A DNA stretch of 64,000 nt. Source: a virus (lineage: Duplodnaviria > Caudoviricetes). The translations under genes were made by a program, and so were the position numbers. Under the pieces are notes generated by a model. That model saw only the letters and a program-made list of their open reading frames with translations. It did no database searches and was not told the origin of the DNA. This document shows positions 1-64,000 of this stretch, piece by piece (positions within the stretch are counted from its first letter, which is position 1; each line of letters starts with the position of its first letter). The stretch is from positions 79,494-143,493 of IMG/VR virus record IMGVR_UViG_3300033120_000868, one strand, 5' to 3'.

Positions 1-303
1 AAACCTAAAAGCAGATTAGACTTACAAGATGATTATTTTACTTTAGATTTTAAAACGTATGCTTATTTTAGAGATACAAATGGTGATGTTTATACAAAAG
101 AAGTTGGAGAAATAGCTAGAGCTAAAACAATGTCTAACATGGTAAAAACTCTACCAAAAGCAGAACAAGAAAGAGTAAAACAAGCATGGACAAAGCAACC
201 AGCAGATTACTTTGAAAGTGAAAATTTTGAGAAAGTTGTACCAAACGTAGGAACAAGTTCGCGAACAAAACAAGGTAAGAAAAATAAAGATAAAGAGTGT
301 TAA
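1..303 (+). CDS. C-terminal end of an upstream large protein (partial)
   Basis: Frame 1 open from window start to TAA at 301-303, ending ...KENKDKEC; followed by a terminator. Confidence 0.75.
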   Translation, partial: KPKSRLDLQDDYFTLDFKTYAYFRDTNGDVYTKEVGEIARAKTMSNMVKTLPKAEQERVKQAWTKQPADYFESENFEKVVPNVGTSSRTKQGKKNKDKEC

Positions 304-310
304 AGAGAGA

Positions 311-335
311 GGAGTTCAGAAATGAGCTCCTTTTT
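311..335 (+). terminator. Rho-independent terminator
   Basis: GGAGTTCA-GAAA-TGAGCTCC hairpin plus T run. Confidence 0.8.
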
Positions 336-369
336 AACTTATTTTAATATTTAATTTTTTTGTTGTATA

Positions 370-401
370 TTTGCGTATCAAAAAATAAAATTGTATATTT
401 G
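370..401 (+). promoter_or_regulatory. Bacteroidota-type sigma70 promoter
   Basis: TTTG(370)-N20-TATATTTG(394) just upstream of ORF 418. Confidence 0.75.
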
Positions 402-417
402 CATAAAATTAAGATAA

Positions 418-3400
418 ATGAACTGTAGAATAATTTACAAAGATAGTAAAATAGACCACGTACAAGCTGAAAATGGAGAAAGAAGTATTCTTTTTGATTC
501 TCTTAAAGATATTTTTGGCGCGGAAAAAGCTTTAGAATTGTATGCTTTAACTGAAGAAGACGGCTACAAACAAAAAATACAAGAAAAAGTAAGAAGTTTT
601 GTAGGAGTTACAGAAAAACAAATAGATAAACTATCTGAAGCAATTGATGCACAAGAAACATTAAATAAACTTGTAGAAACAGGTTTAGCTGATAACGTAT
701 ATCAAATGACTTCTGAAGAGATAGAAGCTAAGTTAGTTGAACTTGGAGTGGAAGCTGATGTGGCTAAACAGGTAGCTCAGTCAGGAGGATATTATTCTAA
801 CGCTAATACTGCATTTGCAAATTTAAAAGACAAAAATGTTAAAAATGTACAAGGTTGGATGAAAGCCCTAACTGACGTACAAAAAAATGGCGGAATAAAA
901 AATGTAAATCAAGAACTTGAATGGATAGGTCTTGAAGATTATTTAAATAACTACGTAAAAGAAAACAACCCAAAAGCAGGTAACATCCCTTCTTCTGTGG
1001 TTGAAGATTATATTAAGTCAAATCAGATTGAGATTGTTGATGTTACTAAGGGAAACAATATTGTACAACAAGAGATTGAAGATAACAGTAAAAGATTAGA
1101 TTTCATCATTAACGAGTTAGATAATAAATATCTTTTTGATGAAAGCGGTAATAGAGTTCACTATATTAAAGATGAGAATCTACCAAAAGAAGCTGTAGCT
1201 TTAATAATTGAGAGAGAAGAACTTAAAAAAAGAAACAGAGAACTTTTAAAATTAAATCAGAAAGACACAAAATACTCAGGATACCAACTAAAAGGAGCAG
1301 AAAACTACAGAGAGGTATTGTTAACAGTTCCAAAAATAGGGCAAGAAAAAAACAGACAAAACCAAATAGATTTTGTAGATTCATTAAAGAAAAAATATAA
1401 TGTTAATACTGTTATAGATTTAGATAAAGTTGTAAATGATGAGGAAAGAACTAAATGGGAAGAATTAACGACCAAAGCAAATATATCTCCTGAAAAGGAT
1501 AATAAATATTTTAGTAGTCATTGGGAGGAAGCTAATATTTTAGCTCACGTAAGGTTAAATGAAAAAACTTTACCTGATGGACGTAAAGTGTTGATTGTTA
1601 ATGAAATTCAATCAGATTGGGCACAACAGGGGAGAAAGGAAGGATTTAAAAGAACAAAACAAGCTCAAAATGAACTTATAGCAGAGCATAGAAAAGTATT
1701 ACAAGATTTAGAAGAATTAGACGTACAAATAATCGATGCAGTAGATAATAAAAAACCTAATATTTTAGAACTAGGAGAAAAGAAAGCGGAATTAATTAAA
1801 AAATCAGATGAATTAAGAAGTGATATTTTTAAACCTCGTGCTCCTCAAATGCCTTATAAAAACACAGACCAATGGACTGGAATTGTTGTAAGAAGAGTGA
1901 TGCAAATGGCTTCACAAGAAGGTTATGATGGAATTGCTTTTGCTACAGGTCAACAGTCTGCTGATATGTATAGTTTATCTAATCAAGTTGAAGTTCTGTA
2001 TTACAAAAAGAATGAAGATGGAACTTATGAAGTAGATGCTGATTTAAAAAATGGAGATAATAGAAACATTGGCGAATCTGTAACAGAAGATAAACTTGCA
2101 GACTATGTAGGTAAAGAGGTTGCAAACAAAATTATTGCAGGAGAAGGTACAAACTCCCCATCTCGAATGGATGAAGGTTATAAGTTTTTAAAAGGTTTAG
2201 AACTTGAAGTCGGAGGAGAAGGTATGAAAACTTTCTATGATAAGATTGTACCTAAAGTAGTTCAAAAAGAAGCTCAAAGATTTGATAAAAACGCTAAGTT
2301 AGAGACTGTCGATTTTAGTGATAATTTTACTTTTAGTAAGAAAGAGTTAGATGATTACACGAATTATTTACTAAACAAATATAATTTAGATAAGACAGGG
2401 AGGTATAGAATATTAATAGGGAAAAATGCAACAACAGAAGAAGTAGCTAAATATAAAAACTTATTAGAGAATTTTAGAAAAGATAATGATAGTAAGACAT
2501 CTCAAGGTGATAAACTATCTTTAGGAGTACAACCATACTTACCACTAACACAAGCTATAAAAGATTCAGTTAATCAAGGTATACCTCAATTCCAAAAATC
2601 AGGAATAACTCCAATTACAAACGGGTTTATTTATAAGAATGATGTATATTTAAATAAGAATGCAGATGAATCTACAATGGTACATGAGTTTAACCATTTA
2701 TACAACAATTGGTTAAAACAAAACCGTCCTGAAGTTTATAAGAAAGGTTTAGATTTAATTAAGGAGGAGTTAAAAAAGAAGAACAGTGAAATCCAAGACA
2801 TAATCAATTTTGTAAAAACTAATCAACCAAAATTAGAAGGAGATGCACTTTTAGAAGAGATTATTACCGAAATGGTCGGAAGGAAAGGGCTTGAATTATT
2901 AAATGAGCAAAAAGATAAAGTAAAAAGCTCAGGAATAATTGACTATTTAAAACAAGTTTGGCAAGAAATTAAAAATATGTTAGGATTATCATCTTACACA
3001 GATGAACAAATCCTAAACATGAATTTACAAGATTTTGCCAACGCTTCTGCTGTAGATTTATTGAGTGGAGAAAACATAGGAAGATTCTCAACAGATAGTA
3101 ATGACATTAGGTTTAGTCAAACTATACCAACATTTAAAGGAAATGCTGATATAGAGAGAATAAAAAAACTTAATAAAAAAGGAAACGAAGATGGAGCAAC
3201 ATTTAATTTAGATGGAAGTACTTATGATAAGGGAGGTTTAATTATACCTGTAATTAGTTTAAATACTACTCAAAAGGAGTTATCGAAAGAGCTTATAGAA
3301 AAGTTTATTCAGGAAAATTCAAGTAAGATTGGAGCTGATAATATTAAAGTAGGTATTTTTAAGTTTGAAGATTCTAATGAAGTATCTATAGATTTAAATG

Positions 3401-6144
3401 TAGTAGTAGATGCTAAGTATAGAGACATAGGTTTAACTTTTGGAAAGTATGCAGGACAAGAATCTTTATTTGATTTAAGTACTTTTTTACCTGCAAAAAC
3501 AGGTGCAGATGGTAAGAACCCTAAAAATTTCACAGATGAGGAGTTTAGGGATATTGCTAATAGCTTATCAGAAGGTAAGTTACCTAGCTTTTTAAATTTA
3601 TCTCCGCAAACTTCTACAAATTATGCAAATTTAACAGAAGATGGAGAAGGAAACTTTGTATTTTACCATGTAGGAGGTAAAGGATATGATGTAATAAAAA
3701 GAGGTACAGGACAAAACACAGCAACAAGCAGAGAAGAAGCAACAGCTATAAACAGAGTAGGTGGAGTAGCAATGTATTATCCTGCTGAAAATGTTCAAGA
3801 GTCTATGTTTTCAGGAGAAGCTAAGTATTTAGTAAAAGTTCCTCAAGAGAAAGTTTACGACTTTAATAGAGACACTTTAAATTTATTAGACGAAGCTGAG
3901 CAAATGTTTAGAAAGCAGTTTCCTAATCAAGCTTTTGATAAAAACTCTAAGTTAGCTTTTGTAACTAAAATCGCTAATGAAAAAGGATTTGATGCAGTTG
4001 TAGCTAATTGGGATAATACAACAAGAGTTCAAACAACTAAAGAGTTGAAACCTTTAGATGAGCAAATTACAGAAGGTAATAAAATTGTTAAAGATTTTTC
4101 CGCCGAAAATAAATTTAAATCAAATAAAGATAAAGGTTGGCAAGTTGTCCCAACAGTTATGCAAAGCAAGCTATTAAAAGACGTATATGATAAAATAGAT
4201 ACTTTAGTAGGAAACGACTTTTCAAATCCTTTGTATAGAGTTAGAGAAATGGCAGGGTATACTTTTGAAGACAGATTTGCACCATTTAAATCTCAAGATG
4301 AGATAACGGATGTAGTAGAAAAATCAGACCTTCCTCAAGAAGTGAAAGATGAGTACAATCAAGCAGTTAACTCCAAAGACAAGCTAGGATATTCAAAATT
4401 GACTAAAAAACCTTCTTTAAAGATAGACATAAGAGAAGTTAACGGAAGATTAGTTGTTGAAACTTTAGTAAATGAGACTAAAGCAGGTGCGTTGAGAATG
4501 TTGCCTTATGAAGATGGTTATAAAGTAGAGTCAGTTATAGTGTACGATAAGTATCAAAATAGACGTTTGGGGACACGATTGTATCAAGAAGCTATAAAGT
4601 TTCTATTGAAGAGTCAAACTCCTTTATACTCTCTTAAAGTACGTAGTGAAAATGCTAAAAAGATTTGGGACAAGTTTGTAGAAATAGGTGTGGCTCAAAA
4701 AGTAGGTGAAGATTATATTGCACCAAATAAAGGAGGATTGGATAAGAACAATGAGGCAAATCCTTCTGATGTAATGCAATATGCAAACACAACAGATGAA
4801 AAACTGTCAAAAGAAGAAACAGCAGAAGCTATCGACTTAACAGTTTCTTTAGGAGTTGAATCAAGCCAAGAAGCTGTAGCTATTTTAAAGGATACGTTCT
4901 TAGAAAACAACTCTTTTGTGTTTGATAAAAAGAAAATGAAAAAATCAGGGTTTAATGATTATGAAATTACAAAGATATTAGTTGATGTAAATTTACAGAA
5001 TCAAATTAAGAACAACTTGGCAAAATTAGAGAACATGGATTTTTCTGTACCTCTAATGGACGTTCAAACAACACCTGAAATTGGAATTTTTGGAAAACAA
5101 AAAGTAAAACCGAAAGTTAAAACTGTAAATGTAAAAACAGTAAACGAACAAGGAGAAGTAATAGATAAAGTTTCAGATACAAAAGAGTTATTAAGAAAAA
5201 CTTATCCTGATACTTTACCAACAGAAATTCCACAAATAATAAGTAGTCTTTTAAAAGCTTCTGAAAGTGTAGTTAATAAGTATAATGATTTATTTTATAA
5301 TACTTTAGATGATTTAAAAGATGTTGCTTTAGATTTAGGTGTAGATTTAAAAGATATTGAGAATAGAGTGTTTCCTTTAGAAAACTTTAAATCTTTTGTA
5401 AACTCTTTAATGAATTATTATACAAATCCAAGTGATGCTTTTGCTGAAGTTTATGATGAGTTTTTTGAGAATTATGGCGTGGAAAAAGCTACTAAACCAA
5501 CAATATCAACTCCATATACAGAATATGAGTTATTTGATAAATTCAATTTAGTAAGAAACGGAGACGAATATGTTAAAGTTGAAGATGTAGAAATCGAACC
5601 GTCTGCTGAAAGACAAGCTAAAATTCCACAATTAGAAGTAGAAGATTTTGCTGTTGATTTTGATAAATTAGAGAAATTAGTTTATCATAAAGAGCAGTTA
5701 GGAGTTGAAATGAAAACTTTACAGAAGCCTTTAGTTGAAGAGATTAATCTTAGAGAAGTTAAGAAAAATCCTTACTTAAAAGCAACTTCTGAAGGTGTAA
5801 AATTAGTAAGCGAAGACCCTCTAACAGCTCAAAAAGCAGAGTTATATGGGTACGAGCCAAAAGTGGCGGAAAAACAACCTAAAAAGATAGAAACAGATTA
5901 TTCTTTAATCCAAGATGTATTAGTAACACAACTAACTTCCGAAAATAAAGTAAGAACACCAAAAGGTAACTTTACTAAATTTATGGACGACAATAATAAA
6001 TCAGTGTTTTTATTAGACGGTTCAAAACAAAGTACAGTAGATTTAGAAGGATATTTATCTAAAGCGGACAACACACCAAAAATCGAGGCTAAAAAATTAT
6101 ACTCAAAAGAAGAATATGAAAATAATTTTGGATGTTTAAATTAA
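418..6144 (+). CDS. Giant polyvalent phage protein, probably virion-associated/ejected
   Basis: 1908 aa; block SSHW..NILAHVR..VNEIQSDW..GYDGIAF..FYDKIVP typical of phage large polyvalent proteins; HEFNH zincin motif; GNAT-like segment (VIVYDKYQNRRLGTRLY). Confidence 0.75.
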   Translation: MNCRIIYKDSKIDHVQAENGERSILFDSLKDIFGAEKALELYALTEEDGYKQKIQEKVRSFVGVTEKQIDKLSEAIDAQETLNKLVETGLADNVYQMTSEEIEAKLVELGVEADVAKQVAQSGGYYSNANTAFANLKDKNVKNVQGWMKALTDVQKNGGIKNVNQELEWIGLEDYLNNYVKENNPKAGNIPSSVVEDYIKSNQIEIVDVTKGNNIVQQEIEDNSKRLDFIINELDNKYLFDESGNRVHYIKDENLPKEAVALIIEREELKKRNRELLKLNQKDTKYSGYQLKGAENYREVLLTVPKIGQEKNRQNQIDFVDSLKKKYNVNTVIDLDKVVNDEERTKWEELTTKANISPEKDNKYFSSHWEEANILAHVRLNEKTLPDGRKVLIVNEIQSDWAQQGRKEGFKRTKQAQNELIAEHRKVLQDLEELDVQIIDAVDNKKPNILELGEKKAELIKKSDELRSDIFKPRAPQMPYKNTDQWTGIVVRRVMQMASQEGYDGIAFATGQQSADMYSLSNQVEVLYYKKNEDGTYEVDADLKNGDNRNIGESVTEDKLADYVGKEVANKIIAGEGTNSPSRMDEGYKFLKGLELEVGGEGMKTFYDKIVPKVVQKEAQRFDKNAKLETVDFSDNFTFSKKELDDYTNYLLNKYNLDKTGRYRILIGKNATTEEVAKYKNLLENFRKDNDSKTSQGDKLSLGVQPYLPLTQAIKDSVNQGIPQFQKSGITPITNGFIYKNDVYLNKNADESTMVHEFNHLYNNWLKQNRPEVYKKGLDLIKEELKKKNSEIQDIINFVKTNQPKLEGDALLEEIITEMVGRKGLELLNEQKDKVKSSGIIDYLKQVWQEIKNMLGLSSYTDEQILNMNLQDFANASAVDLLSGENIGRFSTDSNDIRFSQTIPTFKGNADIERIKKLNKKGNEDGATFNLDGSTYDKGGLIIPVISLNTTQKELSKELIEKFIQENSSKIGADNIKVGIFKFEDSNEVSIDLNVVVDAKYRDIGLTFGKYAGQESLFDLSTFLPAKTGADGKNPKNFTDEEFRDIANSLSEGKLPSFLNLSPQTSTNYANLTEDGEGNFVFYHVGGKGYDVIKRGTGQNTATSREEATAINRVGGVAMYYPAENVQESMFSGEAKYLVKVPQEKVYDFNRDTLNLLDEAEQMFRKQFPNQAFDKNSKLAFVTKIANEKGFDAVVANWDNTTRVQTTKELKPLDEQITEGNKIVKDFSAENKFKSNKDKGWQVVPTVMQSKLLKDVYDKIDTLVGNDFSNPLYRVREMAGYTFEDRFAPFKSQDEITDVVEKSDLPQEVKDEYNQAVNSKDKLGYSKLTKKPSLKIDIREVNGRLVVETLVNETKAGALRMLPYEDGYKVESVIVYDKYQNRRLGTRLYQEAIKFLLKSQTPLYSLKVRSENAKKIWDKFVEIGVAQKVGEDYIAPNKGGLDKNNEANPSDVMQYANTTDEKLSKEETAEAIDLTVSLGVESSQEAVAILKDTFLENNSFVFDKKKMKKSGFNDYEITKILVDVNLQNQIKNNLAKLENMDFSVPLMDVQTTPEIGIFGKQKVKPKVKTVNVKTVNEQGEVIDKVSDTKELLRKTYPDTLPTEIPQIISSLLKASESVVNKYNDLFYNTLDDLKDVALDLGVDLKDIENRVFPLENFKSFVNSLMNYYTNPSDAFAEVYDEFFENYGVEKATKPTISTPYTEYELFDKFNLVRNGDEYVKVEDVEIEPSAERQAKIPQLEVEDFAVDFDKLEKLVYHKEQLGVEMKTLQKPLVEEINLREVKKNPYLKATSEGVKLVSEDPLTAQKAELYGYEPKVAEKQPKKIETDYSLIQDVLVTQLTSENKVRTPKGNFTKFMDDNNKSVFLLDGSKQSTVDLEGYLSKADNTPKIEAKKLYSKEEYENNFGCLN

Positions 6145-6158
6145 TTTTCATATCTTTG
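6127..6158 (+). promoter_or_regulatory. Bacteroidota-type promoter
   Basis: TTTG-N20-TATCTTTG upstream of ORF 6186. Confidence 0.7.
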
Positions 6159-6185
6159 CAAAATAAAATAACAAAAATAATATAA

Positions 6186-9100
6186 ATGGCTTGTAAATTA
6201 GTATACAACAATGAAGGACAATTTGTGAAGGCTCTAACTCCTGATGGGAGAGAGTCTTCCTTATTTAAACAAATTTTAAGTATTCCGCACATTAGAAGTG
6301 TAAAGGAAGCTTCTGAACTATATGCAAATATTTTCTCTAAGAAAATGTATTCTATTATGGGAGAAAAAGGAGCTCAAAACTTAGATAAAGCTCAAGAAGT
6401 TACATTCCGTATGGATAATCTTCGTATTGCTAAAGAAATGGAGAAAGAAAATAAATCTCCAAAAGAAATAAAATTAGCAACGGGGTGGGAAAGAAGTGAA
6501 GTAGATAATAAATTCAGGTATGAGATTTTAGACGGAAGTTTTTCTAATTTAAATTATGAAAGAAATCAACCTCATGGTACTTTTACAAACGGAGTAGGTG
6601 TCTTACCTTTATCTGAAATATATCAAAATAAGGAACTATTTGACGCTTATCCAAATATAGAAAATAGTTCTGTAGTCATATACTCAACAGATAACCCTGT
6701 ATTTGACCAAGCTACTATGTTTAATTTTCAAAATACTATATTTATAAATGAAAGAAAATCAATTACCACAAATACCGAAGGACTTCATACCCTCACCAAC
6801 CAGGGGAGAAGAGTATTATTACACGAATTATCCCACTCTGTTCAAAATATTGAAGGATTTGGAAGAGGAGATAATCCTGCAACAATGGCAACAAGAATTA
6901 AAGATGCCCTTAATGAATTTAAAAGCGAGAATAAGACAGTTGATGAAATAAAGCCAAATACTATTTTAAACACTTTAAAAAATATAGGTGTTGACTTTTC
7001 TTTTGGATTAGATGATTTTTCTATAGACTATATAGCACAGAATTATTCTGAAGACTTATACGAAAGAGTTTCAGGAGAAGTTGAAGCAAATAACGTATCA
7101 AAAAGATTTGGAATGAGTTTAGAAGAAAGAAGAAATTCCCTTTTTTCAGAGACACAAGACGTATCTACAGAAGACCAAATATTTTTAGAAAATAATTTAG
7201 GAGTGAGTTCAAAAGTAGAACCACAACTAAACTTCCAATCAGATAAAGGAAATACATTCAAAACTTTCAAAGAAGCTTTAAAAGATTCTACAGGAGGTGA
7301 TATGAACGTGTTATTTGATGACCAAGTAGTTGGAGTAATTAACAGTGAGCAAAATTTAGATACTTTTGGAGGAACAGTAAACCATTTAATTGCAAGTAAT
7401 ATTTTATCAGAAAACACTATTGTAGAAAACGGTAAAGTTTATTTAAAAGCAGAAGGTTTTGACCCTCTAAAACAACTTATTAATGAAGACTACTTAAAAG
7501 AATATTTCCCACTATCAAAAATTACAAGAGACGGTAAAGTGGAAGTATTAGAAAGAGTAGAACCTTCTGTTATTAGAGATGTATTTAGGACTTTCTCGCC
7601 AAGTGAAGGACAACTTTCGGAAGAAACATTAAAAGACAGAATGTTAAATTTCTTAAAAGAGGTTGGCATCACTGTAACTTCTATTGATAATTATGTAAAA
7701 GCTTATAAGATTAGAAATGGTGTTGCACCAGGAGCTGAAGCTATTGCAGACTTTGCTAATCAAGTAATTGCGTTTAAAGATGGAGAAATAGAAATTGACA
7801 AACTTTCAGAAGAAACAGCTCACTTTATTATTGAGAATTGGGATGAAGCTGAGATTAGAAATCTTACACGTAATATTCACAAAACTCAAACTTTTGCTGA
7901 GTTCTATCAACAATATTATGAGATTTATCAAAGAGAGAATCCTGAAATGTCTGCCGAAGAATTAGATTTTTTCACAAGAAAAGAAATTTTAGGAAAAGAG
8001 TTAGCAAAAAGTTTACAAGATAGATTTGATGCTACAAATAAAGAGCCTAACATTCTTAAAAGAATTTATGAACTTTTTGCTAAATTTATCAGTAGTTTAA
8101 CAACTCAAGGTAATTATAAAGCTCAGTTAGAAGATTTAACTGAGAAGGTTGATGATTTATTATTAAGAAAAGATGCAGGAGCTGTTTTTCAATTGAAAAA
8201 TAAAAAGTTTAGAATGTACTCATTGCCTCAAACTAATGTAGTTAAGGCGGTAGCGGAACAAGAAAAACTTTTAGCAAGAACAGGGCAAGGCTCTAATAAA
8301 ACAGCAAAAGAGGTTTTGGATAGCGTTTCAAAAGCCGCGGAAAAAGCTACAACGGATAGTGTAGTTACTTTAGCTAAAAGACAGGTAAAATATGTTAAAG
8401 AAGCCGTAGATGCAGCCGTTAGAAGAGGAAGACCTCTTTCAACAGAAGAGTCATTAGTTTTAAACAACTTAACTCATGCGGTTAGACCTGCTTTAGAAGG
8501 ATTACAAGCTTTTATAAAGAATAAGTCGGAATATAAAAAACAAGCAGACGTAGTTGAAAAAACTTTATCTGAGATTTCTATGATTTCAGGCTCTTATAAT
8601 AACGCGGAAAACAATTTAGTAGACCAATTATTAGACAGAATTATTGAAAGAAATCCTGGATTAGAAAGTAAAAGAGACCAATTAAAAGCAGAAATAGAAA
8701 CAGTACAAAGGGATACTAATTACATGTATTCTTACTTTGGACAGGTTTCTCACGCTTCTGACCCAATTCTACAAATGTTAGCTGTTGTAGGTAGTGATAT
8801 TTACAATGAAGCGAGGATAAACTATAACGAGCGTCAAATGGCGTTTAATAGAAAAATAAAAGAACTAGGATTTGTAGAAAGAGATGTGAACAAGTTAGTT
8901 GGCAGTGATGGTCATATTATCTCTAAGTGGGATTTTGAAGAATTTGCAGAATTTGAAAGATATGCAAGAGGTAAAGCTTATTTAGATAATGTTGATGCTA
9001 TTATAGCAGATTTAGAATCAAGACCTGTAGAAAACCAAGATAATTTAGAAGAGCATAAAGCTTATAAAGCAATGTCTCAAGAAGAGTTTTTAGAAAAATT

Positions 9101-12100
9101 TGAATATTTCCCTGCAATTACAAATAAAGTTTTGGCAGCAAGAACTTCAGCTCAAGCAACAGAGATTATAAATCAAGGAGAAGAAACTACTTTATCAGAC
9201 GAAGAAGTACAAAAGAGAATTACAAACAATGCAAATTTAAGTGATGTAACTAAAGCTACAATAAGAGGCTTTATGGAGACAAGAGCTATGATTCGTAAAA
9301 ACATGAAAACTTCTTCTTCAGGCACTAAAATTTATACGTTACAGAACAGACACGATATGGAGTATTTGAATATGGAGCGTAGAAAAGCTATGTCAATTTA
9401 TAAGACAGAAAACGCTAAGGAAGTTAAGCAAGGACTATCCACTTCAACTGCCAAAATTGGGCAAGAAAATTTATTTTTAGAAATTGAAAATCAGTATTTA
9501 AATTTAGATAGAGCTAACGCGTCGGATGAAGCAATTATAGCTTTTGAAATGCTAAGACAGCAGAAAGAGTTCATGTCTAAAAACACTTCAAGACTTTCAG
9601 GAGTTACAGAAAAATTCATGCAGGATTTAGAAGATATGGAAAAAGACCCTGAAGTGACAAGAGAAGATTTAATAGATTTTATTAAACTTAACACTTCTGT
9701 AGGGTTTTCTGATTCATTTTTTGAAGGGGAATTTACTTCTGTTTTTGATACAATAGAGAATGATGTAAATACACCTGATGAGTTACAAGACACTTTAATT
9801 TTATATAAGGAAGCTTTAAAAGAAAGAAAAGCTATTTTAGCTAGGTATAGAGACCCAAACAATGCAACAAATGTTTTGACCCATAACATGAATGATTTAG
9901 ATTTGTATAACCTTGAACAACTTACAATAGAGTTAGAGGGACAAACTAAAACATTACTGGACTATGCTAAAAAACAAGGATTAACTTCAGAGCAAGCAGA
10001 AAAAAGAACAGTAAAAGCTCCAAATGAGTCTTATTATGAGGAATTGAAAACTCAAAATTTAGAAGATTTTGAAGATATATACAGTTTTACTATAAAACAC
10101 ATGACTCCAAAAGCTAAAATGGCTGTAGGGGCGTATAAATTAGCAATTGAATCAGGGAATATTCCTGAAAGAATGGAGTCTTTAGTTGTAGAATATGGGG
10201 CTAATGAAGAAGGTATTTTAAAATATGCTCAATCTAAAATGCTACCATATTACAGTTCAAATTCTCCTATAGGATTAGTAGAGTTTTATGACAATTTAAG
10301 AAATTCTCAAACAGCAGTTTCTGACCTTGTAAAAGGGTTAGATGCAGACCCTGATGTAAGACTTTCAGTTTCTTATGATTATTCTGATAGTACTTCTGAT
10401 GAAGCTTTAAATAAATTTAAAGACCCTGATTTTAGAGCCAACACAAGAGAGCCGTCTTTAAGAAAACCTGCTCCTACAGTATTTGGAAAAACATTCGATT
10501 TTAATAATAAGGAGTATAGTAAATTAACTCCTCAATTATTAGAATTGCAAAAAGCTTACTTAGACTTTCAAGAAGAAAATTTAAAAGGTTATGGTGTAGA
10601 AGCAAATTATAATATATATAAACTACCTCAAGTAGAAAGAGCAAATTTAGATAAGCTTAAAGGGTTTGGTAAAGACACAAAAGCTACTTTTAAGGAGTAT
10701 GTGGAAAGGATAACAACTCATAGAGTAGATGAGCAGGATTTTGGAGCAGATAGAGAAATGTTTAATGCGGGTATAAAAACAATACCTAAAAAATATTTAA
10801 GTAAATTAAACAAAGAAGAAGTATCGACAGATTTATTATATTCTTCAGCTTTACTTGCACAACAAGTAGAATTATATAAAGCAAGAGTTAAATATTTTGG
10901 AGAAATTTCAGCTTTAGAGAAGAAGTTACAGTCAAGACAGTTTATTGGAGGAAAACCTGTACAATCTTCAAATACTTATGCTATGTTTAAGTCGGCTGTA
11001 GACAATATGATGTTTGGAATACAAGAGACTCAACAGATGAGAGTTAGCGTTCCAATTTTAAATAAGGAGGTAGACTTATCTAAGGTTTTAAGAACCTTGC
11101 AAAGATACGTATCTAATCTGAGTTTAGCATTTAATCCTATTGTACCAGCAACTTCCATGCTAACAGCTATGTCAGCTTATGTAGCTGAACCATTTATAAA
11201 ACAGTATATAGACCCTGAAAGTTACAAGAAAGGGTCTATGACAGCTAAAAAATGGATGGGAGCAAGTATGAAGGATACAGGAAGTATTGATGTAAAATCG
11301 GATGCTGTAGCTGTAGGAAATCATTTTGGTATTTTTGATTTAGCTCAAAGGTATAAGAATGCAAATTATGAAAAGTTTGTGAGAACAGCAGTTGGTAACG
11401 CTTCTTATGGATTACACACAGTAGGTAATTTTATACCGCTAACTCAAGCTGTCGCAGTAACGCTTACAGCGCATAGATTTAGTAATAATAAATTAATTAC
11501 AAGAAAAGAGTTTGCAGGAACAGATGTTGAATGGGGCAGATTAAAAAGTGTAGCTGATTACATAGAAAATAGTAATGGGGAGATGACTTACAACTCAGAA
11601 ATGTTAAGAGAAAACGGCATAACACCTGAACAGTGGAAAAACATTGAGTTAGGGCTTATGTCAAGAGTTGGTAAGATTGTTGAACGAATTGATGGGCAGA
11701 TTAAAACTCAAGATAGAACAGTAGCGCAAAGAAATTTCTTACTGTCTTGGAGTATGCTTCATAAGGGGTGGTTAGCAATCGGTACAGCTAATGCTTTTAA
11801 AGGAAAGCAGATTAATATGTTAACAGGTCAAGTTGAGCAAGGAAAATATACAGGAGCATTAAGTTGGGCGATGAAATCAGCAGGTCAAAAATTTAATATT
11901 AAGAATATTAAAGATAAGTACGGAGAAGTAGATGAGGCTGATAAAGTTTCAGCAAGAAGAGTTTTAGTAGAGTCAGGGGTTTTAATGATATTAACTATTT
12001 TAGGATTTTTTATAGCGGCAGGTGCTGACGACGATGAAGAAAGTACAACAAAACAGCTTGCAAATTATTTAGCTTTAAGAACTAAAAATGAAACAATTTC

Positions 12101-12425
12101 TTCTCAAGCAGGTATTATTGGGGAGATATACAAATCTTTAGCATCCCCTTTAGTAGGACTTTCAAGAGTTAAAAATATTGCTACTTTTTGGCACGTATTT
12201 GATTCAGACGAAGTAAAGACAGGCAGATATGCAGGATTAACAGGTACTGAACAATATATAATTCAAGCTATTCCTGGTTTAAAAGCTGCTTATGATGTAG
12301 CTTCACCTAAGAATATTAAAACACAAGCGAACACTTATGACCATTTTAATAAAGAAAACGAGGTATTTAACATATTCAGTGTTATGTTAAACGAAATTGA
12401 AGAAGAAGACGAGAATGAAGAGTAA
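6186..12425 (+). CDS. Giant virion/ejection-type protein with LPD23-like domain and metallopeptidase motif
   Basis: 2079 aa; N-terminal GEKGA..AKEME..ATGWER..KFRYEI (LPD23-like), LLHELSH..IEGF..GEVEA zincin motif, long helical body, hydrophobic segment near C-terminus. Confidence 0.75.
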   Translation: MACKLVYNNEGQFVKALTPDGRESSLFKQILSIPHIRSVKEASELYANIFSKKMYSIMGEKGAQNLDKAQEVTFRMDNLRIAKEMEKENKSPKEIKLATGWERSEVDNKFRYEILDGSFSNLNYERNQPHGTFTNGVGVLPLSEIYQNKELFDAYPNIENSSVVIYSTDNPVFDQATMFNFQNTIFINERKSITTNTEGLHTLTNQGRRVLLHELSHSVQNIEGFGRGDNPATMATRIKDALNEFKSENKTVDEIKPNTILNTLKNIGVDFSFGLDDFSIDYIAQNYSEDLYERVSGEVEANNVSKRFGMSLEERRNSLFSETQDVSTEDQIFLENNLGVSSKVEPQLNFQSDKGNTFKTFKEALKDSTGGDMNVLFDDQVVGVINSEQNLDTFGGTVNHLIASNILSENTIVENGKVYLKAEGFDPLKQLINEDYLKEYFPLSKITRDGKVEVLERVEPSVIRDVFRTFSPSEGQLSEETLKDRMLNFLKEVGITVTSIDNYVKAYKIRNGVAPGAEAIADFANQVIAFKDGEIEIDKLSEETAHFIIENWDEAEIRNLTRNIHKTQTFAEFYQQYYEIYQRENPEMSAEELDFFTRKEILGKELAKSLQDRFDATNKEPNILKRIYELFAKFISSLTTQGNYKAQLEDLTEKVDDLLLRKDAGAVFQLKNKKFRMYSLPQTNVVKAVAEQEKLLARTGQGSNKTAKEVLDSVSKAAEKATTDSVVTLAKRQVKYVKEAVDAAVRRGRPLSTEESLVLNNLTHAVRPALEGLQAFIKNKSEYKKQADVVEKTLSEISMISGSYNNAENNLVDQLLDRIIERNPGLESKRDQLKAEIETVQRDTNYMYSYFGQVSHASDPILQMLAVVGSDIYNEARINYNERQMAFNRKIKELGFVERDVNKLVGSDGHIISKWDFEEFAEFERYARGKAYLDNVDAIIADLESRPVENQDNLEEHKAYKAMSQEEFLEKFEYFPAITNKVLAARTSAQATEIINQGEETTLSDEEVQKRITNNANLSDVTKATIRGFMETRAMIRKNMKTSSSGTKIYTLQNRHDMEYLNMERRKAMSIYKTENAKEVKQGLSTSTAKIGQENLFLEIENQYLNLDRANASDEAIIAFEMLRQQKEFMSKNTSRLSGVTEKFMQDLEDMEKDPEVTREDLIDFIKLNTSVGFSDSFFEGEFTSVFDTIENDVNTPDELQDTLILYKEALKERKAILARYRDPNNATNVLTHNMNDLDLYNLEQLTIELEGQTKTLLDYAKKQGLTSEQAEKRTVKAPNESYYEELKTQNLEDFEDIYSFTIKHMTPKAKMAVGAYKLAIESGNIPERMESLVVEYGANEEGILKYAQSKMLPYYSSNSPIGLVEFYDNLRNSQTAVSDLVKGLDADPDVRLSVSYDYSDSTSDEALNKFKDPDFRANTREPSLRKPAPTVFGKTFDFNNKEYSKLTPQLLELQKAYLDFQEENLKGYGVEANYNIYKLPQVERANLDKLKGFGKDTKATFKEYVERITTHRVDEQDFGADREMFNAGIKTIPKKYLSKLNKEEVSTDLLYSSALLAQQVELYKARVKYFGEISALEKKLQSRQFIGGKPVQSSNTYAMFKSAVDNMMFGIQETQQMRVSVPILNKEVDLSKVLRTLQRYVSNLSLAFNPIVPATSMLTAMSAYVAEPFIKQYIDPESYKKGSMTAKKWMGASMKDTGSIDVKSDAVAVGNHFGIFDLAQRYKNANYEKFVRTAVGNASYGLHTVGNFIPLTQAVAVTLTAHRFSNNKLITRKEFAGTDVEWGRLKSVADYIENSNGEMTYNSEMLRENGITPEQWKNIELGLMSRVGKIVERIDGQIKTQDRTVAQRNFLLSWSMLHKGWLAIGTANAFKGKQINMLTGQVEQGKYTGALSWAMKSAGQKFNIKNIKDKYGEVDEADKVSARRVLVESGVLMILTILGFFIAAGADDDEESTTKQLANYLALRTKNETISSQAGIIGEIYKSLASPLVGLSRVKNIATFWHVFDSDEVKTGRYAGLTGTEQYIIQAIPGLKAAYDVASPKNIKTQANTYDHFNKENEVFNIFSVMLNEIEEEDENEE

Positions 12426-12430
12426 GATTA

Positions 12431-12458
12431 AGGAGAGGCTAACAACCTCTCTTTTTTT
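12431..12458 (+). terminator. Rho-independent terminator
   Basis: GAGAGG-CTAACAA-CCTCTC plus T7. Confidence 0.75.
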
Positions 12459-12489
12459 ATGAACTAAATGGAAAATTTTTGCTGTTTTA

Positions 12490-12521
12490 TTTGCATATAT
12501 GAAAACTTTTTTGTATCTTTG
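12490..12521 (+). promoter_or_regulatory. Bacteroidota-type promoter
   Basis: TTTG-N20-TATCTTTG. Confidence 0.7.
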
Positions 12522-12540
12522 CGTTTTAAATAATTAAAGT

Positions 12541-12816
12541 ATGACAGTAGAAAAACAAATAGACGAATTAACTAAAGAAACCTTTAGATTTTGGATAAAT
12601 GGTAATATAATTGTATTGGATGCTTATTACCTTTTTTCGCGCGAAAATAAAAGAAAAAGAAATTATAATTTTGTAAAAAGATATGAAAGACTATCAGATA
12701 GAAACTCTTTCACACCTTTACAAGAAGTACCTCTTACAGAAGAAATAAAAACAGAAGTTTTACAAGAGTATTTTAAAACTTTAAAAGTGATGACTTGGGA
12801 AGAATATAAAAAATAA
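12541..12816 (+). CDS. hypothetical phage protein
   Basis: ORF after promoter, operon packing. Confidence 0.7.
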   Translation: MTVEKQIDELTKETFRFWINGNIIVLDAYYLFSRENKRKRNYNFVKRYERLSDRNSFTPLQEVPLTEEIKTEVLQEYFKTLKVMTWEEYKK

Positions 12817-12820
12817 AATT

Positions 12821-13384
12821 ATGGAAATACAAAAAGCATATAAGTTAGTAGTAGACAACTTATTATTAGATGAGCCTTATCACTATGAAGCCCCAATTGT
12901 TTATGCAAAAACAGCAGGGGAAGCTAAATCTAAAGGTATCAAATATTTTTACGATTACAGAGTAGAAGATATGTATGACTACGGAAGATATAATGAAAGA
13001 GAGATAACTTTCACAGATATAAAGGCTAAGAGGGATAAGAACAGTGATAAATTCTTATATAAAGACCAATGGGAAACAAGAGAAAGAATCTCTCAACTTG
13101 AATGGGAAGATAAAAGAGATGAAGAAGCAAAACAAATTTGGTTAGATAATCCTGATGGAATTGCTGTTGTATGGGCAGGATGTTATAACAGTTATTGGGG
13201 TGCAAATCATGCAGGATATTATTCAAATATAATTAATGCTGGAAAATACTCAACAAAAGAAGCTTATGATATTGTTAGAGGTTCAGATTACTCTCGCCAA
13301 GAAAAAGTAGTTTTACTTAATAAAGAAGAGTATAATAATAAAATAATGGAAAAAGCGCATCAACTTTTAAATAGTATGGTATAA
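12821..13384 (+). CDS. hypothetical phage protein
   Basis: 187 aa, operon packing. Confidence 0.75.
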   Translation: MEIQKAYKLVVDNLLLDEPYHYEAPIVYAKTAGEAKSKGIKYFYDYRVEDMYDYGRYNEREITFTDIKAKRDKNSDKFLYKDQWETRERISQLEWEDKRDEEAKQIWLDNPDGIAVVWAGCYNSYWGANHAGYYSNIINAGKYSTKEAYDIVRGSDYSRQEKVVLLNKEEYNNKIMEKAHQLLNSMV

Positions 13385-13608
13385 TGAAAAAAGAAGACAT
13401 CAGAAAAGCTTTTGAAGAAGTGTTTAACAACTCTAAAACACAAACAGAAAGAGAGTTTAAAGGTGTAAGAGGTTGTATAACTTATAGATATAAAGACATT
13501 ATGGATTTTAGTCATTGTGGAAATGAAGAGTGTCCAAGTTGTAGTTTAGTTACGAAAGCTTTTAGAGAAGAAGTAGAACGACAAATATTTAAACCTTATG
13601 AAAAATAA
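13384..13608 (+). CDS. hypothetical protein with Cys cluster
   Basis: HCGNEECPSC; overlapping start/stop. Confidence 0.65.
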   Translation: MKKEDIRKAFEEVFNNSKTQTEREFKGVRGCITYRYKDIMDFSHCGNEECPSCSLVTKAFREEVERQIFKPYEK

Positions 13609-13694
13609 ACCGCAAGATAAAAACAGAACTCCTTACTACAAATGGGATAAGAAAAGAGGATTCACAATAGCAGGTTATATAACAGAAGGCAAAG

Positions 13695-14081
13695 ATGGAA
13701 AAACCAACAGTTAGAGTAGGAATAGTTGGTTCACGCTCAATTACATCTTCAGAATATGTTTTTTCTGTTCTTGATTTTTATTTGTCGCGACTTTTAGAAG
13801 AAAATGAAGTTGTTATAGTGTCAGGAGACCAAAAGAAAGGTGTTGATGGATATGCTAAAACTTACGCAGAAAAACGTGGTTTAAAATATATAGGGTTTCC
13901 CCCAAGATACGATTTATATCACGTAAAAAGAGCACCTCTTGAAAGAAATACAGAAATAGTAAATGAAAGTGATTACCTAATCGCGATACAAGAAAATAAT
14001 TCACGAGGAACTCAAGATTCTATAGATAAAGCTAAAAAGAAAGGAATACCAATTAAAATTATTCAGTATGAGAACAGGTAA
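13695..14081 (+). CDS. SLOG-superfamily (YspA/DUF2493-like) protein
   Basis: IVGSR, IVSG..KGVD, RN.EIV..SD, SRGT..I motifs. Confidence 0.8.
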   Translation: MEKPTVRVGIVGSRSITSSEYVFSVLDFYLSRLLEENEVVIVSGDQKKGVDGYAKTYAEKRGLKYIGFPPRYDLYHVKRAPLERNTEIVNESDYLIAIQENNSRGTQDSIDKAKKKGIPIKIIQYENR

Positions 14082-14328
14082 AACACACGTACAAATATCA
14101 ATGTTAGCTAAATCTTTAAATGAAGATAAATTAGTTTTTGTAGCGGGAATGAAAGACCCAAAAGACTATACAGAAAGATTCTTCAGAGATTTTGGAATAG
14201 CAGTGATAACAGAACCACACTACATAACAAAAGATACGGAATTAGTTTTAGAAGATGTTCCTCCTTATAGAGCGTGGGAAACAAAATATGAACCTCAATT
14301 AACAGGATATGAATTTAAGAAGATATGA
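14068..14328 (+). CDS. hypothetical protein
   Basis: operon packing. Confidence 0.65.
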   Translation: MRTGKTHVQISMLAKSLNEDKLVFVAGMKDPKDYTERFFRDFGIAVITEPHYITKDTELVLEDVPPYRAWETKYEPQLTGYEFKKI

Positions 14329-14792
14329 AAAGTAAAACAGCACAAAGAATATTAGAAGAAACGCCTGAAGAAACCAAAGATAGGGTAAGAACTTTAACGA
14401 ATAGAGAACTTGAACTTTTACAGATAGGGTTCAGATATAATGAACATCAGTTGGAATATACACTTTCAAAGTATGATGTTTTATACAGAGTAGAAATTTG
14501 GAAGCTTTCAGACTATGATGACCATAAATGGAGTATTCTTATGGAAGATATCTGTTATGACCTACAAATGGTTAAAAAGCAGTACTATGATGATTTAAAA
14601 CGCCATTCGGCTTATACTTTCGCGCAAAAAGAAATAAAACAGCAAATTTTAGACTTAAAAAACAAATACAAATCTCACCTACAAGAAGAAACAAACTGTA
14701 AGATAGGAAAGAATACAAACTTTGTAAAAGAAACAGAACTAAAAGTTAAAATAAGTACTTTAATCGAGTTAGAAAATAAATTAGGATTATAA
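14325..14792 (+). CDS. hypothetical protein
   Basis: operon packing. Confidence 0.7.
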   Translation: MKSKTAQRILEETPEETKDRVRTLTNRELELLQIGFRYNEHQLEYTLSKYDVLYRVEIWKLSDYDDHKWSILMEDICYDLQMVKKQYYDDLKRHSAYTFAQKEIKQQILDLKNKYKSHLQEETNCKIGKNTNFVKETELKVKISTLIELENKLGL

Positions 14793-14799
14793 AAACAAG

Positions 14800-14831
14800 A
14801 AAGCCCAAGGATAATTCTCCAAGGGCTTTTT
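14800..14831. terminator. Bidirectional terminator at the convergence of the + and - gene blocks
   Basis: AAAGCCC...GGGCTTTTT between convergent ORFs. Confidence 0.65.
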
Positions 14832-15095
14832 CTATTTCAACTCTTTTACATTAATATTACCTAAACTAAATATATCCTTTAAGTGAGAATACTCTAAGAA
14901 TTGCGGGAAAGAAAATAATAAATCATCTCCACGTTTCATAACTTCATTATCAAAAAATCTTAACCTAACGTTATATCCATCTGTTTCAATATACATTAAC
15001 GTATCGTTATTCTTAATAGTTATTAATTTCTGCAAGAAACTCATTTTGTTAAACCTTTCCGATAGAGTTCTGTATTGTTCAACTGTGTAAGTCAT
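14832..15095 (-). CDS. hypothetical protein, paralog of cassette gene 59031-59429
   Basis: YTVEQYRTLSERFNKMSF vs FTLEQYVEMAKRFNQMSF. Confidence 0.75.
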   Translation of the reverse strand: MTYTVEQYRTLSERFNKMSFLQKLITIKNNDTLMYIETDGYNVRLRFFDNEVMKRGDDLLFSFPQFLEYSHLKDIFSLGNINVKELK

Positions 15096-15279
15096 CTCTT
15101 AAATTTATTAGTAAATCATATCGTTCTAATTTAATCATTTCTCTTTCTAAATCTTCTTTATATTGTATTTTCGAGGAAAAATTACCAAAACAGTCAATAT
15201 ATTTCCAATAGTTAAACTCATCCAAAGACATCTCTTCAAGAACTTTATCTTTTATTTGTAGGTATTGAATTTCAAGCAT
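15079..15279 (-). CDS. hypothetical protein
   Basis: operon packing. Confidence 0.6.
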   Translation of the reverse strand: MLEIQYLQIKDKVLEEMSLDEFNYWKYIDCFGNFSSKIQYKEDLEREMIKLERYDLLINLRDDLHS

Positions 15280-15282
15280 AAT

Positions 15283-15606
15283 TTAATAAGCTGTTGTAGC
15301 CACCATATCTGTATATTTAGCTGTTTTTAAATAATCCGCAAAAGATTCAATAATTAAATAACCACTACAAAAATCATCTTCTGTTAAATTGCCATAGTAC
15401 TCATCCCAATCAGGTTCTGATACATCTAAATCTAAAATATAACTATTTTCTAACTCCTTCTTAGTTAAGGCTTTTACAAGAGTATCTTCAAAAGAATTAA
15501 TACCTGTTTCAGAAGAGTAAAAGTCTCTTGCTTTTTTAATGTTAGGAGCACAAACCCAATCAGTGTCTCCTCCTTTTACATTATGTTCAAATTCATAAAT
15601 TTTCAT
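15283..15606 (-). CDS. hypothetical protein
   Basis: operon packing. Confidence 0.7.
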   Translation of the reverse strand: MKIYEFEHNVKGGDTDWVCAPNIKKARDFYSSETGINSFEDTLVKALTKKELENSYILDLDVSEPDWDEYYGNLTEDDFCSGYLIIESFADYLKTAKYTDMVATTAY

Positions 15607-15946
15607 AATCTTTCATATATTTTTTAATTTTCACTAATTCACTCATCCTATAATCATATTGAGAGCTCAAATCAATCTCCATATTTAAGTCCTCTTCCAT
15701 TTTTTCTTTGCTTAAATTATTTTCGCGCAAAAAAGATAAAACAGAAAGACAAAATTTAGAAGACTCTTTACTCCAATATCTATTACGCTTTCTTTCATTA
15801 GCTTTTTCCAACCATCCTGAGTCCTTTATAGCCACTCTTTTAATCCAATCAACATTAGACTCATCTGACCTTCTTTTATACCATCCAGGAGGCTTTAATT
15901 CAGCTAAGAAATCATTCCAACTTATGTTATCCTTCAGTTCTATCAT
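15593..15946 (-). CDS. hypothetical protein
   Basis: operon packing. Confidence 0.7.
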   Translation of the reverse strand: MIELKDNISWNDFLAELKPPGWYKRRSDESNVDWIKRVAIKDSGWLEKANERKRNRYWSKESSKFCLSVLSFLRENNLSKEKMEEDLNMEIDLSSQYDYRMSELVKIKKYMKDYENL

Positions 15947-16148
15947 CTCTTAACCTTTTACCTTTATTTTTATTATAATCTGTATTAATAAATATTAAAT
16001 CTTTAACATCAGTCCAAAAATCTTTTTTAGAAGCTCTCGTTTTCAATCTTGCTTTATCTCCTTTTACTTCTATCAATACAAACCTCATTGCTGGATGTGA
16101 TTGCCAAGTAGTGTGGTAGTTACAACCAATTATTAGTTCATTTTCCAT
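15927..16148 (-). CDS. hypothetical protein
   Basis: operon packing. Confidence 0.65.
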   Translation of the reverse strand: MENELIIGCNYHTTWQSHPAMRFVLIEVKGDKARLKTRASKKDFWTDVKDLIFINTDYNKNKGKRLRDDRTEG

Positions 16149-16151
16149 ATA

Positions 16152-16343
16152 CTAAATCACTTCCTTTAAATACTCAATTATATCTTTCAAACATTTCTGC
16201 TCACCATATTGCCTACTCTCAGAAAAAGAGTTCATAGCAAAAGGTTCTTTAATACACTTTTCTAATTCCGTTATTAACTCATCTCTAAAATCATAGGCTG
16301 ATGTATCAACACCTCCGCCTAATTCTACTCCTAATACTTTCAT
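16152..16343 (-). CDS. hypothetical protein
   Basis: operon packing. Confidence 0.6.
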   Translation of the reverse strand: MKVLGVELGGGVDTSAYDFRDELITELEKCIKEPFAMNSFSESRQYGEQKCLKDIIEYLKEVI

Positions 16344-16346
16344 AGT

Positions 16347-16532
16347 CTATAATTGTTCATTATGTTTATAAGCTAACTCTCTTAATTCTTCTGCTTTTTT
16401 ATTAAAATCGTCTTCTCTATATGGAATATCTCCACCTATTAATTCAAAGTGTTTGTTTTCAGCTTTTCCACCTTCTATTTCAGCCTGTACAGCAAGTACT
16501 AAAGCTAATCTTTTAACATCGTATTCGTTCAT
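16347..16532 (-). CDS. hypothetical protein
   Basis: operon packing. Confidence 0.65.
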   Translation of the reverse strand: MNEYDVKRLALVLAVQAEIEGGKAENKHFELIGGDIPYREDDFNKKAEELRELAYKHNEQL

Positions 16533-16551
16533 AATTTATTTATTTTTATAA

Positions 16552-16836
16552 TTACCACATTCTTTTAAGTTCTTTTTTAATGTCTCTATATGTATTTTTA
16601 TTAAATCCGCCGATAAAAAAGGCTAAAGGAATAAGAAACAGCAAAACAAAATAACTAAAAGGATTAAACTTAACTAACTTAATATTATAGTTATAATCAT
16701 TATTATTGTTCCAAGCTTTCTTATCAATAATTTCAAATTTTAAAACCTTTATTCTATGTAATATCCTTAACATAAAAGGTTGTTCTTTAAGTATAAACTC
16801 TTTATATTGTTTTTCTGTGAATTTAGTGTTTTTCAT
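16552..16836 (-). CDS. hypothetical membrane protein
   Basis: C-terminal hydrophobic stretch. Confidence 0.6.
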   Translation of the reverse strand: MKNTKFTEKQYKEFILKEQPFMLRILHRIKVLKFEIIDKKAWNNNNDYNYNIKLVKFNPFSYFVLLFLIPLAFFIGGFNKNTYRDIKKELKRMW

Positions 16837-17011
16837 ATTTCTCTTCTAAATAATATTCAACTAATTTATCAACACAATTAACGCCATAAAATTCTATATC
16901 AATGGCTCTTTGATTCATCATCCAAATTGCAAAATCTTTTAATTTTTCTCTTTCCATGTATTCCTATTTTTAAGTTTTGGTAATTTTCTTTATTTACTGC
17001 CGAAGGTTAAT

Positions 17012-17410
17012 TTACACTTTACTTAGTGAGTGAAAACAACCTTGTCCGCAATAAGACTCTATTTGATAACCTTTCCAAGTATACATTCCTGTTGTGAACA
17101 TATTATATCTTTTATTTTTAGATTTTTTACCCAACTTTTTCATAGCTCTAAATAGAGGGTTATACAAAGAAGTTTCTCCATCATAATGTTGCTTCCAAAG
17201 AATATCTCTTCTTTTTTCGGCGTGTTTTTCAAATTTATGAAATAACTCCTCTAAACTTTCATCTGTTTTATCTTTTAGAAAGTTCTTAACTCTGTTCTTC
17301 CATCTCTTATTGAAGTCATCTTCTTTTGCCCACTTTTCAGCCATTTCATCCATAGCTTTTTGACCCTCTTCTGAGTCTAAATAGTTTTTAAATTTTTCAA
17401 AATCAATCAT
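17012..17410 (-). CDS. hypothetical protein
   Basis: 132 aa ORF. Confidence 0.7.
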   Translation of the reverse strand: MIDFEKFKNYLDSEEGQKAMDEMAEKWAKEDDFNKRWKNRVKNFLKDKTDESLEELFHKFEKHAEKRRDILWKQHYDGETSLYNPLFRAMKKLGKKSKNKRYNMFTTGMYTWKGYQIESYCGQGCFHSLSKV

Positions 17411-17472
17411 AATATTTATATTTCATAGTTAAATTGTCAGGTTAAACCTCACAAGAGTGATATAAATGATAA

Positions 17473-17745
17473 TTAATCAGTTCTATCTGTCCAAAATTCA
17501 ATCTTATCATTTAATTTGTTTATAAGCATCACTTTAGCTGTATTATAATCTTCAGTTACTCCTGATTTGAAAATGTCTTCTAAAGTTTTTCTATAAATTC
17601 TGATAGGGTCTTCATTTTTATTTATAAAGATAAAGTAATTTTCGTTTTTTGGATGTACACACAAGTAGCTCATCCATTGAATATTAAGATTTTCAATATA
17701 ATAAATCTTAACTCCTTGTTTTAATAAATTTTCAATTTTTTCCAT
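17473..17745 (-). CDS. hypothetical protein
   Basis: ORF downstream of promoter. Confidence 0.65.
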   Translation of the reverse strand: MEKIENLLKQGVKIYYIENLNIQWMSYLCVHPKNENYFIFINKNEDPIRIYRKTLEDIFKSGVTEDYNTAKVMLINKLNDKIEFWTDRTD

Positions 17746-17798
17746 AATTTTAATTTTCGCGTAAAAAGTTAAAAGAAACAGATTTTCTATTTCTCAAG

Positions 17799-17830
17799 CA
17801 AAGATACAAAAACAAATCCAATAAAACAAA
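17799..17830 (-). promoter_or_regulatory. Bacteroidota-type promoter
   Basis: reverse strand TTTG-N20-TATCTTTG. Confidence 0.7.
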
Positions 17831-17876
17831 CAAAGCTCAAGAAAAATTAATCTCCTGAGCTTTATTTATATTTAGT

Positions 17877-19478
17877 CTAAATTAGTCCTGATAAAGTGTA
17901 ATCATCATCAAAGACTAAAAGTTGATTCTTACCATTATTATGAATTACTGAATGTGCATAAGCCCAACTACTTAAACCCTTTCTATTGTACCACTGATTT
18001 ATGTTACATGTAGTCCCCACACAGGTGACATTATTATGTAACATTGGAGAATGAGTATGTGCGTGAATTAGCTTTAAATTCAACCTACTAAAACTTTTTG
18101 TACCACCCTTCGCCCCATTGCTCGAAAAATCTCCGTGTGCAGAACACTGATAATCAGCTATATACATAGATTCACCCATTTTCATATACTTAACAGAATC
18201 TCCAAAACGTTCCCAAATTAAATACCCTAAAATATTCCCATGTTCACGTAAATCGACTGTCTGTTGTATATAAGCATACTTTAAATACGCAGGAGAATTA
18301 TGTAAATCTTTTTTCCAATTTTCATTGTCAATATGTCTTTGTAAAAATAAATCGTGATTTGACTCTGAAATATAAACTTCACCACAACAACCTTTAATTT
18401 CGTCTATTAAATCTAAGCATTCATTTATTTCATCTTCTAATAAATGTTTACCTTGTGTTATTTTAAGACGTTTTAAGAACATATCTTTAGCTTCGTGAAC
18501 ATTGATAGTACTTCCATCAAAAATATCGTGTAAAACACTTTTCTGAGGATTTAATTTTGCAACCAATTCTTTAGATACGTTTAGAAAATCTCTATTGATT
18601 TCTCGTGCATGAATATCGCCCCAAACAAAACCTAAAGAGGAATTAATAATAGAAACTTCTTTTTTATCCACAGAGTAAATCAAATCACAAAAACTTCCAT
18701 CTGATTTAACCTTTACATTTCTAGGAATATAACAAGTATCTTTATCTTTTAATTCAACTACAACAAAGCCATAAGAGTGTAATAATGCTCCTGTTTCTCC
18801 CGCTTTAGACCTAGAATAATTTTTAGTTGTTATGTAACCTGTTGTACAAATAGTTTTTAAACTATCTCCTCTGAAACGAGGTAAAGTTCTAAAATGATTT
18901 TTACTATGTCCTAAAACAACGTGCCCATTCTCAGCTAATATTTCATATCCTTCTGTAGGATTTTTTGCAGTAGGGGAGATGTGAGAGTCACAACTAATTA
19001 AGGTATTTCCTAAATTAACTTTTCCATAAAATAAATACTCATCTAATTCTGTTTCCCACCAATCAGAAGCTTTGTTTTTTTCATCTTCTATGTTATTTGT
19101 TGGATTTCTGTATTTAGAAGGTATCACTACAATCTCTGTTTCTTTACCTAATTGATTAGTAATATAATCTTTGTAAGCTACTAAGTTGTTTAAGAAATCT
19201 TTATTTACTGCTGTCTTATTTTGAGCTGTTGTAACTAAAAGAACTTTTGTATTTTTATTCAAAGTTCTATCTTGAGCCTTTTGTAATTGAGGTGAAAGGT
19301 TTGTTGCTAATCTGTTTAAATCTAATTTTTGCCACCAACCTCTAATAGTTCTCTCAGCAACATTAAATTTTTTAGATAAGATTTCCATTTTTTCCACATG
19401 TAACATTTCCTGATAGTATACATGTTTTATGTATTCTATATTTTCAGGTGTTAAATCTTTAAATGTTGTTTTCTGCAT
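17877..19478 (-). CDS. T5 A1-like calcineurin-type metallophosphoesterase/nuclease with N-terminal HTH
   Basis: GDIH, HDIFDG, SNHD, HGD, HAHTHSP motifs; TTAQNKT..V..F segment; 533 aa. Confidence 0.75.
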   Translation of the reverse strand: MQKTTFKDLTPENIEYIKHVYYQEMLHVEKMEILSKKFNVAERTIRGWWQKLDLNRLATNLSPQLQKAQDRTLNKNTKVLLVTTAQNKTAVNKDFLNNLVAYKDYITNQLGKETEIVVIPSKYRNPTNNIEDEKNKASDWWETELDEYLFYGKVNLGNTLISCDSHISPTAKNPTEGYEILAENGHVVLGHSKNHFRTLPRFRGDSLKTICTTGYITTKNYSRSKAGETGALLHSYGFVVVELKDKDTCYIPRNVKVKSDGSFCDLIYSVDKKEVSIINSSLGFVWGDIHAREINRDFLNVSKELVAKLNPQKSVLHDIFDGSTINVHEAKDMFLKRLKITQGKHLLEDEINECLDLIDEIKGCCGEVYISESNHDLFLQRHIDNENWKKDLHNSPAYLKYAYIQQTVDLREHGNILGYLIWERFGDSVKYMKMGESMYIADYQCSAHGDFSSNGAKGGTKSFSRLNLKLIHAHTHSPMLHNNVTCVGTTCNINQWYNRKGLSSWAYAHSVIHNNGKNQLLVFDDDYTLSGLI

Positions 19479-19489
19479 TTATTACTTAT

Positions 19490-19972
19490 TTAGTTAATAT
19501 ACTTTTCTTTTATTACTACATCCCAATAATCTGTTGTTGTTTTTTCTCCGTTGTAATGAGATGTCCAAGTGCAAGGATGTTTTTCAATAGCTTCTTTTAA
19601 TCTTTCTTTCCGCGATTTTAACTTATCTGTATCATATTCATACGCGAGCCAACATTCCCAATAGTGTATATCATGTTTAGGTACAAAAATTAAAGCAATT
19701 TGATAGCCAAAAACTACAAAACTCCATACAGGATTATACTCGTGTCTAAAGTCATCATATTTAGTCTTCCAACCCATTCCACAAAAACTAAAACCTAGTT
19801 TCTTTTCACTAAATTCATAATATCTCGTTTCTTTATTAAGCTTCATGTTACGTGGTAGGAAAAAAGGAACACCAATAGCTGTTCTACCAATATAAAATTT
19901 CGGTAAAAAGGATTTAAACGGAGAAAAATACACTTTCATCCATTCAAATTTATATCCTAATTTTAGTTTCAT
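19490..19972 (-). CDS. hypothetical protein
   Basis: operon packing. Confidence 0.7.
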   Translation of the reverse strand: MKLKLGYKFEWMKVYFSPFKSFLPKFYIGRTAIGVPFFLPRNMKLNKETRYYEFSEKKLGFSFCGMGWKTKYDDFRHEYNPVWSFVVFGYQIALIFVPKHDIHYWECWLAYEYDTDKLKSRKERLKEAIEKHPCTWTSHYNGEKTTTDYWDVVIKEKYIN

Positions 19973-19973
19973 A

Positions 19974-20183
19974 TTACTTTATATTTTCTAATGGATAAGC
20001 GGTTAAAATAGATTCTTCATCTATTCCTGCATAACCGTCTCCATATCCGTCTGTTGTTGCTTTTTCACTCGCTTGTTTTAAAGCTTCTTCTACGTGCATT
20101 TTAGCAAACGTGATTAACTTTTCATCTAATGAGTATGTAACATATCTTATGTCATTACAAAATTCTTCTGCTGTTGGTATCAT
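19974..20183 (-). CDS. small phage protein (PTAEEF..FAKMHV..AYPLENIK type)
   Basis: operon packing; motif typical of small Bacteroidota phage proteins. Confidence 0.7.
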   Translation of the reverse strand: MIPTAEEFCNDIRYVTYSLDEKLITFAKMHVEEALKQASEKATTDGYGDGYAGIDEESILTAYPLENIK

Positions 20184-20668
20184 CTTGTTCCTCTAATTTG
20201 GTTAATATATAAATCTCTTTGTTGCATTGTCATATTCTCAAACAATTCCATCCACTGATGAACCATAGCTTGAGAGACAATATCTTTATAACTGTCTTTA
20301 ACTTCTAAAACTTGGTATCCGTGGTCTTCAACAATTTCAATATGTTCTTCCAAAGATAATTTTTCTGAAAAGTCGTAGTTTAAATCATATAGAGCATCTA
20401 CTAAATCTCCTTCATCTGTAGCTGAAACTAAATTAAATTCTTCAGTAGCATAATTTTCAATTTCATAAGAAGATAGTAAACTTAATAGTTTTTCTGTTTC
20501 ATCATTGACTAAATGTTCTATTTTATCTATTTCTTTTTTATCCCCCGCCTGAAAAAAGTCAAGAACAGATTCTAATACATCATACTCTTGTAGAGATAAT
20601 TTCCACTTAGACTTTATAAATTCTAAAATATCCTCTGTATCTTTTGGTTTTCTATTTTCCATTACCAA
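20180..20668 (-). CDS. acidic hypothetical protein
   Basis: operon packing. Confidence 0.7.
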   Translation of the reverse strand: MVMENRKPKDTEDILEFIKSKWKLSLQEYDVLESVLDFFQAGDKKEIDKIEHLVNDETEKLLSLLSSYEIENYATEEFNLVSATDEGDLVDALYDLNYDFSEKLSLEEHIEIVEDHGYQVLEVKDSYKDIVSQAMVHQWMELFENMTMQQRDLYINQIRGTR

Positions 20669-20979
20669 TCATTTAAAAATTTATCTAACTCTTCTTTTGT
20701 TACAATCTTAGCTGTAGGTGTTCTGTAAGCATCAACTGTTGTTACAGAATATAAATCTACATCATCATAGTCTAATCTGTGCCAATAAGCTACAGCATCT
20801 TCATATTTATTAAGTTTTCTACTTTCCATAATTAATAACTTGGTAAAATTATAGTTTCTTCTAAAATGTGTACGCTATTATCATAAGCTTCTTCAATAGT
20901 CTCAAATGTACCTACATGTTCAAAACAAGTTGTTGATAAATTATCATCAATAAACTTTTCTAATTTAAATAAACTAAAT

Positions 20980-21222
20980 TTATGTTCCATACCCTTCTAA
21001 AAATTTATCTAGTAATTCTTCTGTTGTTTTAAATCTAGGTTTTAATGTTTTTTCCCGCCAAATTCCTTCTCTATAATTTAAAGTATTTTCGGCACAAAAA
21101 ACTGAAAAAGAAACAGCAAAATCAACAGCTACACTATAAGCATTATCAATATCTTCTTTTGTTCTCTCGTCACTCAACTGACCTAACATTCTAAGTCTAA
21201 GTTGTTCTTTAAGTTTATTCAT
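20980..21222 (-). CDS. hypothetical protein
   Basis: operon packing. Confidence 0.6.
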   Translation of the reverse strand: MNKLKEQLRLRMLGQLSDERTKEDIDNAYSVAVDFAVSFSVFCAENTLNYREGIWREKTLKPRFKTTEELLDKFLEGYGT

Positions 21223-21430
21223 TTTTTAAAGTATAAATTGTGCAATATTTAGTAGTCTCTTTATTTAAATACCCATCTTTCACAAGCTTATCTAATTCAT
21301 AGTTTATCTTTGCAGTATTATAGCTAAATTTATCTTCTAAATCCAATCTTACATGCCAAGATATAGCTCTATTATACTTATCATTACTTATATAGTTTGT
21401 TATGTATTCTTTCCACTCTTGCTTGCTCAT
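21215..21430 (-). CDS. hypothetical small protein (possible winged helix)
   Basis: start moved to MSKQ downstream of promoter; ELDKLVKDGYL. Confidence 0.6.
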   Translation of the reverse strand: MSKQEWKEYITNYISNDKYNRAISWHVRLDLEDKFSYNTAKINYELDKLVKDGYLNKETTKYCTIYTLKNE

Positions 21431-21457
21431 AGTTCTTCGATTTTTATTATTCGTTTG

Positions 21458-21489
21458 CAAATATACTGATTATCTTTTAATTGTGCAAA
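21458..21489 (-). promoter_or_regulatory. Bacteroidota-type promoter
   Basis: TTTG-N20-TATATTTG. Confidence 0.7.
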
Positions 21490-21506
21490 CTTTTGAACAA
21501 GTTTTT

Positions 21507-22745
21507 CTACTCTGAATTCTTTTTCTCAACATACTCCCACCTATCTTCCCAAAATGTTACCATTAATTCTAAATTTGTACACGGATAAACTTTAGCATTT
21601 TTACTTATGTTTTCTGTATCCAACATCGGTTGTAAGTTGCTGTTATGAGAAATTAAGTACATGTCTTCTTCATTTTTAGCCCATGAATAAGGTATTATAT
21701 GGTCTAAATGCCAAGCTTTATTACAATCTTGTTTTTTACACGAACCTTGGTTTTCCCAAGACATACCTTTTATAAATTGTTTCTCTATATAATACATTGC
21801 GTTTTCAAACGTAGTACCTAATAATTTCTCCGTTTTACCTCCTTTTCTCCAACTACTATATCTATAAGCATCATTTATTCTACTTCTTAAATTTGTTTCA
21901 AGTCTAAATAAGGGGTCATTTAAATACTTCTCTTTTCTTAACATTTTTCTCCTATGTAACCTTTCCTCTCTTGTTAGAGGAGGTATGTTTTTAGGAGGGT
22001 TGCGTCTTTTAGCTTCTTCACAAGCACATGATTTACACCAATATGATAATTTATCCTTACTTCTCTTAACTTTACCAAAAAAACTAGTTTCTTTAACTTT
22101 TTTGCAACGAGTACAATATTTAAAACCATCTTCAACAATAGGTCTTTCTTCTAAATCAGGGACATCTTTATTTTGAGATGTATAATAATCTTCTCGTAAA
22201 CATTTTTTACATCTACTTAAAGGTTTATCCTTGTTCTTTCCATAGTCATTGAAAGGTTTTTCTATCTTACACTTAGAGCATATCTTATGCCCATCTAAAA
22301 CCACAATAATTTCTTCAAAAACTCTATCTTTTACACATTTTTTACACTTAGGATTCTTCCCGTCTTTTTTACAACTCATATTTGTAAAGTCTGAAAAGTC
22401 TTTTTCTATTTTACAAACTTTGCAAACTTTACTGCCTGTCAGTATTTCTTTACCTACAGGTTCTGTTTTATTTTTTATACACTCTTTACACCTTGATTTA
22501 TATCCTGATTTACTTCTTGTAGATATTGAAAAATCTGCTTCTGTTTTCATTAGTCCGCAACATTTACAAAACTTAGGAGTGTTGTATCTGATACTTTCTA
22601 TATGCCTTGAGCTAATCCTTTCTTTACAACAAACTTTACATTTGGTCTCCCTGCCGTTTTTTGCTGTACTCTTTTTTGTGAATTCATTTAATTCTTTTTC
22701 AATACCGCAGGCACTACATATCCTTGTAATTTCTTCATTTTCCAT
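21507..22745 (-). CDS. HNH homing-endonuclease-like protein with five CxxC...CxxC Zn-finger repeats
   Basis: repeated KxCxxC..F......CKxC units; C-terminal GMSWEN..WHLDHIIP..HNSNLQP..N..K. Confidence 0.85.
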   Translation of the reverse strand: MENEEITRICSACGIEKELNEFTKKSTAKNGRETKCKVCCKERISSRHIESIRYNTPKFCKCCGLMKTEADFSISTRSKSGYKSRCKECIKNKTEPVGKEILTGSKVCKVCKIEKDFSDFTNMSCKKDGKNPKCKKCVKDRVFEEIIVVLDGHKICSKCKIEKPFNDYGKNKDKPLSRCKKCLREDYYTSQNKDVPDLEERPIVEDGFKYCTRCKKVKETSFFGKVKRSKDKLSYWCKSCACEEAKRRNPPKNIPPLTREERLHRRKMLRKEKYLNDPLFRLETNLRSRINDAYRYSSWRKGGKTEKLLGTTFENAMYYIEKQFIKGMSWENQGSCKKQDCNKAWHLDHIIPYSWAKNEEDMYLISHNSNLQPMLDTENISKNAKVYPCTNLELMVTFWEDRWEYVEKKNSE

Positions 22746-22862
22746 ATATCTATAAAATAATAATGCCTCGCAAATTTCACTGTATCAGGTTCGGACGAAT
22801 ACAGTTACTCTTTTTGAGGCTAATATTTTGTACAACTTGCGTCCGAATTCAAGTTTAAGCCA

Positions 22863-22894
22863 CAAATATAAAGTATTATTTTGATATATGCAAA
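22863..22894 (-). promoter_or_regulatory. Bacteroidota-type promoter upstream of the HNH leader
   Basis: TTTG-N20-TATATTTG. Confidence 0.7.
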
Positions 22895-22910
22895 TTAGTT
22901 AAATTGGTTG

Positions 22911-23897
22911 TTATTCTTCTCCATACCCTTCAGTTATTAATTTTCTAAAAGCTAAAGATAAGTCACCCTCGCATTCTAGCTCCACAAAAACATCAGTCGG
23001 AGAATATCCCCTACCTACATCAAAACTTGTGCTTGTTGAAAAACAATTAAAAACCCTTGTGTCTGTATCAAATAAAGCACTACTACCTGATTTAGGATTA
23101 CCTGCTCTTTTTAAACGAATAGATTTTCCTCTACTACCTTTACATTCTTCCCAACCACTATCTAAAAGTAAAGAGATGACATCCCCTCTCTCGTTATAAT
23201 CTTCAAAAGGGCTTAATTTCCACTCTTTATACTTCTCTAGTCTTACATCCTTTCTTTCCTCTATTACATCATTAAATGAACGAGCTGTTTCTAAGATTAA
23301 GTTATACTCCTCAATAGAAATATGGTTTATTTTTCCATAAACAAATTCATATCCTGGGCTAGGTGACATAACAACATACCCTCCTGAAACAGTAGTAGAG
23401 CCACCACGAGTCTCAAGTAATACTCTAACCTTATCATTAGATGCTATTTTTAAAGCTTTTGAGCGAGTTTTAGCATCGTTGAATGCTTCCATATAGGTTG
23501 AATGTTTTTCGTACTCTGTAGTATATCTTGAAGCTAACTTTTGATTAGGTTCTACAACATCAGAAGAAAATATGAAATGGTAGCCTTTATTCTTAGTAGT
23601 TTGTACAAACATTTTTCTGAGAAGTTCTTCAGGTAATGCTTTTTTATACCTATCAAATAAATCTCCACTTAAATCATATTTCAAATCGAAGTCAATTGCT
23701 GTTGTCTTTTTATTTCCACCCATTAGTAAAGCAATACCCCAACAATTAATAAAATACTGCTCACATTCTTTTTCTGTCATAGGACGAGTTTGAAATTGAC
23801 TCCAATCTCTAATTGCAGGAATCTTTTCGCTTGTAACAGGAATAACGGAGTAACCTGCTTTGCTATATTGTTTTGCTAATTCTACATAATTACTCAT
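22911..23897 (-). CDS. Bifunctional DNA primase/polymerase (Prim-Pol, AEP)
   Basis: GYSVIPV..KIP..W..FQ, AIDFD, TKNKGYH, ETRG..GYVVMSPS. Confidence 0.85.
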   Translation of the reverse strand: MSNYVELAKQYSKAGYSVIPVTSEKIPAIRDWSQFQTRPMTEKECEQYFINCWGIALLMGGNKKTTAIDFDLKYDLSGDLFDRYKKALPEELLRKMFVQTTKNKGYHFIFSSDVVEPNQKLASRYTTEYEKHSTYMEAFNDAKTRSKALKIASNDKVRVLLETRGGSTTVSGGYVVMSPSPGYEFVYGKINHISIEEYNLILETARSFNDVIEERKDVRLEKYKEWKLSPFEDYNERGDVISLLLDSGWEECKGSRGKSIRLKRAGNPKSGSSALFDTDTRVFNCFSTSTSFDVGRGYSPTDVFVELECEGDLSLAFRKLITEGYGEE

Positions 23898-23998
23898 CTT
23901 TATCTAAAATATAAATATTATCAAAAGCTATATATTTATTATCTACTTTCTCACAAAATTTTTTAGCCAAAAATTCAACAATAAAAAACGGCAATATT

Positions 23999-24220
23999 TT
24001 ATAAAAATTCCTCATACTTTGCGTATAAACCTAATTCAAAACTTTTTAAATCGACATTATCAGGAGGGTATGTTATATAAACTTGTCTATAATCACCCAT
24101 TAAACCTGCGTCTTCATACTCCCAATAAGCATAACAAGGGTACTTTTTAGGATACTCTTTAATATATTTCTTATCGTAAGGATAGAACTTTTCAAATTCC
24201 TCGTTGTTATTAATTTTCAT
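23999..24220 (-). CDS. hypothetical protein
   Basis: ORF in operon. Confidence 0.6.
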   Translation of the reverse strand: MKINNNEEFEKFYPYDKKYIKEYPKKYPCYAYWEYEDAGLMGDYRQVYITYPPDNVDLKSFELGLYAKYEEFL

Positions 24221-24234
24221 TTTTGATTGTTATT

Positions 24235-24504
24235 TTACACATTTTTACTAACACTTGAAGGTAAACTACCCAAATAAAGACTAACACGGATAGCATTTTT
24301 CTTTAACTTAGTTAGCCTTTTACCTTTTAACATTTCTTCAATTATTTCATCTTGTCTTTCTTGTGGCATATAATAATTATAAAACCACCCATCACGTTTT
24401 GTGACACCTTTTTCAATAAGCTCATCTAAATCGACACCTATTTCGGAATAAATTCTTCTGTAGATGTCCATCATAAGTTGCTCTTCTTTTTTAGTAGCTC
24501 TCAT
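24235..24504 (-). CDS. hypothetical protein
   Basis: ORF in operon. Confidence 0.65.
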   Translation of the reverse strand: MRATKKEEQLMMDIYRRIYSEIGVDLDELIEKGVTKRDGWFYNYYMPQERQDEIIEEMLKGKRLTKLKKNAIRVSLYLGSLPSSVSKNV

Positions 24505-24871
24505 AATAATCAGGTTTCATTTTCTTCCAAAAAGTTTCAAAGAAATCTTCAATATCTTTTAATGTTGTTACAGGTCTCCACTCATTAGGAAGTACATCTC
24601 CCCAATATTCAATATTGCACGTATTATCTTTACCTTCATTATCAAACCTAAACTGAGTGTCAGCAGTGTAAGAATCACCTTTCGGTAGATTTTCTAAACC
24701 TAACTGCTCAGAATGATTATAGTGCCAAATAGTAATAAAATACTTTACACCCTTTTTATCTGTAAACTTTTTTTGAAATCCTCTCAAAGAGTTGTTAAAT
24801 GAAGACTTGAATATTTTATACCCCTTGTCAATCATTTCTTGTTCAAAATTGTTTCTTATTGTCGTATCCAT
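24491..24871 (-). CDS. hypothetical protein
   Basis: ORF in operon. Confidence 0.7.
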   Translation of the reverse strand: MDTTIRNNFEQEMIDKGYKIFKSSFNNSLRGFQKKFTDKKGVKYFITIWHYNHSEQLGLENLPKGDSYTADTQFRFDNEGKDNTCNIEYWGDVLPNEWRPVTTLKDIEDFFETFWKKMKPDYYESY

Positions 24872-25011
24872 AAATATTCACAAGTTTCTTTTTCTTTATT
24901 ATAAGGGGTTTCAGTAAAATAAGATTGTCTAAATTCATTAGCTTTTGCTGTAAATCTATAACAAGTTTCTTTTAGTGGACAACCTCTTCCTTCACATTTT
25001 GCTCCGTCCAT
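24856..25011 (-). CDS. small Cys-rich protein, 51 aa (not in ORF track)
   Basis: MDGAKCEGRGCPLKETCYRFTA...CEYLWIRQ fills the gap with overlapping start/stop. Confidence 0.65.
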   Translation of the reverse strand: MDGAKCEGRGCPLKETCYRFTAKANEFRQSYFTETPYNKEKETCEYLWIRQ

Positions 25012-25418
25012 TACTTAATAATTAAATATCCACTTAATAATAAACTACCATATAATAACAACTTATTTCCAAAGTTTTTACGTTTCTGTTTCTTAACTTC
25101 TTCGGCGTAAATCTCTATCTGTTGTTCTTTTGATTGAACTAAATCTTTGTACAGTAAGAGTTGATTTTCTTGAGTAGAAATAATAGTATCTTGAACTACA
25201 GATTTTTGTTCTAAATGAAATACAATTTTTCTCTGTATTTCCAATTCATTTTTAAAATAATCACAATCAACTTTAAAATAATTTAATTTCTTAATTAAAG
25301 ATAAGTCAATTACAAATTCATTGTCACTTATTTGTTTTGGATAAGGCGTTAGACCATTCTGAGAAAAACTTTGCGTGCTCATCAGCAGTAAAGTTATTAA
25401 GGCTATCAATTTTTTCAT
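25011..25418 (-). CDS. secreted coiled-coil protein with C-terminal TM (spanin-like candidate)
   Basis: signal peptide MKKLIALITLLL..SFS, coiled coil, terminal hydrophobic helix; overlaps upstream gene by 95 nt. Confidence 0.6.
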   Translation of the reverse strand: MKKLIALITLLLMSTQSFSQNGLTPYPKQISDNEFVIDLSLIKKLNYFKVDCDYFKNELEIQRKIVFHLEQKSVVQDTIISTQENQLLLYKDLVQSKEQQIEIYAEEVKKQKRKNFGNKLLLYGSLLLSGYLIIK

Positions 25419-25683
25419 CTCTTTTTACTTTATTATTATTTGATTCTACTTTTAAACCATCTATTTTTGTTTGTAAACTATCTCTTTGTTTTAAGAGAAC
25501 TGTTTTAAATTTTTCCAGGTTTTTAATTTCTTCTTCTGTTTTTTTATCTTTTTCGCGAAAAGTTTCAAGCTCATTTTTTATTTGACTTTTCTCACAACTC
25601 TGAATAAAAATGATTGTAATTAGTACAGCTACTAAAATAAACAACCATCTATTTTTTAAAAATTCTAATATTTTATTTTGCAT
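25324..25683 (-). CDS. membrane-anchored coiled-coil protein (spanin-like candidate)
   Basis: N-terminal TM ending IQSC (possible lipobox), then coiled coil. Confidence 0.6.
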   Translation of the reverse strand: MQNKILEFLKNRWLFILVAVLITIIFIQSCEKSQIKNELETFREKDKKTEEEIKNLEKFKTVLLKQRDSLQTKIDGLKVESNNNKVKRDEKIDSLNNFTADEHAKFFSEWSNALSKTNK

Positions 25684-26026
25684 CTCTAAAGTAAATTTCT
25701 TCTGTGTGTTTTTTATCTCTTTTTAAATCTTCAATTTTAGCATCTATATAATCAATAGTTAGTTTTCCAATATCTTCTGATGTTAAATCACCTGAGTAAA
25801 AATCTCCTCTAAAAACACCTTGTACATTGAAAGTTTTATCTGTGTGGATATACAAATGTTCTAAATGCTCGCCTTCACAAAAAATTAAATAAGCTTCATT
25901 TCCTGGCATTTTACCAACAAATCTTAGTTTTCTATAATGCACACCTTGAAACTTATAAACTGTATCTCCATAAGATAAGTTTTGTAATTGTTCTGCTGTT
26001 AGTTTTTTATTTTGTAAGTTCATCAT
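25673..26026 (-). CDS. hypothetical protein
   Basis: operon packing. Confidence 0.65.
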   Translation of the reverse strand: MMNLQNKKLTAEQLQNLSYGDTVYKFQGVHYRKLRFVGKMPGNEAYLIFCEGEHLEHLYIHTDKTFNVQGVFRGDFYSGDLTSEDIGKLTIDYIDAKIEDLKRDKKHTEEIYFRDAK

Positions 26027-26249
26027 CTAAAATTTTAATTAATAATTTTAAAGCTTCAATATCTGCTGTTCTTGTTTTGTCGATTACTTCTAAAATAGTT
26101 TCTATTTCATATTTTTTCGCGCCAAAAAAAGATAAATCAGAATTAAAACTAATTAAATCTTCTACTTCTTCTACTAAGTCAATAACTAACTGACTATAAT
26201 TCTCCATCTCATAAAATGTGGAGTAACTTAATTCTTCTAATGTTTTCAT
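26007..26249 (-). CDS. hypothetical protein
   Basis: operon packing. Confidence 0.6.
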   Translation of the reverse strand: MKTLEELSYSTFYEMENYSQLVIDLVEEVEDLISFNSDLSFFGAKKYEIETILEVIDKTRTADIEALKLLIKILDDELTK

Positions 26250-26259
26250 AATTTATTTT

Positions 26260-26859
26260 TTAACAGGAATAGCTGATTTTTAAGTATTTTCCATCTTTTA
26301 AAGGATATAATGAGTATCCTGAATAATCATCTCCCATCATACCAACTGTTTGCCAATTAAAAACTCCCTTACCTCTATAATCTGTGTAAGTGTTACCTTC
26401 TCCTTTTATTTTTGCGCAAATAGATTTAGGATAACCCTCTTTACTCTTACCTGTCAGTTCTATTTCAACAATATCTTCAATCCCCCAAGAATCATAATCT
26501 TCTTCCATTTCTCTCCAAAACTTTTTGACTTTAATCAAGCCTTTTAGTTTTTCTTTCCAAGAGTCTCTTTCTTTGAGCCGTCTATTCTCTTCTTCGGCAA
26601 CTTCTGCCCACATTTTTTTATAGAACTCTTGCTCTTCTCTTTCTTTATTTATTAACTCGTCTTCAACAGCTAATTTAGCTTCTTCTAAAGTTGGCGGAAA
26701 AAGAATAAAAGAAACAGAATTACCATCTTCCCAATCACCCATCATCCTATATTGTTCAATAACAGACTTACCTTCAAAATCTAATTTATACCTAACTGTC
26801 CAATTAGCATCATAATAATACCAAAAACCTTTTTCTAATTCCCAATAATTTTCTTCCAT
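26260..26859 (-). CDS. hypothetical protein
   Basis: 199 aa. Confidence 0.7.
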   Translation of the reverse strand: MEENYWELEKGFWYYYDANWTVRYKLDFEGKSVIEQYRMMGDWEDGNSVSFILFPPTLEEAKLAVEDELINKEREEQEFYKKMWAEVAEEENRRLKERDSWKEKLKGLIKVKKFWREMEEDYDSWGIEDIVEIELTGKSKEGYPKSICAKIKGEGNTYTDYRGKGVFNWQTVGMMGDDYSGYSLYPLKDGKYLKISYSC

Positions 26860-27071
26860 ATTATAATAAATCTAATATTTGTTCTTTTGTTATCATATTT
26901 TTAGTTCTTATAATCATTGTCTAATTTAATTGCCCATGCAAACATCATTATTATAAGTGGTATAAAGCCAGTAAACCAAGCTTCTCCATAATTCACTTGT
27001 AAAAATGTAACTCCGATAGTAAAGCCTACTAATATTAGTATGACTAAGATATTTATAAAATGTTTCATAAT

Positions 27072-27305
27072 TTAATCTTCTATTTGTTCAATAACTTTTT
27101 CTAATATAACCTCTAAATCGTCGGGAGAAAAAAATTCAAAAATATCAATCTCTGAATCTTCTACATAAACCTCATCTACATTAAACGATGAAGGGCTTCC
27201 TGGATACCCTGACATATCATTATAATACATAACAGCTTCTTCACCTGCTTCATATTCTCCTACTACTCTAATAGGAATACCTTTAAATACAACACTAATT
27301 TCCAT
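27072..27305 (-). CDS. small acidic phage protein (resembles 43219-43422)
   Basis: GEYEAGE..YPG..; acidic C-terminal helix. Confidence 0.7.
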   Translation of the reverse strand: MEISVVFKGIPIRVVGEYEAGEEAVMYYNDMSGYPGSPSSFNVDEVYVEDSEIDIFEFFSPDDLEVILEKVIEQIED

Positions 27306-27555
27306 TTTTTAATAAGTTTTTAAGTTCGTTAATTCTTGCTATTAATCCCGTTGCACTATAAATTGAATCTGTATTATCAAATTCTTTTTCTAATTCTTCA
27401 ATTCGCCGTAAAATAAAAACTGAAGAAATAAATTCTAAATCACTATCAAAAACTCTATCCTTACTCCAAGTAACCTCAGACAAAGTATTAAAGTCTAAAT
27501 CTTCTTCATCTGTTCCTATATTTAGGAAGATTTTATTTGGTGTGTTATAAGCCAT
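27295..27555 (-). CDS. hypothetical protein
   Basis: operon packing. Confidence 0.65.
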   Translation of the reverse strand: MAYNTPNKIFLNIGTDEEDLDFNTLSEVTWSKDRVFDSDLEFISSVFILRRIEELEKEFDNTDSIYSATGLIARINELKNLLKNGN

Positions 27556-27673
27556 AAATTAGTTTTGTAATAAACATTCCTATCAAAGCTCCAAAACAAA
27601 TACAAATTATAGTCCATAAAATGTATTTAATCCAATCAATATCTTTTTTCATAATTATTTTAATTTTATTCGA

Positions 27674-27705
27674 CAAAGATATAACAAAAAATTTGTTCTA
27701 CCAAA
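27674..27705 (-). promoter_or_regulatory. Bacteroidota-type promoter
   Basis: TTTG-N20-TATCTTTG. Confidence 0.7.
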
Positions 27706-27734
27706 TATTTATCGTTATTTATATTGATTCTAAA

Positions 27735-28145
27735 TTACAAACTATTTAAAAATTCTTTCAACTCTTCACTTTGGTCGGCAAGAAAAACAGAAGATAAATT
27801 CCAATTGTAAGTTTTTATACCGTTGTCCGAATATCTATCAATTTGAATAAAAACACCACCACAATTAAAACTAATATCTTGATACTTATTATTTAAATTG
27901 ATATACTCTAAAACATCATTAAGTTTAATTGGATGACCAATACTCCAATCACTATCTAACTTAAAATATCTTTGTTCCACATTATCTTGGAAAAATTTTC
28001 CAAATCTATACTCAGTTTCATCAAATTCATCTTTTTCATATTTCTGTGAAAATACATTAAAATGAGGTTTGTAAATAATAGCACCGTCAGTTAACTCTTT
28101 TAACCTTGGTAAAGCTTCTCTAATTTTATTTTCTAATTCTTTCAT
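27735..28145 (-). CDS. hypothetical protein
   Basis: 136 aa. Confidence 0.7.
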   Translation of the reverse strand: MKELENKIREALPRLKELTDGAIIYKPHFNVFSQKYEKDEFDETEYRFGKFFQDNVEQRYFKLDSDWSIGHPIKLNDVLEYINLNNKYQDISFNCGGVFIQIDRYSDNGIKTYNWNLSSVFLADQSEELKEFLNSL

Positions 28146-28366
28146 AATTGTATAAGTATTTCAAATTCACTAAGTAAAACATAAAAACCTTTTGATAACT
28201 CTTCTAAACTTTCTAAAGTCAAATCCACCCAAGTTTCTTGAAAATAGTATTCAAAAAATTCTTTTCTTTGCGTGAAAGAGTTTTTAAGTTGTGGTAGAAT
28301 TTCTGTTAGTAATAGCATATCAGAACCTTCTATAACACTATCATTTATTCTTACTAATCTTCTCAT
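28142..28366 (-). CDS. hypothetical protein
   Basis: ATGA overlap. Confidence 0.6.
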   Translation of the reverse strand: MRRLVRINDSVIEGSDMLLLTEILPQLKNSFTQRKEFFEYYFQETWVDLTLESLEELSKGFYVLLSEFEILIQL

Positions 28367-28626
28367 AATTTGTCTTTTATTTTATAATATTTATCTGAAT
28401 TTAATTGTGACATATTTAATTTCAGTTCTTTTATCTTTTTTACTCCGCCGTTAAAAGAAATAGGACAAGAGAATAAAAACCGCAAAAAAGATAAAAACAG
28501 AAGAAAATATTTCTCTAAAAAAGAACACTCTCCATGTCTAATCCTAAAATTATCATCCCAACTAATATATCCTAATTTAATCTTTTGATTAGGAGTTAGT
28601 TTAAAGTAGTTAAGGAGTGACAACAT
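28363..28626 (-). CDS. hypothetical protein
   Basis: ATGA overlap. Confidence 0.55.
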   Translation of the reverse strand: MLSLLNYFKLTPNQKIKLGYISWDDNFRIRHGECSFLEKYFLLFLSFLRFLFSCPISFNGGVKKIKELKLNMSQLNSDKYYKIKDKL

Positions 28627-28802
28627 CTATATAATGTGTTATATCATTATTATTACTAGCCCAACTCGTGCCATTCCACACTTCTTGATGCCATTTATTA
28701 CACTTTTGTCTGTAAACCAAATACCTTCCTGCTCTTGGAGGATGTGTTTTACCAAATTCGTATTTTATCCAAAGATTTTTCATATTATTTAATTTTACGC
28801 AA

Positions 28803-28834
28803 CAAAGATAAAAAGAGAAAAGAGAATAAACAAA
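28803..28834 (-). promoter_or_regulatory. Bacteroidota-type promoter
   Basis: TTTG-N20-TATCTTTG. Confidence 0.7.
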
Positions 28835-28858
28835 TATCCCCTCTAATTTAAAATCAAT

Positions 28859-29473
28859 CTAAATAAGATAAAGATTAGTTGGATTATCTTTATGAATTTC
28901 TAAATCAATATAACTCATACCATAGACTCTCAACTCATCAGCAAAATTATCTTTAAATTGTTGAATATTAAAAGGAGATGTAATCAAATGGATTCCTGAT
29001 TTACTTGGAATTTGAGTTAATATTTTATCACCTGAAGGTTCACAAGGTTGAATAGAATTTATAATCTGCTCTAACCAAATAACTTCATCCTTGTCTATAT
29101 CTACAATCCATCTTTTTACTTTTTCATTATTTAAAAGTCCGCAAGCTCTGTCATAAGATTTCATTAGGTGTTTATATTCCCTATTCTGCATTGTGTTTGC
29201 CACATTTTCAAGAGATTTAAAACCAACTTTCTCAAAAGAACGTTTATTTAATCTAATAGAAGCACGAGCATTAAATACGTTACAAAGAGTTTTTATTTCC
29301 TCATATCTATCTAATAAATGTTGTTGTGAACGAATATAGTAGTTCTTAATTACTCTTGAATTACTACCAAGTTCAGGATTCTCCTTCTTTCTTTGAAGGA
29401 TTTGAAGATAATAGAAATCATCTTCTGAATCAAATTGTAAAAATGGTAATACTTTTTCTAAATTGTCTATCAT
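28859..29473 (-). CDS. phage protein with AEP-like motifs
   Basis: WIVDID and PSKSGIHLIT resemble AEP motifs I and II; function uncertain. Confidence 0.6.
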   Translation of the reverse strand: MIDNLEKVLPFLQFDSEDDFYYLQILQRKKENPELGSNSRVIKNYYIRSQQHLLDRYEEIKTLCNVFNARASIRLNKRSFEKVGFKSLENVANTMQNREYKHLMKSYDRACGLLNNEKVKRWIVDIDKDEVIWLEQIINSIQPCEPSGDKILTQIPSKSGIHLITSPFNIQQFKDNFADELRVYGMSYIDLEIHKDNPTNLYLI

Positions 29474-29501
29474 AAATTTCGCCGTTTAAAAAATTAGAAA
29501 G

Positions 29502-29533
29502 CAAAGATACGGAATAAAAAACAAAAAGACAAG
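29502..29533 (-). promoter_or_regulatory. Bacteroidota-type promoter
   Basis: CTTG-N20-TATCTTTG. Confidence 0.6.
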
Positions 29534-29635
29534 AAAAACTTAATCTTCTTGTCTAATTTATAATGATTATAAATAATATAGTTATAAATACAACATTAAT
29601 TTTAAATATCCAAATTAGTTAAATTATTTGTTATT

Positions 29636-32047
29636 TTAGTGGCAATCATACCATGTTCTACCTAACATATATTCAAAACCCATCGGTACATTAATTTTTA
29701 AGTTGCTCTCTAATAATCTCATGCTTTCAGTTGTCGCTTTTGATATTACATTTGGCAGACATATATAGTAACCTTTACTGCTATGCCCTATCGCACTTAG
29801 TTGTTCTCCTTGCCAATTATTTACAAAATCTTCCGCTTTTTCTTTAGTCTCGAATACCTCAAATTTAAAAAGTTTTGGGTCTGCATATAAGTCCTCCTCG
29901 TCGTGGTATTCTATCATGCTACATACATCAGGTTTAGCTATGAAAGGGTCTATGTTTAGTTTATGTTCTTTTTCTAATCTTTCCATCAACATCACAGCTA
30001 TATATTTTGCATAGATTACGGCAGCAGATTGGAACAAGGCATTCAAAATACTGTGAGGAGAACGAACATTCACTTTTCTTCCATCTATTGCAGGTACAAA
30101 CTTCTTATCTGTGGATTCCCAATATTTCAAGGCTTTATCTTTAAATTCTCTTAAAGCTACAGCAGTGTTCCAAAACCCATCTACAATTCTTTTAGACTCT
30201 TCGTCACTTTTTCCTGTCATTTTTTGAATTTTCTTCCAAGACGCACCGTAAATAATCCCATAGTTGATACTTTTTGCTTCCGAGCGAGGTACACCCATAA
30301 CCTCTGCCATTTTAGTGTGTAAATCGTTTGGTTTTTCTGCTACAAAAGTTTTACCTAACTCTTCTCCGTCCGTATAGTTAAATACATAGTGTGCCATAAT
30401 TCTTGCCTCAATACTAGCATAATCGAATCCATAAAAAACAGCATTTTCTCCACACCCAAAAAGGCTTCTAAGTTCTTTACCATACACAGATGTTGGTCTT
30501 GCTATGTTGCAGACTCCAATATGTCTATATCTCGACGTGTTTGCCCCAATTTCAATAGCAGGAGTAGGTACTCTTCCATCTTCTTCTCTATACATTGAAA
30601 GAAATCCTGAATTTGGAATTTCTTCATCAAAATCCATGTCTTCGATTTCACCACCCGCAATAGAGGATTTTCTATGTTTATAAGTTAAATACAATGCAAA
30701 GTCATTAGCAAAAGAAACCTGCTCCCCTAACTTTACTAGGTTTGGACAAAGTTCTTTCTCAACACCAACACGTACTTTTGGACTTGTAGGAAGTCTTACA
30801 GGAAAATCTTCGTGTAATCTTTTTAGTACTTTTTCTTTAAAAGCTTCTACAGATTTAACTTTAAAATTTTCAAACCCTATCTGTAATCTCAGTTTTTTAT
30901 ATTTGCCTTCTTCGGTTTCTTTTAACCACCTTTCAAAAGCTATGACTCTTTTTTTGTATGAGAGACTTTGTTTTTTACTATCTTTTGTGAAATCTCTTTC
31001 CGCCCATTCTTGTGGAATCCAACCATATACATCTGTTAATGTCATCTTAACATGGTCAAGATTTGCAATATCAGCTTCTACGTGAGTTTTTAATGGTAAG
31101 TTGAACGGAAGTTCATAATGATTACCTTCAAATTCTATAAAGTATTTTTCTTCTTCATTTTCTACTATTTTTCCGCCGATTCTTTCAGCAAACTTAATAA
31201 TATGCGTAGAAGGTTTCCCACTTTTTAAAAATTGTGTGGTTGGCGGTGTGAAATTACTTAACTCCGTTTTAGTCATCGGCTTAGGAGGTAGAATAGGATT
31301 TACTTTATTTCTAAGTTCGTCCATTTTCTGAGTTAAATCCTCAACACATTTAATAGCTAAATCTTTATCAAACCAAAACCCTAATGATTCTCTTCTAATT
31401 GCAAGGTCAGCTAATTTATGCTCCATTTTTATAGCCTTATCCCAACCATTATATTCTGATTTTTCTCTCATTAAAGCAAAGAACGTTCTCTTACCAACTT
31501 CTGTGTCCAAAATACAGTATTCTGTCATTAGTGGTGTGTAGTTTTTAAACTCAAAACCTTTAGGGGAATCTTTTGGAATAATACCTCTCTTAATAAGTTC
31601 ACCTCTGAAATCCATTTTTGCGCATCCCGTTCTTTGACCCCACTCAGATAAAGAATGCCCCCCGAAACGGTCAGGATTAAATAAACGAGATAAAATAAGA
31701 GTATCAATTATTTTAACTTCTTCACCAAATAAAGTATCAGGTTCATCTAAATAACCTACAGAGTAATCTAAAACACCAAATAATTTAAGCGTTATTAAAT
31801 CGAACTTCACTCCGTTATGCTGTACAAGGTATTTACAGCCATTTAGAGACTCTTTCATCCACTCTTTAGTAATCTTATCTCCCTCAGCTACAAATAACTC
31901 GTCTGTGTAAGCGTCACGTATTACTATGACATGTAACTTAGCTTCAGGTTTTAACTTATATGGGAAAGACGAGTGGTCTAACATTTCTTCAAGTAATGAT
32001 GAAGTTTCAATGTCAATAACTTTTACTAAACCTTTATTATCTTCCAT
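29636..32047 (-). CDS. polA: DNA polymerase, family A, with 3'-5' exonuclease
   Basis: ExoI DIET, ExoII HNGVKFD, ExoIII YCILD; motif A DYASIEAR, motif B RSEAKSINYGIIYG, motif C YHDE; probable start MEDNK (track start 32152). Confidence 0.93.
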   Translation of the reverse strand: MEDNKGLVKVIDIETSSLLEEMLDHSSFPYKLKPEAKLHVIVIRDAYTDELFVAEGDKITKEWMKESLNGCKYLVQHNGVKFDLITLKLFGVLDYSVGYLDEPDTLFGEEVKIIDTLILSRLFNPDRFGGHSLSEWGQRTGCAKMDFRGELIKRGIIPKDSPKGFEFKNYTPLMTEYCILDTEVGKRTFFALMREKSEYNGWDKAIKMEHKLADLAIRRESLGFWFDKDLAIKCVEDLTQKMDELRNKVNPILPPKPMTKTELSNFTPPTTQFLKSGKPSTHIIKFAERIGGKIVENEEEKYFIEFEGNHYELPFNLPLKTHVEADIANLDHVKMTLTDVYGWIPQEWAERDFTKDSKKQSLSYKKRVIAFERWLKETEEGKYKKLRLQIGFENFKVKSVEAFKEKVLKRLHEDFPVRLPTSPKVRVGVEKELCPNLVKLGEQVSFANDFALYLTYKHRKSSIAGGEIEDMDFDEEIPNSGFLSMYREEDGRVPTPAIEIGANTSRYRHIGVCNIARPTSVYGKELRSLFGCGENAVFYGFDYASIEARIMAHYVFNYTDGEELGKTFVAEKPNDLHTKMAEVMGVPRSEAKSINYGIIYGASWKKIQKMTGKSDEESKRIVDGFWNTAVALREFKDKALKYWESTDKKFVPAIDGRKVNVRSPHSILNALFQSAAVIYAKYIAVMLMERLEKEHKLNIDPFIAKPDVCSMIEYHDEEDLYADPKLFKFEVFETKEKAEDFVNNWQGEQLSAIGHSSKGYYICLPNVISKATTESMRLLESNLKINVPMGFEYMLGRTWYDCH

Positions 32048-32281
32048 ACTCTCTTTATTTTTTTTTTTTACAAATATATGGCTTTTATCATATAAATCCA
32101 AATATATGCTGTTTTTTATTTCTTTTCCGCAAAATTTTAAATTAACCCCCACTTTTTTAATAAACTGAAGTGGAGGTAATCAATTATTATGTCTTCATCT
32201 TCTTCTCCATAAAGAACATATAATTTAGCCTCTATAACATCTCTAAAAGATATTCCTTGTGGTCTTTTGTAAAATATACCT

Positions 32282-32503
32282 TTATTCATTAATATATTCA
32301 ACATAATTAGGGTTAAAAATTTTAACGTAGTTGCCATTTTCAAAATGCACAGTGTAGTTAGGTAGAGCTTCAAAGAATAACTCTTCTATTTCTATTACTC
32401 CTCCAACACCTATTTCGTATTTATCATAGTTTTCTCCTGCTCCGTCTCTATCTTGTACAGAACCTACTTGTCTCCAATTAAAATGTATTTGTTTTATTTT
32501 CAT
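32282..32503 (-). CDS. hypothetical protein
   Basis: operon packing. Confidence 0.65.
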   Translation of the reverse strand: MKIKQIHFNWRQVGSVQDRDGAGENYDKYEIGVGGVIEIEELFFEALPNYTVHFENGNYVKIFNPNYVEYINE

Positions 32504-32509
32504 CTGTTT

Positions 32510-32692
32510 TTATTTCTTTTCCGCCGAAAATTTATCCTCAAATTCAGACTCAAAACGGCAAAATTTTAAATTACTATTCAACTCTTTGTAAATCACTGCG
32601 TTCTGCCACTCTCCAAAATGGTCTTGTAACAAACACATATCTACTATTACGTAATCACCTTCTTTTTTCTTATAATGTTTATATATTGTCAT
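32510..32692 (-). CDS. DUF1653-like small protein
   Basis: YKHYK..Y.I....AVIYK....FCR...F..KF. Confidence 0.65.
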   Translation of the reverse strand: MTIYKHYKKKEGDYVIVDMCLLQDHFGEWQNAVIYKELNSNLKFCRFESEFEDKFSAEKK

Positions 32693-32916
32693 TATCTTGC
32701 GTATTTTAAATCATATAAAAACTCAGCGTATTCTTCACTCACTATATGATACTCATTTGCTACCGTGTGTAATTCATCAAAAGTATTTCCATACCTTAGT
32801 ATGAATCCATACTTACTGTCTTCTACGTAACCTACGTAAATTTCACTACCACTTGCCATATAATCCCCTACTTTTATAGGAATTAATTCACTATCTACAT
32901 ATCCTGTATAAATCAT
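32692..32916 (-). CDS. hypothetical (YopX-like C-terminal fragment)
   Basis: YTGYVD....I..GD. Confidence 0.5.
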   Translation of the reverse strand: MIYTGYVDSELIPIKVGDYMASGSEIYVGYVEDSKYGFILRYGNTFDELHTVANEYHIVSEEYAEFLYDLKYAR

Positions 32917-33085
32917 TTTTATTCTTTTTTCGGCGAAATTGGAGGAGCTATGATTGTATGAGCTTTACTTTTATCTAAGTAGTTTAAAGTTTCCACCCAC
33001 TCATCTAATTCTTCTGATTGTAGTTTTGATACACAGAATAGTTCTCTTAGTCTTTCTACATCTCCTTCTGTTATAATGTATGTTT

Positions 33086-33298
33086 TCATTTTTCTTCTGT
33101 TTTGTTTTTTACGCCCGCCAAAAAATCTATGAATACAAGTAAAGGTACTAATAACAGAAGTATATTAGGTATTATAAGAGCACTAAGCATTAAACAATTT
33201 AAAGCATTTGCATCCTGACTTGTCGTAAGTCTTCTCCACAAAACAGCCCCAACTATCGTTTGTACAACCCACAAACTAATCCATATCCATGTTTCCAT
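33086..33298 (-). CDS. small membrane protein
   Basis: two hydrophobic segments. Confidence 0.65.
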   Translation of the reverse strand: METWIWISLWVVQTIVGAVLWRRLTTSQDANALNCLMLSALIIPNILLLLVPLLVFIDFLAGVKNKTEEK

Positions 33299-33300
33299 AA

Positions 33301-33726
33301 TTAAACTGATTTATTATTATCAATTAAACAAACTTTTAAAAACTCTGCAACTTTAGAAAAGCTTTCAAAACTTGATTCTCCAATACCTTTCCATTCCCCA
33401 GGATTTATAAAGTCTTCATGTTTAAAACTAACTAATGTTTTAATAGACAGTTCTTTACCATATTCTTTTAAAGTTAGATTATAATCACCACTAAAAAACT
33501 GAAAAACTAAACCTACTACTTCATACTTAGAAACTTCAACTACATAAATAAATCCTGCTCCTTTCATATTATGAAAAGTTTTATGTAATAGTCTTTCTCT
33601 TTGATTTTTTAAATAAGTATCTTCATTATATTTTTTAAGCGGTTTTTCTAATTCCTCCATTTTTCTTTTAAGGTCTAAAATATCCCACCTAACTTGGTCT
33701 GCTTCTTGCTGTGTTTTAATTTCCAT
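33301..33726 (-). CDS. hypothetical protein
   Basis: operon packing. Confidence 0.7.
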   Translation of the reverse strand: MEIKTQQEADQVRWDILDLKRKMEELEKPLKKYNEDTYLKNQRERLLHKTFHNMKGAGFIYVVEVSKYEVVGLVFQFFSGDYNLTLKEYGKELSIKTLVSFKHEDFINPGEWKGIGESSFESFSKVAEFLKVCLIDNNKSV

Positions 33727-33729
33727 AAT

Positions 33730-34155
33730 CTATTCAGGTTTTGTATTATAAATTGAATCAATATAGTCTTTTTTACTTTCTCTTTCGGCGACAAAATTAA
33801 TGAAAAATTCTTTATCTTGCAACCATTTACCTGATAAATTTGGAAAAAATTCCCAAAACATACCTGATTCTATAAGTTTGTAATGTTCATCCAAAGCTAA
33901 TTCTTGAAAATATTTCTTAATTAAGTTCTTTTTAACTGTTTTACTAAATGCGTATAAAGCGTTTTCAAAACCAAAAATAAAATCATCAGAATCGCTGTAC
34001 ATATATCTCATTTGGTCGTTAGCCATTTGCCTTCCATACATAGAAACATAATCTTTTTCAATAAACATGTATTTTAGTTTAGTAGGAACTAACTCGTACT
34101 TTTTAAACATAGGTTGTACGTAATCTTCTTGCCAAATTTCTTTATCTGTTCTCAT
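33730..34155 (-). CDS. hypothetical protein
   Basis: operon packing. Confidence 0.7.
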   Translation of the reverse strand: MRTDKEIWQEDYVQPMFKKYELVPTKLKYMFIEKDYVSMYGRQMANDQMRYMYSDSDDFIFGFENALYAFSKTVKKNLIKKYFQELALDEHYKLIESGMFWEFFPNLSGKWLQDKEFFINFVAERESKKDYIDSIYNTKPE

Positions 34156-34759
34156 TCTCTAAATATTCAATTAATGTTGTACCAAAACAGCCTAACTTCT
34201 TTACTATTTCTTTTATATCGTTTACACTGTATTTCTTTTTATTTTCTTTTAAATATTTTTCCGCCAATTCCTCAGTAGAAAAGAAGACAGCATCTGATGA
34301 CCAAGCAGTGTCTTCATCTAAAGGTCTAACAATCGCTTTATAAATCTTATTCACTTCTTGTCCATGTGCAGGCTTATTCAACCAAATAAAATAGTAAACA
34401 TCTTGGTCAAATAATTCTACTTTATCATAAGTAACTAAAACAGGTTCTTTATTAAAATCCTCAATAAAATCTAATGCTTTTTGTTTTGATGCAAACCTTT
34501 TAGTTTCACTATTATATACAATAGCAGATACTGCTATAATAGAAATGAATCCATCATATTTTTTATCTTTTCTTTGAGGAACATAATAAACGCCTCCTTC
34601 AAACATTTCTACACCATCTTCTGTTATAAATAAAACTTCATTCCAAAACTCACTTGAAGGTTCTACTCCAATTTCTACTGCAAAATTATTTTGTTTAAAG
34701 ACTCCATCTTTGTAATAAGCTATTTGCCCTGTCTTTTTATGTTTATATACTTTTTCCAT
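34142..34759 (-). CDS. hypothetical protein with internal duplicated domain
   Basis: LFITEDGVEMFEGGVYY vs LVTYDKVELFDQDVYY; FASKQKALDFI vs FSTEELAEKYL. Confidence 0.75.
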   Translation of the reverse strand: MEKVYKHKKTGQIAYYKDGVFKQNNFAVEIGVEPSSEFWNEVLFITEDGVEMFEGGVYYVPQRKDKKYDGFISIIAVSAIVYNSETKRFASKQKALDFIEDFNKEPVLVTYDKVELFDQDVYYFIWLNKPAHGQEVNKIYKAIVRPLDEDTAWSSDAVFFSTEELAEKYLKENKKKYSVNDIKEIVKKLGCFGTTLIEYLENENR

Positions 34760-35145
34760 TATAAATTTTCTATTTGATACTTTAAGTTTTCAATTTCTTC
34801 TTTTAAATCTTCTATCTGTTTATCTTTCTCTCTCGCCTCGTCTTCCCAAAATTCAGAAAGTCTTTTATATTCGTCACGCTCTTCCACAATTTCTTCGACA
34901 ACTTTTTCAACTTCATCTCTCATAGTGGAGTTACAATCTCTGACATTTTCAAAATAAGTTTCCGCCGAAGAGTAAATAGAGTCTTCCAAATCTTTCAAGA
35001 AGTGTGTAGAATCAACTGAAGAATAAAATAAAGGATTTAATTCTTTTACAGCACCATCTAATATATTTGACAACTCTGATTGAAAATATCTAATATTCTT
35101 ATCTATCTCAGGACAGGTAAAAGAATAACTGAAATGTTTTCCCAT
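34759..35145 (-). CDS. coiled-coil hypothetical protein
   Basis: TCPEID motif, C-terminal coiled coil. Confidence 0.7.
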   Translation of the reverse strand: MGKHFSYSFTCPEIDKNIRYFQSELSNILDGAVKELNPLFYSSVDSTHFLKDLEDSIYSSAETYFENVRDCNSTMRDEVEKVVEEIVEERDEYKRLSEFWEDEAREKDKQIEDLKEEIENLKYQIENL

Positions 35146-35188
35146 ATTAAAATATAAATTTTATTTGTTTTTTATATTATAGTGTATA

Positions 35189-35392
35189 TTATCTTGTTTT
35201 TTCAATTGAACCTACGCCCATTAAAACTACCCCCACTATTGCAATATAAAAATTTTTAATAGCTTCTTCTTGTTCTACTTCTGTTAACTGCTTACCTAAA
35301 CTCGGCAATAAAATAAAAACAGAATATATTAAAACACTAATACCTATTAAAAATATTAATGTTGTTATAAAGTTAAAATTATTTTTCTTCAT
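35189..35392 (-). CDS. small two-TM membrane protein
   Basis: two hydrophobic helices. Confidence 0.6.
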   Translation of the reverse strand: MKKNNFNFITTLIFLIGISVLIYSVFILLPSLGKQLTEVEQEEAIKNFYIAIVGVVLMGVGSIEKTR

Positions 35393-35612
35393 TTACAATA
35401 CTCCATTTAATTAATTCTTGACCCAACCCATCAAGGTCAGTATAACTTACAGTCTTAACTTCAAAACTAACTTCTCTACCTTCCACTAATTCTACATTAG
35501 ATTCTGTTAGAGATAGTGGGTAGTATTCTAATTCTATTTCGTCTAATTCTTTTCCCGCCGAAATCGCTCTTACATAAAAAACATTATTCTTTTTTACAAT
35601 CTTACCTTTCAT
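35379..35612 (-). CDS. hypothetical protein
   Basis: operon packing. Confidence 0.6.
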   Translation of the reverse strand: MKGKIVKKNNVFYVRAISAGKELDEIELEYYPLSLTESNVELVEGREVSFEVKTVSYTDLDGLGQELIKWSIVNEEK

Positions 35613-35616
35613 AATT

Positions 35617-36054
35617 CTAATAAATTTTACTTAAATAAACATAACTTCTATGATATTTTTCCATTCTATCAAAGTCTTTTTTACTCAGTCCTTTTAAACG
35701 ACTTATATCAGAATTATCTTTTAAATCTGCCAATTTTACTTTTGTAGCATCTGCATTAAAAGAGATTGCTTTAATATAATCATCATAAGGAGTTTCTTTT
35801 CTATGAGTTAATAAATCAAGTGCTTTTATAACTCTCTCAGAAAAACCTAAAAGACGCAATTCTCTCAAAACAACTTCAGCTCCTCTTGGGTCATCTTCAG
35901 GTACGTCATGTAAAATTGCTATACATTTTAACTCTTCATCATTTGTATGAAGATTATTCATAACTCTTAAACAATGAAGAATATAAGGTTGACCTCCTCT
36001 ATCTGTTATAGGTTCAAACACTGTACTTGCTATTTTTATTGCTTTTCCTAACAT
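35617..36054 (-). CDS. HD-domain (RelA/SpoT-type) small alarmone hydrolase-like protein
   Basis: G.PYILH..RV, AILHDVPED, LLTH, VKLADLKDN. Confidence 0.85.
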   Translation of the reverse strand: MLGKAIKIASTVFEPITDRGGQPYILHCLRVMNNLHTNDEELKCIAILHDVPEDDPRGAEVVLRELRLLGFSERVIKALDLLTHRKETPYDDYIKAISFNADATKVKLADLKDNSDISRLKGLSKKDFDRMEKYHRSYVYLSKIY

Positions 36055-36057
36055 AAT

Positions 36058-36540
36058 TTATAATTCTAATAAATTTTTAAACATTTTAATTAATTCTTGC
36101 TTACATTCTAAATTCCACTCAAAAACAAGATTTGTTATTTTAGAAGTTGAGTTAGAAGTTATTTCTCTTTCAATAAGTTGTTCTGTTAATCTTTCAACTT
36201 GATATGTAATATAGTCAAAACAAAGTCTATCAAAAACCTCTTTTGTAAACTCAATACTTTTAGTTGTATCAAATAAACTTTTATTATGAAAATCTAATTG
36301 TTCAAAAGGTTCTACCAAAGCATAATTCCAACCCTCTTTACTGAAATAAACATCTTTCCCAATGTTATGCATCCATTTATGTAAATAATCAGCTCTTGCT
36401 TTTAAATCTTTTGCTAAACTATTATTCTTATAAACTTCTTCAAGATTTCTATACTCATTCCATTTAATTGAATCTTCTCCACTTCTTTCGTGAAAGTGTA
36501 TATAACTTTCTAATGTTTCTTGAATTTTATTGTATTCCAT
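36058..36540 (-). CDS. hypothetical protein
   Basis: probable start MEYNK. Confidence 0.65.
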   Translation of the reverse strand: MEYNKIQETLESYIHFHERSGEDSIKWNEYRNLEEVYKNNSLAKDLKARADYLHKWMHNIGKDVYFSKEGWNYALVEPFEQLDFHNKSLFDTTKSIEFTKEVFDRLCFDYITYQVERLTEQLIEREITSNSTSKITNLVFEWNLECKQELIKMFKNLLEL

Positions 36541-36541
36541 A

Positions 36542-36913
36542 TTATTTAATTTTAAAAATTCTACTTTCTTTTTGTTCATACATTTTAGTTATTTCATCTT
36601 GTCGTCCGTCATCAAAAAACGCCTTATAAACTAAATTTTCAACCTTCTTACGAAACTTTTCTTTTATAGATATAGGAGCTGTTTCAACGGGAATAAAAAC
36701 TAACTGTTCAATTTCATACTTATCAAATGACAGTTTTAGTTTAACAGACCTTGTATATTTTTCTAAAACTTCTATCTGTACTTCCTGATAAACAACAAAC
36801 CCTAATTTAACCCACATTACACCTTCTTTATAAGGTTTTGGTAATTGTACTTTTATATTATTACCTATGAAATTATCTAAGATAAAATCAATATACTTTT
36901 CTGTTATACTCAT
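36542..36913 (-). CDS. hypothetical protein
   Basis: ORF after TATATTTG box at 36933-36940. Confidence 0.65.
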   Translation of the reverse strand: MSITEKYIDFILDNFIGNNIKVQLPKPYKEGVMWVKLGFVVYQEVQIEVLEKYTRSVKLKLSFDKYEIEQLVFIPVETAPISIKEKFRKKVENLVYKAFFDDGRQDEITKMYEQKESRIFKIK

Positions 36914-37014
36914 ATCTATTAGTTTTACTTTGCAAATATATAACTTTTTTCGCGGATAAAAAAATAAAAAAGCCCCAAATTTTACTCCGAGGCTTTATTT
37001 ATATTCATTCTAAA

Positions 37015-38145
37015 TTAAAATGGAGAATCTTCTCCTTGTAAATCTTTAAAACTTGGTTCAAAAGCATTTAAATTTATTGGAGCTTCTTTCTCAAACACAG
37101 GTGTAGAGTTGAATATAGGTGTTGAGAATGTAGGAATATCTGTTTTTACTTCTACACTTTGCTTCATCTTTTCAAATTGCTCCGCTGTAAGTTCCATTTT
37201 CTTTATAAAAAGATTTTTATACGGGTGGTCAGATTCACGAGTTTTAAGTACAAATTTAAACATATTGCTTAAAGTGTTGAACGAAACTTTACCGTTCTTA
37301 TCCTCATCTTGCATTTCATCTTTTAACCACTCATATCGGTCGGGGTTAACCTTTAAATAGCTATTTACTCCAAGTCTAAAAGGGTCAACTAAAACAACAA
37401 TATAAGAACATAAAAATTCAAAATGTGAACTTCCATAAATCATAGCTGTTGTAGGTATCATAGAATTATCTCTGTCTTTAATGTTTACTAAGCTACCACG
37501 ATTCATCTGTGAAAGAAGTAAAAAATAAACATTCTTAAATTCTTTTCTTAATTGATTAATATAACTTGTTAAAGCTTCTAAAGGGTCTTGAAAAGCATCA
37601 TCTTTTTTAAGTAATAAGCAATGGTCAATACAAATAACTAAAGCAGAAGAGTCTTTATTTAATTCACAAAAAGTTTTAGTCATTTCATAAAACTCTTTAA
37701 CTGTTACAGACTCTTCACAAATATATCGCCTATCATCTTGTAAACTTTCATAGTATTTTTTTACTACTTCTTTTTCTTCTTCTGTAAACTCATTAGTTAA
37801 AATTTCACTCTTTTTCTTAGAAGTAAGTTTATTTGTGTCACGTAAAATCCTATTCAGGAACTTCATCTCCAACTGAAATTCTAATGTTTTTATATTTTTT
37901 GCATCAGGATTTACTTTTTCATCTAGTATTTGGTCAAGAGTGTCGTAAAGCATCTTGGTTTTACCTACACCTGAATTAGCAGCATACAAAACACAATCAG
38001 AAGGTAGTAAACCTGTGATATGACAGTCTATTGCCTCATCACCTGTGCGGAGTAATTGCTTATCTCCCTGCTGTAGCTTATTTAAGTATGTGAAAGCTTC
38101 TGTAGCTAATTGTCCTGCCCTTTTTATTCTACTGTCTAATTGCAT
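37015..38145 (-). CDS. Replicative helicase, DnaB/SF4-like
   Basis: Walker A AANSGVGKT, FQLEM, ICIDH, LLSQMNR, KTRE. Confidence 0.85.
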   Translation of the reverse strand: MQLDSRIKRAGQLATEAFTYLNKLQQGDKQLLRTGDEAIDCHITGLLPSDCVLYAANSGVGKTKMLYDTLDQILDEKVNPDAKNIKTLEFQLEMKFLNRILRDTNKLTSKKKSEILTNEFTEEEKEVVKKYYESLQDDRRYICEESVTVKEFYEMTKTFCELNKDSSALVICIDHCLLLKKDDAFQDPLEALTSYINQLRKEFKNVYFLLLSQMNRGSLVNIKDRDNSMIPTTAMIYGSSHFEFLCSYIVVLVDPFRLGVNSYLKVNPDRYEWLKDEMQDEDKNGKVSFNTLSNMFKFVLKTRESDHPYKNLFIKKMELTAEQFEKMKQSVEVKTDIPTFSTPIFNSTPVFEKEAPINLNAFEPSFKDLQGEDSPF

Positions 38146-38727
38146 TTATTGAAATTCTTGAAATTTGTTGTCGAAATAGTTTTGATTCTTTAAATAATAT
38201 TGGTACAAACGACTACTATGTAAGTCAAACTTTATATTGAATACAGATTCACCCTTAAAGAAAAGGTATTGTAAAACTTTAGACCACTCAAACTGAGATT
38301 CATCATTGATAAAGCTTTGTATTAAAAATGCTAATGCGTTACGTTGGATACCACTCTCTGCTGAAAATTGGGCAATAAACATCTTTGTCTTTTTTTGATT
38401 TCCTAAATCCTTTCCTGCGGAAATATAGATTTGCTTAATCCACTCAAAAATACGTAACGAATCTTCTGTTACTTCAGGAGTTTCTATGGCATCAAGCACT
38501 TCACGTCCTTTCTTACTTAATCTTAGACGTTTGTAGACACTTTCTTGTTTATTCTTAGCTTTGACTTCAGATAAAAAACCTTTATGGTGTAAAACATCTA
38601 AATCTCCATTATAACTTTCTAGTAATTCTGAAACATCTTCGTTTTTAGCTTGATGTAAAATTTGTAGAAGTGCCACTTGTTGTAAGTTTAAGTTGTGATG
38701 TTTTAGTATGTTTATATTTACGTACAT
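38146..38727 (-). CDS. putative replication/helicase-loader protein
   Basis: abuts helicase; wHTH-like N-terminus (RLSKKG); function inferred from position. Confidence 0.55.
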   Translation of the reverse strand: MYVNINILKHHNLNLQQVALLQILHQAKNEDVSELLESYNGDLDVLHHKGFLSEVKAKNKQESVYKRLRLSKKGREVLDAIETPEVTEDSLRIFEWIKQIYISAGKDLGNQKKTKMFIAQFSAESGIQRNALAFLIQSFINDESQFEWSKVLQYLFFKGESVFNIKFDLHSSRLYQYYLKNQNYFDNKFQEFQ

Positions 38728-38814
38728 AATTCAAATATTTTTATCATTAACCAAATTTCCACAAAAAGAATTAAAAGAAACAGGAGAAAATACCAATATA
38801 CTATTAGATTATTC

Positions 38815-39111
38815 TTAATGTGTTTCAAACTTATCTTTTAATTTATTGTAAATACTTTTAGCTTCTTCAAACCTTACTTTCTCTACCAATTCTCTTGTTT
38901 CTGTTTCTCTTTTTAGGCGATTTTCATATTCTTCATCTGTTTCTTCTTTTTCGGCATAAAATGAAACTGTATTGTATTCAATTTCGCAATATGTCGCTTC
39001 TGATTCTTCAAAAATTTTAAGAATACTTTCAATATTCTCTTTTTTAAATTGTCCTGTTGGTGAAGCTGTATATTCTTTGTATGATAACCAACGTGTTTTT
39101 ACTTGTTTCAT
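38815..39111 (-). CDS. hypothetical protein
   Basis: probable start MKQVK; EETDEEYENRL. Confidence 0.65.
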   Translation of the reverse strand: MKQVKTRWLSYKEYTASPTGQFKKENIESILKIFEESEATYCEIEYNTVSFYAEKEETDEEYENRLKRETETRELVEKVRFEEAKSIYNKLKDKFETH

Positions 39112-39112
39112 A

Positions 39113-39610
39113 TTATTTACCTGAACTTCCATAACCACCTTCACCTCTTTCTGTTTCTGATAATTCATTTACTTCTAAAAACTTAATTTCAGGATAAGGT
39201 AAAATTAAAATTTGTCCAATTCTATCTCCTATTTTATATTCTTCACCAATACAATTTTTAACTGTTAAAGTATTAATCAATCCTAAATCGCTTAATATTA
39301 ATTTTAATGTGCCAAAATAAGGAACTCTTACACTCTTTTTATATTTAAACATAACCTCTCCTCTGTAACCACTATCTAAAACACCAACAGAATTACTTAA
39401 TAATAAATCTTTTTTTGCATTACTTGAGCGTGGAAATAATAAGCCTACATAACCTTTAGGAATTTCAAAAGCTAATCCTGTACCATAAACTGTATTACCA
39501 TCTCCATCGTATTCTTTACTTATAGCTACTAAATCCATTCCCGCATCACCTTCTTTTGCATATTTAGGTATTACAGCGTCTTTTGATAATTTTTTAATTT
39601 TAATTTCCAT
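39113..39610 (-). CDS. dut: dUTP diphosphatase (trimeric dUTPase)
   Basis: AGMDL, PRSS, GVLDSGYRGE, RIGQ, RGEGGYGSSG. Confidence 0.95.
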   Translation of the reverse strand: MEIKIKKLSKDAVIPKYAKEGDAGMDLVAISKEYDGDGNTVYGTGLAFEIPKGYVGLLFPRSSNAKKDLLLSNSVGVLDSGYRGEVMFKYKKSVRVPYFGTLKLILSDLGLINTLTVKNCIGEEYKIGDRIGQILILPYPEIKFLEVNELSETERGEGGYGSSGK

Positions 39611-39990
39611 TACAAATATTCTTGTTTAGTTTCTAATACACCTTTTACAATATTAAGTTGAGAATAATGACCTTGATTACCTGCTTTCTCTCTTAAATTA
39701 TTATATTCTTTTATAGCTTTTGTTAGTTCTGTTTTTGTTTTCACTTTTTTAGCGGAATAATATAGTTCGTCAATTTCTTTGAAAATTCTGCTTGACCTCT
39801 CGCCTTGATAAAACATCATCCATGAAACAAAAAACATGATTGTAGATAGGAAACCTACAAGTTTTAAATAGGCTACTAAATCAAATTGAAGGTCTGAATA
39901 ATAAGAAAATAACATTCCAATAACAAAGCAATTGATTCCTGTGATAAAACCTAAAGTTAAAGGTTTTTGTTTATTTATCCATTTTATCAT
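39610..39990 (-). CDS. membrane protein
   Basis: two N-terminal TM segments. Confidence 0.65.
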   Translation of the reverse strand: MIKWINKQKPLTLGFITGINCFVIGMLFSYYSDLQFDLVAYLKLVGFLSTIMFFVSWMMFYQGERSSRIFKEIDELYYSAKKVKTKTELTKAIKEYNNLREKAGNQGHYSQLNIVKGVLETKQEYL

Positions 39991-40141
39991 AATATCTTTC
40001 TAAGTTTTTCACCCAACTCTAAGTCATTTGGTGTTTCTTTAATAACTTGTTTAATGTATTTTAACTTTTTTAATAAATATATATTTTCTGTTAAACTGAC
40101 TAAGTGAATACACTCTTCTAAAATACTATTTTTCATCTTTT

Positions 40142-40372
40142 TTATCCATTATTCTTACACTTAATCATCTCAGCTAATTCTATAATAAGCTTTTCTGCAT
40201 CTTTACTCAATTTATCAGAAACATAAGCTAATTGTGTTCCAAACTCGTGGTTAGTATAAGTCTTAAATCCTTTACCTAAACCATTGAATAAATTTGCTTG
40301 AGTGTGGTCATCTGAATGAGCAATGTCAAAACCTATGTTTTCTGCTATTAATTCAATACTTGATTTAATCAT
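40142..40372 (-). CDS. hypothetical protein
   Basis: ATGA overlap. Confidence 0.65.
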   Translation of the reverse strand: MIKSSIELIAENIGFDIAHSDDHTQANLFNGLGKGFKTYTNHEFGTQLAYVSDKLSKDAEKLIIELAEMIKCKNNG

Positions 40373-40839
40373 ACCTGCTGTTTTTTAGTTCGCATTAAGT
40401 CAACAAAATCATAAATATTGGAAGTAAAATCAGCAGCTAAACTTTCAAATTTTACAAGAGCTTGTTCAGAATAGTCTGTTTCTTGGATACTCTTAACTAC
40501 TTTATCTTTTATCAACTGTTGATTCTCTTTTACCGTTTGTTCTATCAGTTTTGCGCCAAAAGATGTAGGAGCATTTGTAGAATAATGATAATTGAAAACA
40601 TGAAAACTCAAATCTTTACTTTTAATAAGTTCTGCAACTTTATTAATTAACTCCTCTTCATAATTAGGTACAATTTTGTCTACTTCATCTCTTACAATCG
40701 CATAAGCTAAATTACTTAATAACCTTTGAGTATTTTCTTCACTACCTGAAAAGAATTTTCTAATTTGATTTCTTAATTCATCTTGAACAATTTCTTTTAT
40801 TTCTTGTTGGTCTAAGTAATCTTCTATTTTAATTTCCAT
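40369..40839 (-). CDS. hypothetical protein
   Basis: ORF after promoter. Confidence 0.7.
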   Translation of the reverse strand: MEIKIEDYLDQQEIKEIVQDELRNQIRKFFSGSEENTQRLLSNLAYAIVRDEVDKIVPNYEEELINKVAELIKSKDLSFHVFNYHYSTNAPTSFGAKLIEQTVKENQQLIKDKVVKSIQETDYSEQALVKFESLAADFTSNIYDFVDLMRTKKQQV

Positions 40840-40858
40840 AATTATTTATTTTGTTTTG

Positions 40859-40890
40859 CAAATATAGTGAATGTTTTTGAATTGTGCAAG
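40859..40890 (-). promoter_or_regulatory. Bacteroidota-type promoter
   Basis: CTTG-N20-TATATTTG. Confidence 0.65.
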
Positions 40891-41245
40891 TTTATTCTTC
40901 TAAACTTTCATTTATACCTTCAATTTTGTCTCTTAACTCTTGACCATAGCTATAATCAATATTTGAAATCTGATATTTAGAAGTTGTTGAGTATTTGCCT
41001 ATTTCTCTATGTAAAAACTCAATATAAGCTTCCTGAATTTCCACTAAATTTTGTAATTTCTTTTTCATCTTAAAATATACTTTCTTCTTGTATTAAACGC
41101 TTAACTAAAGCTTTATCATTGTAAGATAATAAACGAAACAGTTCTCTTATGTTTATTACATCTTGACTATATTTTTCTTCTGTTTTTCTCTCTTTTTCGC
41201 CGAAACTGTCATCTAAATAAAATTTTTGTACACTATCGCTCATGA

Positions 41246-42175
41246 TTAAACTGCTATTTCTAATTTACTATTAATTTTTTCAATTCCCTCCAACCCACTA
41301 AAATTAAAGTCTTCTATTGTATGACTATAAAAATCTTTAGATTCACAAATTAACTCTATTTTAGGTTGTTTACCTGTCGGTTTTTTATCTAATAACTCAT
41401 TCACAGCATCCATGTGACGCAAATAAACGTGGCAGTTTTGGACAATATGTAAAAGTTTACCAACTTCATGTTTAATTCCTGTCTTAAATGTTAAATGATT
41501 ACAAACCATCATAGCTAACATTGTATATTGACTTGAATTTATGGAGCTTGTAACTGCAAAGTCCTGACTACGTTGCACTAATGTAATATCAATAAAGCGT
41601 TTATGAACTTCAAATTTATCATATTCTCTAACGCTCCAAAGTGTCTCATAAGCACAAGGAGTAAGAGCTTTAGGGTCATCAATCATCTGCTGTTCTTGCC
41701 ACATAGAAATAATATGTCTTCTGCCAAACGGGTTTTCTTCTAAACCTTTTAAAAGTTTGTTCACTAAATTGTAACGCTTAACAGTATGTCCATAAGTTTT
41801 CCCTAAAATACGTATAGTTTTATACGTAAGATTACTTGAGTTATCTATAAAAGAAATACCCCCATTTAATAACATATCATATCTACAAAAATCTTTCCAC
41901 CAACTATGAATACTCTTATGCATCTCTTCTAAAACATTTGTTTGTTTTAGATAAATAGCTTCAATATCATAAAAAGCACCTTTTAAAGCTGTAGGTCTCA
42001 AAGTTGTGATAGGAAATTCTCCTTTAGAAATATCATATTGGAAAACTTTTTGTGTTATAAACTTAGAATGTGCAGGACTACCATCTTCCCACTTAGGTCT
42101 TGGTTTTTTATCTACTTGACCACCTTCTAAAATTTCAAGTAATGTTTCGCGTAAATAAATATCCGCTTTATTCAT
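41246..42175 (-). CDS. thyA: Thymidylate synthase
   Basis: FPITTLR, NPFGRRHIISMW, LTPC, QRSQD, NCHVY..H. Confidence 0.93.
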   Translation of the reverse strand: MNKADIYLRETLLEILEGGQVDKKPRPKWEDGSPAHSKFITQKVFQYDISKGEFPITTLRPTALKGAFYDIEAIYLKQTNVLEEMHKSIHSWWKDFCRYDMLLNGGISFIDNSSNLTYKTIRILGKTYGHTVKRYNLVNKLLKGLEENPFGRRHIISMWQEQQMIDDPKALTPCAYETLWSVREYDKFEVHKRFIDITLVQRSQDFAVTSSINSSQYTMLAMMVCNHLTFKTGIKHEVGKLLHIVQNCHVYLRHMDAVNELLDKKPTGKQPKIELICESKDFYSHTIEDFNFSGLEGIEKINSKLEIAV

Positions 42176-42176
42176 A

Positions 42177-42560
42177 TTAAAACTCCTTAGTTAAATCCAC
42201 AACTGACTTTAAAATACCTTCTTTTGCTATAACATAAATTACATTATTCGGAACGTCAAAAATTAAATTAACATTTTCTAAAAAATCTTGCATATCTTTC
42301 ATCTTAAAAGCATAAGTGTCTCCATCTTTAAACTTCTCTGTGATTTCATAATATTTATTAAATCCATTAACATTAATAATTACAACAGAATTATGTTTAT
42401 CCCAAGTGATAATTACATTAGCCATTTCTGTAGGAGTGCAAGTATCTTCTAATTTTTGAATGGAGCATTGCTTCGTAGATACGAAGGCTACATAGTTTGT
42501 TTCTTGAGCTTGAATTGTAAAACTTAAAAGTAGTACAATTATTAATAATAGTTTTTTCAT
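42177..42560 (-). CDS. secreted hypothetical protein
   Basis: Sec signal MKKLLLIIVLLLSFTIQA. Confidence 0.7.
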   Translation of the reverse strand: MKKLLLIIVLLLSFTIQAQETNYVAFVSTKQCSIQKLEDTCTPTEMANVIITWDKHNSVVIINVNGFNKYYEITEKFKDGDTYAFKMKDMQDFLENVNLIFDVPNNVIYVIAKEGILKSVVDLTKEF

Positions 42561-42564
42561 AATT

Positions 42565-43182
42565 TTATTTTAGTAAAAAATTTACAGGGTAGTGATACTT
42601 AAATCCTGCATAAGCTTCCATAGTTTTATTCCAATTTCCATGCCTTTCGTACAAGTAATTAAGATAATCTAAAACCACGGTTACTTGTTTTTGTTCATTA
42701 AACCTACCGTCAATACTATAACCTTTCATTTTACACATCTCATTCCAAGTTCCATCTAACATTTGTCCAAGACCTTTTGCTGTGGAATATTTATTTTCAG
42801 CTTTTACATTAAATCTACTTTCTTTGTAGAAAACCCAAAATACTAATGTTGCAGGAACTTTAGCTTCCTCTATTTGATTTCTATATTTTAAAGCTAAAAA
42901 TGAGAACCTTTCAAACTCATCTTCTGTTAGTTTAAATCCTATAGCTTTATAAAGGTCTTCTACGTAATATTCTTCTCTTAAAGGAGAGTTTATTTGTTTG
43001 ATTCTGTTTTCTTTTTCTCTTATTATTTTTTCTTTTTCGCCGATTTCAGACTTAAACTGAACTGCTGAAACTAAAGTCGCGCCAAAAGAAATAAAGAGAA
43101 CAGCAACAATAACTCTGTATTTCAATATTTTATTAGTCTTCCTATAGACTAAGTTCTCGCTGTCATATTTAAATAATGTCAT
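42565..43182 (-). CDS. membrane-anchored lytic transglycosylase (SLT domain)
   Basis: KESRFN..A, AKGLGQML..TW, YL..L...AY motifs after an N-terminal TM. Confidence 0.8.
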   Translation of the reverse strand: MTLFKYDSENLVYRKTNKILKYRVIVAVLFISFGATLVSAVQFKSEIGEKEKIIREKENRIKQINSPLREEYYVEDLYKAIGFKLTEDEFERFSFLALKYRNQIEEAKVPATLVFWVFYKESRFNVKAENKYSTAKGLGQMLDGTWNEMCKMKGYSIDGRFNEQKQVTVVLDYLNYLYERHGNWNKTMEAYAGFKYHYPVNFLLK

Positions 43183-43198
43183 AATTTCTAATTTTTTA

Positions 43199-43230
43199 CA
43201 AAGATACTAAATTACTTTTCAATATCCAAA
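43199..43230 (-). promoter_or_regulatory. Bacteroidota-type promoter
   Basis: TTTG-N20-TATCTTTG. Confidence 0.65.
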
Positions 43231-43422
43231 TTTTTCGTAAACTAATTCATAAATACGTTCTAAATCAAACTCCAACAATTCTAAAACATCAACGTCTTTA
43301 TAATAAATTGCTGTTATTTCTACTTCAGGGTATTCAGCAGGAGTTTCTAAAGTTGCAGGATAATAATCTCCACTAACTTCATACTCAATTTCTATCTCAG
43401 TGCCGTTGTAATTAATATACAT
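43219..43422 (-). CDS. small acidic phage protein
   Basis: YYPAT...PAEYPE.EI. Confidence 0.7.
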   Translation of the reverse strand: MYINYNGTEIEIEYEVSGDYYPATLETPAEYPEVEITAIYYKDVDVLELLEFDLERIYELVYEKFGY

Positions 43423-43664
43423 AATATTCCTATTAAAGTTAATACTATAGTTAAATCTCTCTTTACTTGTTTTCTTTTTTCTTCTTGTTTTAAACCGTCT
43501 TTTGCTTTTATGGCTAAAAACACACTTTTAAAAGGTTTATTATCATTATAATGAAACATATAGGAAAAATTAAATCCTAAAATGTAAAACATCTCTAAGA
43601 CTACGTATTCCTCTCTGTTCTCTGTCAATTGCATGACGCTAAATTTCTTTTGTGTTATTTTCAT
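43392..43664 (-). CDS. hypothetical membrane protein
   Basis: C-terminal TM. Confidence 0.55.
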   Translation of the reverse strand: MKITQKKFSVMQLTENREEYVVLEMFYILGFNFSYMFHYNDNKPFKSVFLAIKAKDGLKQEEKRKQVKRDLTIVLTLIGILCILITTALR

Positions 43665-43666
43665 AG

Positions 43667-44437
43667 TTATTGTTTTTTATTTTTGTCAAACCACTTCATA
43701 GTAATGTAATCGTTTTCATCTGTAAAAGTATCCACTAAAGAATTTTTCATAGAATATAATAAATTTAGTTGTTCTAAAACTTCTTCCTCACTATACATTC
43801 TCTCAGCTTGCCACTTAGCACCAAATTTAACAGCTTCTATTACAGCTTTATTAATTTGTTCATTATATTCTGAATAATTTTTAGCAACTTCTTCAAGTTC
43901 TAATTCTTCTTTAAATATCTCTCCTAAAGCTTCTTCCACTTGTTTAGCTATTTCAGGATTACCATTCTTTTCTAACCATTGGTCTATGATATTTTCTTCT
44001 GTTTTTGAACTCTGTTCTCTATTTTCTTTTGGCGAAAAATTTAAAGAATATGAATATGTATAGTCAACGCATATATTATAATCTGTTTCGTTAAGTTCCT
44101 TTATAACCTCCACATAATCAGGAGTATTTTCGGCGTAAAAAGATAAGAAAGAACTGTTAACTTGTTGAACACCATCTTCTATAAGAGTGGGGTCATTAGT
44201 GAGAACTACTTTTTTACGTCCTAGTAAACTACAATCATCTTTCCATTTCCAAACTTTATAACCATCTGTTATGTAATCGTCAAATTTAATCTCCTCATTA
44301 TTAGTAATATAGATAAATTTATTTACAACCCAACCTCCCATAGATAAAACATTCTTACTATGACCATAAACATTAGCGTGTGTATTATAGTATAATTCAC
44401 TTTCTTGGTCTGTTTCTTTTAAAAATATGTTCTTCAT
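43667..44437 (-). CDS. mosaic phage protein
   Basis: IYIT..EEIK..D; KKVVLTNDP.LI.DGVQ; GAKWQAERMYSEEEV. Confidence 0.75.
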   Translation of the reverse strand: MKNIFLKETDQESELYYNTHANVYGHSKNVLSMGGWVVNKFIYITNNEEIKFDDYITDGYKVWKWKDDCSLLGRKKVVLTNDPTLIEDGVQQVNSSFLSFYAENTPDYVEVIKELNETDYNICVDYTYSYSLNFSPKENREQSSKTEENIIDQWLEKNGNPEIAKQVEEALGEIFKEELELEEVAKNYSEYNEQINKAVIEAVKFGAKWQAERMYSEEEVLEQLNLLYSMKNSLVDTFTDENDYITMKWFDKNKKQ

Positions 44438-44464
44438 AAACTACTCTTTTAATGATTTCTTTTG

Positions 44465-44496
44465 CAAATGTACGGAAAAATATTTTACTGTGCAAG
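44465..44496 (-). promoter_or_regulatory. Bacteroidota-type promoter
   Basis: CTTG-N20-TACATTTG. Confidence 0.65.
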
Positions 44497-44582
44497 AAAA
44501 AACTATTTTATTTTTTATTTCGCGCGAAAAAAGTTAGAAACGGAAATAAAAAAGCCGACTAAAAAGTCAGCTCTTCTGTTTA

Positions 44583-44753
44583 TCAATCTTCTTTATAAGG
44601 ACAATGCCTACAATTGTTATTACAACAACTTCCTCTTCTTTTATGATAAGATTCTGTAAAAATCATATTACCTTGCTCCCAATAGAAATCTGTAGGTAAC
44701 AGTTTATTTTTACTTTGTTCTTTTACATATTGACTAAAAATCCAATCTTTCAT
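44583..44753 (-). CDS. DUF5522-like Cys-rich protein
   Basis: FTESYHKRRGSCCNNNCRHCPY; probable start MKDWIF. Confidence 0.75.
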   Translation of the reverse strand: MKDWIFSQYVKEQSKNKLLPTDFYWEQGNMIFTESYHKRRGSCCNNNCRHCPYKED

Positions 44754-44757
44754 ACCT

Positions 44758-46941
44758 TTAAATAAATGTAATTTCACAACCTCCCGAGCTACATGCAACA
44801 GCACCTAAAGTGTCTACAGCTACAAAAGTAGGTTTAAAATCAATCTCTGTAAAATCAATCTTCTTATAATCTCTTGTAATTATAGACCATTTGTGAAACA
44901 AATGCACATCTTTTAAACAACTGACCGCTGTATTTAAGTCATTTTTAAAATAACTTTTTGCAAACTTTTTAATTCGTCTAACAACATCTTTCTTTAATAG
45001 TAATTTATATCTATCCCCTGATAACTCAAAATTTCTATCAACTACAGCTTGACATGTATCCCACAAATCATTATCAAATGCGTGTAAAGAATCTACAATT
45101 AATCCTGAAGCAAATAAACTTCCTGTACCATAATTAGAAACAATTTCTTCAAATGATAAGACTTTTGTAAAAGGACTTTGTTTATAGACTTTATCTCCTA
45201 AACTTGGCATAAAAGATAATCCACAGAAAAATTCTTTATTATCAAAAATATGGTCAAATAGTCCTTCCCAATCTTGTACAGTGATTGTATTAGATACATT
45301 ATGTGTAACTCTATTTGAATAACCTCTGTCTTTATGATTACCTACTAATACCCAATTCTGATATACCGTTTCTACTGCTTTTACAAAATCAATATCTGAT
45401 AAATCATCTTTAAACAAAGACCCCTCATTTTCTTCAATTGGTAAATAAACTGCATAATCATTTCCTGAAGCACTCCAAACAGAGTTTTCTAACAAAACAG
45501 AGTTTGTATCAGCCAATACTTTTGCAACTTCTGTTTGTTTGTTCATCTGCATAATTCTAAAATATCTTCTTGAGTGTGCAGGGTGTATTCCTGATGATGT
45601 TCCTAAAATTACAGAGGCGTTTCCGCTTGGCTTAACTGTTGTTGTACGTGCAGCAGGATTAATACCTATAATTTTAGCAACTTCTTCGTTGACTTGATTA
45701 ACAATTTCAGCCCCTTTTCTTAAAACTTCAGGGGATAGTAATACTTTAGGATTATCCATAATCCCTGTAATTGAAACTCCAATTAAAGCTTCCTCGTTAA
45801 TAAGCTCTTCTGTATCAATACCTAAAAACGGCATATTTGTATAAGATGCTTGTAATGTACCTAAAATTGACGCGTTTCTACAAGCCTCGTAAAATTTAGC
45901 AGGTGTATTACATAACCCACCATTAATTTCATTTAAGTTACAGAAAGAAATACATGAATTACCTGTTTTTGGGTTTACAGGGATAAAACCAATTTCTGCA
46001 CAAGGGTTTGTACAAAAATCAATGTCATCAACTAACACAATACCTGGCTCACCAAACTGTTTAATACTCTCTTTATAATTATCAAACTCCTCTTTTGTTA
46101 AATCAGTTTTTAATAGTTTAATAGAGTTGTTTGCTCTACCTCTTTGTGCATTATCATAAAACCAATTCCCTGTTTTACATTTTAGCATTAAATCGTCGTC
46201 TTTGTCAAACAAACAAATTAAAGCTGAGCGTCTAATTCCTCCACTTAAAACTGCATCTGCAATATGGCAAACAATATCGTGTGCATCTAAAGTAGAAAGT
46301 TTTTCTTGACCACTGTTAACTCTACTATTTACTAAACTCTCAATTAATTCTAAAGACCTTCTTAGAGGTTGGAAGCCAGGAGCTTTGAAACCGCCTGAAA
46401 TATAAGCTCCCTCAGGTCTAATTAAAGAGCCATCAAATCTAATTTGTTCACTCCCATTAAAAAATGACATCATTAAAGCATCAACTGCTAAAGCCCATCC
46501 TTCTACACTGTCCTCAATAGTATAAGTAACTGTTTCTTCTTTTCTTTTTTTTATAGTTGGTAATTTCTCAACAAATCTTTTTTCTACAGAGTACCCCGCA
46601 CCACATCCGTTCAATAAAATGTACATAATTTGCTTGAACACTTCAGGTCTGTCAATATAAGTTGAGCTACAATTAAACAGCTTTACATTATGCTTATTAA
46701 TACTATCTCCTCTAAATTGTAAGTTTCTTTGGGACGCTAAAATTTGCTTGTTTTTATAAGCTTGAGTAGCAGAATCTAAATATGAAGTAAGCTCAGGTAA
46801 ATGTTTAAACTTACCATAATGCATCTCCATAACGCTATCTACAGATTCTTCCCACGTTTCTTTTCTCCCTAAATCTTCTCTGTATTTTGAGTAAGATTCA
46901 TAAAATTTTAAATTACTTAATAGTTCTTTTCCTTTATTCAT
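44758..46941 (-). CDS. nrdJ: Class II (B12-dependent, monomeric-type) ribonucleotide reductase
   Basis: R.ETW, FNCS, DS.EGW, GGIRRSA, TNPCAEI, CNL.E, TTVKPSG, C-terminal CSSGGCE; no beta-subunit gene nearby. Confidence 0.88.
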   Translation of the reverse strand: MNKGKELLSNLKFYESYSKYREDLGRKETWEESVDSVMEMHYGKFKHLPELTSYLDSATQAYKNKQILASQRNLQFRGDSINKHNVKLFNCSSTYIDRPEVFKQIMYILLNGCGAGYSVEKRFVEKLPTIKKRKEETVTYTIEDSVEGWALAVDALMMSFFNGSEQIRFDGSLIRPEGAYISGGFKAPGFQPLRRSLELIESLVNSRVNSGQEKLSTLDAHDIVCHIADAVLSGGIRRSALICLFDKDDDLMLKCKTGNWFYDNAQRGRANNSIKLLKTDLTKEEFDNYKESIKQFGEPGIVLVDDIDFCTNPCAEIGFIPVNPKTGNSCISFCNLNEINGGLCNTPAKFYEACRNASILGTLQASYTNMPFLGIDTEELINEEALIGVSITGIMDNPKVLLSPEVLRKGAEIVNQVNEEVAKIIGINPAARTTTVKPSGNASVILGTSSGIHPAHSRRYFRIMQMNKQTEVAKVLADTNSVLLENSVWSASGNDYAVYLPIEENEGSLFKDDLSDIDFVKAVETVYQNWVLVGNHKDRGYSNRVTHNVSNTITVQDWEGLFDHIFDNKEFFCGLSFMPSLGDKVYKQSPFTKVLSFEEIVSNYGTGSLFASGLIVDSLHAFDNDLWDTCQAVVDRNFELSGDRYKLLLKKDVVRRIKKFAKSYFKNDLNTAVSCLKDVHLFHKWSIITRDYKKIDFTEIDFKPTFVAVDTLGAVACSSGGCEITFI

Positions 46942-46991
46942 CGTTTTTAAATTCCTGTTTTTGTTTTCATGTTACTGTTGTTTATTAAGGA

Positions 46992-47025
46992 CAAAAAACC
47001 CTGCCACTTTAAATTTCGACAGGGT
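46992..47025 (-). terminator. Terminator/attenuator hairpin in the RNR leader
   Basis: reverse strand ACCCTGTC..N..GGCAGGGT followed by T run, between promoter and start codon. Confidence 0.65.
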
Positions 47026-47126
47026 ATAGTTTTATATGTAAAGCACTCGTGCCTCGTATGAGCCAAGCCTTCTTAAACAAAGCTACTTTCTCATTAGCTA
47101 TCTCGGACAGCTCTAAATTTCTTTTG

Positions 47127-47158
47127 CAAATATAGTAATAGTTTTTCTAATTACCAAA
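47127..47158 (-). promoter_or_regulatory. Bacteroidota-type promoter upstream of the RNR leader
   Basis: TTTG-N20-TATATTTG. Confidence 0.7.
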
Positions 47159-47207
47159 TTTGTTAACTGAAATGTTTTTCTTTTAGCTAATTTTTTTGCG
47201 CGAAAAA

Positions 47208-47516
47208 TTAATCCCAATTTTTATATAATTCCTTAAATTCTTTTAAAATACTCAAAGTCTCTTGTTGAATTTTTAACATCTCACTTACTTCAGGTAAGAT
47301 AATCTGTTTTAAAGATGTAAACTTCTCTAATGCTTGAGAAACTGTTGGATAATAAAACCTTTCTTCTGCTGTGTAGTCTACTGTTTCTCCGTTTTTATTA
47401 GTTCTTTTGGCGGGAAAATGCTCTACTAAAACTACACCTTTAAATTGGTCTGACTCTAGGTAATAGTGTTCACTTAAATCTATTCTGTCTTTGTGTTTGA
47501 AAATGTTATTGTTCAT
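47208..47516 (-). CDS. hypothetical protein
   Basis: 102 aa. Confidence 0.7.
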   Translation of the reverse strand: MNNNIFKHKDRIDLSEHYYLESDQFKGVVLVEHFPAKRTNKNGETVDYTAEERFYYPTVSQALEKFTSLKQIILPEVSEMLKIQQETLSILKEFKELYKNWD

Positions 47517-47519
47517 ATC

Positions 47520-47735
47520 TTATTTATTTAATATTTTAATTCTTTTCTTAGCCAACTTTTTATCAAAAAATGGCATATCTCCAAGCTCTCCATAAGTATT
47601 ATCAATTTTATAATCACCAATAATTTTAGAGGATTTAATAAAACCAAATCTTACAGTTTCTTTTCTAATCCAAAACGTTTTTGGAGCTTCTTTGTCGTAT
47701 AGAGGGGTTTCTATTATTGTGTATTTTACTTTCAT
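47520..47735 (-). CDS. hypothetical protein
   Basis: operon packing. Confidence 0.6.
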   Translation of the reverse strand: MKVKYTIIETPLYDKEAPKTFWIRKETVRFGFIKSSKIIGDYKIDNTYGELGDMPFFDKKLAKKRIKILNK

Positions 47736-48113
47736 CTTGTTTAGTATAAATCTGAACCTATTTCTGCTAATTCTTTTGTCAATTCTTCATCGTCAAAAGC
47801 ACACCATGTTTCTTCTTTCATTTTTATTATTTTTTTTTAGTTTTTCGCCGTTAAAAATAAAGAAACAGAAGTAATTTACTTTCACTTGCTATTTTAATAC
47901 CCACAAGATTACGAGTAACTTCTGAATCTTTAAATACCCTTGTTATTGCATTGGTCAGGATTGTACCGCACTTATCTTACTATATGTAGCGGACAAGTTC
48001 TAATTACTACACAAGGAGAGTTCTATGTATTTTACTCACAATTAACATACTCACCAATACGAGGCATGAGTGCTTTTAAGGGCTTTTCTCAGTATGTAGA
48101 ACCTATCGCTCTG

Positions 48114-48183
48114 TGGTCTCGGTAACAATCGAGGTTACAACTTCTGTAGACTAACAGTGTTTTGCCACTTAAACTACAAGACC
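48114..48183 (-). tRNA. tRNA-like gene with aberrant anticodon arm (pseudo/undetermined)
   Basis: acceptor GGTCTTG/CGAGACC, D arm GTTT-AAGTGGCA-AAAC, anticodon arm CTGT-TAGTCT-ACAG (6-nt loop), T arm GTAAC-CTCGATT-GTTAC. Confidence 0.65.
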
Positions 48184-48322
48184 GCTTGATAGCTTACCTA
48201 TCAGCACCCGTTAGATTATGCTTGCTAGACTATGTGGGTTAGCCTTTTTAACCTGTAGCATGTAGGCTCATCTGCAACTTAACATAAACCTGTGATGAGT
48301 TTTCCTTAATGTTTATGCCTTG

Positions 48323-48715
48323 CTAACTCTTTATTTCTGTAAAACTTCTATACCAATCACTTAAAAATCTACTCCAAATTTTACCATTCTTACCTTTATA
48401 TACTACTGTAATTGGATATTTTTCCGTATTTGTTTCATTTGCTATTGCAATAATTTTATACTTGATTCCATTAGTATGCCTCCATTTAGATTTTATTGTT
48501 GGAATTTTCATAATTTCTTTTTTTATTTCCGACCCATCTGCATTTAAACCTTTATGTAAATTTTCATACTCTTTATCCCATAGAGTATCTCTGTTTGGGT
48601 CTACATATTTATTAATAGTATCTTTTTCATAGTCTTCTAATCTTTCAGGATACCATAATTTATCTTCTTCGTAGGATACTCTTGATAAGTGTTCCATCAT
48701 CGTTTCTTTTGCCAT
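48323..48715 (-). CDS. hypothetical protein with C-terminal DUF1653-like domain
   Basis: WRHTNG..Y.II.IANE....VVY....GKIWSR. Confidence 0.65.
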   Translation of the reverse strand: MAKETMMEHLSRVSYEEDKLWYPERLEDYEKDTINKYVDPNRDTLWDKEYENLHKGLNADGSEIKKEIMKIPTIKSKWRHTNGIKYKIIAIANETNTEKYPITVVYKGKNGKIWSRFLSDWYRSFTEIKS

Positions 48716-48736
48716 AATATTATAATTTTAAAATAG

Positions 48737-48813
48737 TTGCCTTTGAGGGAATCGAACCCACCTGTAACCAACTACGCTTTCTACGCATTATGAGTGCGAG
48801 GCGATAAAAGGCA
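48737..48813 (-). tRNA. tRNA(CAT)-like RNA lacking a normally placed D arm
   Basis: acceptor TGCCTTT/AAAGGCA, CGCA-CTCATAA-TGCG anticodon arm, GTGGG-TTCGATT-CCCTC T arm. Confidence 0.65.
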
Positions 48814-48890
48814 GTAAAAATAAGACTTTACAATCAGGAAAGTCTCAAACCTACATCCCTATTCGATGTGTCAATGTTTATAGTTCACCT

Positions 48891-49040
48891 CTATTTTTCA
48901 CTTTCAGAATCATTTACAGCCCTATCAATTGCAATAGCAACTGTTGCTGATAACCAACCTGATACAAAACTTCCTGAAATCCAAGTTCCTATTGAGTAGC
49001 ATACTAAGAAGATACCCAAACTAATAAAAAATCTTTTCAT
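48891..49040 (-). CDS. small membrane protein
   Basis: probable start MKRFF; hydrophobic. Confidence 0.55.
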   Translation of the reverse strand: MKRFFISLGIFLVCYSIGTWISGSFVSGWLSATVAIAIDRAVNDSESEK

Positions 49041-49045
49041 TGTTG

Positions 49046-49351
49046 TTAAGTTAAAATATAATACATTAAAAAAGAAAGCCCCCAAAAAGTTAAGAATAAG
49101 AAAGCTTTTAAAAATACTCTGTAAAACGCTTTATTTACTCTTTCGTCTTCACTTAAATCATCATCTGAATCCTTATCTTTATAGTTAACAATTTGGAAAA
49201 TAGAAATCAAACCATAAAGTTTTACAAAGCCTAATTCCGCCAAAAAAGTTAAACCAAATAAAGAAGAAACAGATAAAACAATTGTTGTTCCTAATAACCC
49301 TAACAATACACTTAACAAAAGTGCTAATACTGATAATCCTAAGTTTTTCAT
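49046..49351 (-). CDS. membrane protein
   Basis: three hydrophobic segments. Confidence 0.65.
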   Translation of the reverse strand: MKNLGLSVLALLLSVLLGLLGTTIVLSVSSLFGLTFLAELGFVKLYGLISIFQIVNYKDKDSDDDLSEDERVNKAFYRVFLKAFLFLTFWGLSFLMYYILT

Positions 49352-49691
49352 AATTTTGTTTTTAATTTATTTTCCGCGAAAAAATATAAAACAGAAATCC
49401 ACCAAGATTGGAATAAATGTACTTTCATGCATAAGTAATTAGCTTACAACAATCCATCCTCTAACAAGGCATAGGGATACTTTATCATACTCAAACAAAC
49501 TTAACACTATCTTGGAAGCGTTGTAATAAAAAATAATTGTACAGAGGTCATCCTGTATTGTAGTGTGCCCCTTATTAATATTCCTTGTTGCAAAGCTTAC
49601 GGTTATATGCAACTACGGGTTTGCGTTTTACTTATACAATTCTGTTCTTACTACTTGTCTGTCTTTCTATTTCTGTTTTTTATTTCTTTTG

Positions 49692-49723
49692 CAAATATAC
49701 AACTTTATTTTTAATTATGCAAA
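49692..49723 (-). promoter_or_regulatory. Bacteroidota-type promoter upstream of a non-coding structured region
   Basis: TTTG-N20-TATATTTG. Confidence 0.7.
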
Positions 49724-49739
49724 TATTATTTAAAGTATT

Positions 49740-50465
49740 TTAATTAAATACTTTTAAATACAGCTTGTAGTACTCTTCAATCTCTTTAGCTGTTTTATCA
49801 AAGCTGTTTAGAAACTTTTCAGCTCTTTCTTTAGAATAAGGTGTTGGTATATCTAAAACCTCTCCTGTTAATCTTAGCCATAAAGGGTCTCCATTTTTAC
49901 TAAAAGCCTCTGTATTTAAAGTGTTACCTTTTCTGTTTGCTAATTTTACTCCTGAATACTTTATAGTATAACCTAACTTCTCTAACCCATAAGAATAAAG
50001 TGTTGTCTGTTGGTACTCTTCACTTTCATAATCAGCTCGTTTTTTAGAAATATCCCCTGTTTTAAAATCTATGACTTCTAAACCATCTGAATATTCAACA
50101 ATTCTGTCAACAAAACATTGAATAACATAACTGCCCCTATCAATCACTAACTCTTTTTCATATATAGCTCCTTCAGGTCTGCCTATCTTTGTATCTAAAA
50201 TATCTTTATCAGATTTTGATAAATACTCTTGGGGTTCTCCTGTCTCCTGGTATGCGCCAACAGCACTTCCGTATTCTGTAAAAATAGTTCCTGTTCTTGG
50301 CTCGCCTAAAAAATAAACTCCAAAAAATTCCCCTTTATAAGCAGGTTCTTTAAAACTGTTGTAAGCAGAATAACTTAATTTAGGTCTTCCAACAAATTGT
50401 TCAAGTTCGGGGTTACCACTTCTATTTTCGTATACACTTGGTAATAATAATTGTTTAATACTCAT
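49740..50465 (-). CDS. PD-(D/E)XK (RecB/Cas4-like) nuclease
   Basis: LSYS, FVDR..VIDFKTG, Q..LY. Confidence 0.85.
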   Translation of the reverse strand: MSIKQLLLPSVYENRSGNPELEQFVGRPKLSYSAYNSFKEPAYKGEFFGVYFLGEPRTGTIFTEYGSAVGAYQETGEPQEYLSKSDKDILDTKIGRPEGAIYEKELVIDRGSYVIQCFVDRIVEYSDGLEVIDFKTGDISKKRADYESEEYQQTTLYSYGLEKLGYTIKYSGVKLANRKGNTLNTEAFSKNGDPLWLRLTGEVLDIPTPYSKERAEKFLNSFDKTAKEIEEYYKLYLKVFN

Positions 50466-51423
50466 TCAGTAGTTCTTTTATTTCTTTTCTTTTACTTTCT
50501 TTTACAGGCTCAGAATCACTTTTGAACATAGTGTTATCAATATATAGACTAACTAAAATATCCTCAATGATTGCTTTTTCTTTTTTTGTTATTTTCTTTT
50601 TTGACAATTTTTTATGTAAATCTTCTTTAGTTTTATTATCAATATTAGAAGCTTTATAAATCTTCTGTAATAGTGGTAATTCCTCTACCTCTACAGCTCC
50701 ACCAATAATTTCAAAACCCCCTTCTAAATCAGGTAAGAAAGCTAATTTTCTATACACTCTTATAGTTGTCTCTACATCTTTTAAACAGTAAGTAACAATC
50801 TCAGGAAGCCTCTTTTCATAAAAAGCATTAGAGACCTGTGAACCGTCCAAAGCATCTTTAGGAGAAGGTAAACCTAAAGCAGTAGCAACTGCAATTAAAC
50901 TATCAGGATAAAATGCCGAACCTTGCCATATTTTAGCTAAATCTAAAGCCTTCATTTCCCATGGTTTGCTTGTTCCTTCATCTAAAGGTGAAGCAGGAGT
51001 TACCCCATTTATAATTGACCTTTTTAATAAAAACGGACTGTCAAAACCATTAGAATTAAATCCAACTAACTTAGTATTAGGATTATTTTGATACACTAAT
51101 TCAAGGTCTTTATTAAACCACTCTAACAGTTCTTTTTCATCATAAGAGGCATAAGATTTTAAATAGATTTTATTATCTTTTATTCGCCCCACAACAATTG
51201 TCACCACTCTTCCAAATGGAGCATATAAAGGGGCTTTTTCATAATAATACTCTTCGATTGTAAAAGTTTCCCCTGTTTTTTTATTTAGCTCATTTTGATA
51301 GCGTGCTTTATATTTCCACGCATCGTAATATTGAGTGTCTTCTTGTAACTCTTCTACTCCTCTTGAAGTTTCAATATCGTAGAAAACTAAGTCGTTTTCA
51401 TTTAAATTTTTTAATTGTTTCAT
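50455..51423 (-). CDS. DnaQ-like 3'-5' exonuclease (PolB-exo related)
   Basis: YDIET, GFNSNGFD.PFL, YCLKDV. Confidence 0.85.
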   Translation of the reverse strand: MKQLKNLNENDLVFYDIETSRGVEELQEDTQYYDAWKYKARYQNELNKKTGETFTIEEYYYEKAPLYAPFGRVVTIVVGRIKDNKIYLKSYASYDEKELLEWFNKDLELVYQNNPNTKLVGFNSNGFDSPFLLKRSIINGVTPASPLDEGTSKPWEMKALDLAKIWQGSAFYPDSLIAVATALGLPSPKDALDGSQVSNAFYEKRLPEIVTYCLKDVETTIRVYRKLAFLPDLEGGFEIIGGAVEVEELPLLQKIYKASNIDNKTKEDLHKKLSKKKITKKEKAIIEDILVSLYIDNTMFKSDSEPVKESKRKEIKELLNEY

Positions 51424-51441
51424 TTCTAACTATTATAATTA

Positions 51442-51738
51442 TTACTCTTCCTCCTGTGAATTAAACCAACCTATATATTCATACTTTTTATAGTAATGAT
51501 TTAATATCCACAGTTTATCTTCAAAGAAGTAGATATTTCTTTTCTTTTTCAGTTTTTTTGTGCGGAAAATTAGTTTTTGGTCTACTAGGAATTTATATTG
51601 GTCGAAAGGCATGTGTTCAGCGTTTTCTCTAAACTGCTTTACATTTGCTAACTGTTCTTCTGTGTACCCGTAATGTTCTAATCTTTTTAGGTATTTTTCT
51701 ATTGGTTCTTGCATAATTCTATTAATTTCTTTAAACAT
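51442..51738 (-). CDS. hypothetical protein
   Basis: operon packing; start uncertain. Confidence 0.6.
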   Translation of the reverse strand: MFKEINRIMQEPIEKYLKRLEHYGYTEEQLANVKQFRENAEHMPFDQYKFLVDQKLIFRTKKLKKKRNIYFFEDKLWILNHYYKKYEYIGWFNSQEEE

Positions 51739-52076
51739 TCAAGTTCTGCTTCTTTGTCTGTATCATAAAAATCAATAAAACCATAATGTTTAAAATTATT
51801 TTTACGAGTTCCTTTTATTGAACCTGAAATTTTGTTTTTATCCTCTATTTCAAATACACTATGTCTTAAATTATATTTTTCTCTAAACCATCTAAAAGCT
51901 TGTGAGAATGTTGGAGCTAATGTAAAGTAACCCCCCTGGTCATCGCTAATTATATTTTTTACTAAAAACGGGCTTGGCACTTCTACATCAATATAATAAC
52001 CAAAACATTCTTGCTTAAACCCTAATTGTTTTATCTGTTTTGCTAAATTATAAGGTACAAATTCTTCTTCTAACAT
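51699..52076 (-). CDS. phage protein (FVPY..A...K.LGF...APT.SQ.FRWFRE type)
   Basis: motif content; after promoter. Confidence 0.75.
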   Translation of the reverse strand: MLEEEFVPYNLAKQIKQLGFKQECFGYYIDVEVPSPFLVKNIISDDQGGYFTLAPTFSQAFRWFREKYNLRHSVFEIEDKNKISGSIKGTRKNNFKHYGFIDFYDTDKEAELECLKKLIELCKNQ

Positions 52077-52095
52077 ATCTCATTATTTTATTTTA

Positions 52096-52127
52096 CAAAT
52101 GTACAAATTTATTTTATATTATCCAAA
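52096..52127 (-). promoter_or_regulatory. Bacteroidota-type promoter
   Basis: TTTG-N20-TACATTTG. Confidence 0.7.
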
Positions 52128-52154
52128 TCTTTTTTAACTTTTTTCGCGAAATTT

Positions 52155-52645
52155 TCATTTTACTGCATAGCTTCGCTTTTACTCCTGCATTACCCTCCTA
52201 CGAGAATACAACCTGAGTTATAGTAGCTAAGGTAATCTACTCAACCTCTTAACCTAAACCATTTCTGCTCCTGCACCTAATTTTATAGGCGAGAGTTTAT
52301 CAATCCTCTCTTTTTCAGTCATTTGATTCGGTGTACTCTTTCGAGAATGCAGTCACTCGTTGTCAATACGTCAGACATTGCGAGGTTTGTGAATCAAACG
52401 TGTTTAGCGGTTCATCTTTCTATTTTTACTCCTTTCTATTATTCTCCCTTATTTTATCCACGCTGTTGTGAAGTTGTTTTGGTGCGGAGTTGAAAACCAA
52501 TTACCGAATGTTGTAAAAATAAAAAACCCTTTGATTAAAAACAGAAAAAGATGCAGAGCTCTCACACATCTACATCTTAAACATTTAAATCAAAGGGTCA
52601 ACCTTTTTATTTTAATGATTTTAGTGGTGAGAGATAAAATCTAAT
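52155..52645 (-). ncRNA. candidate structured non-coding RNA region
   Basis: about 490 bp without ORF, GC-richer, several hairpins, downstream of promoter 52700-52731. Confidence 0.4.
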
Positions 52646-52699
52646 TTTCCGCAATAAAAATAAAAACAGAGAAAAACATATTTCCCCATAATTATACCG

Positions 52700-52731
52700 C
52701 AAATATACAACATCTATTTAACATATCCAAA
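52700..52731 (-). promoter_or_regulatory. Bacteroidota-type promoter
   Basis: TTTG-N20-TATATTTG. Confidence 0.7.
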
Positions 52732-52743
52732 TTAGTTAAATAT

Positions 52744-53059
52744 TTAAGGCGTTTCGCAAAAGAAACCGCTGAAAACAATTACATTTGCATCATCTACTTG
52801 GATATATCTACAAGTACTCCCTCTATACATTTCTAAATCTTCTGTAGGAGTAAGCTGAAAAGAGATTCTTTCACCCATATTACCTAAAGCAATAGCTGAT
52901 ATTAGAAGGGTTGTCGGTTCTATACCAAACTCCTATAAAATCTTCATCCATATTCAACTGTTCATACCCATATTCTGAGTTGTAACAGTTTAAATTCCTT
53001 TCTTCTGTTGAGCAACTTAATGTTAGTAAAGTTAAGCTCAAAAATAGTAGTTTTTTCAT
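52744..53059 (-). pseudogene. lipoprotein gene, apparently frameshifted
   Basis: MKKLLFLSLTLLTLSC lipobox ORF stops after 59 aa; an overlapping frame (EFGIEPTT..MGERISF..FFCETP) continues to 52744. Confidence 0.45.
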
Positions 53060-53244
53060 TTTTCTATTTTTAAAAGTTTACTATAAAGATTATCTATCTC
53101 TTTTATATGATTACTTTTTGAGGTTTTATATACTCTTTTAAATTCTTCATTTGGACAATCATATTGAACTACGGCTTCACTTAAATTACAAGCTCTAAGT
53201 AAAAAATCTAATTGTACTTTTGTTAATGTTATATTTTTATCCAT
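53056..53244 (-). CDS. hypothetical protein
   Basis: ATGA overlap. Confidence 0.6.
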   Translation of the reverse strand: MDKNITLTKVQLDFLLRACNLSEAVVQYDCPNEEFKRVYKTSKSNHIKEIDNLYSKLLKIEK

Positions 53245-53268
53245 TTTACCTATTTTTGCGCGAAAAGA

Positions 53269-53535
53269 TTAAGAAACGGAAGACGAAGTACCTTCAAGAA
53301 ATTCTTCCAAATCAAATTTCTCTTTAGTAACTTTTGCTAATCTTTTAAGCATTAAGTGTTTATATTCTTCACTAATCTTATTAAATACCTCAATACTTTC
53401 TTCTGTTTCTAACTGTTGTAGCCCAAGTAGTACTGACTCTTTAAAGTTTTGTATTTCACTTTGCCTTTCTTTTACCCGCCTTTTTTCAAGCCAAATAATA
53501 AGCCTTAATCTCCAATCTTTAATTTTGTCTGTCAT
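53269..53535 (-). CDS. hypothetical protein
   Basis: operon packing. Confidence 0.65.
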   Translation of the reverse strand: MTDKIKDWRLRLIIWLEKRRVKERQSEIQNFKESVLLGLQQLETEESIEVFNKISEEYKHLMLKRLAKVTKEKFDLEEFLEGTSSSVS

Positions 53536-53537
53536 AT

Positions 53538-53720
53538 TTATTCTCTTTTTAAACCTAAATAAGCCGAAGGTAATGGTAAAGACTTCATTAATAAAATAAT
53601 ATCTTTTTCATCTAATTTCATTTTCTGTCCATCTTTTTCTAAATAGACTGTTAAACCCTTACTCCACTTTTGATACCTTTTTTGTGGTTTTGTTATTGAC
53701 CATGCTTTTAACTCACTCAT
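53538..53720 (-). CDS. hypothetical protein
   Basis: operon packing. Confidence 0.6.
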   Translation of the reverse strand: MSELKAWSITKPQKRYQKWSKGLTVYLEKDGQKMKLDEKDIILLMKSLPLPSAYLGLKRE

Positions 53721-53727
53721 ATATTTC

Positions 53728-53922
53728 TTAATCTTCTAAAATTAATACTATCCCTTGCTCTGTTACTTTATAACCTTTTATTTTTCTATCCATTCTATTA
53801 TACTCCTCTGTTTCTCTTATCGCTCGCTCAAAAGAGATAAAAGAAGTAGAAAAACAACCTTCAAATTCTAATTCTTCATCTGTTAGTAAAGGACTTAATG
53901 ATTTTGTTAAAAATGTTTTCAT
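53728..53922 (-). CDS. hypothetical protein
   Basis: operon packing. Confidence 0.6.
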   Translation of the reverse strand: MKTFLTKSLSPLLTDEELEFEGCFSTSFISFERAIRETEEYNRMDRKIKGYKVTEQGIVLILED

Positions 53923-53923
53923 C

Positions 53924-54241
53924 TTAAAAATAAATTATAGTTTTATATTTTGGTTCACATTCATCTAAACAATAAGTTTCAAAGTTAATTTTGAAATACT
54001 TATCATTTATTTTTACAACAAAAATTTCTTCTTCATTTTCAACTCTGTATTCTTCAATATAATCTTTATCAGCTCCCCAAGACATTACTTCCGTTAAAAC
54101 CCAACATGCTGTGTAATAATCTTCTTTTATTTCTTTAACAAGTTGGTTTTTTGAAACACCTTCATAACCTATAGATTTTAAATTAATCTTGTCCCAATTT
54201 TCTGAAACAAATTTAATTGCTAATTTTGTAACTTCACTCAT
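53924..54241 (-). CDS. hypothetical protein
   Basis: ORF after promoter. Confidence 0.7.
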   Translation of the reverse strand: MSEVTKLAIKFVSENWDKINLKSIGYEGVSKNQLVKEIKEDYYTACWVLTEVMSWGADKDYIEEYRVENEEEIFVVKINDKYFKINFETYCLDECEPKYKTIIYF

Positions 54242-54257
54242 ATTTTCTAATTTTTTA

Positions 54258-54289
54258 CAAAGATATAAATAATATTTGAATTGTGCAAA
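54258..54289 (-). promoter_or_regulatory. Bacteroidota-type promoter
   Basis: TTTG-N20-TATCTTTG. Confidence 0.7.
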
Positions 54290-54328
54290 TAAAAATTCAT
54301 TTTTTTGGCAAAAAAGAATAAAAACAGA

Positions 54329-54589
54329 TTAAAAAACCTCATCTAACTTTATCTGCTCATACCACTGTAAGTTAGAAACATCAACAACTCTCTTCTGCAT
54401 TACAATTAAATCTTTTAATCTTGACAAAGAATACCATTTTCTATTTATCCAATATCCTAAACAATTATTATTATCTTTTAATTCAACTGACTTAGGTATG
54501 TTCGTTATATCAAACAATTGTTTTTTGCGAAAAGAAAAAGTTTTTCTTTCAATAATAAAATAGTTTGAATAAGTTATAATATATTTCAT
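54329..54589 (-). CDS. small hypothetical protein flanking the cassette array (intI position, but not an integrase)
   Basis: 86 aa, GYWINRKWYSL; no tyrosine-recombinase motifs. Confidence 0.65.
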   Translation of the reverse strand: MKYIITYSNYFIIERKTFSFRKKQLFDITNIPKSVELKDNNNCLGYWINRKWYSLSRLKDLIVMQKRVVDVSNLQWYEQIKLDEVF

Positions 54590-54619
54590 TTGTCAAGGTT
54601 TCTTATTAGTGTTTATAAA

Positions 54620-54658
54620 GGTTAGTATAGGTGAGTTTCGCTTAGCCAATAGTTGTAA
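54620..54658 (+). other. putative attI-like primary recombination site
   Basis: GTTGTAA at 54652 matches the TTACAAC end of cassette 1 but has no upstream hairpin arm. Confidence 0.55.
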
Positions 54659-54678
54659 AACAGTTTAGAAAATACTTT

Positions 54679-55209
54679 ATGAAAATAAAAGAATCAGATA
54701 TAGAAGTTATAGATTTCATATTAAACTTAAGCCTATCTAAAGAAGTTTCTTTACAAGATTTACTTGAAAATAATATAATTGATTCACAACAAGGCGAGTT
54801 TCCTGAAATAAACTTATGGTACAATCCGAAAGATGAATTTGCTAGATATTTAAAAATACTTGAAAAATACAATTTATGTAACATAGTACGCTATATTGGT
54901 GCAGAAACTGCTATTAAAAATACAAACACTTCAATAACTCTCAACAGAGGTGGTTTTAAGCCAATATTTGAAAAAATACAACTTGATGAAGAAAAAGAAC
55001 AAATTGAATTTGAAAAATCTAAAATAGATTTAAAACTTAATAAATGGCTCTTAAAGACTAAATGGCTTCCACACTTTATTACTTTCATTTCTTTACTATT
55101 CGCTGTTTACGTTTATTTCGATTCTAAAAACGATTCAAAAAAATTAGAAGAACGAATAGAAAAGTTAGAATCGAAAATACCAATCCCGAAAAATGAGTCC
55201 AAAAAATAA
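54679..55209 (+). CDS. cassette 1 gene: membrane protein, canonical cassette orientation
   Basis: 176 aa, one TM near C-terminus flanked by coiled coils; only credible + strand gene after 14.8 kb. Confidence 0.8.
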   Translation: MKIKESDIEVIDFILNLSLSKEVSLQDLLENNIIDSQQGEFPEINLWYNPKDEFARYLKILEKYNLCNIVRYIGAETAIKNTNTSITLNRGGFKPIFEKIQLDEEKEQIEFEKSKIDLKLNKWLLKTKWLPHFITFISLLFAVYVYFDSKNDSKKLEERIEKLESKIPIPKNESKK

Positions 55210-55264
55210 CCTTTGTTTCTTTGGGACAATCTTTAGACAATGCATACTTAATAATCTTAATCAT
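55124..55264 (-). CDS. small antisense membrane peptide in cassette 1 (46 aa, not in track)
   Basis: MIKIIKYALSKDCPKETKVIFWTHFSGLVFSILTFLFVLLIFLNRF. Confidence 0.4.
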   Translation of the reverse strand: MIKIIKYALSKDCPKETKVIFWTHFSGLVFSILTFLFVLLIFLNRF

Positions 55265-55330
55265 AATAAAATAATTTTAATACTTGACACTTAACAAAGG
55301 CGGACAAGTTAAACCTTAATAAAACCGATT

Positions 55331-55466
55331 TTACAACAGCGGTTTGTTTCAAGTGGCGGTTTAGTGATAATCCGAAAACGCCGTTGTAAAATTTAATAAT
55401 TAGTTTATATTTGTAATGGCTTGGTGCTGAAATCGCCACCTGAAAACAAGCCACAGAACGTTATAT
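55331..55466 (+). repeat. attC-like site 1
   Basis: TTACAAC..GGTTTGTTTCAAGTGGCG / CGCCACCTGAAAACAAGCC..GTTATAT. Confidence 0.85.
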
Positions 55467-55472
55467 GATAGC

Positions 55473-55718
55473 TTACTCAACTTTGTGGCTAAAAAGTTCA
55501 TTGTAATATTTTTCAGCTCTTTCTTCTTGTGTTATGTTATATCCGTAAAGTTCCCAATCAGCACCATCGTTGAAAGAAGTTTTTATTTGCTCTTTTTCTT
55601 TATTAATTTTATCTTCTACCATATCAATAATTAAATTAACAGTGGTTTTAATAAAAGGATTTTCGACTATTTTAGAAACTTCTTCTAATTCATTAAGTAA
55701 TTCTTGCATTGCTGTCAT
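55473..55718 (-). CDS. cassette 2 gene, phage-type small protein
   Basis: MTAMQEL..KEKEQI...F.DG..AEKYYNE. Confidence 0.75.
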   Translation of the reverse strand: MTAMQELLNELEEVSKIVENPFIKTTVNLIIDMVEDKINKEKEQIKTSFNDGADWELYGYNITQEERAEKYYNELFSHKVE

Positions 55719-55741
55719 AATAATTATGTTTAAAAGCCATC

Positions 55742-55874
55742 ATATAACAATGCATTGTAGCAATTGTGGTTTAAGGCTTAATTAATAATTTGTTTTTACT
55801 TGGTTAGTTTTAGTCTTAATTTGAAGCATTGTGCAAGTCTAACCACAACTGACTACAATGCTTTAACGTTATGT
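55742..55874 (+). repeat. attC-like site 2
   Basis: ATATAAC..GCATTGTAGCAATTGTGGTT / AACCACAACTGACTACAATGC..GTTATGT. Confidence 0.88.
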
Positions 55875-56180
55875 GATATTTTCCAAAACGACTAAATCAG
55901 AAATATCATCTAAATAATAAACAGTTTGTTCTCCGTCATACCATTGCGGTTCTATAGGTACATTTAGACTAATTGATAATTTGTATTCTTCTGTATTATT
56001 ATATTTTGTTTGTGGTGGGTATATAAAACTTATAATTCCAGTAAACCATTCGTTTCTTTCTTTTTCTTTGAATGCCACAACAGTATTTTCTTTACAGTTA
56101 ATCAAAACATCACATAACAGTGGTTTTGACTTATTGCCGTTTTCGGCTTCATTTAATGTTGGTTTTGTACTTTCTGACAT
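55869..56180 (-). CDS. cassette 3 gene (starts inside attC3)
   Basis: probable start MSESTK in attC loop; stop = TTA of R box. Confidence 0.7.
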   Translation of the reverse strand: MSESTKPTLNEAENGNKSKPLLCDVLINCKENTVVAFKEKERNEWFTGIISFIYPPQTKYNNTEEYKLSISLNVPIEPQWYDGEQTVYYLDDISDLVVLENIT

Positions 56181-56246
56181 TGTTTTTAATTTAAAGTTGG
56201 TCTTGTATTTAATCGGCAACAAGACAAAGCCACAGGAGCGTTATGC
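56112..56246 (+). repeat. attC-like site 3
   Basis: ACATAAC..TGGTTTTGACTTATTGCCG / CGGCAACAAGACAAAGCCA..GTTATGC. Confidence 0.88.
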
Positions 56247-56252
56247 ACAATA

Positions 56253-56717
56253 TTATAGAATACCATACAAATCATAATGATTTTCCAAAAACCAATTATA
56301 GTGTTCTGCAATCATATTTTTATTATATCCTAAAAAAGTAGTGATTTGTGCATGACCTCCTGTATCTCTGTTTGGTATATTTATGGTCAATGAACCATTT
56401 TTACCCTTTTTCCAAGTTATTTTATGAAAATATAAATCTTCTCTTTTTCCTAAAATATATCTTGAAAACTTACTTAATTGTTGTTGAACTAGAAAATCAT
56501 TAATATTTTTTAACTCAGGTATATACCCTAAATCTATAATATTTTTAGCTGAATCTCCGTTTTCAAAGATAAATCTTCCATTATATCCAATAAGTTTCAA
56601 TCTACCATATTGACAATTAAAATAAATCCCGTAAGGAAGATATTTAAGTAAAATACTGTGCATAACAGCGGTTTTGTCGCATTGTGGTACTTGGGTATTT
56701 TTTGAAAGTTCAGTCAT
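56253..56717 (-). CDS. cassette 4 gene (starts inside attC4)
   Basis: 154 aa; YLPYG..., WFLENHYDLYG. Confidence 0.75.
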   Translation of the reverse strand: MTELSKNTQVPQCDKTAVMHSILLKYLPYGIYFNCQYGRLKLIGYNGRFIFENGDSAKNIIDLGYIPELKNINDFLVQQQLSKFSRYILGKREDLYFHKITWKKGKNGSLTINIPNRDTGGHAQITTFLGYNKNMIAEHYNWFLENHYDLYGIL

Positions 56718-56795
56718 AATTTTAAAATTTAGTTATTATTTGTTAAGTTTGGTCTTAAATCGCCACAACGACGACAAAGCCACAGGGCGTTATCA
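56660..56795 (+). repeat. attC-like site 4
   Basis: GCATAAC..GGTTTTGTCGCATTGTGG / CCACAACGACGACAAAGCC..GTTATCA. Confidence 0.88.
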
Positions 56796-56981
56796 CTCAG
56801 CTTGTAGAACACCTAAATCATCGATGTTTAGTATTGTAAATCTATCTTGCTTTTCAAATAATTGTTCTCCAACTTCTTGTGCAATTTCTTTTTCTGAAAA
56901 GCGTAAAGTTTTTCTATTAGCACCATATAACGCTTTTTTAGTGTCTAAATCAATAATAATCCATTTTCTTTCTTTTTTCAT
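56793..56981 (-). CDS. cassette 5 gene
   Basis: 62 aa filling the cassette. Confidence 0.7.
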   Translation of the reverse strand: MKKERKWIIIDLDTKKALYGANRKTLRFSEKEIAQEVGEQLFEKQDRFTILNIDDLGVLQAE

Positions 56982-57006
56982 CTTGTTTGTATTTAAAAAG
57001 CCGAAG

Positions 57007-57138
57007 TGATAACATACGCTAACCGCTATTCAGGCTTTAGGTTAAATTTAAAGTGTGTTTTGTGTCTGTAAGATTTGTAATAATCCGAAATTTCAGTCCT
57101 TACTTTTCCTGAACATCGGTTAGCGTCCGCCGTTATGT
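57007..57138 (+). repeat. attC-like site 5
   Basis: TGATAAC..ACGCTAACCGCTATTCAGG / CCTGAACATCGGTTAGCGT..GTTATGT. Confidence 0.88.
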
Positions 57139-57139
57139 A

Positions 57140-57355
57140 TCATTTTTTAAATTGACATTTTTCGTATATTTTTGCAAGTGGTGTTATAAAATCTTTACCA
57201 GTAAATAAATATGGTATAGTTATTACAGCAGTATACGGTATATTTACAAGCAAAAATATTAACCACAGCATCATTTCATAAAAACGATACATAACAACAG
57301 ATATACTCAATTTTGAGTTCTGTGTTTCATTCAAGTTTTCTTCTTTTTCAATCAT
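57140..57355 (-). CDS. cassette 6 gene, small membrane protein (starts inside attC6)
   Basis: hydrophobic core. Confidence 0.65.
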   Translation of the reverse strand: MIEKEENLNETQNSKLSISVVMYRFYEMMLWLIFLLVNIPYTAVITIPYLFTGKDFITPLAKIYEKCQFKK

Positions 57356-57418
57356 TTTATTTATTATTTAAATTATTACTATTTAATTCAAAACTAAGTA
57401 TATCTGCAATCGTTAACC
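57289..57418 (+). repeat. attC-like site 6
   Basis: ACATAAC..CAGATATACTCAATTTTGAGTT / AATTCAAAACTAAGTATATCTG..GTTAACC. Confidence 0.85.
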
Positions 57419-57658
57419 ACAATTGCATATCAGAAGTTTAATAGACGCTATTGTATTTGATTCTGGCTTTTCAAATTCAGTTACAAATTCCAATCCTTTT
57501 TTATCTAATTCATCAAACAAAAAGTTGTCAATATCTTGGTAAGAATTAAACCATTTCATCCCGTTTCTATTGCTTTTTTCAAGTTCGGATAAAGCAACTG
57601 TGGTTAACACAGGTTTTGTGCTATTGCTTGGCTTGTTGTTTTCTGAATGTTTATTCAT
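57413..57658 (-). CDS. cassette 7 gene (starts inside attC7)
   Basis: stop = TTA of R box. Confidence 0.7.
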   Translation of the reverse strand: MNKHSENNKPSNSTKPVLTTVALSELEKSNRNGMKWFNSYQDIDNFLFDELDKKGLEFVTEFEKPESNTIASIKLLICNCG

Positions 57659-57736
57659 AATCTGTAATTTTTAGTGTTTAATTTAATGTTTTAGTTTTCT
57701 TTTACGCAACAGACACAAAGCCTGAGGACGTTATAA
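57602..57736 (+). repeat. attC-like site 7
   Basis: GGTTAAC..CAGGTTTTGTGCTATTGC / GCAACAGACACAAAGCCTG..GTTATAA. Confidence 0.88.
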
Positions 57737-57746
57737 GAAATAGCTA

Positions 57747-57974
57747 CTAATCGTTTTCAAAATCAAATTCTTCTTCAATAATATCTAATAGACTTGTGGC
57801 TATATCTCCGTTATGTATTCTAAAAGCTATCTTTTTAGCTTCAGAAACTATATATTCAGCGTCATCTTCGCTTATAAGTTCAAAAACCGCTGGGTCTGTA
57901 ATGTCATTTGCAATTAAAATAGCTTGACACCATCTTTTCGCTATTCTTTTTAAAACTAATTTATCTTTTACCAT
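57747..57974 (-). CDS. cassette 8 gene
   Basis: probable start MVKDK (frame open back to 58058 inside attC8). Confidence 0.7.
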   Translation of the reverse strand: MVKDKLVLKRIAKRWCQAILIANDITDPAVFELISEDDAEYIVSEAKKIAFRIHNGDIATSLLDIIEEEFDFEND

Positions 57975-58003
57975 AACTTTTAATTTAAATTTACCGCTAC
58001 TTC

Positions 58004-58081
58004 TTATAACAGGTGTTTGTAAATACCAGCCGAATATACTATGCGTGTAGGCTGGCATCTACAAGCACCAAAACGTTAGCA
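58004..58081 (+). repeat. attC-like site 8 (short, 78 bp)
   Basis: TTATAAC..GGTGTTTGTAAATACCAGCC / GGCTGGCATCTACAAGCACC..GTTAGCA. Confidence 0.88.
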
Positions 58082-58091
58082 AACATTGTTA

Positions 58092-58421
58092 CTATTTCGT
58101 TAAAAAGAAATCATATCCAACAAACGGCAAAGAAGCTCTAAATTTAGTATCTTTTGGAACATTCCATTTTTTTATCAATCTAACAACTGATTTTAATGAA
58201 TAAGCATCGTTAAAACCATCGTGTGACATAGAATAATACACAGATGTATTTCCTGTTTTTTCCCATTCTCCTGTTTGGGTATTAAACCATAAATTATTTT
58301 CAACTGGTTCTATCCAAAATGGTCTTTTCATTCTTCTTTTAGAACCATCTTCATATTTAGAATGAATTGTAACGCTTTTAAAAATCCTTTGCCCTTTAGG
58401 TTTACTTGAAATAATTTTCAT
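58092..58421 (-). CDS. cassette 9 gene
   Basis: probable start MKIISS. Confidence 0.7.
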   Translation of the reverse strand: MKIISSKPKGQRIFKSVTIHSKYEDGSKRRMKRPFWIEPVENNLWFNTQTGEWEKTGNTSVYYSMSHDGFNDAYSLKSVVRLIKKWNVPKDTKFRASLPFVGYDFFLTK

Positions 58422-58453
58422 AATATTTTTTATTTTAAATACCCACAACGATT

Positions 58454-58588
58454 TGCTAACAGCATATTTATTCAATTGTGGCTTTTGGGTTAATTAAATG
58501 TTTATTGTGTGTTTGTAATGTTAATTTTTAAATTGATAGTTCGTTTTGTGCTTATCCACAACTGAAATAAATACCCAAAACGTTAGTG
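58454..58588 (+). repeat. attC-like site 9
   Basis: TGCTAAC..TATTTATTCAATTGTGG / CCACAACTGAAATAAATA..GTTAGTG. Confidence 0.85.
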
Positions 58589-58927
58589 ACAATTGCAGAC
58601 AAGACGTTCAATAAGATAATCACTATCTTTTTTAACAATAGGAATTATCAAATTTTTAATCTGTTTTTTTTGTTTTTTATTCATTTTAGGATTTACTGGT
58701 TGTATTATTTCCCCCGTATTAATCATAATTAATATTCCTTTGTCCTTATGTTGTACAGAAGAATCTAATGATTTCCCATTGAACCATTTTGCAGAAAAAC
58801 ATTCAGGATTTGATTTTAAAATTTCAATTACCTTTTCTATAAATACTTGTTCGTGAGCATCCAAAGGAGAACAACTGTCACTAACAGCGTGTATAAAAAA
58901 TGGCTTTTTTAGGCTTAATTTAAACAT
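58583..58927 (-). CDS. cassette 10 gene (starts inside attC10)
   Basis: stop = TTA of R box. Confidence 0.7.
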   Translation of the reverse strand: MFKLSLKKPFFIHAVSDSCSPLDAHEQVFIEKVIEILKSNPECFSAKWFNGKSLDSSVQHKDKGILIMINTGEIIQPVNPKMNKKQKKQIKNLIIPIVKKDSDYLIERLVCNCH

Positions 58928-59010
58928 AATTTTGTGTTTTTATAATTAGTAATAATTCAATAATTTAGGCGTACTTGCACGCCACTTCTTATACACGCAA
59001 AACGTTATAG
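58879..59010 (+). repeat. attC-like site 10
   Basis: CACTAAC..GCGTGTATAAAAAATGGC / GCCACTTCTTATACACGC..GTTATAG. Confidence 0.88.
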
Positions 59011-59030
59011 TTAATGGCTACAAATTGTTT

Positions 59031-59429
59031 TTACATACCTATATTTTCAATTCCAAGTAACTCAATAAGTATATGTATCTCTTTACTACCCCATTCGTTT
59101 TCTATATTAAATATAATTTCTTTGTCAGATAAAATTTCTTGCATATAATTATCCTTTACTTTTACACCCCACCAATTACCGTCTGATGCAAGAGTTAAAA
59201 TATCTGAATTATCACGAATTGTTTTAATCTTATCATAAAAAGACATTTGGTTAAATCTTTTAGCCATTTCTACGTATTGCTCTAAAGTGAATTTTCTTTT
59301 ATAATTATTGTTCGTGCTTTTAGCTCTCATATAATCATCATATTCTCTAGTACTCATACCTCTTGGGTCTTGTGTATCATAAAAATCACTTGCTTTAACA
59401 TCTCTGTAATCAATTCTTTTGTTTTTCAT
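59031..59429 (-). CDS. cassette 11 gene, paralog of backbone gene 14832-15095
   Basis: shared T.EQY....RFN.MSF..K..TI..N..I.....DG. Confidence 0.75.
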   Translation of the reverse strand: MKNKRIDYRDVKASDFYDTQDPRGMSTREYDDYMRAKSTNNNYKRKFTLEQYVEMAKRFNQMSFYDKIKTIRDNSDILTLASDGNWWGVKVKDNYMQEILSDKEIIFNIENEWGSKEIHILIELLGIENIGM

Positions 59430-59457
59430 AATTTCAGTTTTTAAAAACCGCCACTAA

Positions 59458-59590
59458 CTATAACAGTAGTTTGTAGCAATGGCTGGCTTGTTGTTTAATT
59501 TAATGTTTTTGGCTTATCGGTATTGTAGTTTTTAAACCAAAACTACTCGCTTACTTGCACGCCACTGCAACAAGCTACAAAACGTTAGGC
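59458..59590 (+). repeat. attC-like site 11
   Basis: CTATAAC..GTAGTTTGTAGCAATGGC / GCCACTGCAACAAGCTAC..GTTAGGC. Confidence 0.88.
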
Positions 59591-59821
59591 GATATGCCCT
59601 ACACCCTTACTGTCAGCAAATTGGTATCCGTGTCTTTGATTACTATATTTCTTTTCTCGTCCTTGCATACCATCTGTCCATACTTTACCACAACACTTGC
59701 AACGATAGGCACGTCTCCCATCAAATGCTCTACCTTTTTCAGGGTTAGTTGTTTGACAAGAAGCACATCGCCTAACATCGGCTTTGTTCAATACCTTATC
59801 TTCTGTATTATCGTTTTTCAT
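59585..59821 (-). CDS. cassette 12 gene, Zn-ribbon protein (starts inside attC12)
   Basis: CASC...YRCKCCG; stop = TTA of R box. Confidence 0.7.
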   Translation of the reverse strand: MKNDNTEDKVLNKADVRRCASCQTTNPEKGRAFDGRRAYRCKCCGKVWTDGMQGREKKYSNQRHGYQFADSKGVGHIA

Positions 59822-59892
59822 GTTATTTAAATTTTAAAAATTACGTTTAGTTTTCATAAGTCGGCACTAAACAAAGCCGAGAACCGTTAGCA
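59770..59892 (+). repeat. attC-like site 12
   Basis: GCCTAAC..TCGGCTTTGTTCAATACC / GGCACTAAACAAAGCCGA..GTTAGCA. Confidence 0.88.
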
Positions 59893-59896
59893 GTAA

Positions 59897-60139
59897 TTAA
59901 TCCTCGAACTTAACAAATTTGAATTTATACCCACCTTTCTTAATTCCAAACTTCTCACACCATCTTTCAAACCAATTTGATTTAATGATTATTATTTGCC
60001 ATTTTTCTGCATAATCTAACGCATTTTGTTCTGTAATTAATCCATCTTTTTCAAGGCGTTCTAAAACTAAGTCTTTTACTTGATTTGCGTTTAGTGTATA
60101 TTCTTCTAAAGAAATTAACATTCCATCCATTTGTGCCAT
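59897..60139 (-). CDS. cassette 13 gene
   Basis: 80 aa filling the cassette. Confidence 0.7.
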   Translation of the reverse strand: MAQMDGMLISLEEYTLNANQVKDLVLERLEKDGLITEQNALDYAEKWQIIIIKSNWFERWCEKFGIKKGGYKFKFVKFED

Positions 60140-60161
60140 AATATTTGTATTTTATAACTAC

Positions 60162-60293
60162 TGCTAACAACGGTTATACAATAGTTGGGTTAATTGTTTA
60201 ATTTAAAGTCTGTTTTGTGCTTTTAAAATCTGTGATAAATCAAAAGTTAAGGAGTACCAACCCCAACCATCGTATAGCCGTCGAACGTTATGT
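60162..60293 (+). repeat. attC-like site 13
   Basis: TGCTAAC..ACGGTTATACAATAGTTGGG / CCCAACCATCGTATAGCCGT..GTTATGT. Confidence 0.88.
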
Positions 60294-60299
60294 GCCATT

Positions 60300-60509
60300 T
60301 TAAGACACACTATCCTTCAACTTTTGCAGTTCGACAATTAAGTCATCTACTTGTTGAATTAAGTTCATTTTGGCTGACCAATCATTTGCTCCATATCCTG
60401 AAAATTCAGCGCGGAAATGACCCCAAGCGTGATTTTTAGAACTTAATTCGATTTCGGCTTCACAACTTTGAGCCTTTTGTTTACCATCGTTTCTTAATTT
60501 TATTTCCAT
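60300..60509 (-). CDS. cassette 14 gene
   Basis: 69 aa filling the cassette. Confidence 0.7.
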   Translation of the reverse strand: MEIKLRNDGKQKAQSCEAEIELSSKNHAWGHFRAEFSGYGANDWSAKMNLIQQVDDLIVELQKLKDSVS

Positions 60510-60538
60510 TTTATTGTTGATTTATTAATAAAAACGGC

Positions 60539-60634
60539 ACATAACAAGGGTTTTGCGTAATAGCCCTATCAAGTGTCGTGGTTAATTTTAAGTTTTTACT
60601 AAGGGCTACTACGCAAAGCCCCGATACGTTATCA
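60539..60634 (+). repeat. attC-like site 14
   Basis: ACATAAC..GGGTTTTGCGTAATAGCCCT / AGGGCTACTACGCAAAGCCC..GTTATCA. Confidence 0.88.
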
Positions 60635-60859
60635 CTCAGCTTTTGACGAACTAAATAAATAAGCTAATTTCTCTGGAATAAGCATTTTTACTTTCACACT
60701 TGTTCCATTCCAAAAACTTTCTTCTACGTCATACGACTGAATTATTCCGTTGTGGTTTTCTATTTTTTTTTCTAAATCACGTGCTTGAGATTTTGTTTTA
60801 CATACTGCTGAAAAAAGTAAATATTTAATTCCGTTTACTTCATAAATTAATTGTTCCAT
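60632..60859 (-). CDS. cassette 15 gene
   Basis: 75 aa filling the cassette. Confidence 0.7.
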   Translation of the reverse strand: MEQLIYEVNGIKYLLFSAVCKTKSQARDLEKKIENHNGIIQSYDVEESFWNGTSVKVKMLIPEKLAYLFSSSKAE

Positions 60860-60880
60860 TTTGTGTGAATTAAGCCGAAG

Positions 60881-61012
60881 TGATAACAGTGGTTACACAA
60901 TATTGCCACTTCTGGAGTTATTTAATGTTGTTTTTGTACTTGTTTTGTTGGTTGTTTAATCGAATATTTTCGCTTACTTTTGGCAACATCGTGTAGCCAC
61001 AAAACGTTATAA
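60881..61012 (+). repeat. attC-like site 15
   Basis: TGATAAC..GTGGTTACACAATATTGCCA / TGGCAACATCGTGTAGCCAC..GTTATAA. Confidence 0.88.
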
Positions 61013-61249
61013 CTCATTTTTAGAAAGAGCTATGTTTACAATTGATATTGCTTTTTTAATCTGAGATATACTTTTAAATTCAGGCGTTATGTCAATTAAT
61101 TCTTCATCAGTGAGTATTTCACATAAATAATCATATTCTTCATCATTTATTCTCCAAAGTTGTTTATACATATCATCAAACGCATCTGTAATACCGCCAC
61201 ATCCTTTGTAAACTATATCTGTTCTATTTTTCCTTTCAAATCGTGTCAT
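61007..61249 (-). CDS. cassette 16 gene
   Basis: stop = TTA of R box. Confidence 0.7.
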   Translation of the reverse strand: MTRFERKNRTDIVYKGCGGITDAFDDMYKQLWRINDEEYDYLCEILTDEELIDITPEFKSISQIKKAISIVNIALSKNEL

Positions 61250-61261
61250 AATTAAAACGAG

Positions 61262-61394
61262 TTATAACAGTGGTTTTGCTCAATGGCTGTTTTTGGCAAA
61301 ACTTATACACTGTTTTGTGTTTGTAAAATTTGTTTTTAATTCAATAATTTAGGCTTGCTTTTCAGCCACTAAGCAAAGCCACAGGACGTTAACA
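61262..61394 (+). repeat. attC-like site 16
   Basis: TTATAAC..GTGGTTTTGCTCAATGGCTG / CAGCCACTAAGCAAAGCCAC..GTTAACA. Confidence 0.88.
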
Positions 61395-61441
61395 GATATG
61401 GTATGAAGTAGATACCGCATACCATTCTGAAAACTACCTTT

Positions 61442-61810
61442 TTATTTTTTAAACAACCAATTTGATTTTTCTGTACTTTTAAATTCAGATAAATAATTTT
61501 GAAATTGTTCATAGCTACAATCTAATATTTCTTTAGCATCAATTGAATGAGAATAATCAATATTATCTAATGATTCCAAAGTGAACAACATATTGTCTTG
61601 CCATTTAACACCATCAATAGACAATAAAACTTCTGACCTAATTTGTCTTTGATAGACAATTTTATAACCTTCCCACCACTTTGAAAATCTATTTTCAAGT
61701 TCTTCTTGTTCTGAACATTCTAAATTTGAAGCATCGCTCGATGATTGCAAAAATAAATCTAACGGATTTAATTTTGCTTGAATTTCTGTTGTATTAATTG
61801 TTGTTTTCAT
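61442..61810 (-). CDS. cassette 17 gene C
   Basis: 122 aa. Confidence 0.65.
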   Translation of the reverse strand: MKTTINTTEIQAKLNPLDLFLQSSSDASNLECSEQEELENRFSKWWEGYKIVYQRQIRSEVLLSIDGVKWQDNMLFTLESLDNIDYSHSIDAKEILDCSYEQFQNYLSEFKSTEKSNWLFKK

Positions 61811-61841
61811 ATTTTTTTAGCACTTATCCTTGCAATTGGTT

Positions 61842-62156
61842 TTAATTATTTAAAAATTCAGATGCTTGTATTATTTCATATTCTTTTTCATATTCAGGGC
61901 TTGTTATTCTACCACAATTTACATAAGTAATATTGCCGTCTATACTTAATGAAAAAATACTTTGTTGTGTTGTAGAAAAAAAGGGGTCATAAAAAATAGG
62001 TCTAATATTTCCTATTTGTTCACGATACCAATCTCTATGCCAAGACATTCTTTTACACTTATCATTTGGGTTAATATCTTTTCTTCTTTCCCATTCTTCA
62101 AAAGAATTAAACTGAATTAATATTTTTTTATCTTCAAAATTTTCGAGTTTTTTCAT
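61842..62156 (-). CDS. cassette 17 gene B
   Basis: 104 aa. Confidence 0.65.
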   Translation of the reverse strand: MKKLENFEDKKILIQFNSFEEWERRKDINPNDKCKRMSWHRDWYREQIGNIRPIFYDPFFSTTQQSIFSLSIDGNITYVNCGRITSPEYEKEYEIIQASEFLNN

Positions 62157-62160
62157 AATA

Positions 62161-62436
62161 CTAATAAGTTAAGTTAGAAAAAGTTTTACCTTCGTTGTTT
62201 ACGATATAGTTTTGTTCATCTTTCCATAAAGGATAAGTTTCTTTTGCATCTTCTGAAATAACAAAAGCATAACAACCACCTACTTCAATTTTTTCTTGAC
62301 CTTCTAATTGAAAAAAGTCAACATACATTTTAAAAAAAGCTTCTTCGTTTTTTTCTTTTCTAATAACTGAATAGCTTTCTCCTAAGTTCTGATTGAACTC
62401 CATTTTTACACTTGTAATTTTTCTTAATGTGTACAT
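62161..62436 (-). CDS. cassette 17 gene A
   Basis: 91 aa; MYTLR.I...N..LG..Y...YIVN..GKTF. Confidence 0.7.
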   Translation of the reverse strand: MYTLRKITSVKMEFNQNLGESYSVIRKEKNEEAFFKMYVDFFQLEGQEKIEVGGCYAFVISEDAKETYPLWKDEQNYIVNNEGKTFSNLTY

Positions 62437-62508
62437 AAATTCATATATTTATTTATTGCCTACTCTATTAGCTTTTCGGCTTCCGCTATATTTTAAAATA
62501 ACCACATC

Positions 62509-62641
62509 TGTTAACACTGCATTGTAGCAATTGTGGGTTAAGGCTTAATTAATAATTTGTTTTTTACTTGTTTTGGTTAGTTTTAAATCGAAACATTGTG
62601 CTAGTATAACCACAACTGACTACAATGCTTTAACGTTAGGT
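62509..62641 (+). repeat. attC-like site 17 (body nearly identical to attC2)
   Basis: TGTTAAC..GCATTGTAGCAATTGTGG / CCACAACTGACTACAATGC..GTTAGGT. Confidence 0.88.
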
Positions 62642-62647
62642 GCAATG

Positions 62648-63136
62648 CTACGACCACACCGCATTTTGATACTTCTTTTCATATTTGACAAATTTGTGAA
62701 TGAATCCGTAATCGTGGCAGACAAATTTATTACCTATCCAACCAAAATTATCTGCCTTGACATCTGTAAAGAAATAAGGCACTTTTTTTGGGCGTTCTTT
62801 ATCTAACTGTTTAGTCCGTTCCATTATTAATACTTTACCGTTAGGACTGCACCAGTGAATCGGAGCAAACCATTCTTTTACCCAAGCAAGATTTCCTTTT
62901 AATCCTTGAATTTCATCCCAAAGTAAAAATTCAGCGATGTTGCAATCTGTACTGTTTGGTTCAACTTTTACAACCATTTTATTTGGGTTCATATTGAACT
63001 CGTAAACACTTCTGTAAGAACCACTACCCAATTTTTCACCACAAAGAGTAAGTATTAAATCTGTATTTACATCTTGTAATTTACTTAAAGTAGAAACTTC
63101 ATCTACATTATTTAATCTATTTGTTAATCTAATCAT
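62648..63136 (-). CDS. cassette 18 gene, minimal protein-kinase-like protein
   Basis: LGSGSYRSVY, VVK, E, LIME, DVKADNFG, HDYG. Confidence 0.75.
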   Translation of the reverse strand: MIRLTNRLNNVDEVSTLSKLQDVNTDLILTLCGEKLGSGSYRSVYEFNMNPNKMVVKVEPNSTDCNIAEFLLWDEIQGLKGNLAWVKEWFAPIHWCSPNGKVLIMERTKQLDKERPKKVPYFFTDVKADNFGWIGNKFVCHDYGFIHKFVKYEKKYQNAVWS

Positions 63137-63174
63137 TTTTTAAGGTTTAAAACCGTTTAACAAAAAAGCACTGC

Positions 63175-63307
63175 ACCTAACAAGGTATTGCCAAAAGTGG
63201 GGCTTTCGTGCTTTCTATTATCTTCTGTACTCATATTTAACATTTGTTCTTTTAATTAACTTTGGTGGTTTAATGCCCCACCTTCGGCAATACCCAAAAC
63301 GTTATAA
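63175..63307 (+). repeat. attC-like site 18
   Basis: ACCTAAC..GGTATTGCCAAAAGTGGGGC / GCCCCACCTTCGGCAATACC..GTTATAA. Confidence 0.88.
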
Positions 63308-63313
63308 GCCATT

Positions 63314-63514
63314 TTAACGACCACGTAACTCATTACGTTCTTTAACTTCTATTTCGTCTGTATAATCTTCAAACAATAGCTTGCCAATTTTATCCCAAGA
63401 AACAAAAGTTTCCTTTGATGGCATTCTATTTGGTTTCAATCTTGCAGGAATATTTGTTTTTAAAATTACTCCTTCTTCTTTAGCTGTATAGCCTGTAATA
63501 ATTACTTTTTGCAT
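63314..63514 (-). CDS. cassette 19 gene
   Basis: 66 aa filling the cassette. Confidence 0.7.
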   Translation of the reverse strand: MQKVIITGYTAKEEGVILKTNIPARLKPNRMPSKETFVSWDKIGKLLFEDYTDEIEVKERNELRGR

Positions 63515-63559
63515 TGTTTTTAAATTAAATTGTTAAGCCAAACACGAATAAAAAACGGC

Positions 63560-63655
63560 TTATAACAGTGGTTTGGCAAAATACCGCCACAAGCCTTTGT
63601 ACTAAATTTGAACATTGTGCAAGGCGGCACTTCGCCAAGCCACCAAACGTTAGCG
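63560..63655 (+). repeat. attC-like site 19
   Basis: TTATAAC..GTGGTTTGGCAAAATACCGCC / GGCGGCACTTCGCCAAGCCAC..GTTAGCG. Confidence 0.88.
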
Positions 63656-63856
63656 GTAATGCTTTGATAAATACTTTTCGACAATATCTATCATTTGTAA
63701 TTCGTCATTGTATATATCGTAAAATCCATCAACATCTTCTAAATGTGGTCTGCTGGTTAATTTTTTAACTATTTCTTTAGCGTGGTAATTAGCACTAACC
63801 ATAACACCAGTTTTGCAAGATTGCTTGTTTTGTGATTTTTTGGAAACTTTAGTCAT
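63650..63856 (-). CDS. cassette 20 gene (starts inside attC20)
   Basis: stop = TTA of R box. Confidence 0.65.
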   Translation of the reverse strand: MTKVSKKSQNKQSCKTGVMVSANYHAKEIVKKLTSRPHLEDVDGFYDIYNDELQMIDIVEKYLSKHYR

Positions 63857-63931
63857 AATTTTAAGTGTATTTTGTATTTGTTAATTTTAGGTTTTTAGTT
63901 CGCAACCTCGCAAAGCCAAAAATCGTTATAG
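63799..63931 (+). repeat. attC-like site 20
   Basis: CCATAAC..TTTTGCAAGATTGC / GCAACCTCGCAAAG..GTTATAG. Confidence 0.8.
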
Positions 63932-63937
63932 CAAATG

Positions 63938-64000
63938 CTAGAAATCAATATCCGTTACAATAAATGTTTCATTACAATCTTCGCAAGTAATTTCTATATC
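63938..64000 (-). CDS. cassette 21 gene, C-terminal fragment (Zn-ribbon-like)
   Basis: ...DIEITCEDCNETFIVTDIDF* runs off the window end. Confidence 0.55.
   Translation of the reverse strand, partial: DIEITCEDCNETFIVTDIDF

Follow-up and report, generated by a model that had tools for sequence, protein, structure and literature searches.

The most probable reading of this region, to which we assign a probability of about 0.7, is that the phage carries an integron-like array of cassettes lacking its own recombinase gene, whose hairpin sites are common to bacterial hosts and phages and whose genes form a pool flipped relative to that of the hosts. Within the window (the whole 64,000-nt stretch of DNA that was analysed), the segment 54653-63927 comprises 20 complete cassettes and 20 hairpin sites of approximately 126 nt each (TAAC...GTTA). 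An initial annotation of the window had proposed a phage-specific class of backward-facing cassettes, read from the distal end towards attI; that interpretation is largely supported, with the reversed expression gradient and actual transcription not shown.

Organisation of the cassette array

The features of the array are given below in window positions; genes are open frames unless other support is stated, and R1 is our own covariance model of the hairpins.

54648..54655, no strand, attI-like acceptor site (inferred), AATAGTT/GTAAAAC with the cut between GTT and GTA, without a hairpin; array left end
54679..55209, +, gene of cassette 1, 176 aa, one predicted membrane helix; the only host-type (canonical) cassette of the array
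55335..55462, -, hairpin 1, closes cassette 1 (R1 86 bits)
55473..55718, -, cassette 2 gene, 81 aa; no Pfam match for the protein
55746..55870, -, hairpin 2 (R1 94 bits)
55869..56222, -, cassette 3 gene, up to 117 aa
56116..56242, -, hairpin 3 (R1 108 bits)
56253..56717, -, cassette 4 gene, 154 aa, first 19 codons within hairpin 4; 95% identical protein in locus L001
56664..56791, -, hairpin 4, of a type 91-97% identical in at least eight other phage contigs
56793..56981, -, cassette 5 gene, 62 aa
57011..57134, -, hairpin 5 (R1 91 bits)
57140..57355, -, cassette 6 gene, 71 aa
57293..57414, -, hairpin 6 (R1 66 bits)
57413..57658, -, cassette 7 gene, 81 aa
57606..57732, -, hairpin 7 (R1 97 bits)
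57747..58058, -, cassette 8 gene, 103 aa
58008..58077, -, hairpin 8, short form, 70 nt (R1 42 bits)
58092..58475, -, cassette 9 gene, 127 aa
58458..58584, -, hairpin 9 (R1 105 bits)
58583..58927, -, cassette 10 gene, up to 114 aa
58883..59006, -, hairpin 10 (R1 114 bits)
59031..59429, -, cassette 11 gene, 132 aa
59462..59586, -, hairpin 11 (R1 100 bits)
59585..59821, -, cassette 12 gene, 78 aa; weak DUF7296 match below cut-off
59774..59888, -, hairpin 12 (R1 75 bits)
59897..60139, -, cassette 13 gene, 80 aa
60166..60289, -, hairpin 13 (R1 107 bits)
60300..60509, -, cassette 14 gene, 69 aa
60543..60630, -, hairpin 14, short form, 88 nt (R1 57 bits)
60632..60859, -, cassette 15 gene, 75 aa
60885..61008, -, hairpin 15 (R1 114 bits)
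61007..61249, -, cassette 16 gene, 80 aa
61266..61390, -, hairpin 16 (R1 123 bits)
61442..62436, -, cassette 17, three genes (122, 104 and 91 aa) with no hairpin between them
62513..62637, -, hairpin 17, 86% identical to hairpin 2 (R1 match)
62648..63136, -, cassette 18 gene, 162 aa; 123 homologues
63179..63303, -, hairpin 18 (R1 86 bits)
63314..63514, -, cassette 19 gene, 66 aa
63564..63651, -, hairpin 19, short form, 88 nt (R1 57 bits); the contig-end duplication begins at its GTTA end
63650..63856, -, cassette 20 gene, 68 aa
63803..63927, -, hairpin 20 (R1 100 bits); the array proceeds past the window end

The gene of cassette 1 lies on the + strand and the long open frames of cassettes 2-20 all lie on the - strand, confirming the earlier observation that 19 of 20 cassettes carry their gene backwards; these 19 hold 21 genes because cassette 17 has three. 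Read on the + strand, all 20 hairpins have AAC at the start and GTT at the end, from the first (55335-55462) to the last (63803-63927). Seventeen measure 115-128 nt and three are short (70, 88 and 88 nt). R1 matches 20/20, on the - strand only, and Rfam returned no attC-type match for them.

The array does not begin at 55460, as previously annotated; its left end is the attI-like site near 54648-54655, where the sequence following GTT, GTAAAACAGTTT, is almost reverse-complementary to the flank on the AAC side of hairpin 1. The geometry of this site agrees with that of the proven Lillamyvirus insertion site and of the host site beside the recombinase gene. At its other end, the array continues beyond the window and the contig end, to genome positions 3-823 (hairpins at 3-130, 422-547 and 695-823). 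Searches with PF00589 and TIGR02249 found no tyrosine recombinase encoded in the 143-kb phage genome. Measured against the CALIN criterion (at least two attC sites less than 4 kb apart, on one strand, without an integron integrase), R1 gives 20 one-strand sites with no recombinase in 143 kb.

Co-orientation of the cassette genes with the phage arm, also part of the initial annotation, holds for the window array but is not universal: a second array of the same genome (23393-24624, two cassettes) keeps the flipped gene-hairpin relation and runs opposite to its neighbouring genes.

Two cassettes bear on the origin of the array's contents. Cassette 1 is a host-type cassette adjoining the attI-like end; its family has 73 homologues, mostly on small contigs, and is antisense to the hairpin model strand in four other contexts, once beside a 267-aa integrase. 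The cassette 18 gene occurs (81% identical) without an adjacent hairpin in four other phage contigs, where it is an ordinary phage gene.

Structure of the hairpin sites

On the window - strand, each hairpin opens with 5'-TAACG and a bulge of 4-5 nt; a ~20-bp stem then encloses an A-rich loop of ~70 nt, and the second stem arm leads into TGTTA-3'. TAAC and GTTA are invariant, and the attC-type criterion of inverse cores (RYYYAAC...GTTRRRY) with a G/TT crossover is met. Compensatory changes affect 15/22 predicted stem pairs, and two G.T pairs, on the - strand, are invariant. The two extrahelical bases that set strand choice in attC are absent; instead, the core is directly flanked by the 4-5-nt bulge, which occupies the 5' arm of the putative reactive strand.

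Folding calculations with DNA energy parameters favour the - strand form by just ~1 kcal/mol in phages (40/53 hairpins) and show no difference in hosts. Which strand folds is not settled by this modelling, and the signs of single-strand recombination are indirect only (the G.T pairs and the small folding-energy gap).

Each cassette is also bounded by terminal inverted repeats. When the 14 nt that follow GTT in one element are compared with the reverse complement of the 14 nt that precede AAC in the next, a mean of 10.6/14 positions agree; the corresponding values are 5.9/14 between the two flanks of a single element and 5.3/14 between unrelated pairs. In cassette 17, the repeats pair over the full 1.1-kb segment. 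The signature of a circular intermediate, complementarity between the opening bases of a cassette and the inner core of its attC, is thus present, with covariation across the gene.

Crossover side and mobile unit

The + polarity assigned to the sites in the initial annotation is correct, as judged from rearrangements, a shared cassette and the contig-end breakpoint. The argument given for it, AAC first and GTT last, is not valid, because an inverted repeat of AAC...GTT reads identically on either strand and cannot fix polarity.

Four cassette gains, losses or moves among near-identical isolates of Lillamyvirus, a Flavobacterium phage, all end at + strand G/TTA. Comparison of lillamy9-1 with lillamy9-7 shows a 439-bp segment relocated from 5642-6080 to position 2044, with junction overlaps of 5-7 nt inside GTTAT(AA); the other three events are a block swap adjoining the attI-like site, the replacement of an internal block and the deletion of one cassette. 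Since all four end at this motif, the mobile unit on the + strand is TT, the gene segment (reversed), the hairpin and G, with the crossover within G/TTA. The DNA shared between the window and L001, another phage contig (56225-56784 in the window), comprises only the cassette 4 gene and its right-hand hairpin, and the contig-end duplicate starts at AAACGTTA, behind two hairpins that differ. New units enter at the hairpin-less attI-like site, at the array end lying 3' on the - strand: lillamy9-7, a relative, gained its cassette at such a site, in keeping with the criterion of attI insertion.

Gene orientation in phage and host arrays

Gene direction was tallied for cassettes bounded by hairpins of the window family, using the longest open frame per cassette rather than curated genes; the loci are not independent samples, and loci L001-L007 were found via a hairpin-encoded peptide, which biases one matched cassette in each. 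Bacterial isolate contigs gave 112 canonical, 4 flipped and 13 unclear cassettes, whereas ten phage loci gave 44 flipped, none canonical and 5 unclear (Fisher's exact test, 112/4 versus 0/44: 4e-35). The initial annotation would have been refuted by the same inverted bias in host arrays; the bias is the opposite, with 112/116 host cassettes canonical and 44/44 phage cassettes flipped. Thus, genes point from attI to their own attC in 112/116 host-isolate cassettes (Pc was not identified), but not in 19/20 window cassettes or in any of the 44 callable phage cassettes.

The cassette-entry end (attI or attI-like) lies on the same side relative to hairpin polarity in phages and hosts; with gene direction opposite, phage genes face the attI-like end and host genes face away from it. 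In phage units, the hairpin precedes the gene on its 5' side, and the start codon often falls within it. Host genes are antisense to the strand presumed to fold (the - strand equivalent) and face their own hairpin, with attI and the recombinase gene behind them, the arrangement of a classical integron. Where small contigs assigned to bacterial bins carry flipped cassettes, these hold genes typical of phages (Mom, N6/N4 DNA methylases and DUF551). We found no paper on this hairpin family or on an orientation split between phages and hosts.

Host arrays, recombinase and promoters

The same hairpin family fills Flavobacterium chromosomes, where it adjoins an Xer-like recombinase lacking the IntI-specific insert. 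A pattern scan gave 82 loci from genome assemblies, mostly labelled Flavobacterium; a model search of 37 of them returned 181 matches, on one strand only per locus. In 5/7 host loci, a recombinase gene of 347-368 aa adjoins the array in constant geometry, transcribed toward the array in the same direction as the cassette genes; a host attI-type site lies ~100 nt from the 3' end of this gene. With TIGR02249 (cut-off 265) the protein scores 203 bits, the match being split in two with model positions 180-237 left out, and with NF040815 (cut-off 220) it scores 217 bits. An IntI-type recombinase with the integron-specific additional domain is thus not found beside the arrays: the phage encodes none and the host enzyme is below the cut-offs.

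Linkage of hairpin and gene is mixed in the host arrays: four shared cassettes keep the hairpin following the gene and two keep the preceding one (L054/L101, L055/L063). Part of the exchange therefore uses the opposite hairpin end or homologous recombination.

The Bacteroidota -7 box TAnnTTTG is present on the gene-sense strand of 130/291 host hairpins, against 23 expected, and on the other strand of none. Phage hairpins carry it on the gene-sense strand in only 2/53 cases, the chance level (shuffled expectation 2.1), so the earlier statement that the array lacks a host-type promoter stands for this strand; the phage scan was limited to the host-type consensus. In the absence of transcript data, gene orientation is the sole basis for the inferred direction and source of transcription.

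Alternative explanations

The hairpins could mainly serve phage early genes at the level of RNA or transcription, as terminators, processing sites or translation-start modules, in the manner of the promoter-early stem-loop (PeSL) units of T4-type phages; an RNA role would then account for their fixed orientation, and cassette exchange would be a by-product of homologous recombination between repeats. The invariant G.T pairs do fall on the gene-sense strand and would be G.U in phage mRNA, start codons and N-terminal codons lie within the loop, and the hairpin 4 type is 91-97% conserved across unrelated phages although both flanks differ. An intergenic RNA element, however, needs no terminal repeats that co-vary and pair across each gene; rearrangements between near-identical phages end in GTTAT, one of them at a hairpin-less target; in host arrays adjoining the recombinase gene, the same hairpins run antisense to the genes; and the phage gene-sense strand shows no enrichment of the host-type promoter box. 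We consider this explanation unlikely. Another, about equally unlikely, holds that the flip is forced by DNA mechanics and not by expression: the recombining strand would need exposure as single-stranded DNA (the lagging-strand template or the non-template strand of a heavily transcribed arm), and this need, with co-orientation of genes and replication, would fix the relation in phages, hosts choosing the opposite for array stability. In V. cholerae, the rate of cassette excision is determined by the way the array faces with respect to replication (PMC13108822), the putative reactive strand is the non-template strand in the phage arrangement, and cassettes have moved recently among phage isolates. 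Against this, the second array (23393-24624) keeps the flipped relation yet opposes its neighbours, and no replication direction is known for the phages; the idea is also compatible with expression insulation rather than exclusive of it.

It might also be argued that the assigned polarity is wrong, the - strand being the conventional top strand and the phage genes standing in canonical gene-then-attC order. AAC...GTT is identical on either strand, and, with Vibrio attC repeats as the comparison for which arm carries extra unpaired bases, the present hairpins carry theirs on the other arm from classical attC. This reading is very improbable and already contradicted: all six phage boundary observations join the hairpin body to the gene whose start adjoins it, and in host arrays next to the recombinase gene, hairpins of the same polarity accompany genes of the opposite orientation.

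Comparison with known systems

The chromosomal integron array of Vibrio cholerae has repeats of ~123-126 nt (IntI, attI, attC). Sedentary chromosomal integrons resemble the present arrays in their single-gene units parted by imperfect palindromes with inverse AAC/GTT cores and a G/TT crossover, in the mutual complementarity of cassette ends, in insertion at a non-hairpin site at one array end and, for the host arrays, in a tyrosine recombinase gene adjoining the array with genes facing away. They differ in that the recombinase here is Xer-like without the IntI insert and transcribed toward the array, the core is flanked by a 4-5-nt bulge instead of two extrahelical bases, the terminal repeats are ~15 nt versus 7, and phage genes are flipped in essentially every cassette.

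The PeSL units that Arbiol et al. 2010 are said to have described in T4-type phages are reportedly modules of a promoter and a stem-loop that flank small accessory early genes in plastic regions and are shuffled by homologous recombination. Both systems place repeated stem-loops by small early genes in plastic phage regions, where they are thought to promote shuffling. The present sites differ in having site-specific junctions, in recurring in host arrays beside a recombinase and in lacking a promoter box on the phage gene strand, so that the PeSL criterion of a promoter on that strand in each repeat is not met (TAnnTTTG in 2/53; host-type consensus only).

Recombinase-less attC clusters (CALINs) were reported in virulent phages, one of them the Flavobacteriaceae phage Polaribacter P12002L, with DNA methyltransferase genes in its cassettes (Front Microbiol 2023, PMC9892861). 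That study used classical attC models, reported clusters of at least two sites (the largest drawn has three) and gave no orientation rule for hosts versus phages. Its P12002L_attC1 site, with the primer-sequence layout AAC-N6-stem...stem-N3-GTT, was the sole site that IntI1 failed to recombine. The present array has at least 20 cassettes, and its hairpin family is unlike classical attC. Inverted or self-expressed cassettes, such as toxin-antitoxin cassettes with their own promoter, are known in chromosomal integrons (PMC13108822) and are expressed independently of the attI-side promoter, as is inferred for the phage cassettes; they are a minority in host arrays (~3% flipped in Flavobacterium isolates, 4/116), whereas flipping is the phage rule (44/44), with no own promoter detected. 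Inverted-integrase integrons of the Treponema type (Cury et al. 2016, PMC4889954) resemble the Flavobacterium host loci, in which the recombinase gene points the same way as the cassette genes, but this concerns only the direction of the recombinase gene and has no bearing on the gene-to-attC relation.

Proposed mechanism and significance

We propose that the array is an integron-like cassette array without its own recombinase gene, and that its recombination sites belong to a hairpin family common to Flavobacteriaceae chromosomes and to many unrelated phages that infect members of this family. A host Xer-like recombinase would act on the folded - strand, analogous to IntI on the bottom strand of attC; as the phage encodes no tyrosine recombinase and its host is not known, the acting enzyme is assumed. 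If the hairpin sets the polarity of insertion, a phage-type cassette entering a host array would be antisense to host transcription, and a host-type cassette entering a phage, cassette 1 being the putative example, would lie antisense to the phage arm. There may thus be two cassette pools, served by one recombination system and insulated in expression. In this large Flavobacterium-type phage, ~20 small genes are kept in mobile, integron-like cassettes and face the opposite way from those in host-chromosome cassettes with the same family of recombination sites. This contrast suggests one gene-swapping system common to phages and hosts, with separately expressed gene pools.

Layout of the cassette array

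The virus record is a single sequence of 143,493 bp (~30 % G+C), rated complete by CheckV, of which the window is the last 64 kb. The window contains 20 imperfect palindromes (hereafter hairpins), each starting with AAC and ending with GTT on the + strand, with TAACA and CGTTA as their invariant ends; 17 are 115–128 nt long and three are shorter (70, 88 and 88 nt). A covariance model (R1) made from 17 of these recovered 20/20 in the window, on the − strand only, and five others elsewhere in the genome, three of them at the contig start, so that the array continues across the contig ends.

Features of the array (window positions unless marked as genome)
54653–55462: leftmost unit (cassette 1), 176-aa gene on the + strand
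55335–63927: 20 hairpins, recovered by R1 on the − strand
62161–62436: gene for a 91-aa protein without a Pfam match, inside a three-gene cassette
62457–62489, − strand: DUF805b RNA motif (Rfam RF02914; 48.7 bits, gathering score 35.6), in the leader of the 91-aa gene
63645–64000: last 356 bp, identical to genome 539–894, not to the contig start
Genome 3–130, 422–547 and 695–823: hairpins at the contig start
Genome 1–538: two hairpins and one gene, resembling a variant cassette layout within the sequenced population, or a break in the assembly inside the array
Genome 23393–24624: second, two-cassette array (hairpins 23393–23523 and 24149–24280, opposite orientation; genes 23598–23966 and 24340–24624, + strand)

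The long open frames of the 19 inter-hairpin segments, one of which holds three genes, all lie on the − strand. With the single + strand unit, this bears out the initial annotation, in which 19 of 20 cassettes carried their gene backwards; the array starts near 54650, however, and not at 55460 as was thought. Cassette 1 and the second array apart, all genes are on the − strand from ~14 kb to the window end and at genome 1–34 kb, which places the array inside a long leftward arm. Judged from gene orientation alone, the proposed co-orientation with phage transcription holds for this array, but it does not extend to the second one, which lies outside the window and whose + strand genes sit within a − strand block. 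As the second array is against its neighbours and yet retains the phage-type (flipped) arrangement, the invariant is the gene–hairpin relation rather than co-orientation with the phage arm.

Polarity and boundaries of the mobile unit

Polarity had been read from the order AAC first, GTT last. This argument cannot decide the matter, since an inverted repeat with these ends reads the same on both strands; nevertheless, the polarity and the unit that it assumed are correct, as judged from units that have moved. Cassette 4 recurs in another viral contig, where the common DNA (56225–56784) comprises the gene and its right-hand hairpin and both neighbours differ, and the contig-end duplicate begins at AAACGTTA, behind two different hairpins. 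The same hairpins were found in cultured Flavobacterium siphophages, whose near-identical isolates differ from one another in entire units. A 439-bp stretch (5642–6080, gene and right-hand hairpin) has been relocated to position 2044 between lillamy9-1 and lillamy9-7, with junction overlaps of 5–7 nt within GTTAT(AA); stinky9-1 and lillamy9-1 differ by a swap of the block adjoining the 2037–2043 target site, lillamy9-6 has an internal block replaced and lillamy9-7 has one unit deleted. All boundaries among these isolates are + strand GTTA ends, indicating that the unit consists of TT, the gene (reverse), the hairpin and G. The 2037–2043 target lacks a hairpin and is situated at the end of the array, and hence behaves like an attI (the integron cassette insertion site); the matching site in the window is 54648–54655. 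On account of the AAC…GTT symmetry and of a bulge on the ‘wrong’ arm, we had suspected that the − strand was the top strand, on which the phage genes would be canonical, but the boundary evidence ruled this out.

Across each gene, the 14 nt after one hairpin’s GTT resemble the reverse complement of the 14 nt before the next AAC (mean 10.6/14, against 5.9/14 for the two flanks of a single hairpin and 5.3/14 for unrelated pairs), with compensatory changes at many positions. Units able to circularise would be expected to show just such co-varying repeats across the gene. In 16/19 pairs, position 8 of the terminal repeat has A opposite C on the + strand, equivalent to G.T on the − strand. Compensatory changes were also present in 15/22 predicted pairs of the hairpin stem, and two stem pairs are G.T on the − strand (A.C on the + strand) in all 17 sequences. 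Read on the − strand, the site runs TAACG, a 4–5-nt bulge, a ~20-bp stem, a ~70-nt A-rich loop, the other arm and TGTTA. Folding energies are nearly equal for the two strands and do not decide the reactive strand, which is inferred. At least eight unrelated phage contigs (L001, L002 and L004–L008 among them) carry the hairpin type at 56655–56800 with 91–97 % identity over ~133 nt, with differing genes on both sides and only the 4-nt bulge hypervariable; the loop of this type encodes an in-frame leader, MTELSKNTQVPQCDKTAVM, ending in a GTTATG box.

An Rfam search matched no attC-type family, the DUF805b motif being the sole match. R1 matched once in Polaribacter phage P12002L (14501–14626, 47.6 bits), among tail genes. 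The published P12002L_attC1 site shares the AAC-N6-stem…stem-N3-GTT layout of the present family and is the only tested phage site not recombined by IntI1 (PMC9892861).

Related arrays and a recombinase in Flavobacterium genomes

The pattern of the commonest hairpin arms was matched by 82 loci in genome assemblies, most labelled Flavobacterium and many from isolates, on contigs of up to 3.1 Mb. An R1 search of 37 of them returned 181 matches, on one strand only within each locus. A tyrosine recombinase of 347–368 aa is encoded in each of the five genomes examined, and on the integron-integrase model it outscores that genome’s XerC/D-like genes. In 5/7 such loci the array starts within ~2 kb past the 3′ end of the recombinase gene, always with the same hairpin polarity. 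Against NF040815 (‘tyrosine recombinase/integron integrase’), the host recombinase reached 217 bits (cut-off 220); its match to TIGR02249 was in two pieces, with ~40 residues skipped in the region of the IntI-specific insert. One host array has, as the cassette closest to the recombinase gene, a unit whose final …TAAC passes into sequence without a hairpin ~100 nt from that gene. Together with the phage attI-like ends, this places the insertion end 3′ of the array on the modelled strand in hosts and phages alike.

In Flavobacterium pygoscelis (L101, 10938–12555), the first open frame past the array has 195 aa and a 14-nt overlap with the stop of the recombinase gene, which spans 11512–12555 and encodes 347 aa; an L-serine ammonia-lyase gene on the other side makes this a chromosomal setting rather than a mobile element. 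Searches of the phage genome with PF00589 and TIGR02249 found no tyrosine recombinase of these families. No complete integron is recorded for Flavobacteriia in the 2022 IntegronFinder 2.0 study (PMC9024848), and we found no description of this hairpin family in the literature.

The side of the hairpin at which host cassettes cross over, judged from cassettes common to different host loci, gave a mixed result. Two cassettes (L054:3485–4252 with L101:5822–6577, and L055:1045–1713 with L063:3170–3837) are shared with the hairpin preceding the gene and not the one following it, the boundary of the L055/L063 pair falling exactly at TGTTA| on the modelled strand. Such sharing hints that exchange can take place at the opposite end of the hairpin, or that homologous recombination is involved.

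Gene orientation in phage and host arrays

Orientation was called for each neighbouring hairpin pair where the longest open frame of one strand was at least 1.5 times that of the other.

Gene orientation relative to the modelled hairpin strand
Bacterial isolate contigs: classical order (antisense, away from attI) 112, flipped 4, unclear 13
Three cultured phages, six IMG/VR contigs and this genome: classical 0, flipped (sense) 44, unclear 5

An inverted bias shared by host arrays would have refuted the idea of a phage-specific cassette class; with 112 canonical and four flipped cassettes in isolates versus 0 and 44 in phages, the host arrays do not show it. This split and its tally are new here. 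With metagenome bins included, the wider tally was 178 canonical and 22 flipped cassettes, a single 9-kb contig accounting for eight of the latter. Small binned contigs with flipped genes are probably phage fragments, as the products of those genes are Mom, N6/N4 DNA methylases and DUF551. A rare flipped cassette in a Flavobacterium cauense isolate (L082:3652–4878) encodes an erythromycin-esterase-family protein (PF05139, 114 bits). Hairpin sequence alone does not cleanly separate the two classes, as the nearest relative of a phage hairpin was another phage hairpin in 25 cases and a host-set hairpin in 22.

Cassette contents

Pfam searches with 20 window cassette proteins returned nothing above cut-offs. 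When the window cassette proteins were compared by tblastn with every host array retrieved, the only matches were to N-terminal peptides encoded by the hairpins, and no gene was shared. The cassette 1 gene has 73 relatives, mostly on very small contigs, and its family occurs in host-type arrangement between hairpins in four other contexts, once beside a 267-aa integrase. Cassette 1 is a host-type cassette, nearest the attI-like site and antisense to the phage arm.

The cassette 18 gene had no match in a viral-contig scan with its protein; a large protein search returned 123 relatives. Four other phage contigs carry an 81 %-identical gene that has no hairpin and lies closely packed between its neighbours, and a relative in one Flavobacterium chromosome lies within a prophage-like region. 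Ordinary phage genes thus seem to be the source of phage-type cassettes.

Promoters within the hairpins

The consensus of the Bacteroidota −7 promoter box is TAnnTTTG. In phage hairpins it occurs on the gene-sense strand in 2/53, which is chance level and in line with the initial annotation’s failure to see a full TTTG-N20-TAnnTTTG promoter inside the array, and on the antisense strand in 16/53, in none with a −33 box. Host hairpins carry it on the gene-sense strand in 130/291 (23 expected) and never on the other. At least 34 of them have a full TTTG-N17–23-TAnnTTTG promoter firing outward into the next cassette (e.g. L022, L055 and L063), at about position 79 of the 127-nt hairpin on the host gene-sense strand. 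These counts suggest that host hairpins often hold an outward promoter, of which phage hairpins retain a decayed copy aimed in the wrong direction. Expression in the phage is therefore most likely due to transcription reading through from its arm, an inference made without RNA data. Host arrays may not depend on a single promoter at the insertion site.

Discussion

In the usual view, integrons are bacterial devices whose recombination sites impose a single orientation on captured genes, allowing their expression from a promoter at the insertion site. The arrays described here depart from this picture in three ways: Flavobacterium chromosomes are filled, next to a Xer-like enzyme, with a large family of sites unreported by IntegronFinder surveys; arrays of up to 20 or more cassettes on the same sites occur in unrelated phages of the same bacteria; and phage cassettes consistently mirror those of the host. 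We tentatively propose, with a probability of roughly one in three, that the Flavobacteriaceae and their phages share a single hairpin-based system of cassette exchange whose cassettes fall into two mirror-image classes, and that each partner can acquire and hold the other’s cassettes only in a silent, antisense state.

Gene orientation relative to the hairpin offers a simple sequence criterion for separating phage from host array fragments in metagenomes, and a cultured pair is available in Lillamyvirus on Flavobacterium sp. LMO9, cassettes having moved between isolates. If the proposal is true, anti-defence genes of phages could be kept, unexpressed, in host arrays; cassettes of the host, cassette 1 among them, could travel unexpressed in phage arrays; and one flip of a gene relative to its hairpin would switch a cassette between the pools. 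The orientation split provides a concrete, testable rule for how virus and host might share gene capture without expressing each other’s cargo.

Follow-up and report, generated by a model that had tools for sequence, protein, structure and literature searches.

The array described here is an integron-like series of cassettes in a phage genome in which the genes lie antisense to the hairpin sites, and these sites appear to double as coding sequence. The explanation that we consider probable is that ATG codons in the hairpin loops open genes, that the core of the site or a second TAA ends them, and that a recombinase of the host moves the parts. No description of this design, a hairpin start together with a core stop in phage cassettes, was found in the literature searched.

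The window, which is the whole 64,000-nt stretch of DNA that was analyzed, belongs to a 143-kb phage record with a Flavobacterium-like host. The record was identified as phage by the presence of DNA polymerase, DnaB, primase, RNR, thymidylate synthase, and a virion protein, and it encodes no tyrosine recombinase. About 20 small, swappable genes, mostly on the minus strand, are separated from each other by integron-like DNA hairpins of about 80 to 135 nt. Using our own covariance model, trained on 17 of the window hairpins, we located 20 attC-like hairpins at 55331-63931, all on the + strand and scoring 45-127 bits, with compensatory changes at 14 of 15 stem pairs. These include hairpins 1 (55331-55466, 90 bits), 2 (55742-55874, 97 bits), 9 (58454-58588), 11 (59458-59590), 13 (60162-60293), and 15 (60881-61012), hairpin 5 (57007-57138), which is without a coding loop, and the short hairpins 8 (58004-58081, 78 nt, 45 bits), 14 (60539-60634), and 19 (63560-63655). 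Terminal inverted repeats of 15 nt, with a GTTA/TAAC core, flank each cassette gene; the cassette ends are mutually complementary at positions 1-10 and 12-15, position 11 being an invariant A. A hairpin-less, attI-like entry point is present as a cassette-start box at 54652-54660 (+), complementary to 55329-55337 and with the invariant A at position 11; the covariance model detected no site to the left of 55331. Only one gene of the array, that of cassette 1 (54679-55209, +), is sense-oriented.

The relation of genes to sites was established from Flavobacterium chromosomes, where the same site family adjoins a gene for a Xer/IntI-like recombinase (its score is below the IntI cut-offs, and positions 177-240 of the IntI model are unmatched in it). 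In F. covae 13 sites adjoin the recombinase gene, and a sense gene ends at, or shortly before, each of them. The orientation found on the + strand of the window is that of the top strand in these arrays, which bears out the preliminary description in its assignment of the A-rich loop to the bottom strand, with the genes antisense to the sites. Hairpin 16 (61262-61394) is about 93% like one Flavobacterium chromosome site. Among the cassettes at Flavobacterium genome loci 94 of 102 were sense and 8 antisense, whereas the IMG/VR phage contigs had 79 antisense and 8 sense cassettes (79/87 antisense) and the window 17 antisense and 2 scored as sense (17/19 antisense).

Seven window genes, those of cassettes 3, 4, 6, 7, 10, 12, and 20, had been described as starting in hairpin loops. 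All seven open frames are present on the minus strand: each begins at a loop ATG, crosses the left arm and the AAC box, and enters the body. The ATGs are at 56180, 56717, 57355, 57658, 58927, 59821, and 63856, 42 to 62 nt past the C of that box; every one of the seven leader strings quoted for these genes was located in the translations. The loop and left arm of hairpin 3 (56112-56246, 109 bits) make up the leader of gene 55869-56180, whose body has no ATG, and hairpin 10 (58879-59010) encodes the leader of gene 58583-58927, for which the loop ATG is the only one. Three genes have a second in-frame ATG as part of GTT-ATG in the box, namely 56253-56717 (hairpin 4, 56660-56795; box ATG 56663), 57140-57355 (hairpin 6, 57289-57418; box ATG 57292), and 63650-63856 (hairpin 20, 63799-63931; box ATG 63802), and the alternative ATG of gene 57413-57658 (hairpin 7, 57602-57736), at 57559, sits 49 nt inside the body. 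Given these other in-frame ATGs, the loop start of the four genes is likely but not forced. For the zinc-ribbon gene (59585-59821) the first Cys follows three codons after the box, with no start codon between the two and none outside the hairpin, so the start must be ATG 59821 in the loop or TTG 59791 in the arm, both inside hairpin 12 (59770-59892). The loop of hairpin 18 (63175-63307) opens a 25-codon upstream ORF (63157-63234, minus strand), which translates as previously quoted; it does not share the frame of gene 62648-63136, and its end lies 21 nt upstream of that gene's ATG.

The frame of the loop ATGs was then compared across cassettes. An in-frame loop ATG open down to the box was present in 44 of 96 antisense cassettes, as against 6/96 and 11/96 for the other two frames (p = 2e-12), and when the frame was set from only the stop-proximal 60% of the body the counts were 29/65 versus 3/65 and 7/65. 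The sense-cassette control gave 5, 5, and 10 of 104 by frame, and bacterial sites read on the same strand gave 9, 2, and 11 of 94, a neutral rate of about 8%. The enrichment in the gene frame is thus five- to six-fold over both the other frames and the neutral rate. In most single-gene cassettes (73/87) the box or body contains an ATG; a coding loop precedes 12 of 14 ATG-less bodies versus 27 of 73 bodies with their own ATG (p = 0.001). The context of the loop ATGs is A-rich at -13 to -11, -7 to -5, and -3, resembling ordinary starts in this material, and their predicted probability of being unpaired was 0.63, compared with 0.16 for the arm. Such a context fits the initiation without a Shine-Dalgarno (SD) sequence that is described for Flavobacterium (PMC6847099).

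To judge how freely leaders and bodies combine, we compared related sequences in other contigs. The leader of gene 55869-56180, the interior of hairpin 3, recurs in 20 other phage contigs; 16 of the 20 copies are fused in frame to ORFs of 73-156 amino acids of at least 13 unrelated kinds, and the other 4 end as short ORFs after 21-31 codons. The ATG and an ungapped frame are kept in all 15 distinct copies, and the codons of these copies show no excess of third-position changes. It seems that the ATG and the frame are selected and that the peptide sequence of the leader is not visibly so. The leader family of hairpin 4 likewise recurs on other bodies, and the body of gene 56253-56717 occurs elsewhere, about 87% identical overall, with a different in-frame leader. 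Bodies homologous to that of gene 58583-58927 stand behind other leaders or have a longer native N-terminus, and the one in L277 lies behind a different hairpin and is also loop-started. In relatives of the zinc-ribbon protein that are not encoded in cassettes, only 3-9 residues precede the first Cys. Relatives of two window genes outside cassettes are without the leaders, as the comparison proposed earlier had anticipated. The interior of hairpin 17 (62509-62641) is nearly the same as that of hairpin 2 and the boxes differ; in general, the interior of a hairpin and the body of a gene are combined independently of each other, with breaks at both boxes. The earlier statement that each gene starts in its own attC holds insofar as the leaders are encoded by hairpins, but because interiors and bodies assort independently the ownership is doubtful, and the start module is not strictly that of the gene. 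With this amendment the observations of the preliminary description were confirmed, and its interpretation of the loop as a portable start module that gives unrelated proteins like leaders is supported by the frame excess and by one leader on at least 13 unrelated ORFs.

Stop codons are also supplied by the site. The complement of bases 2-4 of GTTA is TAA, and genes were verified to end on it at 55869-71, 57413-15, 58583-85, 59585-87, 61007-09, and 63650-52, the fifth of these being gene 61007-61249 (minus strand), which starts at a body ATG. Two further minus-strand genes, 56793-56981 and 60632-60859 (cassettes 5 and 15), stop as described at a TGA inside the 7-nt box GTTATCA (56793-95 and 60632-34). 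A second in-frame TAA lies 12 nt further in, at offset 13 as counted from the G of the core and in the same frame as the core TAA; it ends gene 55473-55718 (minus strand) and provides the stops at 56253, 60300, 62648, and 63314. When a gene ends there, inside the terminal repeat, its last four codons are also site sequence. Across the cassettes, 21 of 104 stops fell on the core TAA and 30 of 104 on the second TAA, and of the 82 genes whose end is no more than 27 nt from the core, 61 were in the single frame in which the core is read as TAA (p = 3e-14).

Two alternatives concern the nature of the sites. If the minus strand were the top strand, the layout would be the ordinary one, a gene followed by its attC, with stops in the inverse core, where many classical cassettes have them, and with the loop ATGs belonging to the site of the upstream neighbor. 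The sites have a 4-5-nt bulge on the arm that would then be R''-L'', the arm that carries the extrahelical bases in classical sites, and the palindromic AACGTT makes the two site ends look alike. We nevertheless regard this layout as very improbable, since in the Flavobacterium arrays by the recombinase gene the sites come after sense genes when read with the bulge adjacent to GTTA, the bacterial and phage sets share the asymmetry of the ends (an invariant A at position 11 of the right flank), and the array begins on the left, at the hairpin-less box at 54652. The hairpins might instead be regulatory stem-loops of the PeSL kind, shuffled by homologous recombination of the phage, their likeness to attC reflecting shared ancestry or convergence. 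The phage lacks a recombinase, the breaks at both boxes are not predicted by a one-sided attC crossover, and the phage layout, a variable region in which stem-loops separate small ORFs, resembles PeSL regions (PMC2839356, PMC4122927). This origin is rather unlikely in our judgment, however, because the same model also detects arrays next to a recombinase gene in bacteria, the two ends of every body are exactly complementary apart from a fixed mismatch, which points to site-specific exchange, and no conserved promoter or shared promoter motif was found among the loops. The question bears on how the parts move and not on whether the sites are coding.

The other two alternatives accept the array and dispute the function of the loop ATGs. 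They could be unused, the true starts being a box ATG, a body ATG, or a downstream non-ATG codon, and the open frames accidents of A-rich sequence. The box and body ATGs of the four window genes above would serve such starts, and genes 55869-56180 and 58583-58927 have TTG or GTG codons in their bodies. We consider this highly unlikely: accidents of this sort affect about 8% of frames in bacterial same-strand sites, which are not upstream of a gene, versus 44-60% for the gene frame in the phage cassettes, homologues of gene 58583-58927 do not conserve its candidate TTG, and an in-frame loop ATG is kept in homologous bodies behind three different hairpins. The loop ORFs could also be helper upstream ORFs and no part of the proteins: ribosomes starting in them would open the hairpin and then pass by termination-reinitiation to the start of the gene proper, as with ORF-11/ORF-18 of attI1 and short attC ORFs, and fusions would then be tolerated by-products. 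The mechanism is known from class 1 integrons (PMC8876359), and most cassettes have a box or body ATG at which reinitiation could occur. The four leader copies that end early and the ORF at 63157-63234, stopping just short of the next ATG, are as compatible with coupling as with fusion. Coupling needs no shared frame, yet box-reaching loop ORFs numbered 44 in the gene frame versus 17 in the other two, where they occurred only at the neutral rate; in addition, most ATG-less bodies rely on a loop ATG, and every possible start of the zinc-ribbon gene lies within the site. We judge the helper role to be unlikely.

The mechanism that we favor, the coding hairpin, can be stated as follows. The region is an integron-like cassette array in a virulent-type phage genome, its sites being of the Flavobacterium recombinase-linked family and its genes on the strand opposite to that used in bacterial arrays. 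With this strand in use, the phage mRNA would carry each hairpin in front of a gene and present a 70-80-nt, A-rich, mostly unpaired loop as a putative initiation region. Near the middle of the loop, 42-63 nt from the box, an ATG would open the gene in about 40% of cassettes; host ribosomes, which need no SD sequence, would start there, read the 3' arm and terminal repeat, and enter the body. For roughly this share of the genes the hairpin would supply the start codon and the first 15-25 amino acids, a hydrophilic, site-encoded head on the protein. The gene ends at the complement of the core (TAA) or at the second in-frame TAA, which lies 12 nt into the terminal repeat, and a host recombinase would presumably move the parts.

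The phage array resembles known systems in several respects. Qi et al. (2023, PMC9892861) reported integrase-less attC clusters (CALINs) from phage genomes in a paper that makes no mention of Bacteroidota, orientation, or start codons, and with IntegronFinder 2.0 only In0 and one complete integron were recorded for Bacteroidetes (PMC4889954, PMC9024848). Like integron and CALIN arrays, the phage array has small genes mostly of unknown function, RYYYAAC/GTTRRRY-type boxes on hairpins, complementary cassette ends, a stop that is often in the box by the end of the gene, and no integrase in the phage record. It differs from them in that nearly all of its genes are antisense to the site, which stands in front of the gene and is apparently translated, in its 15-nt terminal repeats with a fixed mismatch and no classical extrahelical bases, and in the low IntI score of the associated bacterial recombinase. 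The ORF-11/ORF-18 system of attI1 and the short attC ORFs, which help to translate cassettes without an initiation region (PMC8876359), are similar in that a recombination site carries a start and initiation region serving any downstream cassette, with an ORF that crosses the crossover point. The ORFs of that system work chiefly through coupling, depend on SD sequences, and belong to the platform or the upstream cassette, whereas the phage loop ORFs are mostly in-frame fusions, have no SD sequence, lie in a hairpin loop, and occur in a large fraction of cassettes. The PeSLs of T4-type phages (PMC2839356, PMC4122927) are also conserved stem-loops between small variable genes, found as a module beside many unrelated genes and shuffled in hyperplastic regions, but they consist of a promoter and a terminator, are untranslated, and are without TAAC/GTTA boxes, complementary ends, or a host counterpart beside a recombinase.

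The IMG/VR record, 143,493 b long with the window as its final 64 kb, encodes a DNA polymerase, a DnaB-type helicase, a primase, a ribonucleotide reductase, a thymidylate synthase, an exonuclease, and a large virion protein; given these replication, nucleotide, and virion genes, the record is that of a phage. Twenty hairpin sites lie on the + strand from window position 55331 to 63931, each beginning with xxxTAAC or xxxCAAC and ending with GTTAxxx. Our own covariance model (not that of IntegronFinder), built from 17 of the 20 window sites, recovered all 20 at 45-127 bits with no other match in the window. Compensatory changes were present in 14 of the 15 predicted stem pairs of the site alignment, and either strand of the sites folded with energies of -16 to -40 kcal/mol. 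Like attC, the sites are imperfect palindromes that fold as single strands and keep structure more than sequence, and all 20 are bounded by an inverse core box and a core box (RYYYAAC ... GTTRRRY). In successive window cassettes the 7 nt before each TAAC match exactly the reverse complement of the 7 nt after the preceding GTTA core; among 209 cassettes from the window and related loci this complementarity reaches 15 nt, with positions 1-10 and 12-15 pairing in 62-100%. Such complementary cassette ends are a signature of integron-type cassettes. Position 11 of the right flank (e.g., 55460-55475, 56240-56255, and 63301-63316) was A in 100% and never complementary to the left flank. The cassette genes are on the minus strand, all except the first, and a Pfam search of 20 cassette proteins gave nothing above threshold and two weak DUF matches only. 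One cassette (61388-62515) holds three successive minus-strand genes, 61442-61810, 61842-62156, and 62161-62436, with no hairpin between them. By our own model calls, the 20 window sites and 5 elsewhere in the record form clusters lacking an integrase, as in a CALIN, and no tyrosine recombinase was found in the 143-kb record with an integron-integrase model that also matches Xer proteins.

Three of the further sites lie at record positions 1-132, 420-549, and 693-825 (within G000:C1:1-894, the start of the record), and the final 356 bases of the record (143138-143493, window 63645-64000) are repeated exactly at record positions 539-894. The repeat of the record end together with the sites at the record start indicates that the array crosses the record ends or exists as two variants, and the exact recurrence places the contig break within a repeated cassette. 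At record positions 23391-24282, two further sites, oriented opposite to those of the window, flank a + strand gene (23598-23966) whose neighbors are on the minus strand. This gene is again antisense to its sites, so the antisense relation is tied to the cassette and not to the direction of phage transcription.

The strand assignment needed testing, since the sites are almost symmetric and one of their ends carries a palindromic AACGTT. In attC, extrahelical bases on the R''-L'' arm mark the bottom strand; the sites here have no single bulged G or T, and they carry a 4-5-nt bulge beside GTTA, a conserved G.T/A.C stem position, and an A/C mismatch at position 11. The bulge, on the arm expected to carry the extra bases, first suggested the ordinary layout, in which the minus strand would be the top strand and each gene would be followed by its site. 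That layout was rejected because the site family occurs with sense genes beside the recombinase gene of Flavobacterium covae and because 94 of 102 bacterial cassettes are sense. Bacterial genomes and viral contigs were scanned with an exact pattern of the family; the bacterial matches listed were nearly all from Flavobacterium and other Bacteroidota, and the viral matches came from at least hundreds of IMG/VR contigs. In F. covae (L248:3681-19635, a chromosomal locus), a gene for a 393-aa Xer/IntI-like recombinase is divergent from 13 adjoining sites, which have the + orientation of the model, and all genes of the array are on one strand, each ending at or just before a TAAC box. Comparable arrays were seen in two other Flavobacterium chromosomal loci, L249 and L250. 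In F. terrae, next after the recombinase gene come a gene and a site of the same orientation. On TIGR02249, which has a cut-off of 265 bits, the Flavobacterium recombinases reached 184-219 bits in two partial matches that leave out model positions 177-240; their scores on an Xer/integron-integrase model were about as high. An integron integrase matching TIGR02249 with the extra domain was found beside the array in neither the phage nor Flavobacterium. Cassettes were antisense in 79 of 87 phage cases and 17 of 19 in the window. A gene on the top strand with the attC downstream is thus the arrangement of the bacterial arrays and not that of the window and phage cassettes. The site asymmetries (bulge by GTTA, stem wobble position, and A at 11) are identical in the bacterial and phage sets. 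The preliminary description had placed hairpins ahead of opposite-strand genes, and this assignment holds; the recombinase-adjacent arrays, the shared asymmetries, and the left start of the array at 54652, a box with no preceding hairpin, all agree. We conclude from these comparisons that the phage site precedes the gene on the coding strand. Hairpin 16 (window 61262-61394) is ~93% identical to a chromosomal site of a Flavobacterium sp. (G002:C1:2466123-2466240), which suggests Flavobacterium as the host genus and a recent host-phage exchange of site sequences.

Seven minus-strand genes of the window (55869-56180, 56253-56717, 57140-57355, 57413-57658, 58583-58927, 59585-59821, and 63650-63856) had been proposed to start in the attC loop, and their frames do stay open through the box and left arm up to a loop ATG. 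Four of the seven have a further candidate ATG (a box GTT-ATG in three, a body ATG 49 nt in for the fourth), and the other three have none. Frame statistics were collected for 96 antisense cassettes from the window and 30 viral loci. A loop ATG was open to the box in the gene frame in 44 of the 96, in comparison to 6 and 11 in the other frames (p=2.5e-12), and the corresponding counts were 29 versus 3 and 7 of 65 when the gene frame was set from the stop-proximal 60% of the body only. Sense cassettes read into the neighbor's site gave 5, 5, and 10 of 104, and bacterial sites with no gene following on the same strand gave 9, 2, and 11 of 94. On the basis of the latter control, the phage out-of-frame rate is neutral and is exceeded five- to six-fold by the in-frame rate. 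Among single-gene cassettes, loop ATGs were present in 12 of the 14 that have no box or body ATG versus 27 of the 73 that have one (p=0.001). The loop ATG lies 36-81 nt from the box, mostly 42-63 nt, in a context that is A-rich at -13 to -11, -7 to -5, and -3, resembling the ordinary starts of these arrays and unlike other loop ATG triplets; the predicted unpaired probability is 0.63 for loop ATGs and 0.16 for the arm. This A-rich, predicted unpaired context fits initiation as known in Flavobacterium, which does not use Shine-Dalgarno (SD) sequences, needs low structure and upstream adenines, and avoids stray AUGs near starts (PMC6847099). The loop ORF is fused in frame across the box into one continuous ORF in 39 of the 96 antisense cassettes, with no SD. 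A minority of loop ORFs are short upstream ORFs, for which a coupling role alongside fusion seems to apply. A role for the loops as promoters was also considered and dropped: the loop motif common to the sites was not enriched in the window relative to shuffles, no promoter consensus was recognized, and Bacteroidota -33/-7 motifs, judged by eye, were inconsistent; Bacteroidota promoters lie outside the range of the sigma-70 scan.

Comparison of individual genes bears on the same point. A protein search of viral contigs with gene 55869-56180 returned 21 loci, 20 of which matched the first 22-49 residues alone, i.e., the site-encoded leader ending ...NGNKSKPLL; no relatives of the body were found in these contigs. 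In 16 of these 20 loci the leader leads in frame into an ORF; the 16 ORFs are 73-156 aa long and represent at least 13 unrelated kinds. In the other 4 it ends after 21-31 codons (16/20 versus one third, p=3e-5). Each of the 15 distinct copies retains an ATG, at one of two positions separated by 3 nt, and a frame free of gaps; a codon-position test found no third-position excess among them, so the frame is kept while the peptide sequence is not visibly selected. The zinc-ribbon gene 59585-59821 has three non-cassette relatives, on GC-richer phage contigs, that start 3-9 residues before the first Cys. Its own first Cys is three codons past the box with no start codon between, which puts the start within the site, where the candidates are the loop ATG 59821 and the arm TTG 59791. 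For 58583-58927, the homologous body in locus L277 lies behind another hairpin, whose loop ATG likewise opens it, and the non-cassette homologue in locus L278 has a longer, unrelated N-terminus; the box marks the exact start of homology, and none of the alternative starts is conserved. At L278:899-1318, a box-like sequence lies inside the longer native coding region with no hairpin, which hints that the cassette of 58583-58927 may have been cut from a longer gene at a pre-existing GTTA. The protein of 56253-56717 is 87% identical overall to its homologue with a sharply different leader, also in frame, and the DNA identity (83-90%) is confined to the box-to-box stretch. No relatives of 57413-57658 were found in viral contigs. 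Shared leaders on non-cassette homologues would have spoken against loop starts; the homologues found outside arrays have no such leaders.

The other end of the gene is also shaped by the site. The stop codon is a TAA complementary to core bases 2-4 in 21 of 104 antisense cassettes and a TAA at offset 13, from a semi-conserved TTA at terminal repeat positions 14-16, in 30 of 104. The two TAAs share one frame, which is used by 61 of the 82 genes ending ≤27 nt from the core (p=3e-14). With a core TAA as the stop, the last four codons of the gene are repeat sequence, and the unrelated genes 57413-57658 and 58583-58927 share a nearly identical C-terminal tetrapeptide. Bacterial sense genes show the mirror pattern at the other box, with 8 of 104 stopping on TAAC and 27 of 104 at 13-15 nt, so the stop in the box is an old integron habit moved to the opposite box. 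The open frames and stop positions are as first described, and the frame statistics and stop counts exceed chance; the interpretation of the loop as a portable start is supported at the comparative level by the frame excess, the reuse of leaders, and the leaderless non-cassette homologues. The results support a variant of the integron-type cassette in which the hairpin would act as start module and leader and the core as stop codon, translation being what we infer from the reading frames.

The genes had further been described as starting in their "own" attC; a hairpin does stand in front of them, but interior and body form no fixed pair, and the term can mean only the hairpin in front. The interior of hairpin 3 is common to 21 loci (198 of 210 pairs similar), and the bodies on either side are unrelated (6 of 210 pairs each). 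Conversely, none of nine pairs of homologous bodies in different phage loci share either neighboring interior; linkage was read from phage pairs, the bacterial pairs being dominated by one multi-copy family. Bodies are kept box to box (83-90% identity) between differing interiors in window 56238-56680 versus locus L279 and in 58583-58885 versus L277, and the converse, one shared interior adjoining unrelated bodies, is seen in L256-L276. Since interiors and bodies are unlinked, exchange seems to occur at both boxes, which one-sided attC crossover does not predict. The homology breaks fall at both boxes and alone are no demonstration of recombinase exchange at G|TT. We tentatively propose, as a possibility we consider rather unlikely, that heads and bodies are separately mobile modules exchanged at TAAC and GTTA on either strand, probably by a host Xer/IntI-like recombinase, to give combinatorial plug-in starts. 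The mobile heads would consist of the initiation region, ATG, and leader codons. If so, phages would have a combinatorial system whose recombination sites also serve as plug-in translation starts, and the site-encoded head could be a common tag on many accessory proteins, serving, e.g., sorting or turnover.

An integron cassette is usually understood as a gene with no promoter and a non-coding recombination site behind it, and how captured genes are expressed at a distance from the platform promoter has no settled answer. In the phage arrays the site precedes the gene, on the mRNA strand, and seems to supply the start codon, initiation region, and stop codon. A cassette of this kind would be expressible at any landing place in a host that works without SD sequences. 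For many phage genomes, gene callers will set N-termini in the wrong place, and a site family common in Flavobacterium genomes and in at least hundreds of IMG/VR contigs escapes integron tools built around sense genes and canonical integrases. Another possible use of the short heads is as natural, portable expression modules for Bacteroidota.

Clusters of attC without an integrase have been reported in phages, in a paper silent on Bacteroidota, gene orientation, and start codons (PMC9892861), and IntegronFinder 2.0 found almost no integrons in Bacteroidetes (IntegronFinder papers: PMC4889954, PMC9024848). No description of antisense phage cassettes with translated, site-encoded starts was found in the open-access literature searched. 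The nearest phage analogue for shuffling is the PeSL module of T4-type phages, which combines a conserved early promoter with a terminator stem-loop and is not translated (PMC2839356, PMC4122927); of these elements a stem-loop is present here. Site-borne initiation regions are known from ORF-11 and ORF-18 of attI1 and from short ORFs in attC, which act by coupling and SD (PMC8876359). The ORF-11-type helper is a short SD ORF that ends at or just before the cassette start and acts by coupling, whereas the loop ORFs of the phage cassettes have no SD, and most of those that cross the box are fused in frame with the gene that follows.
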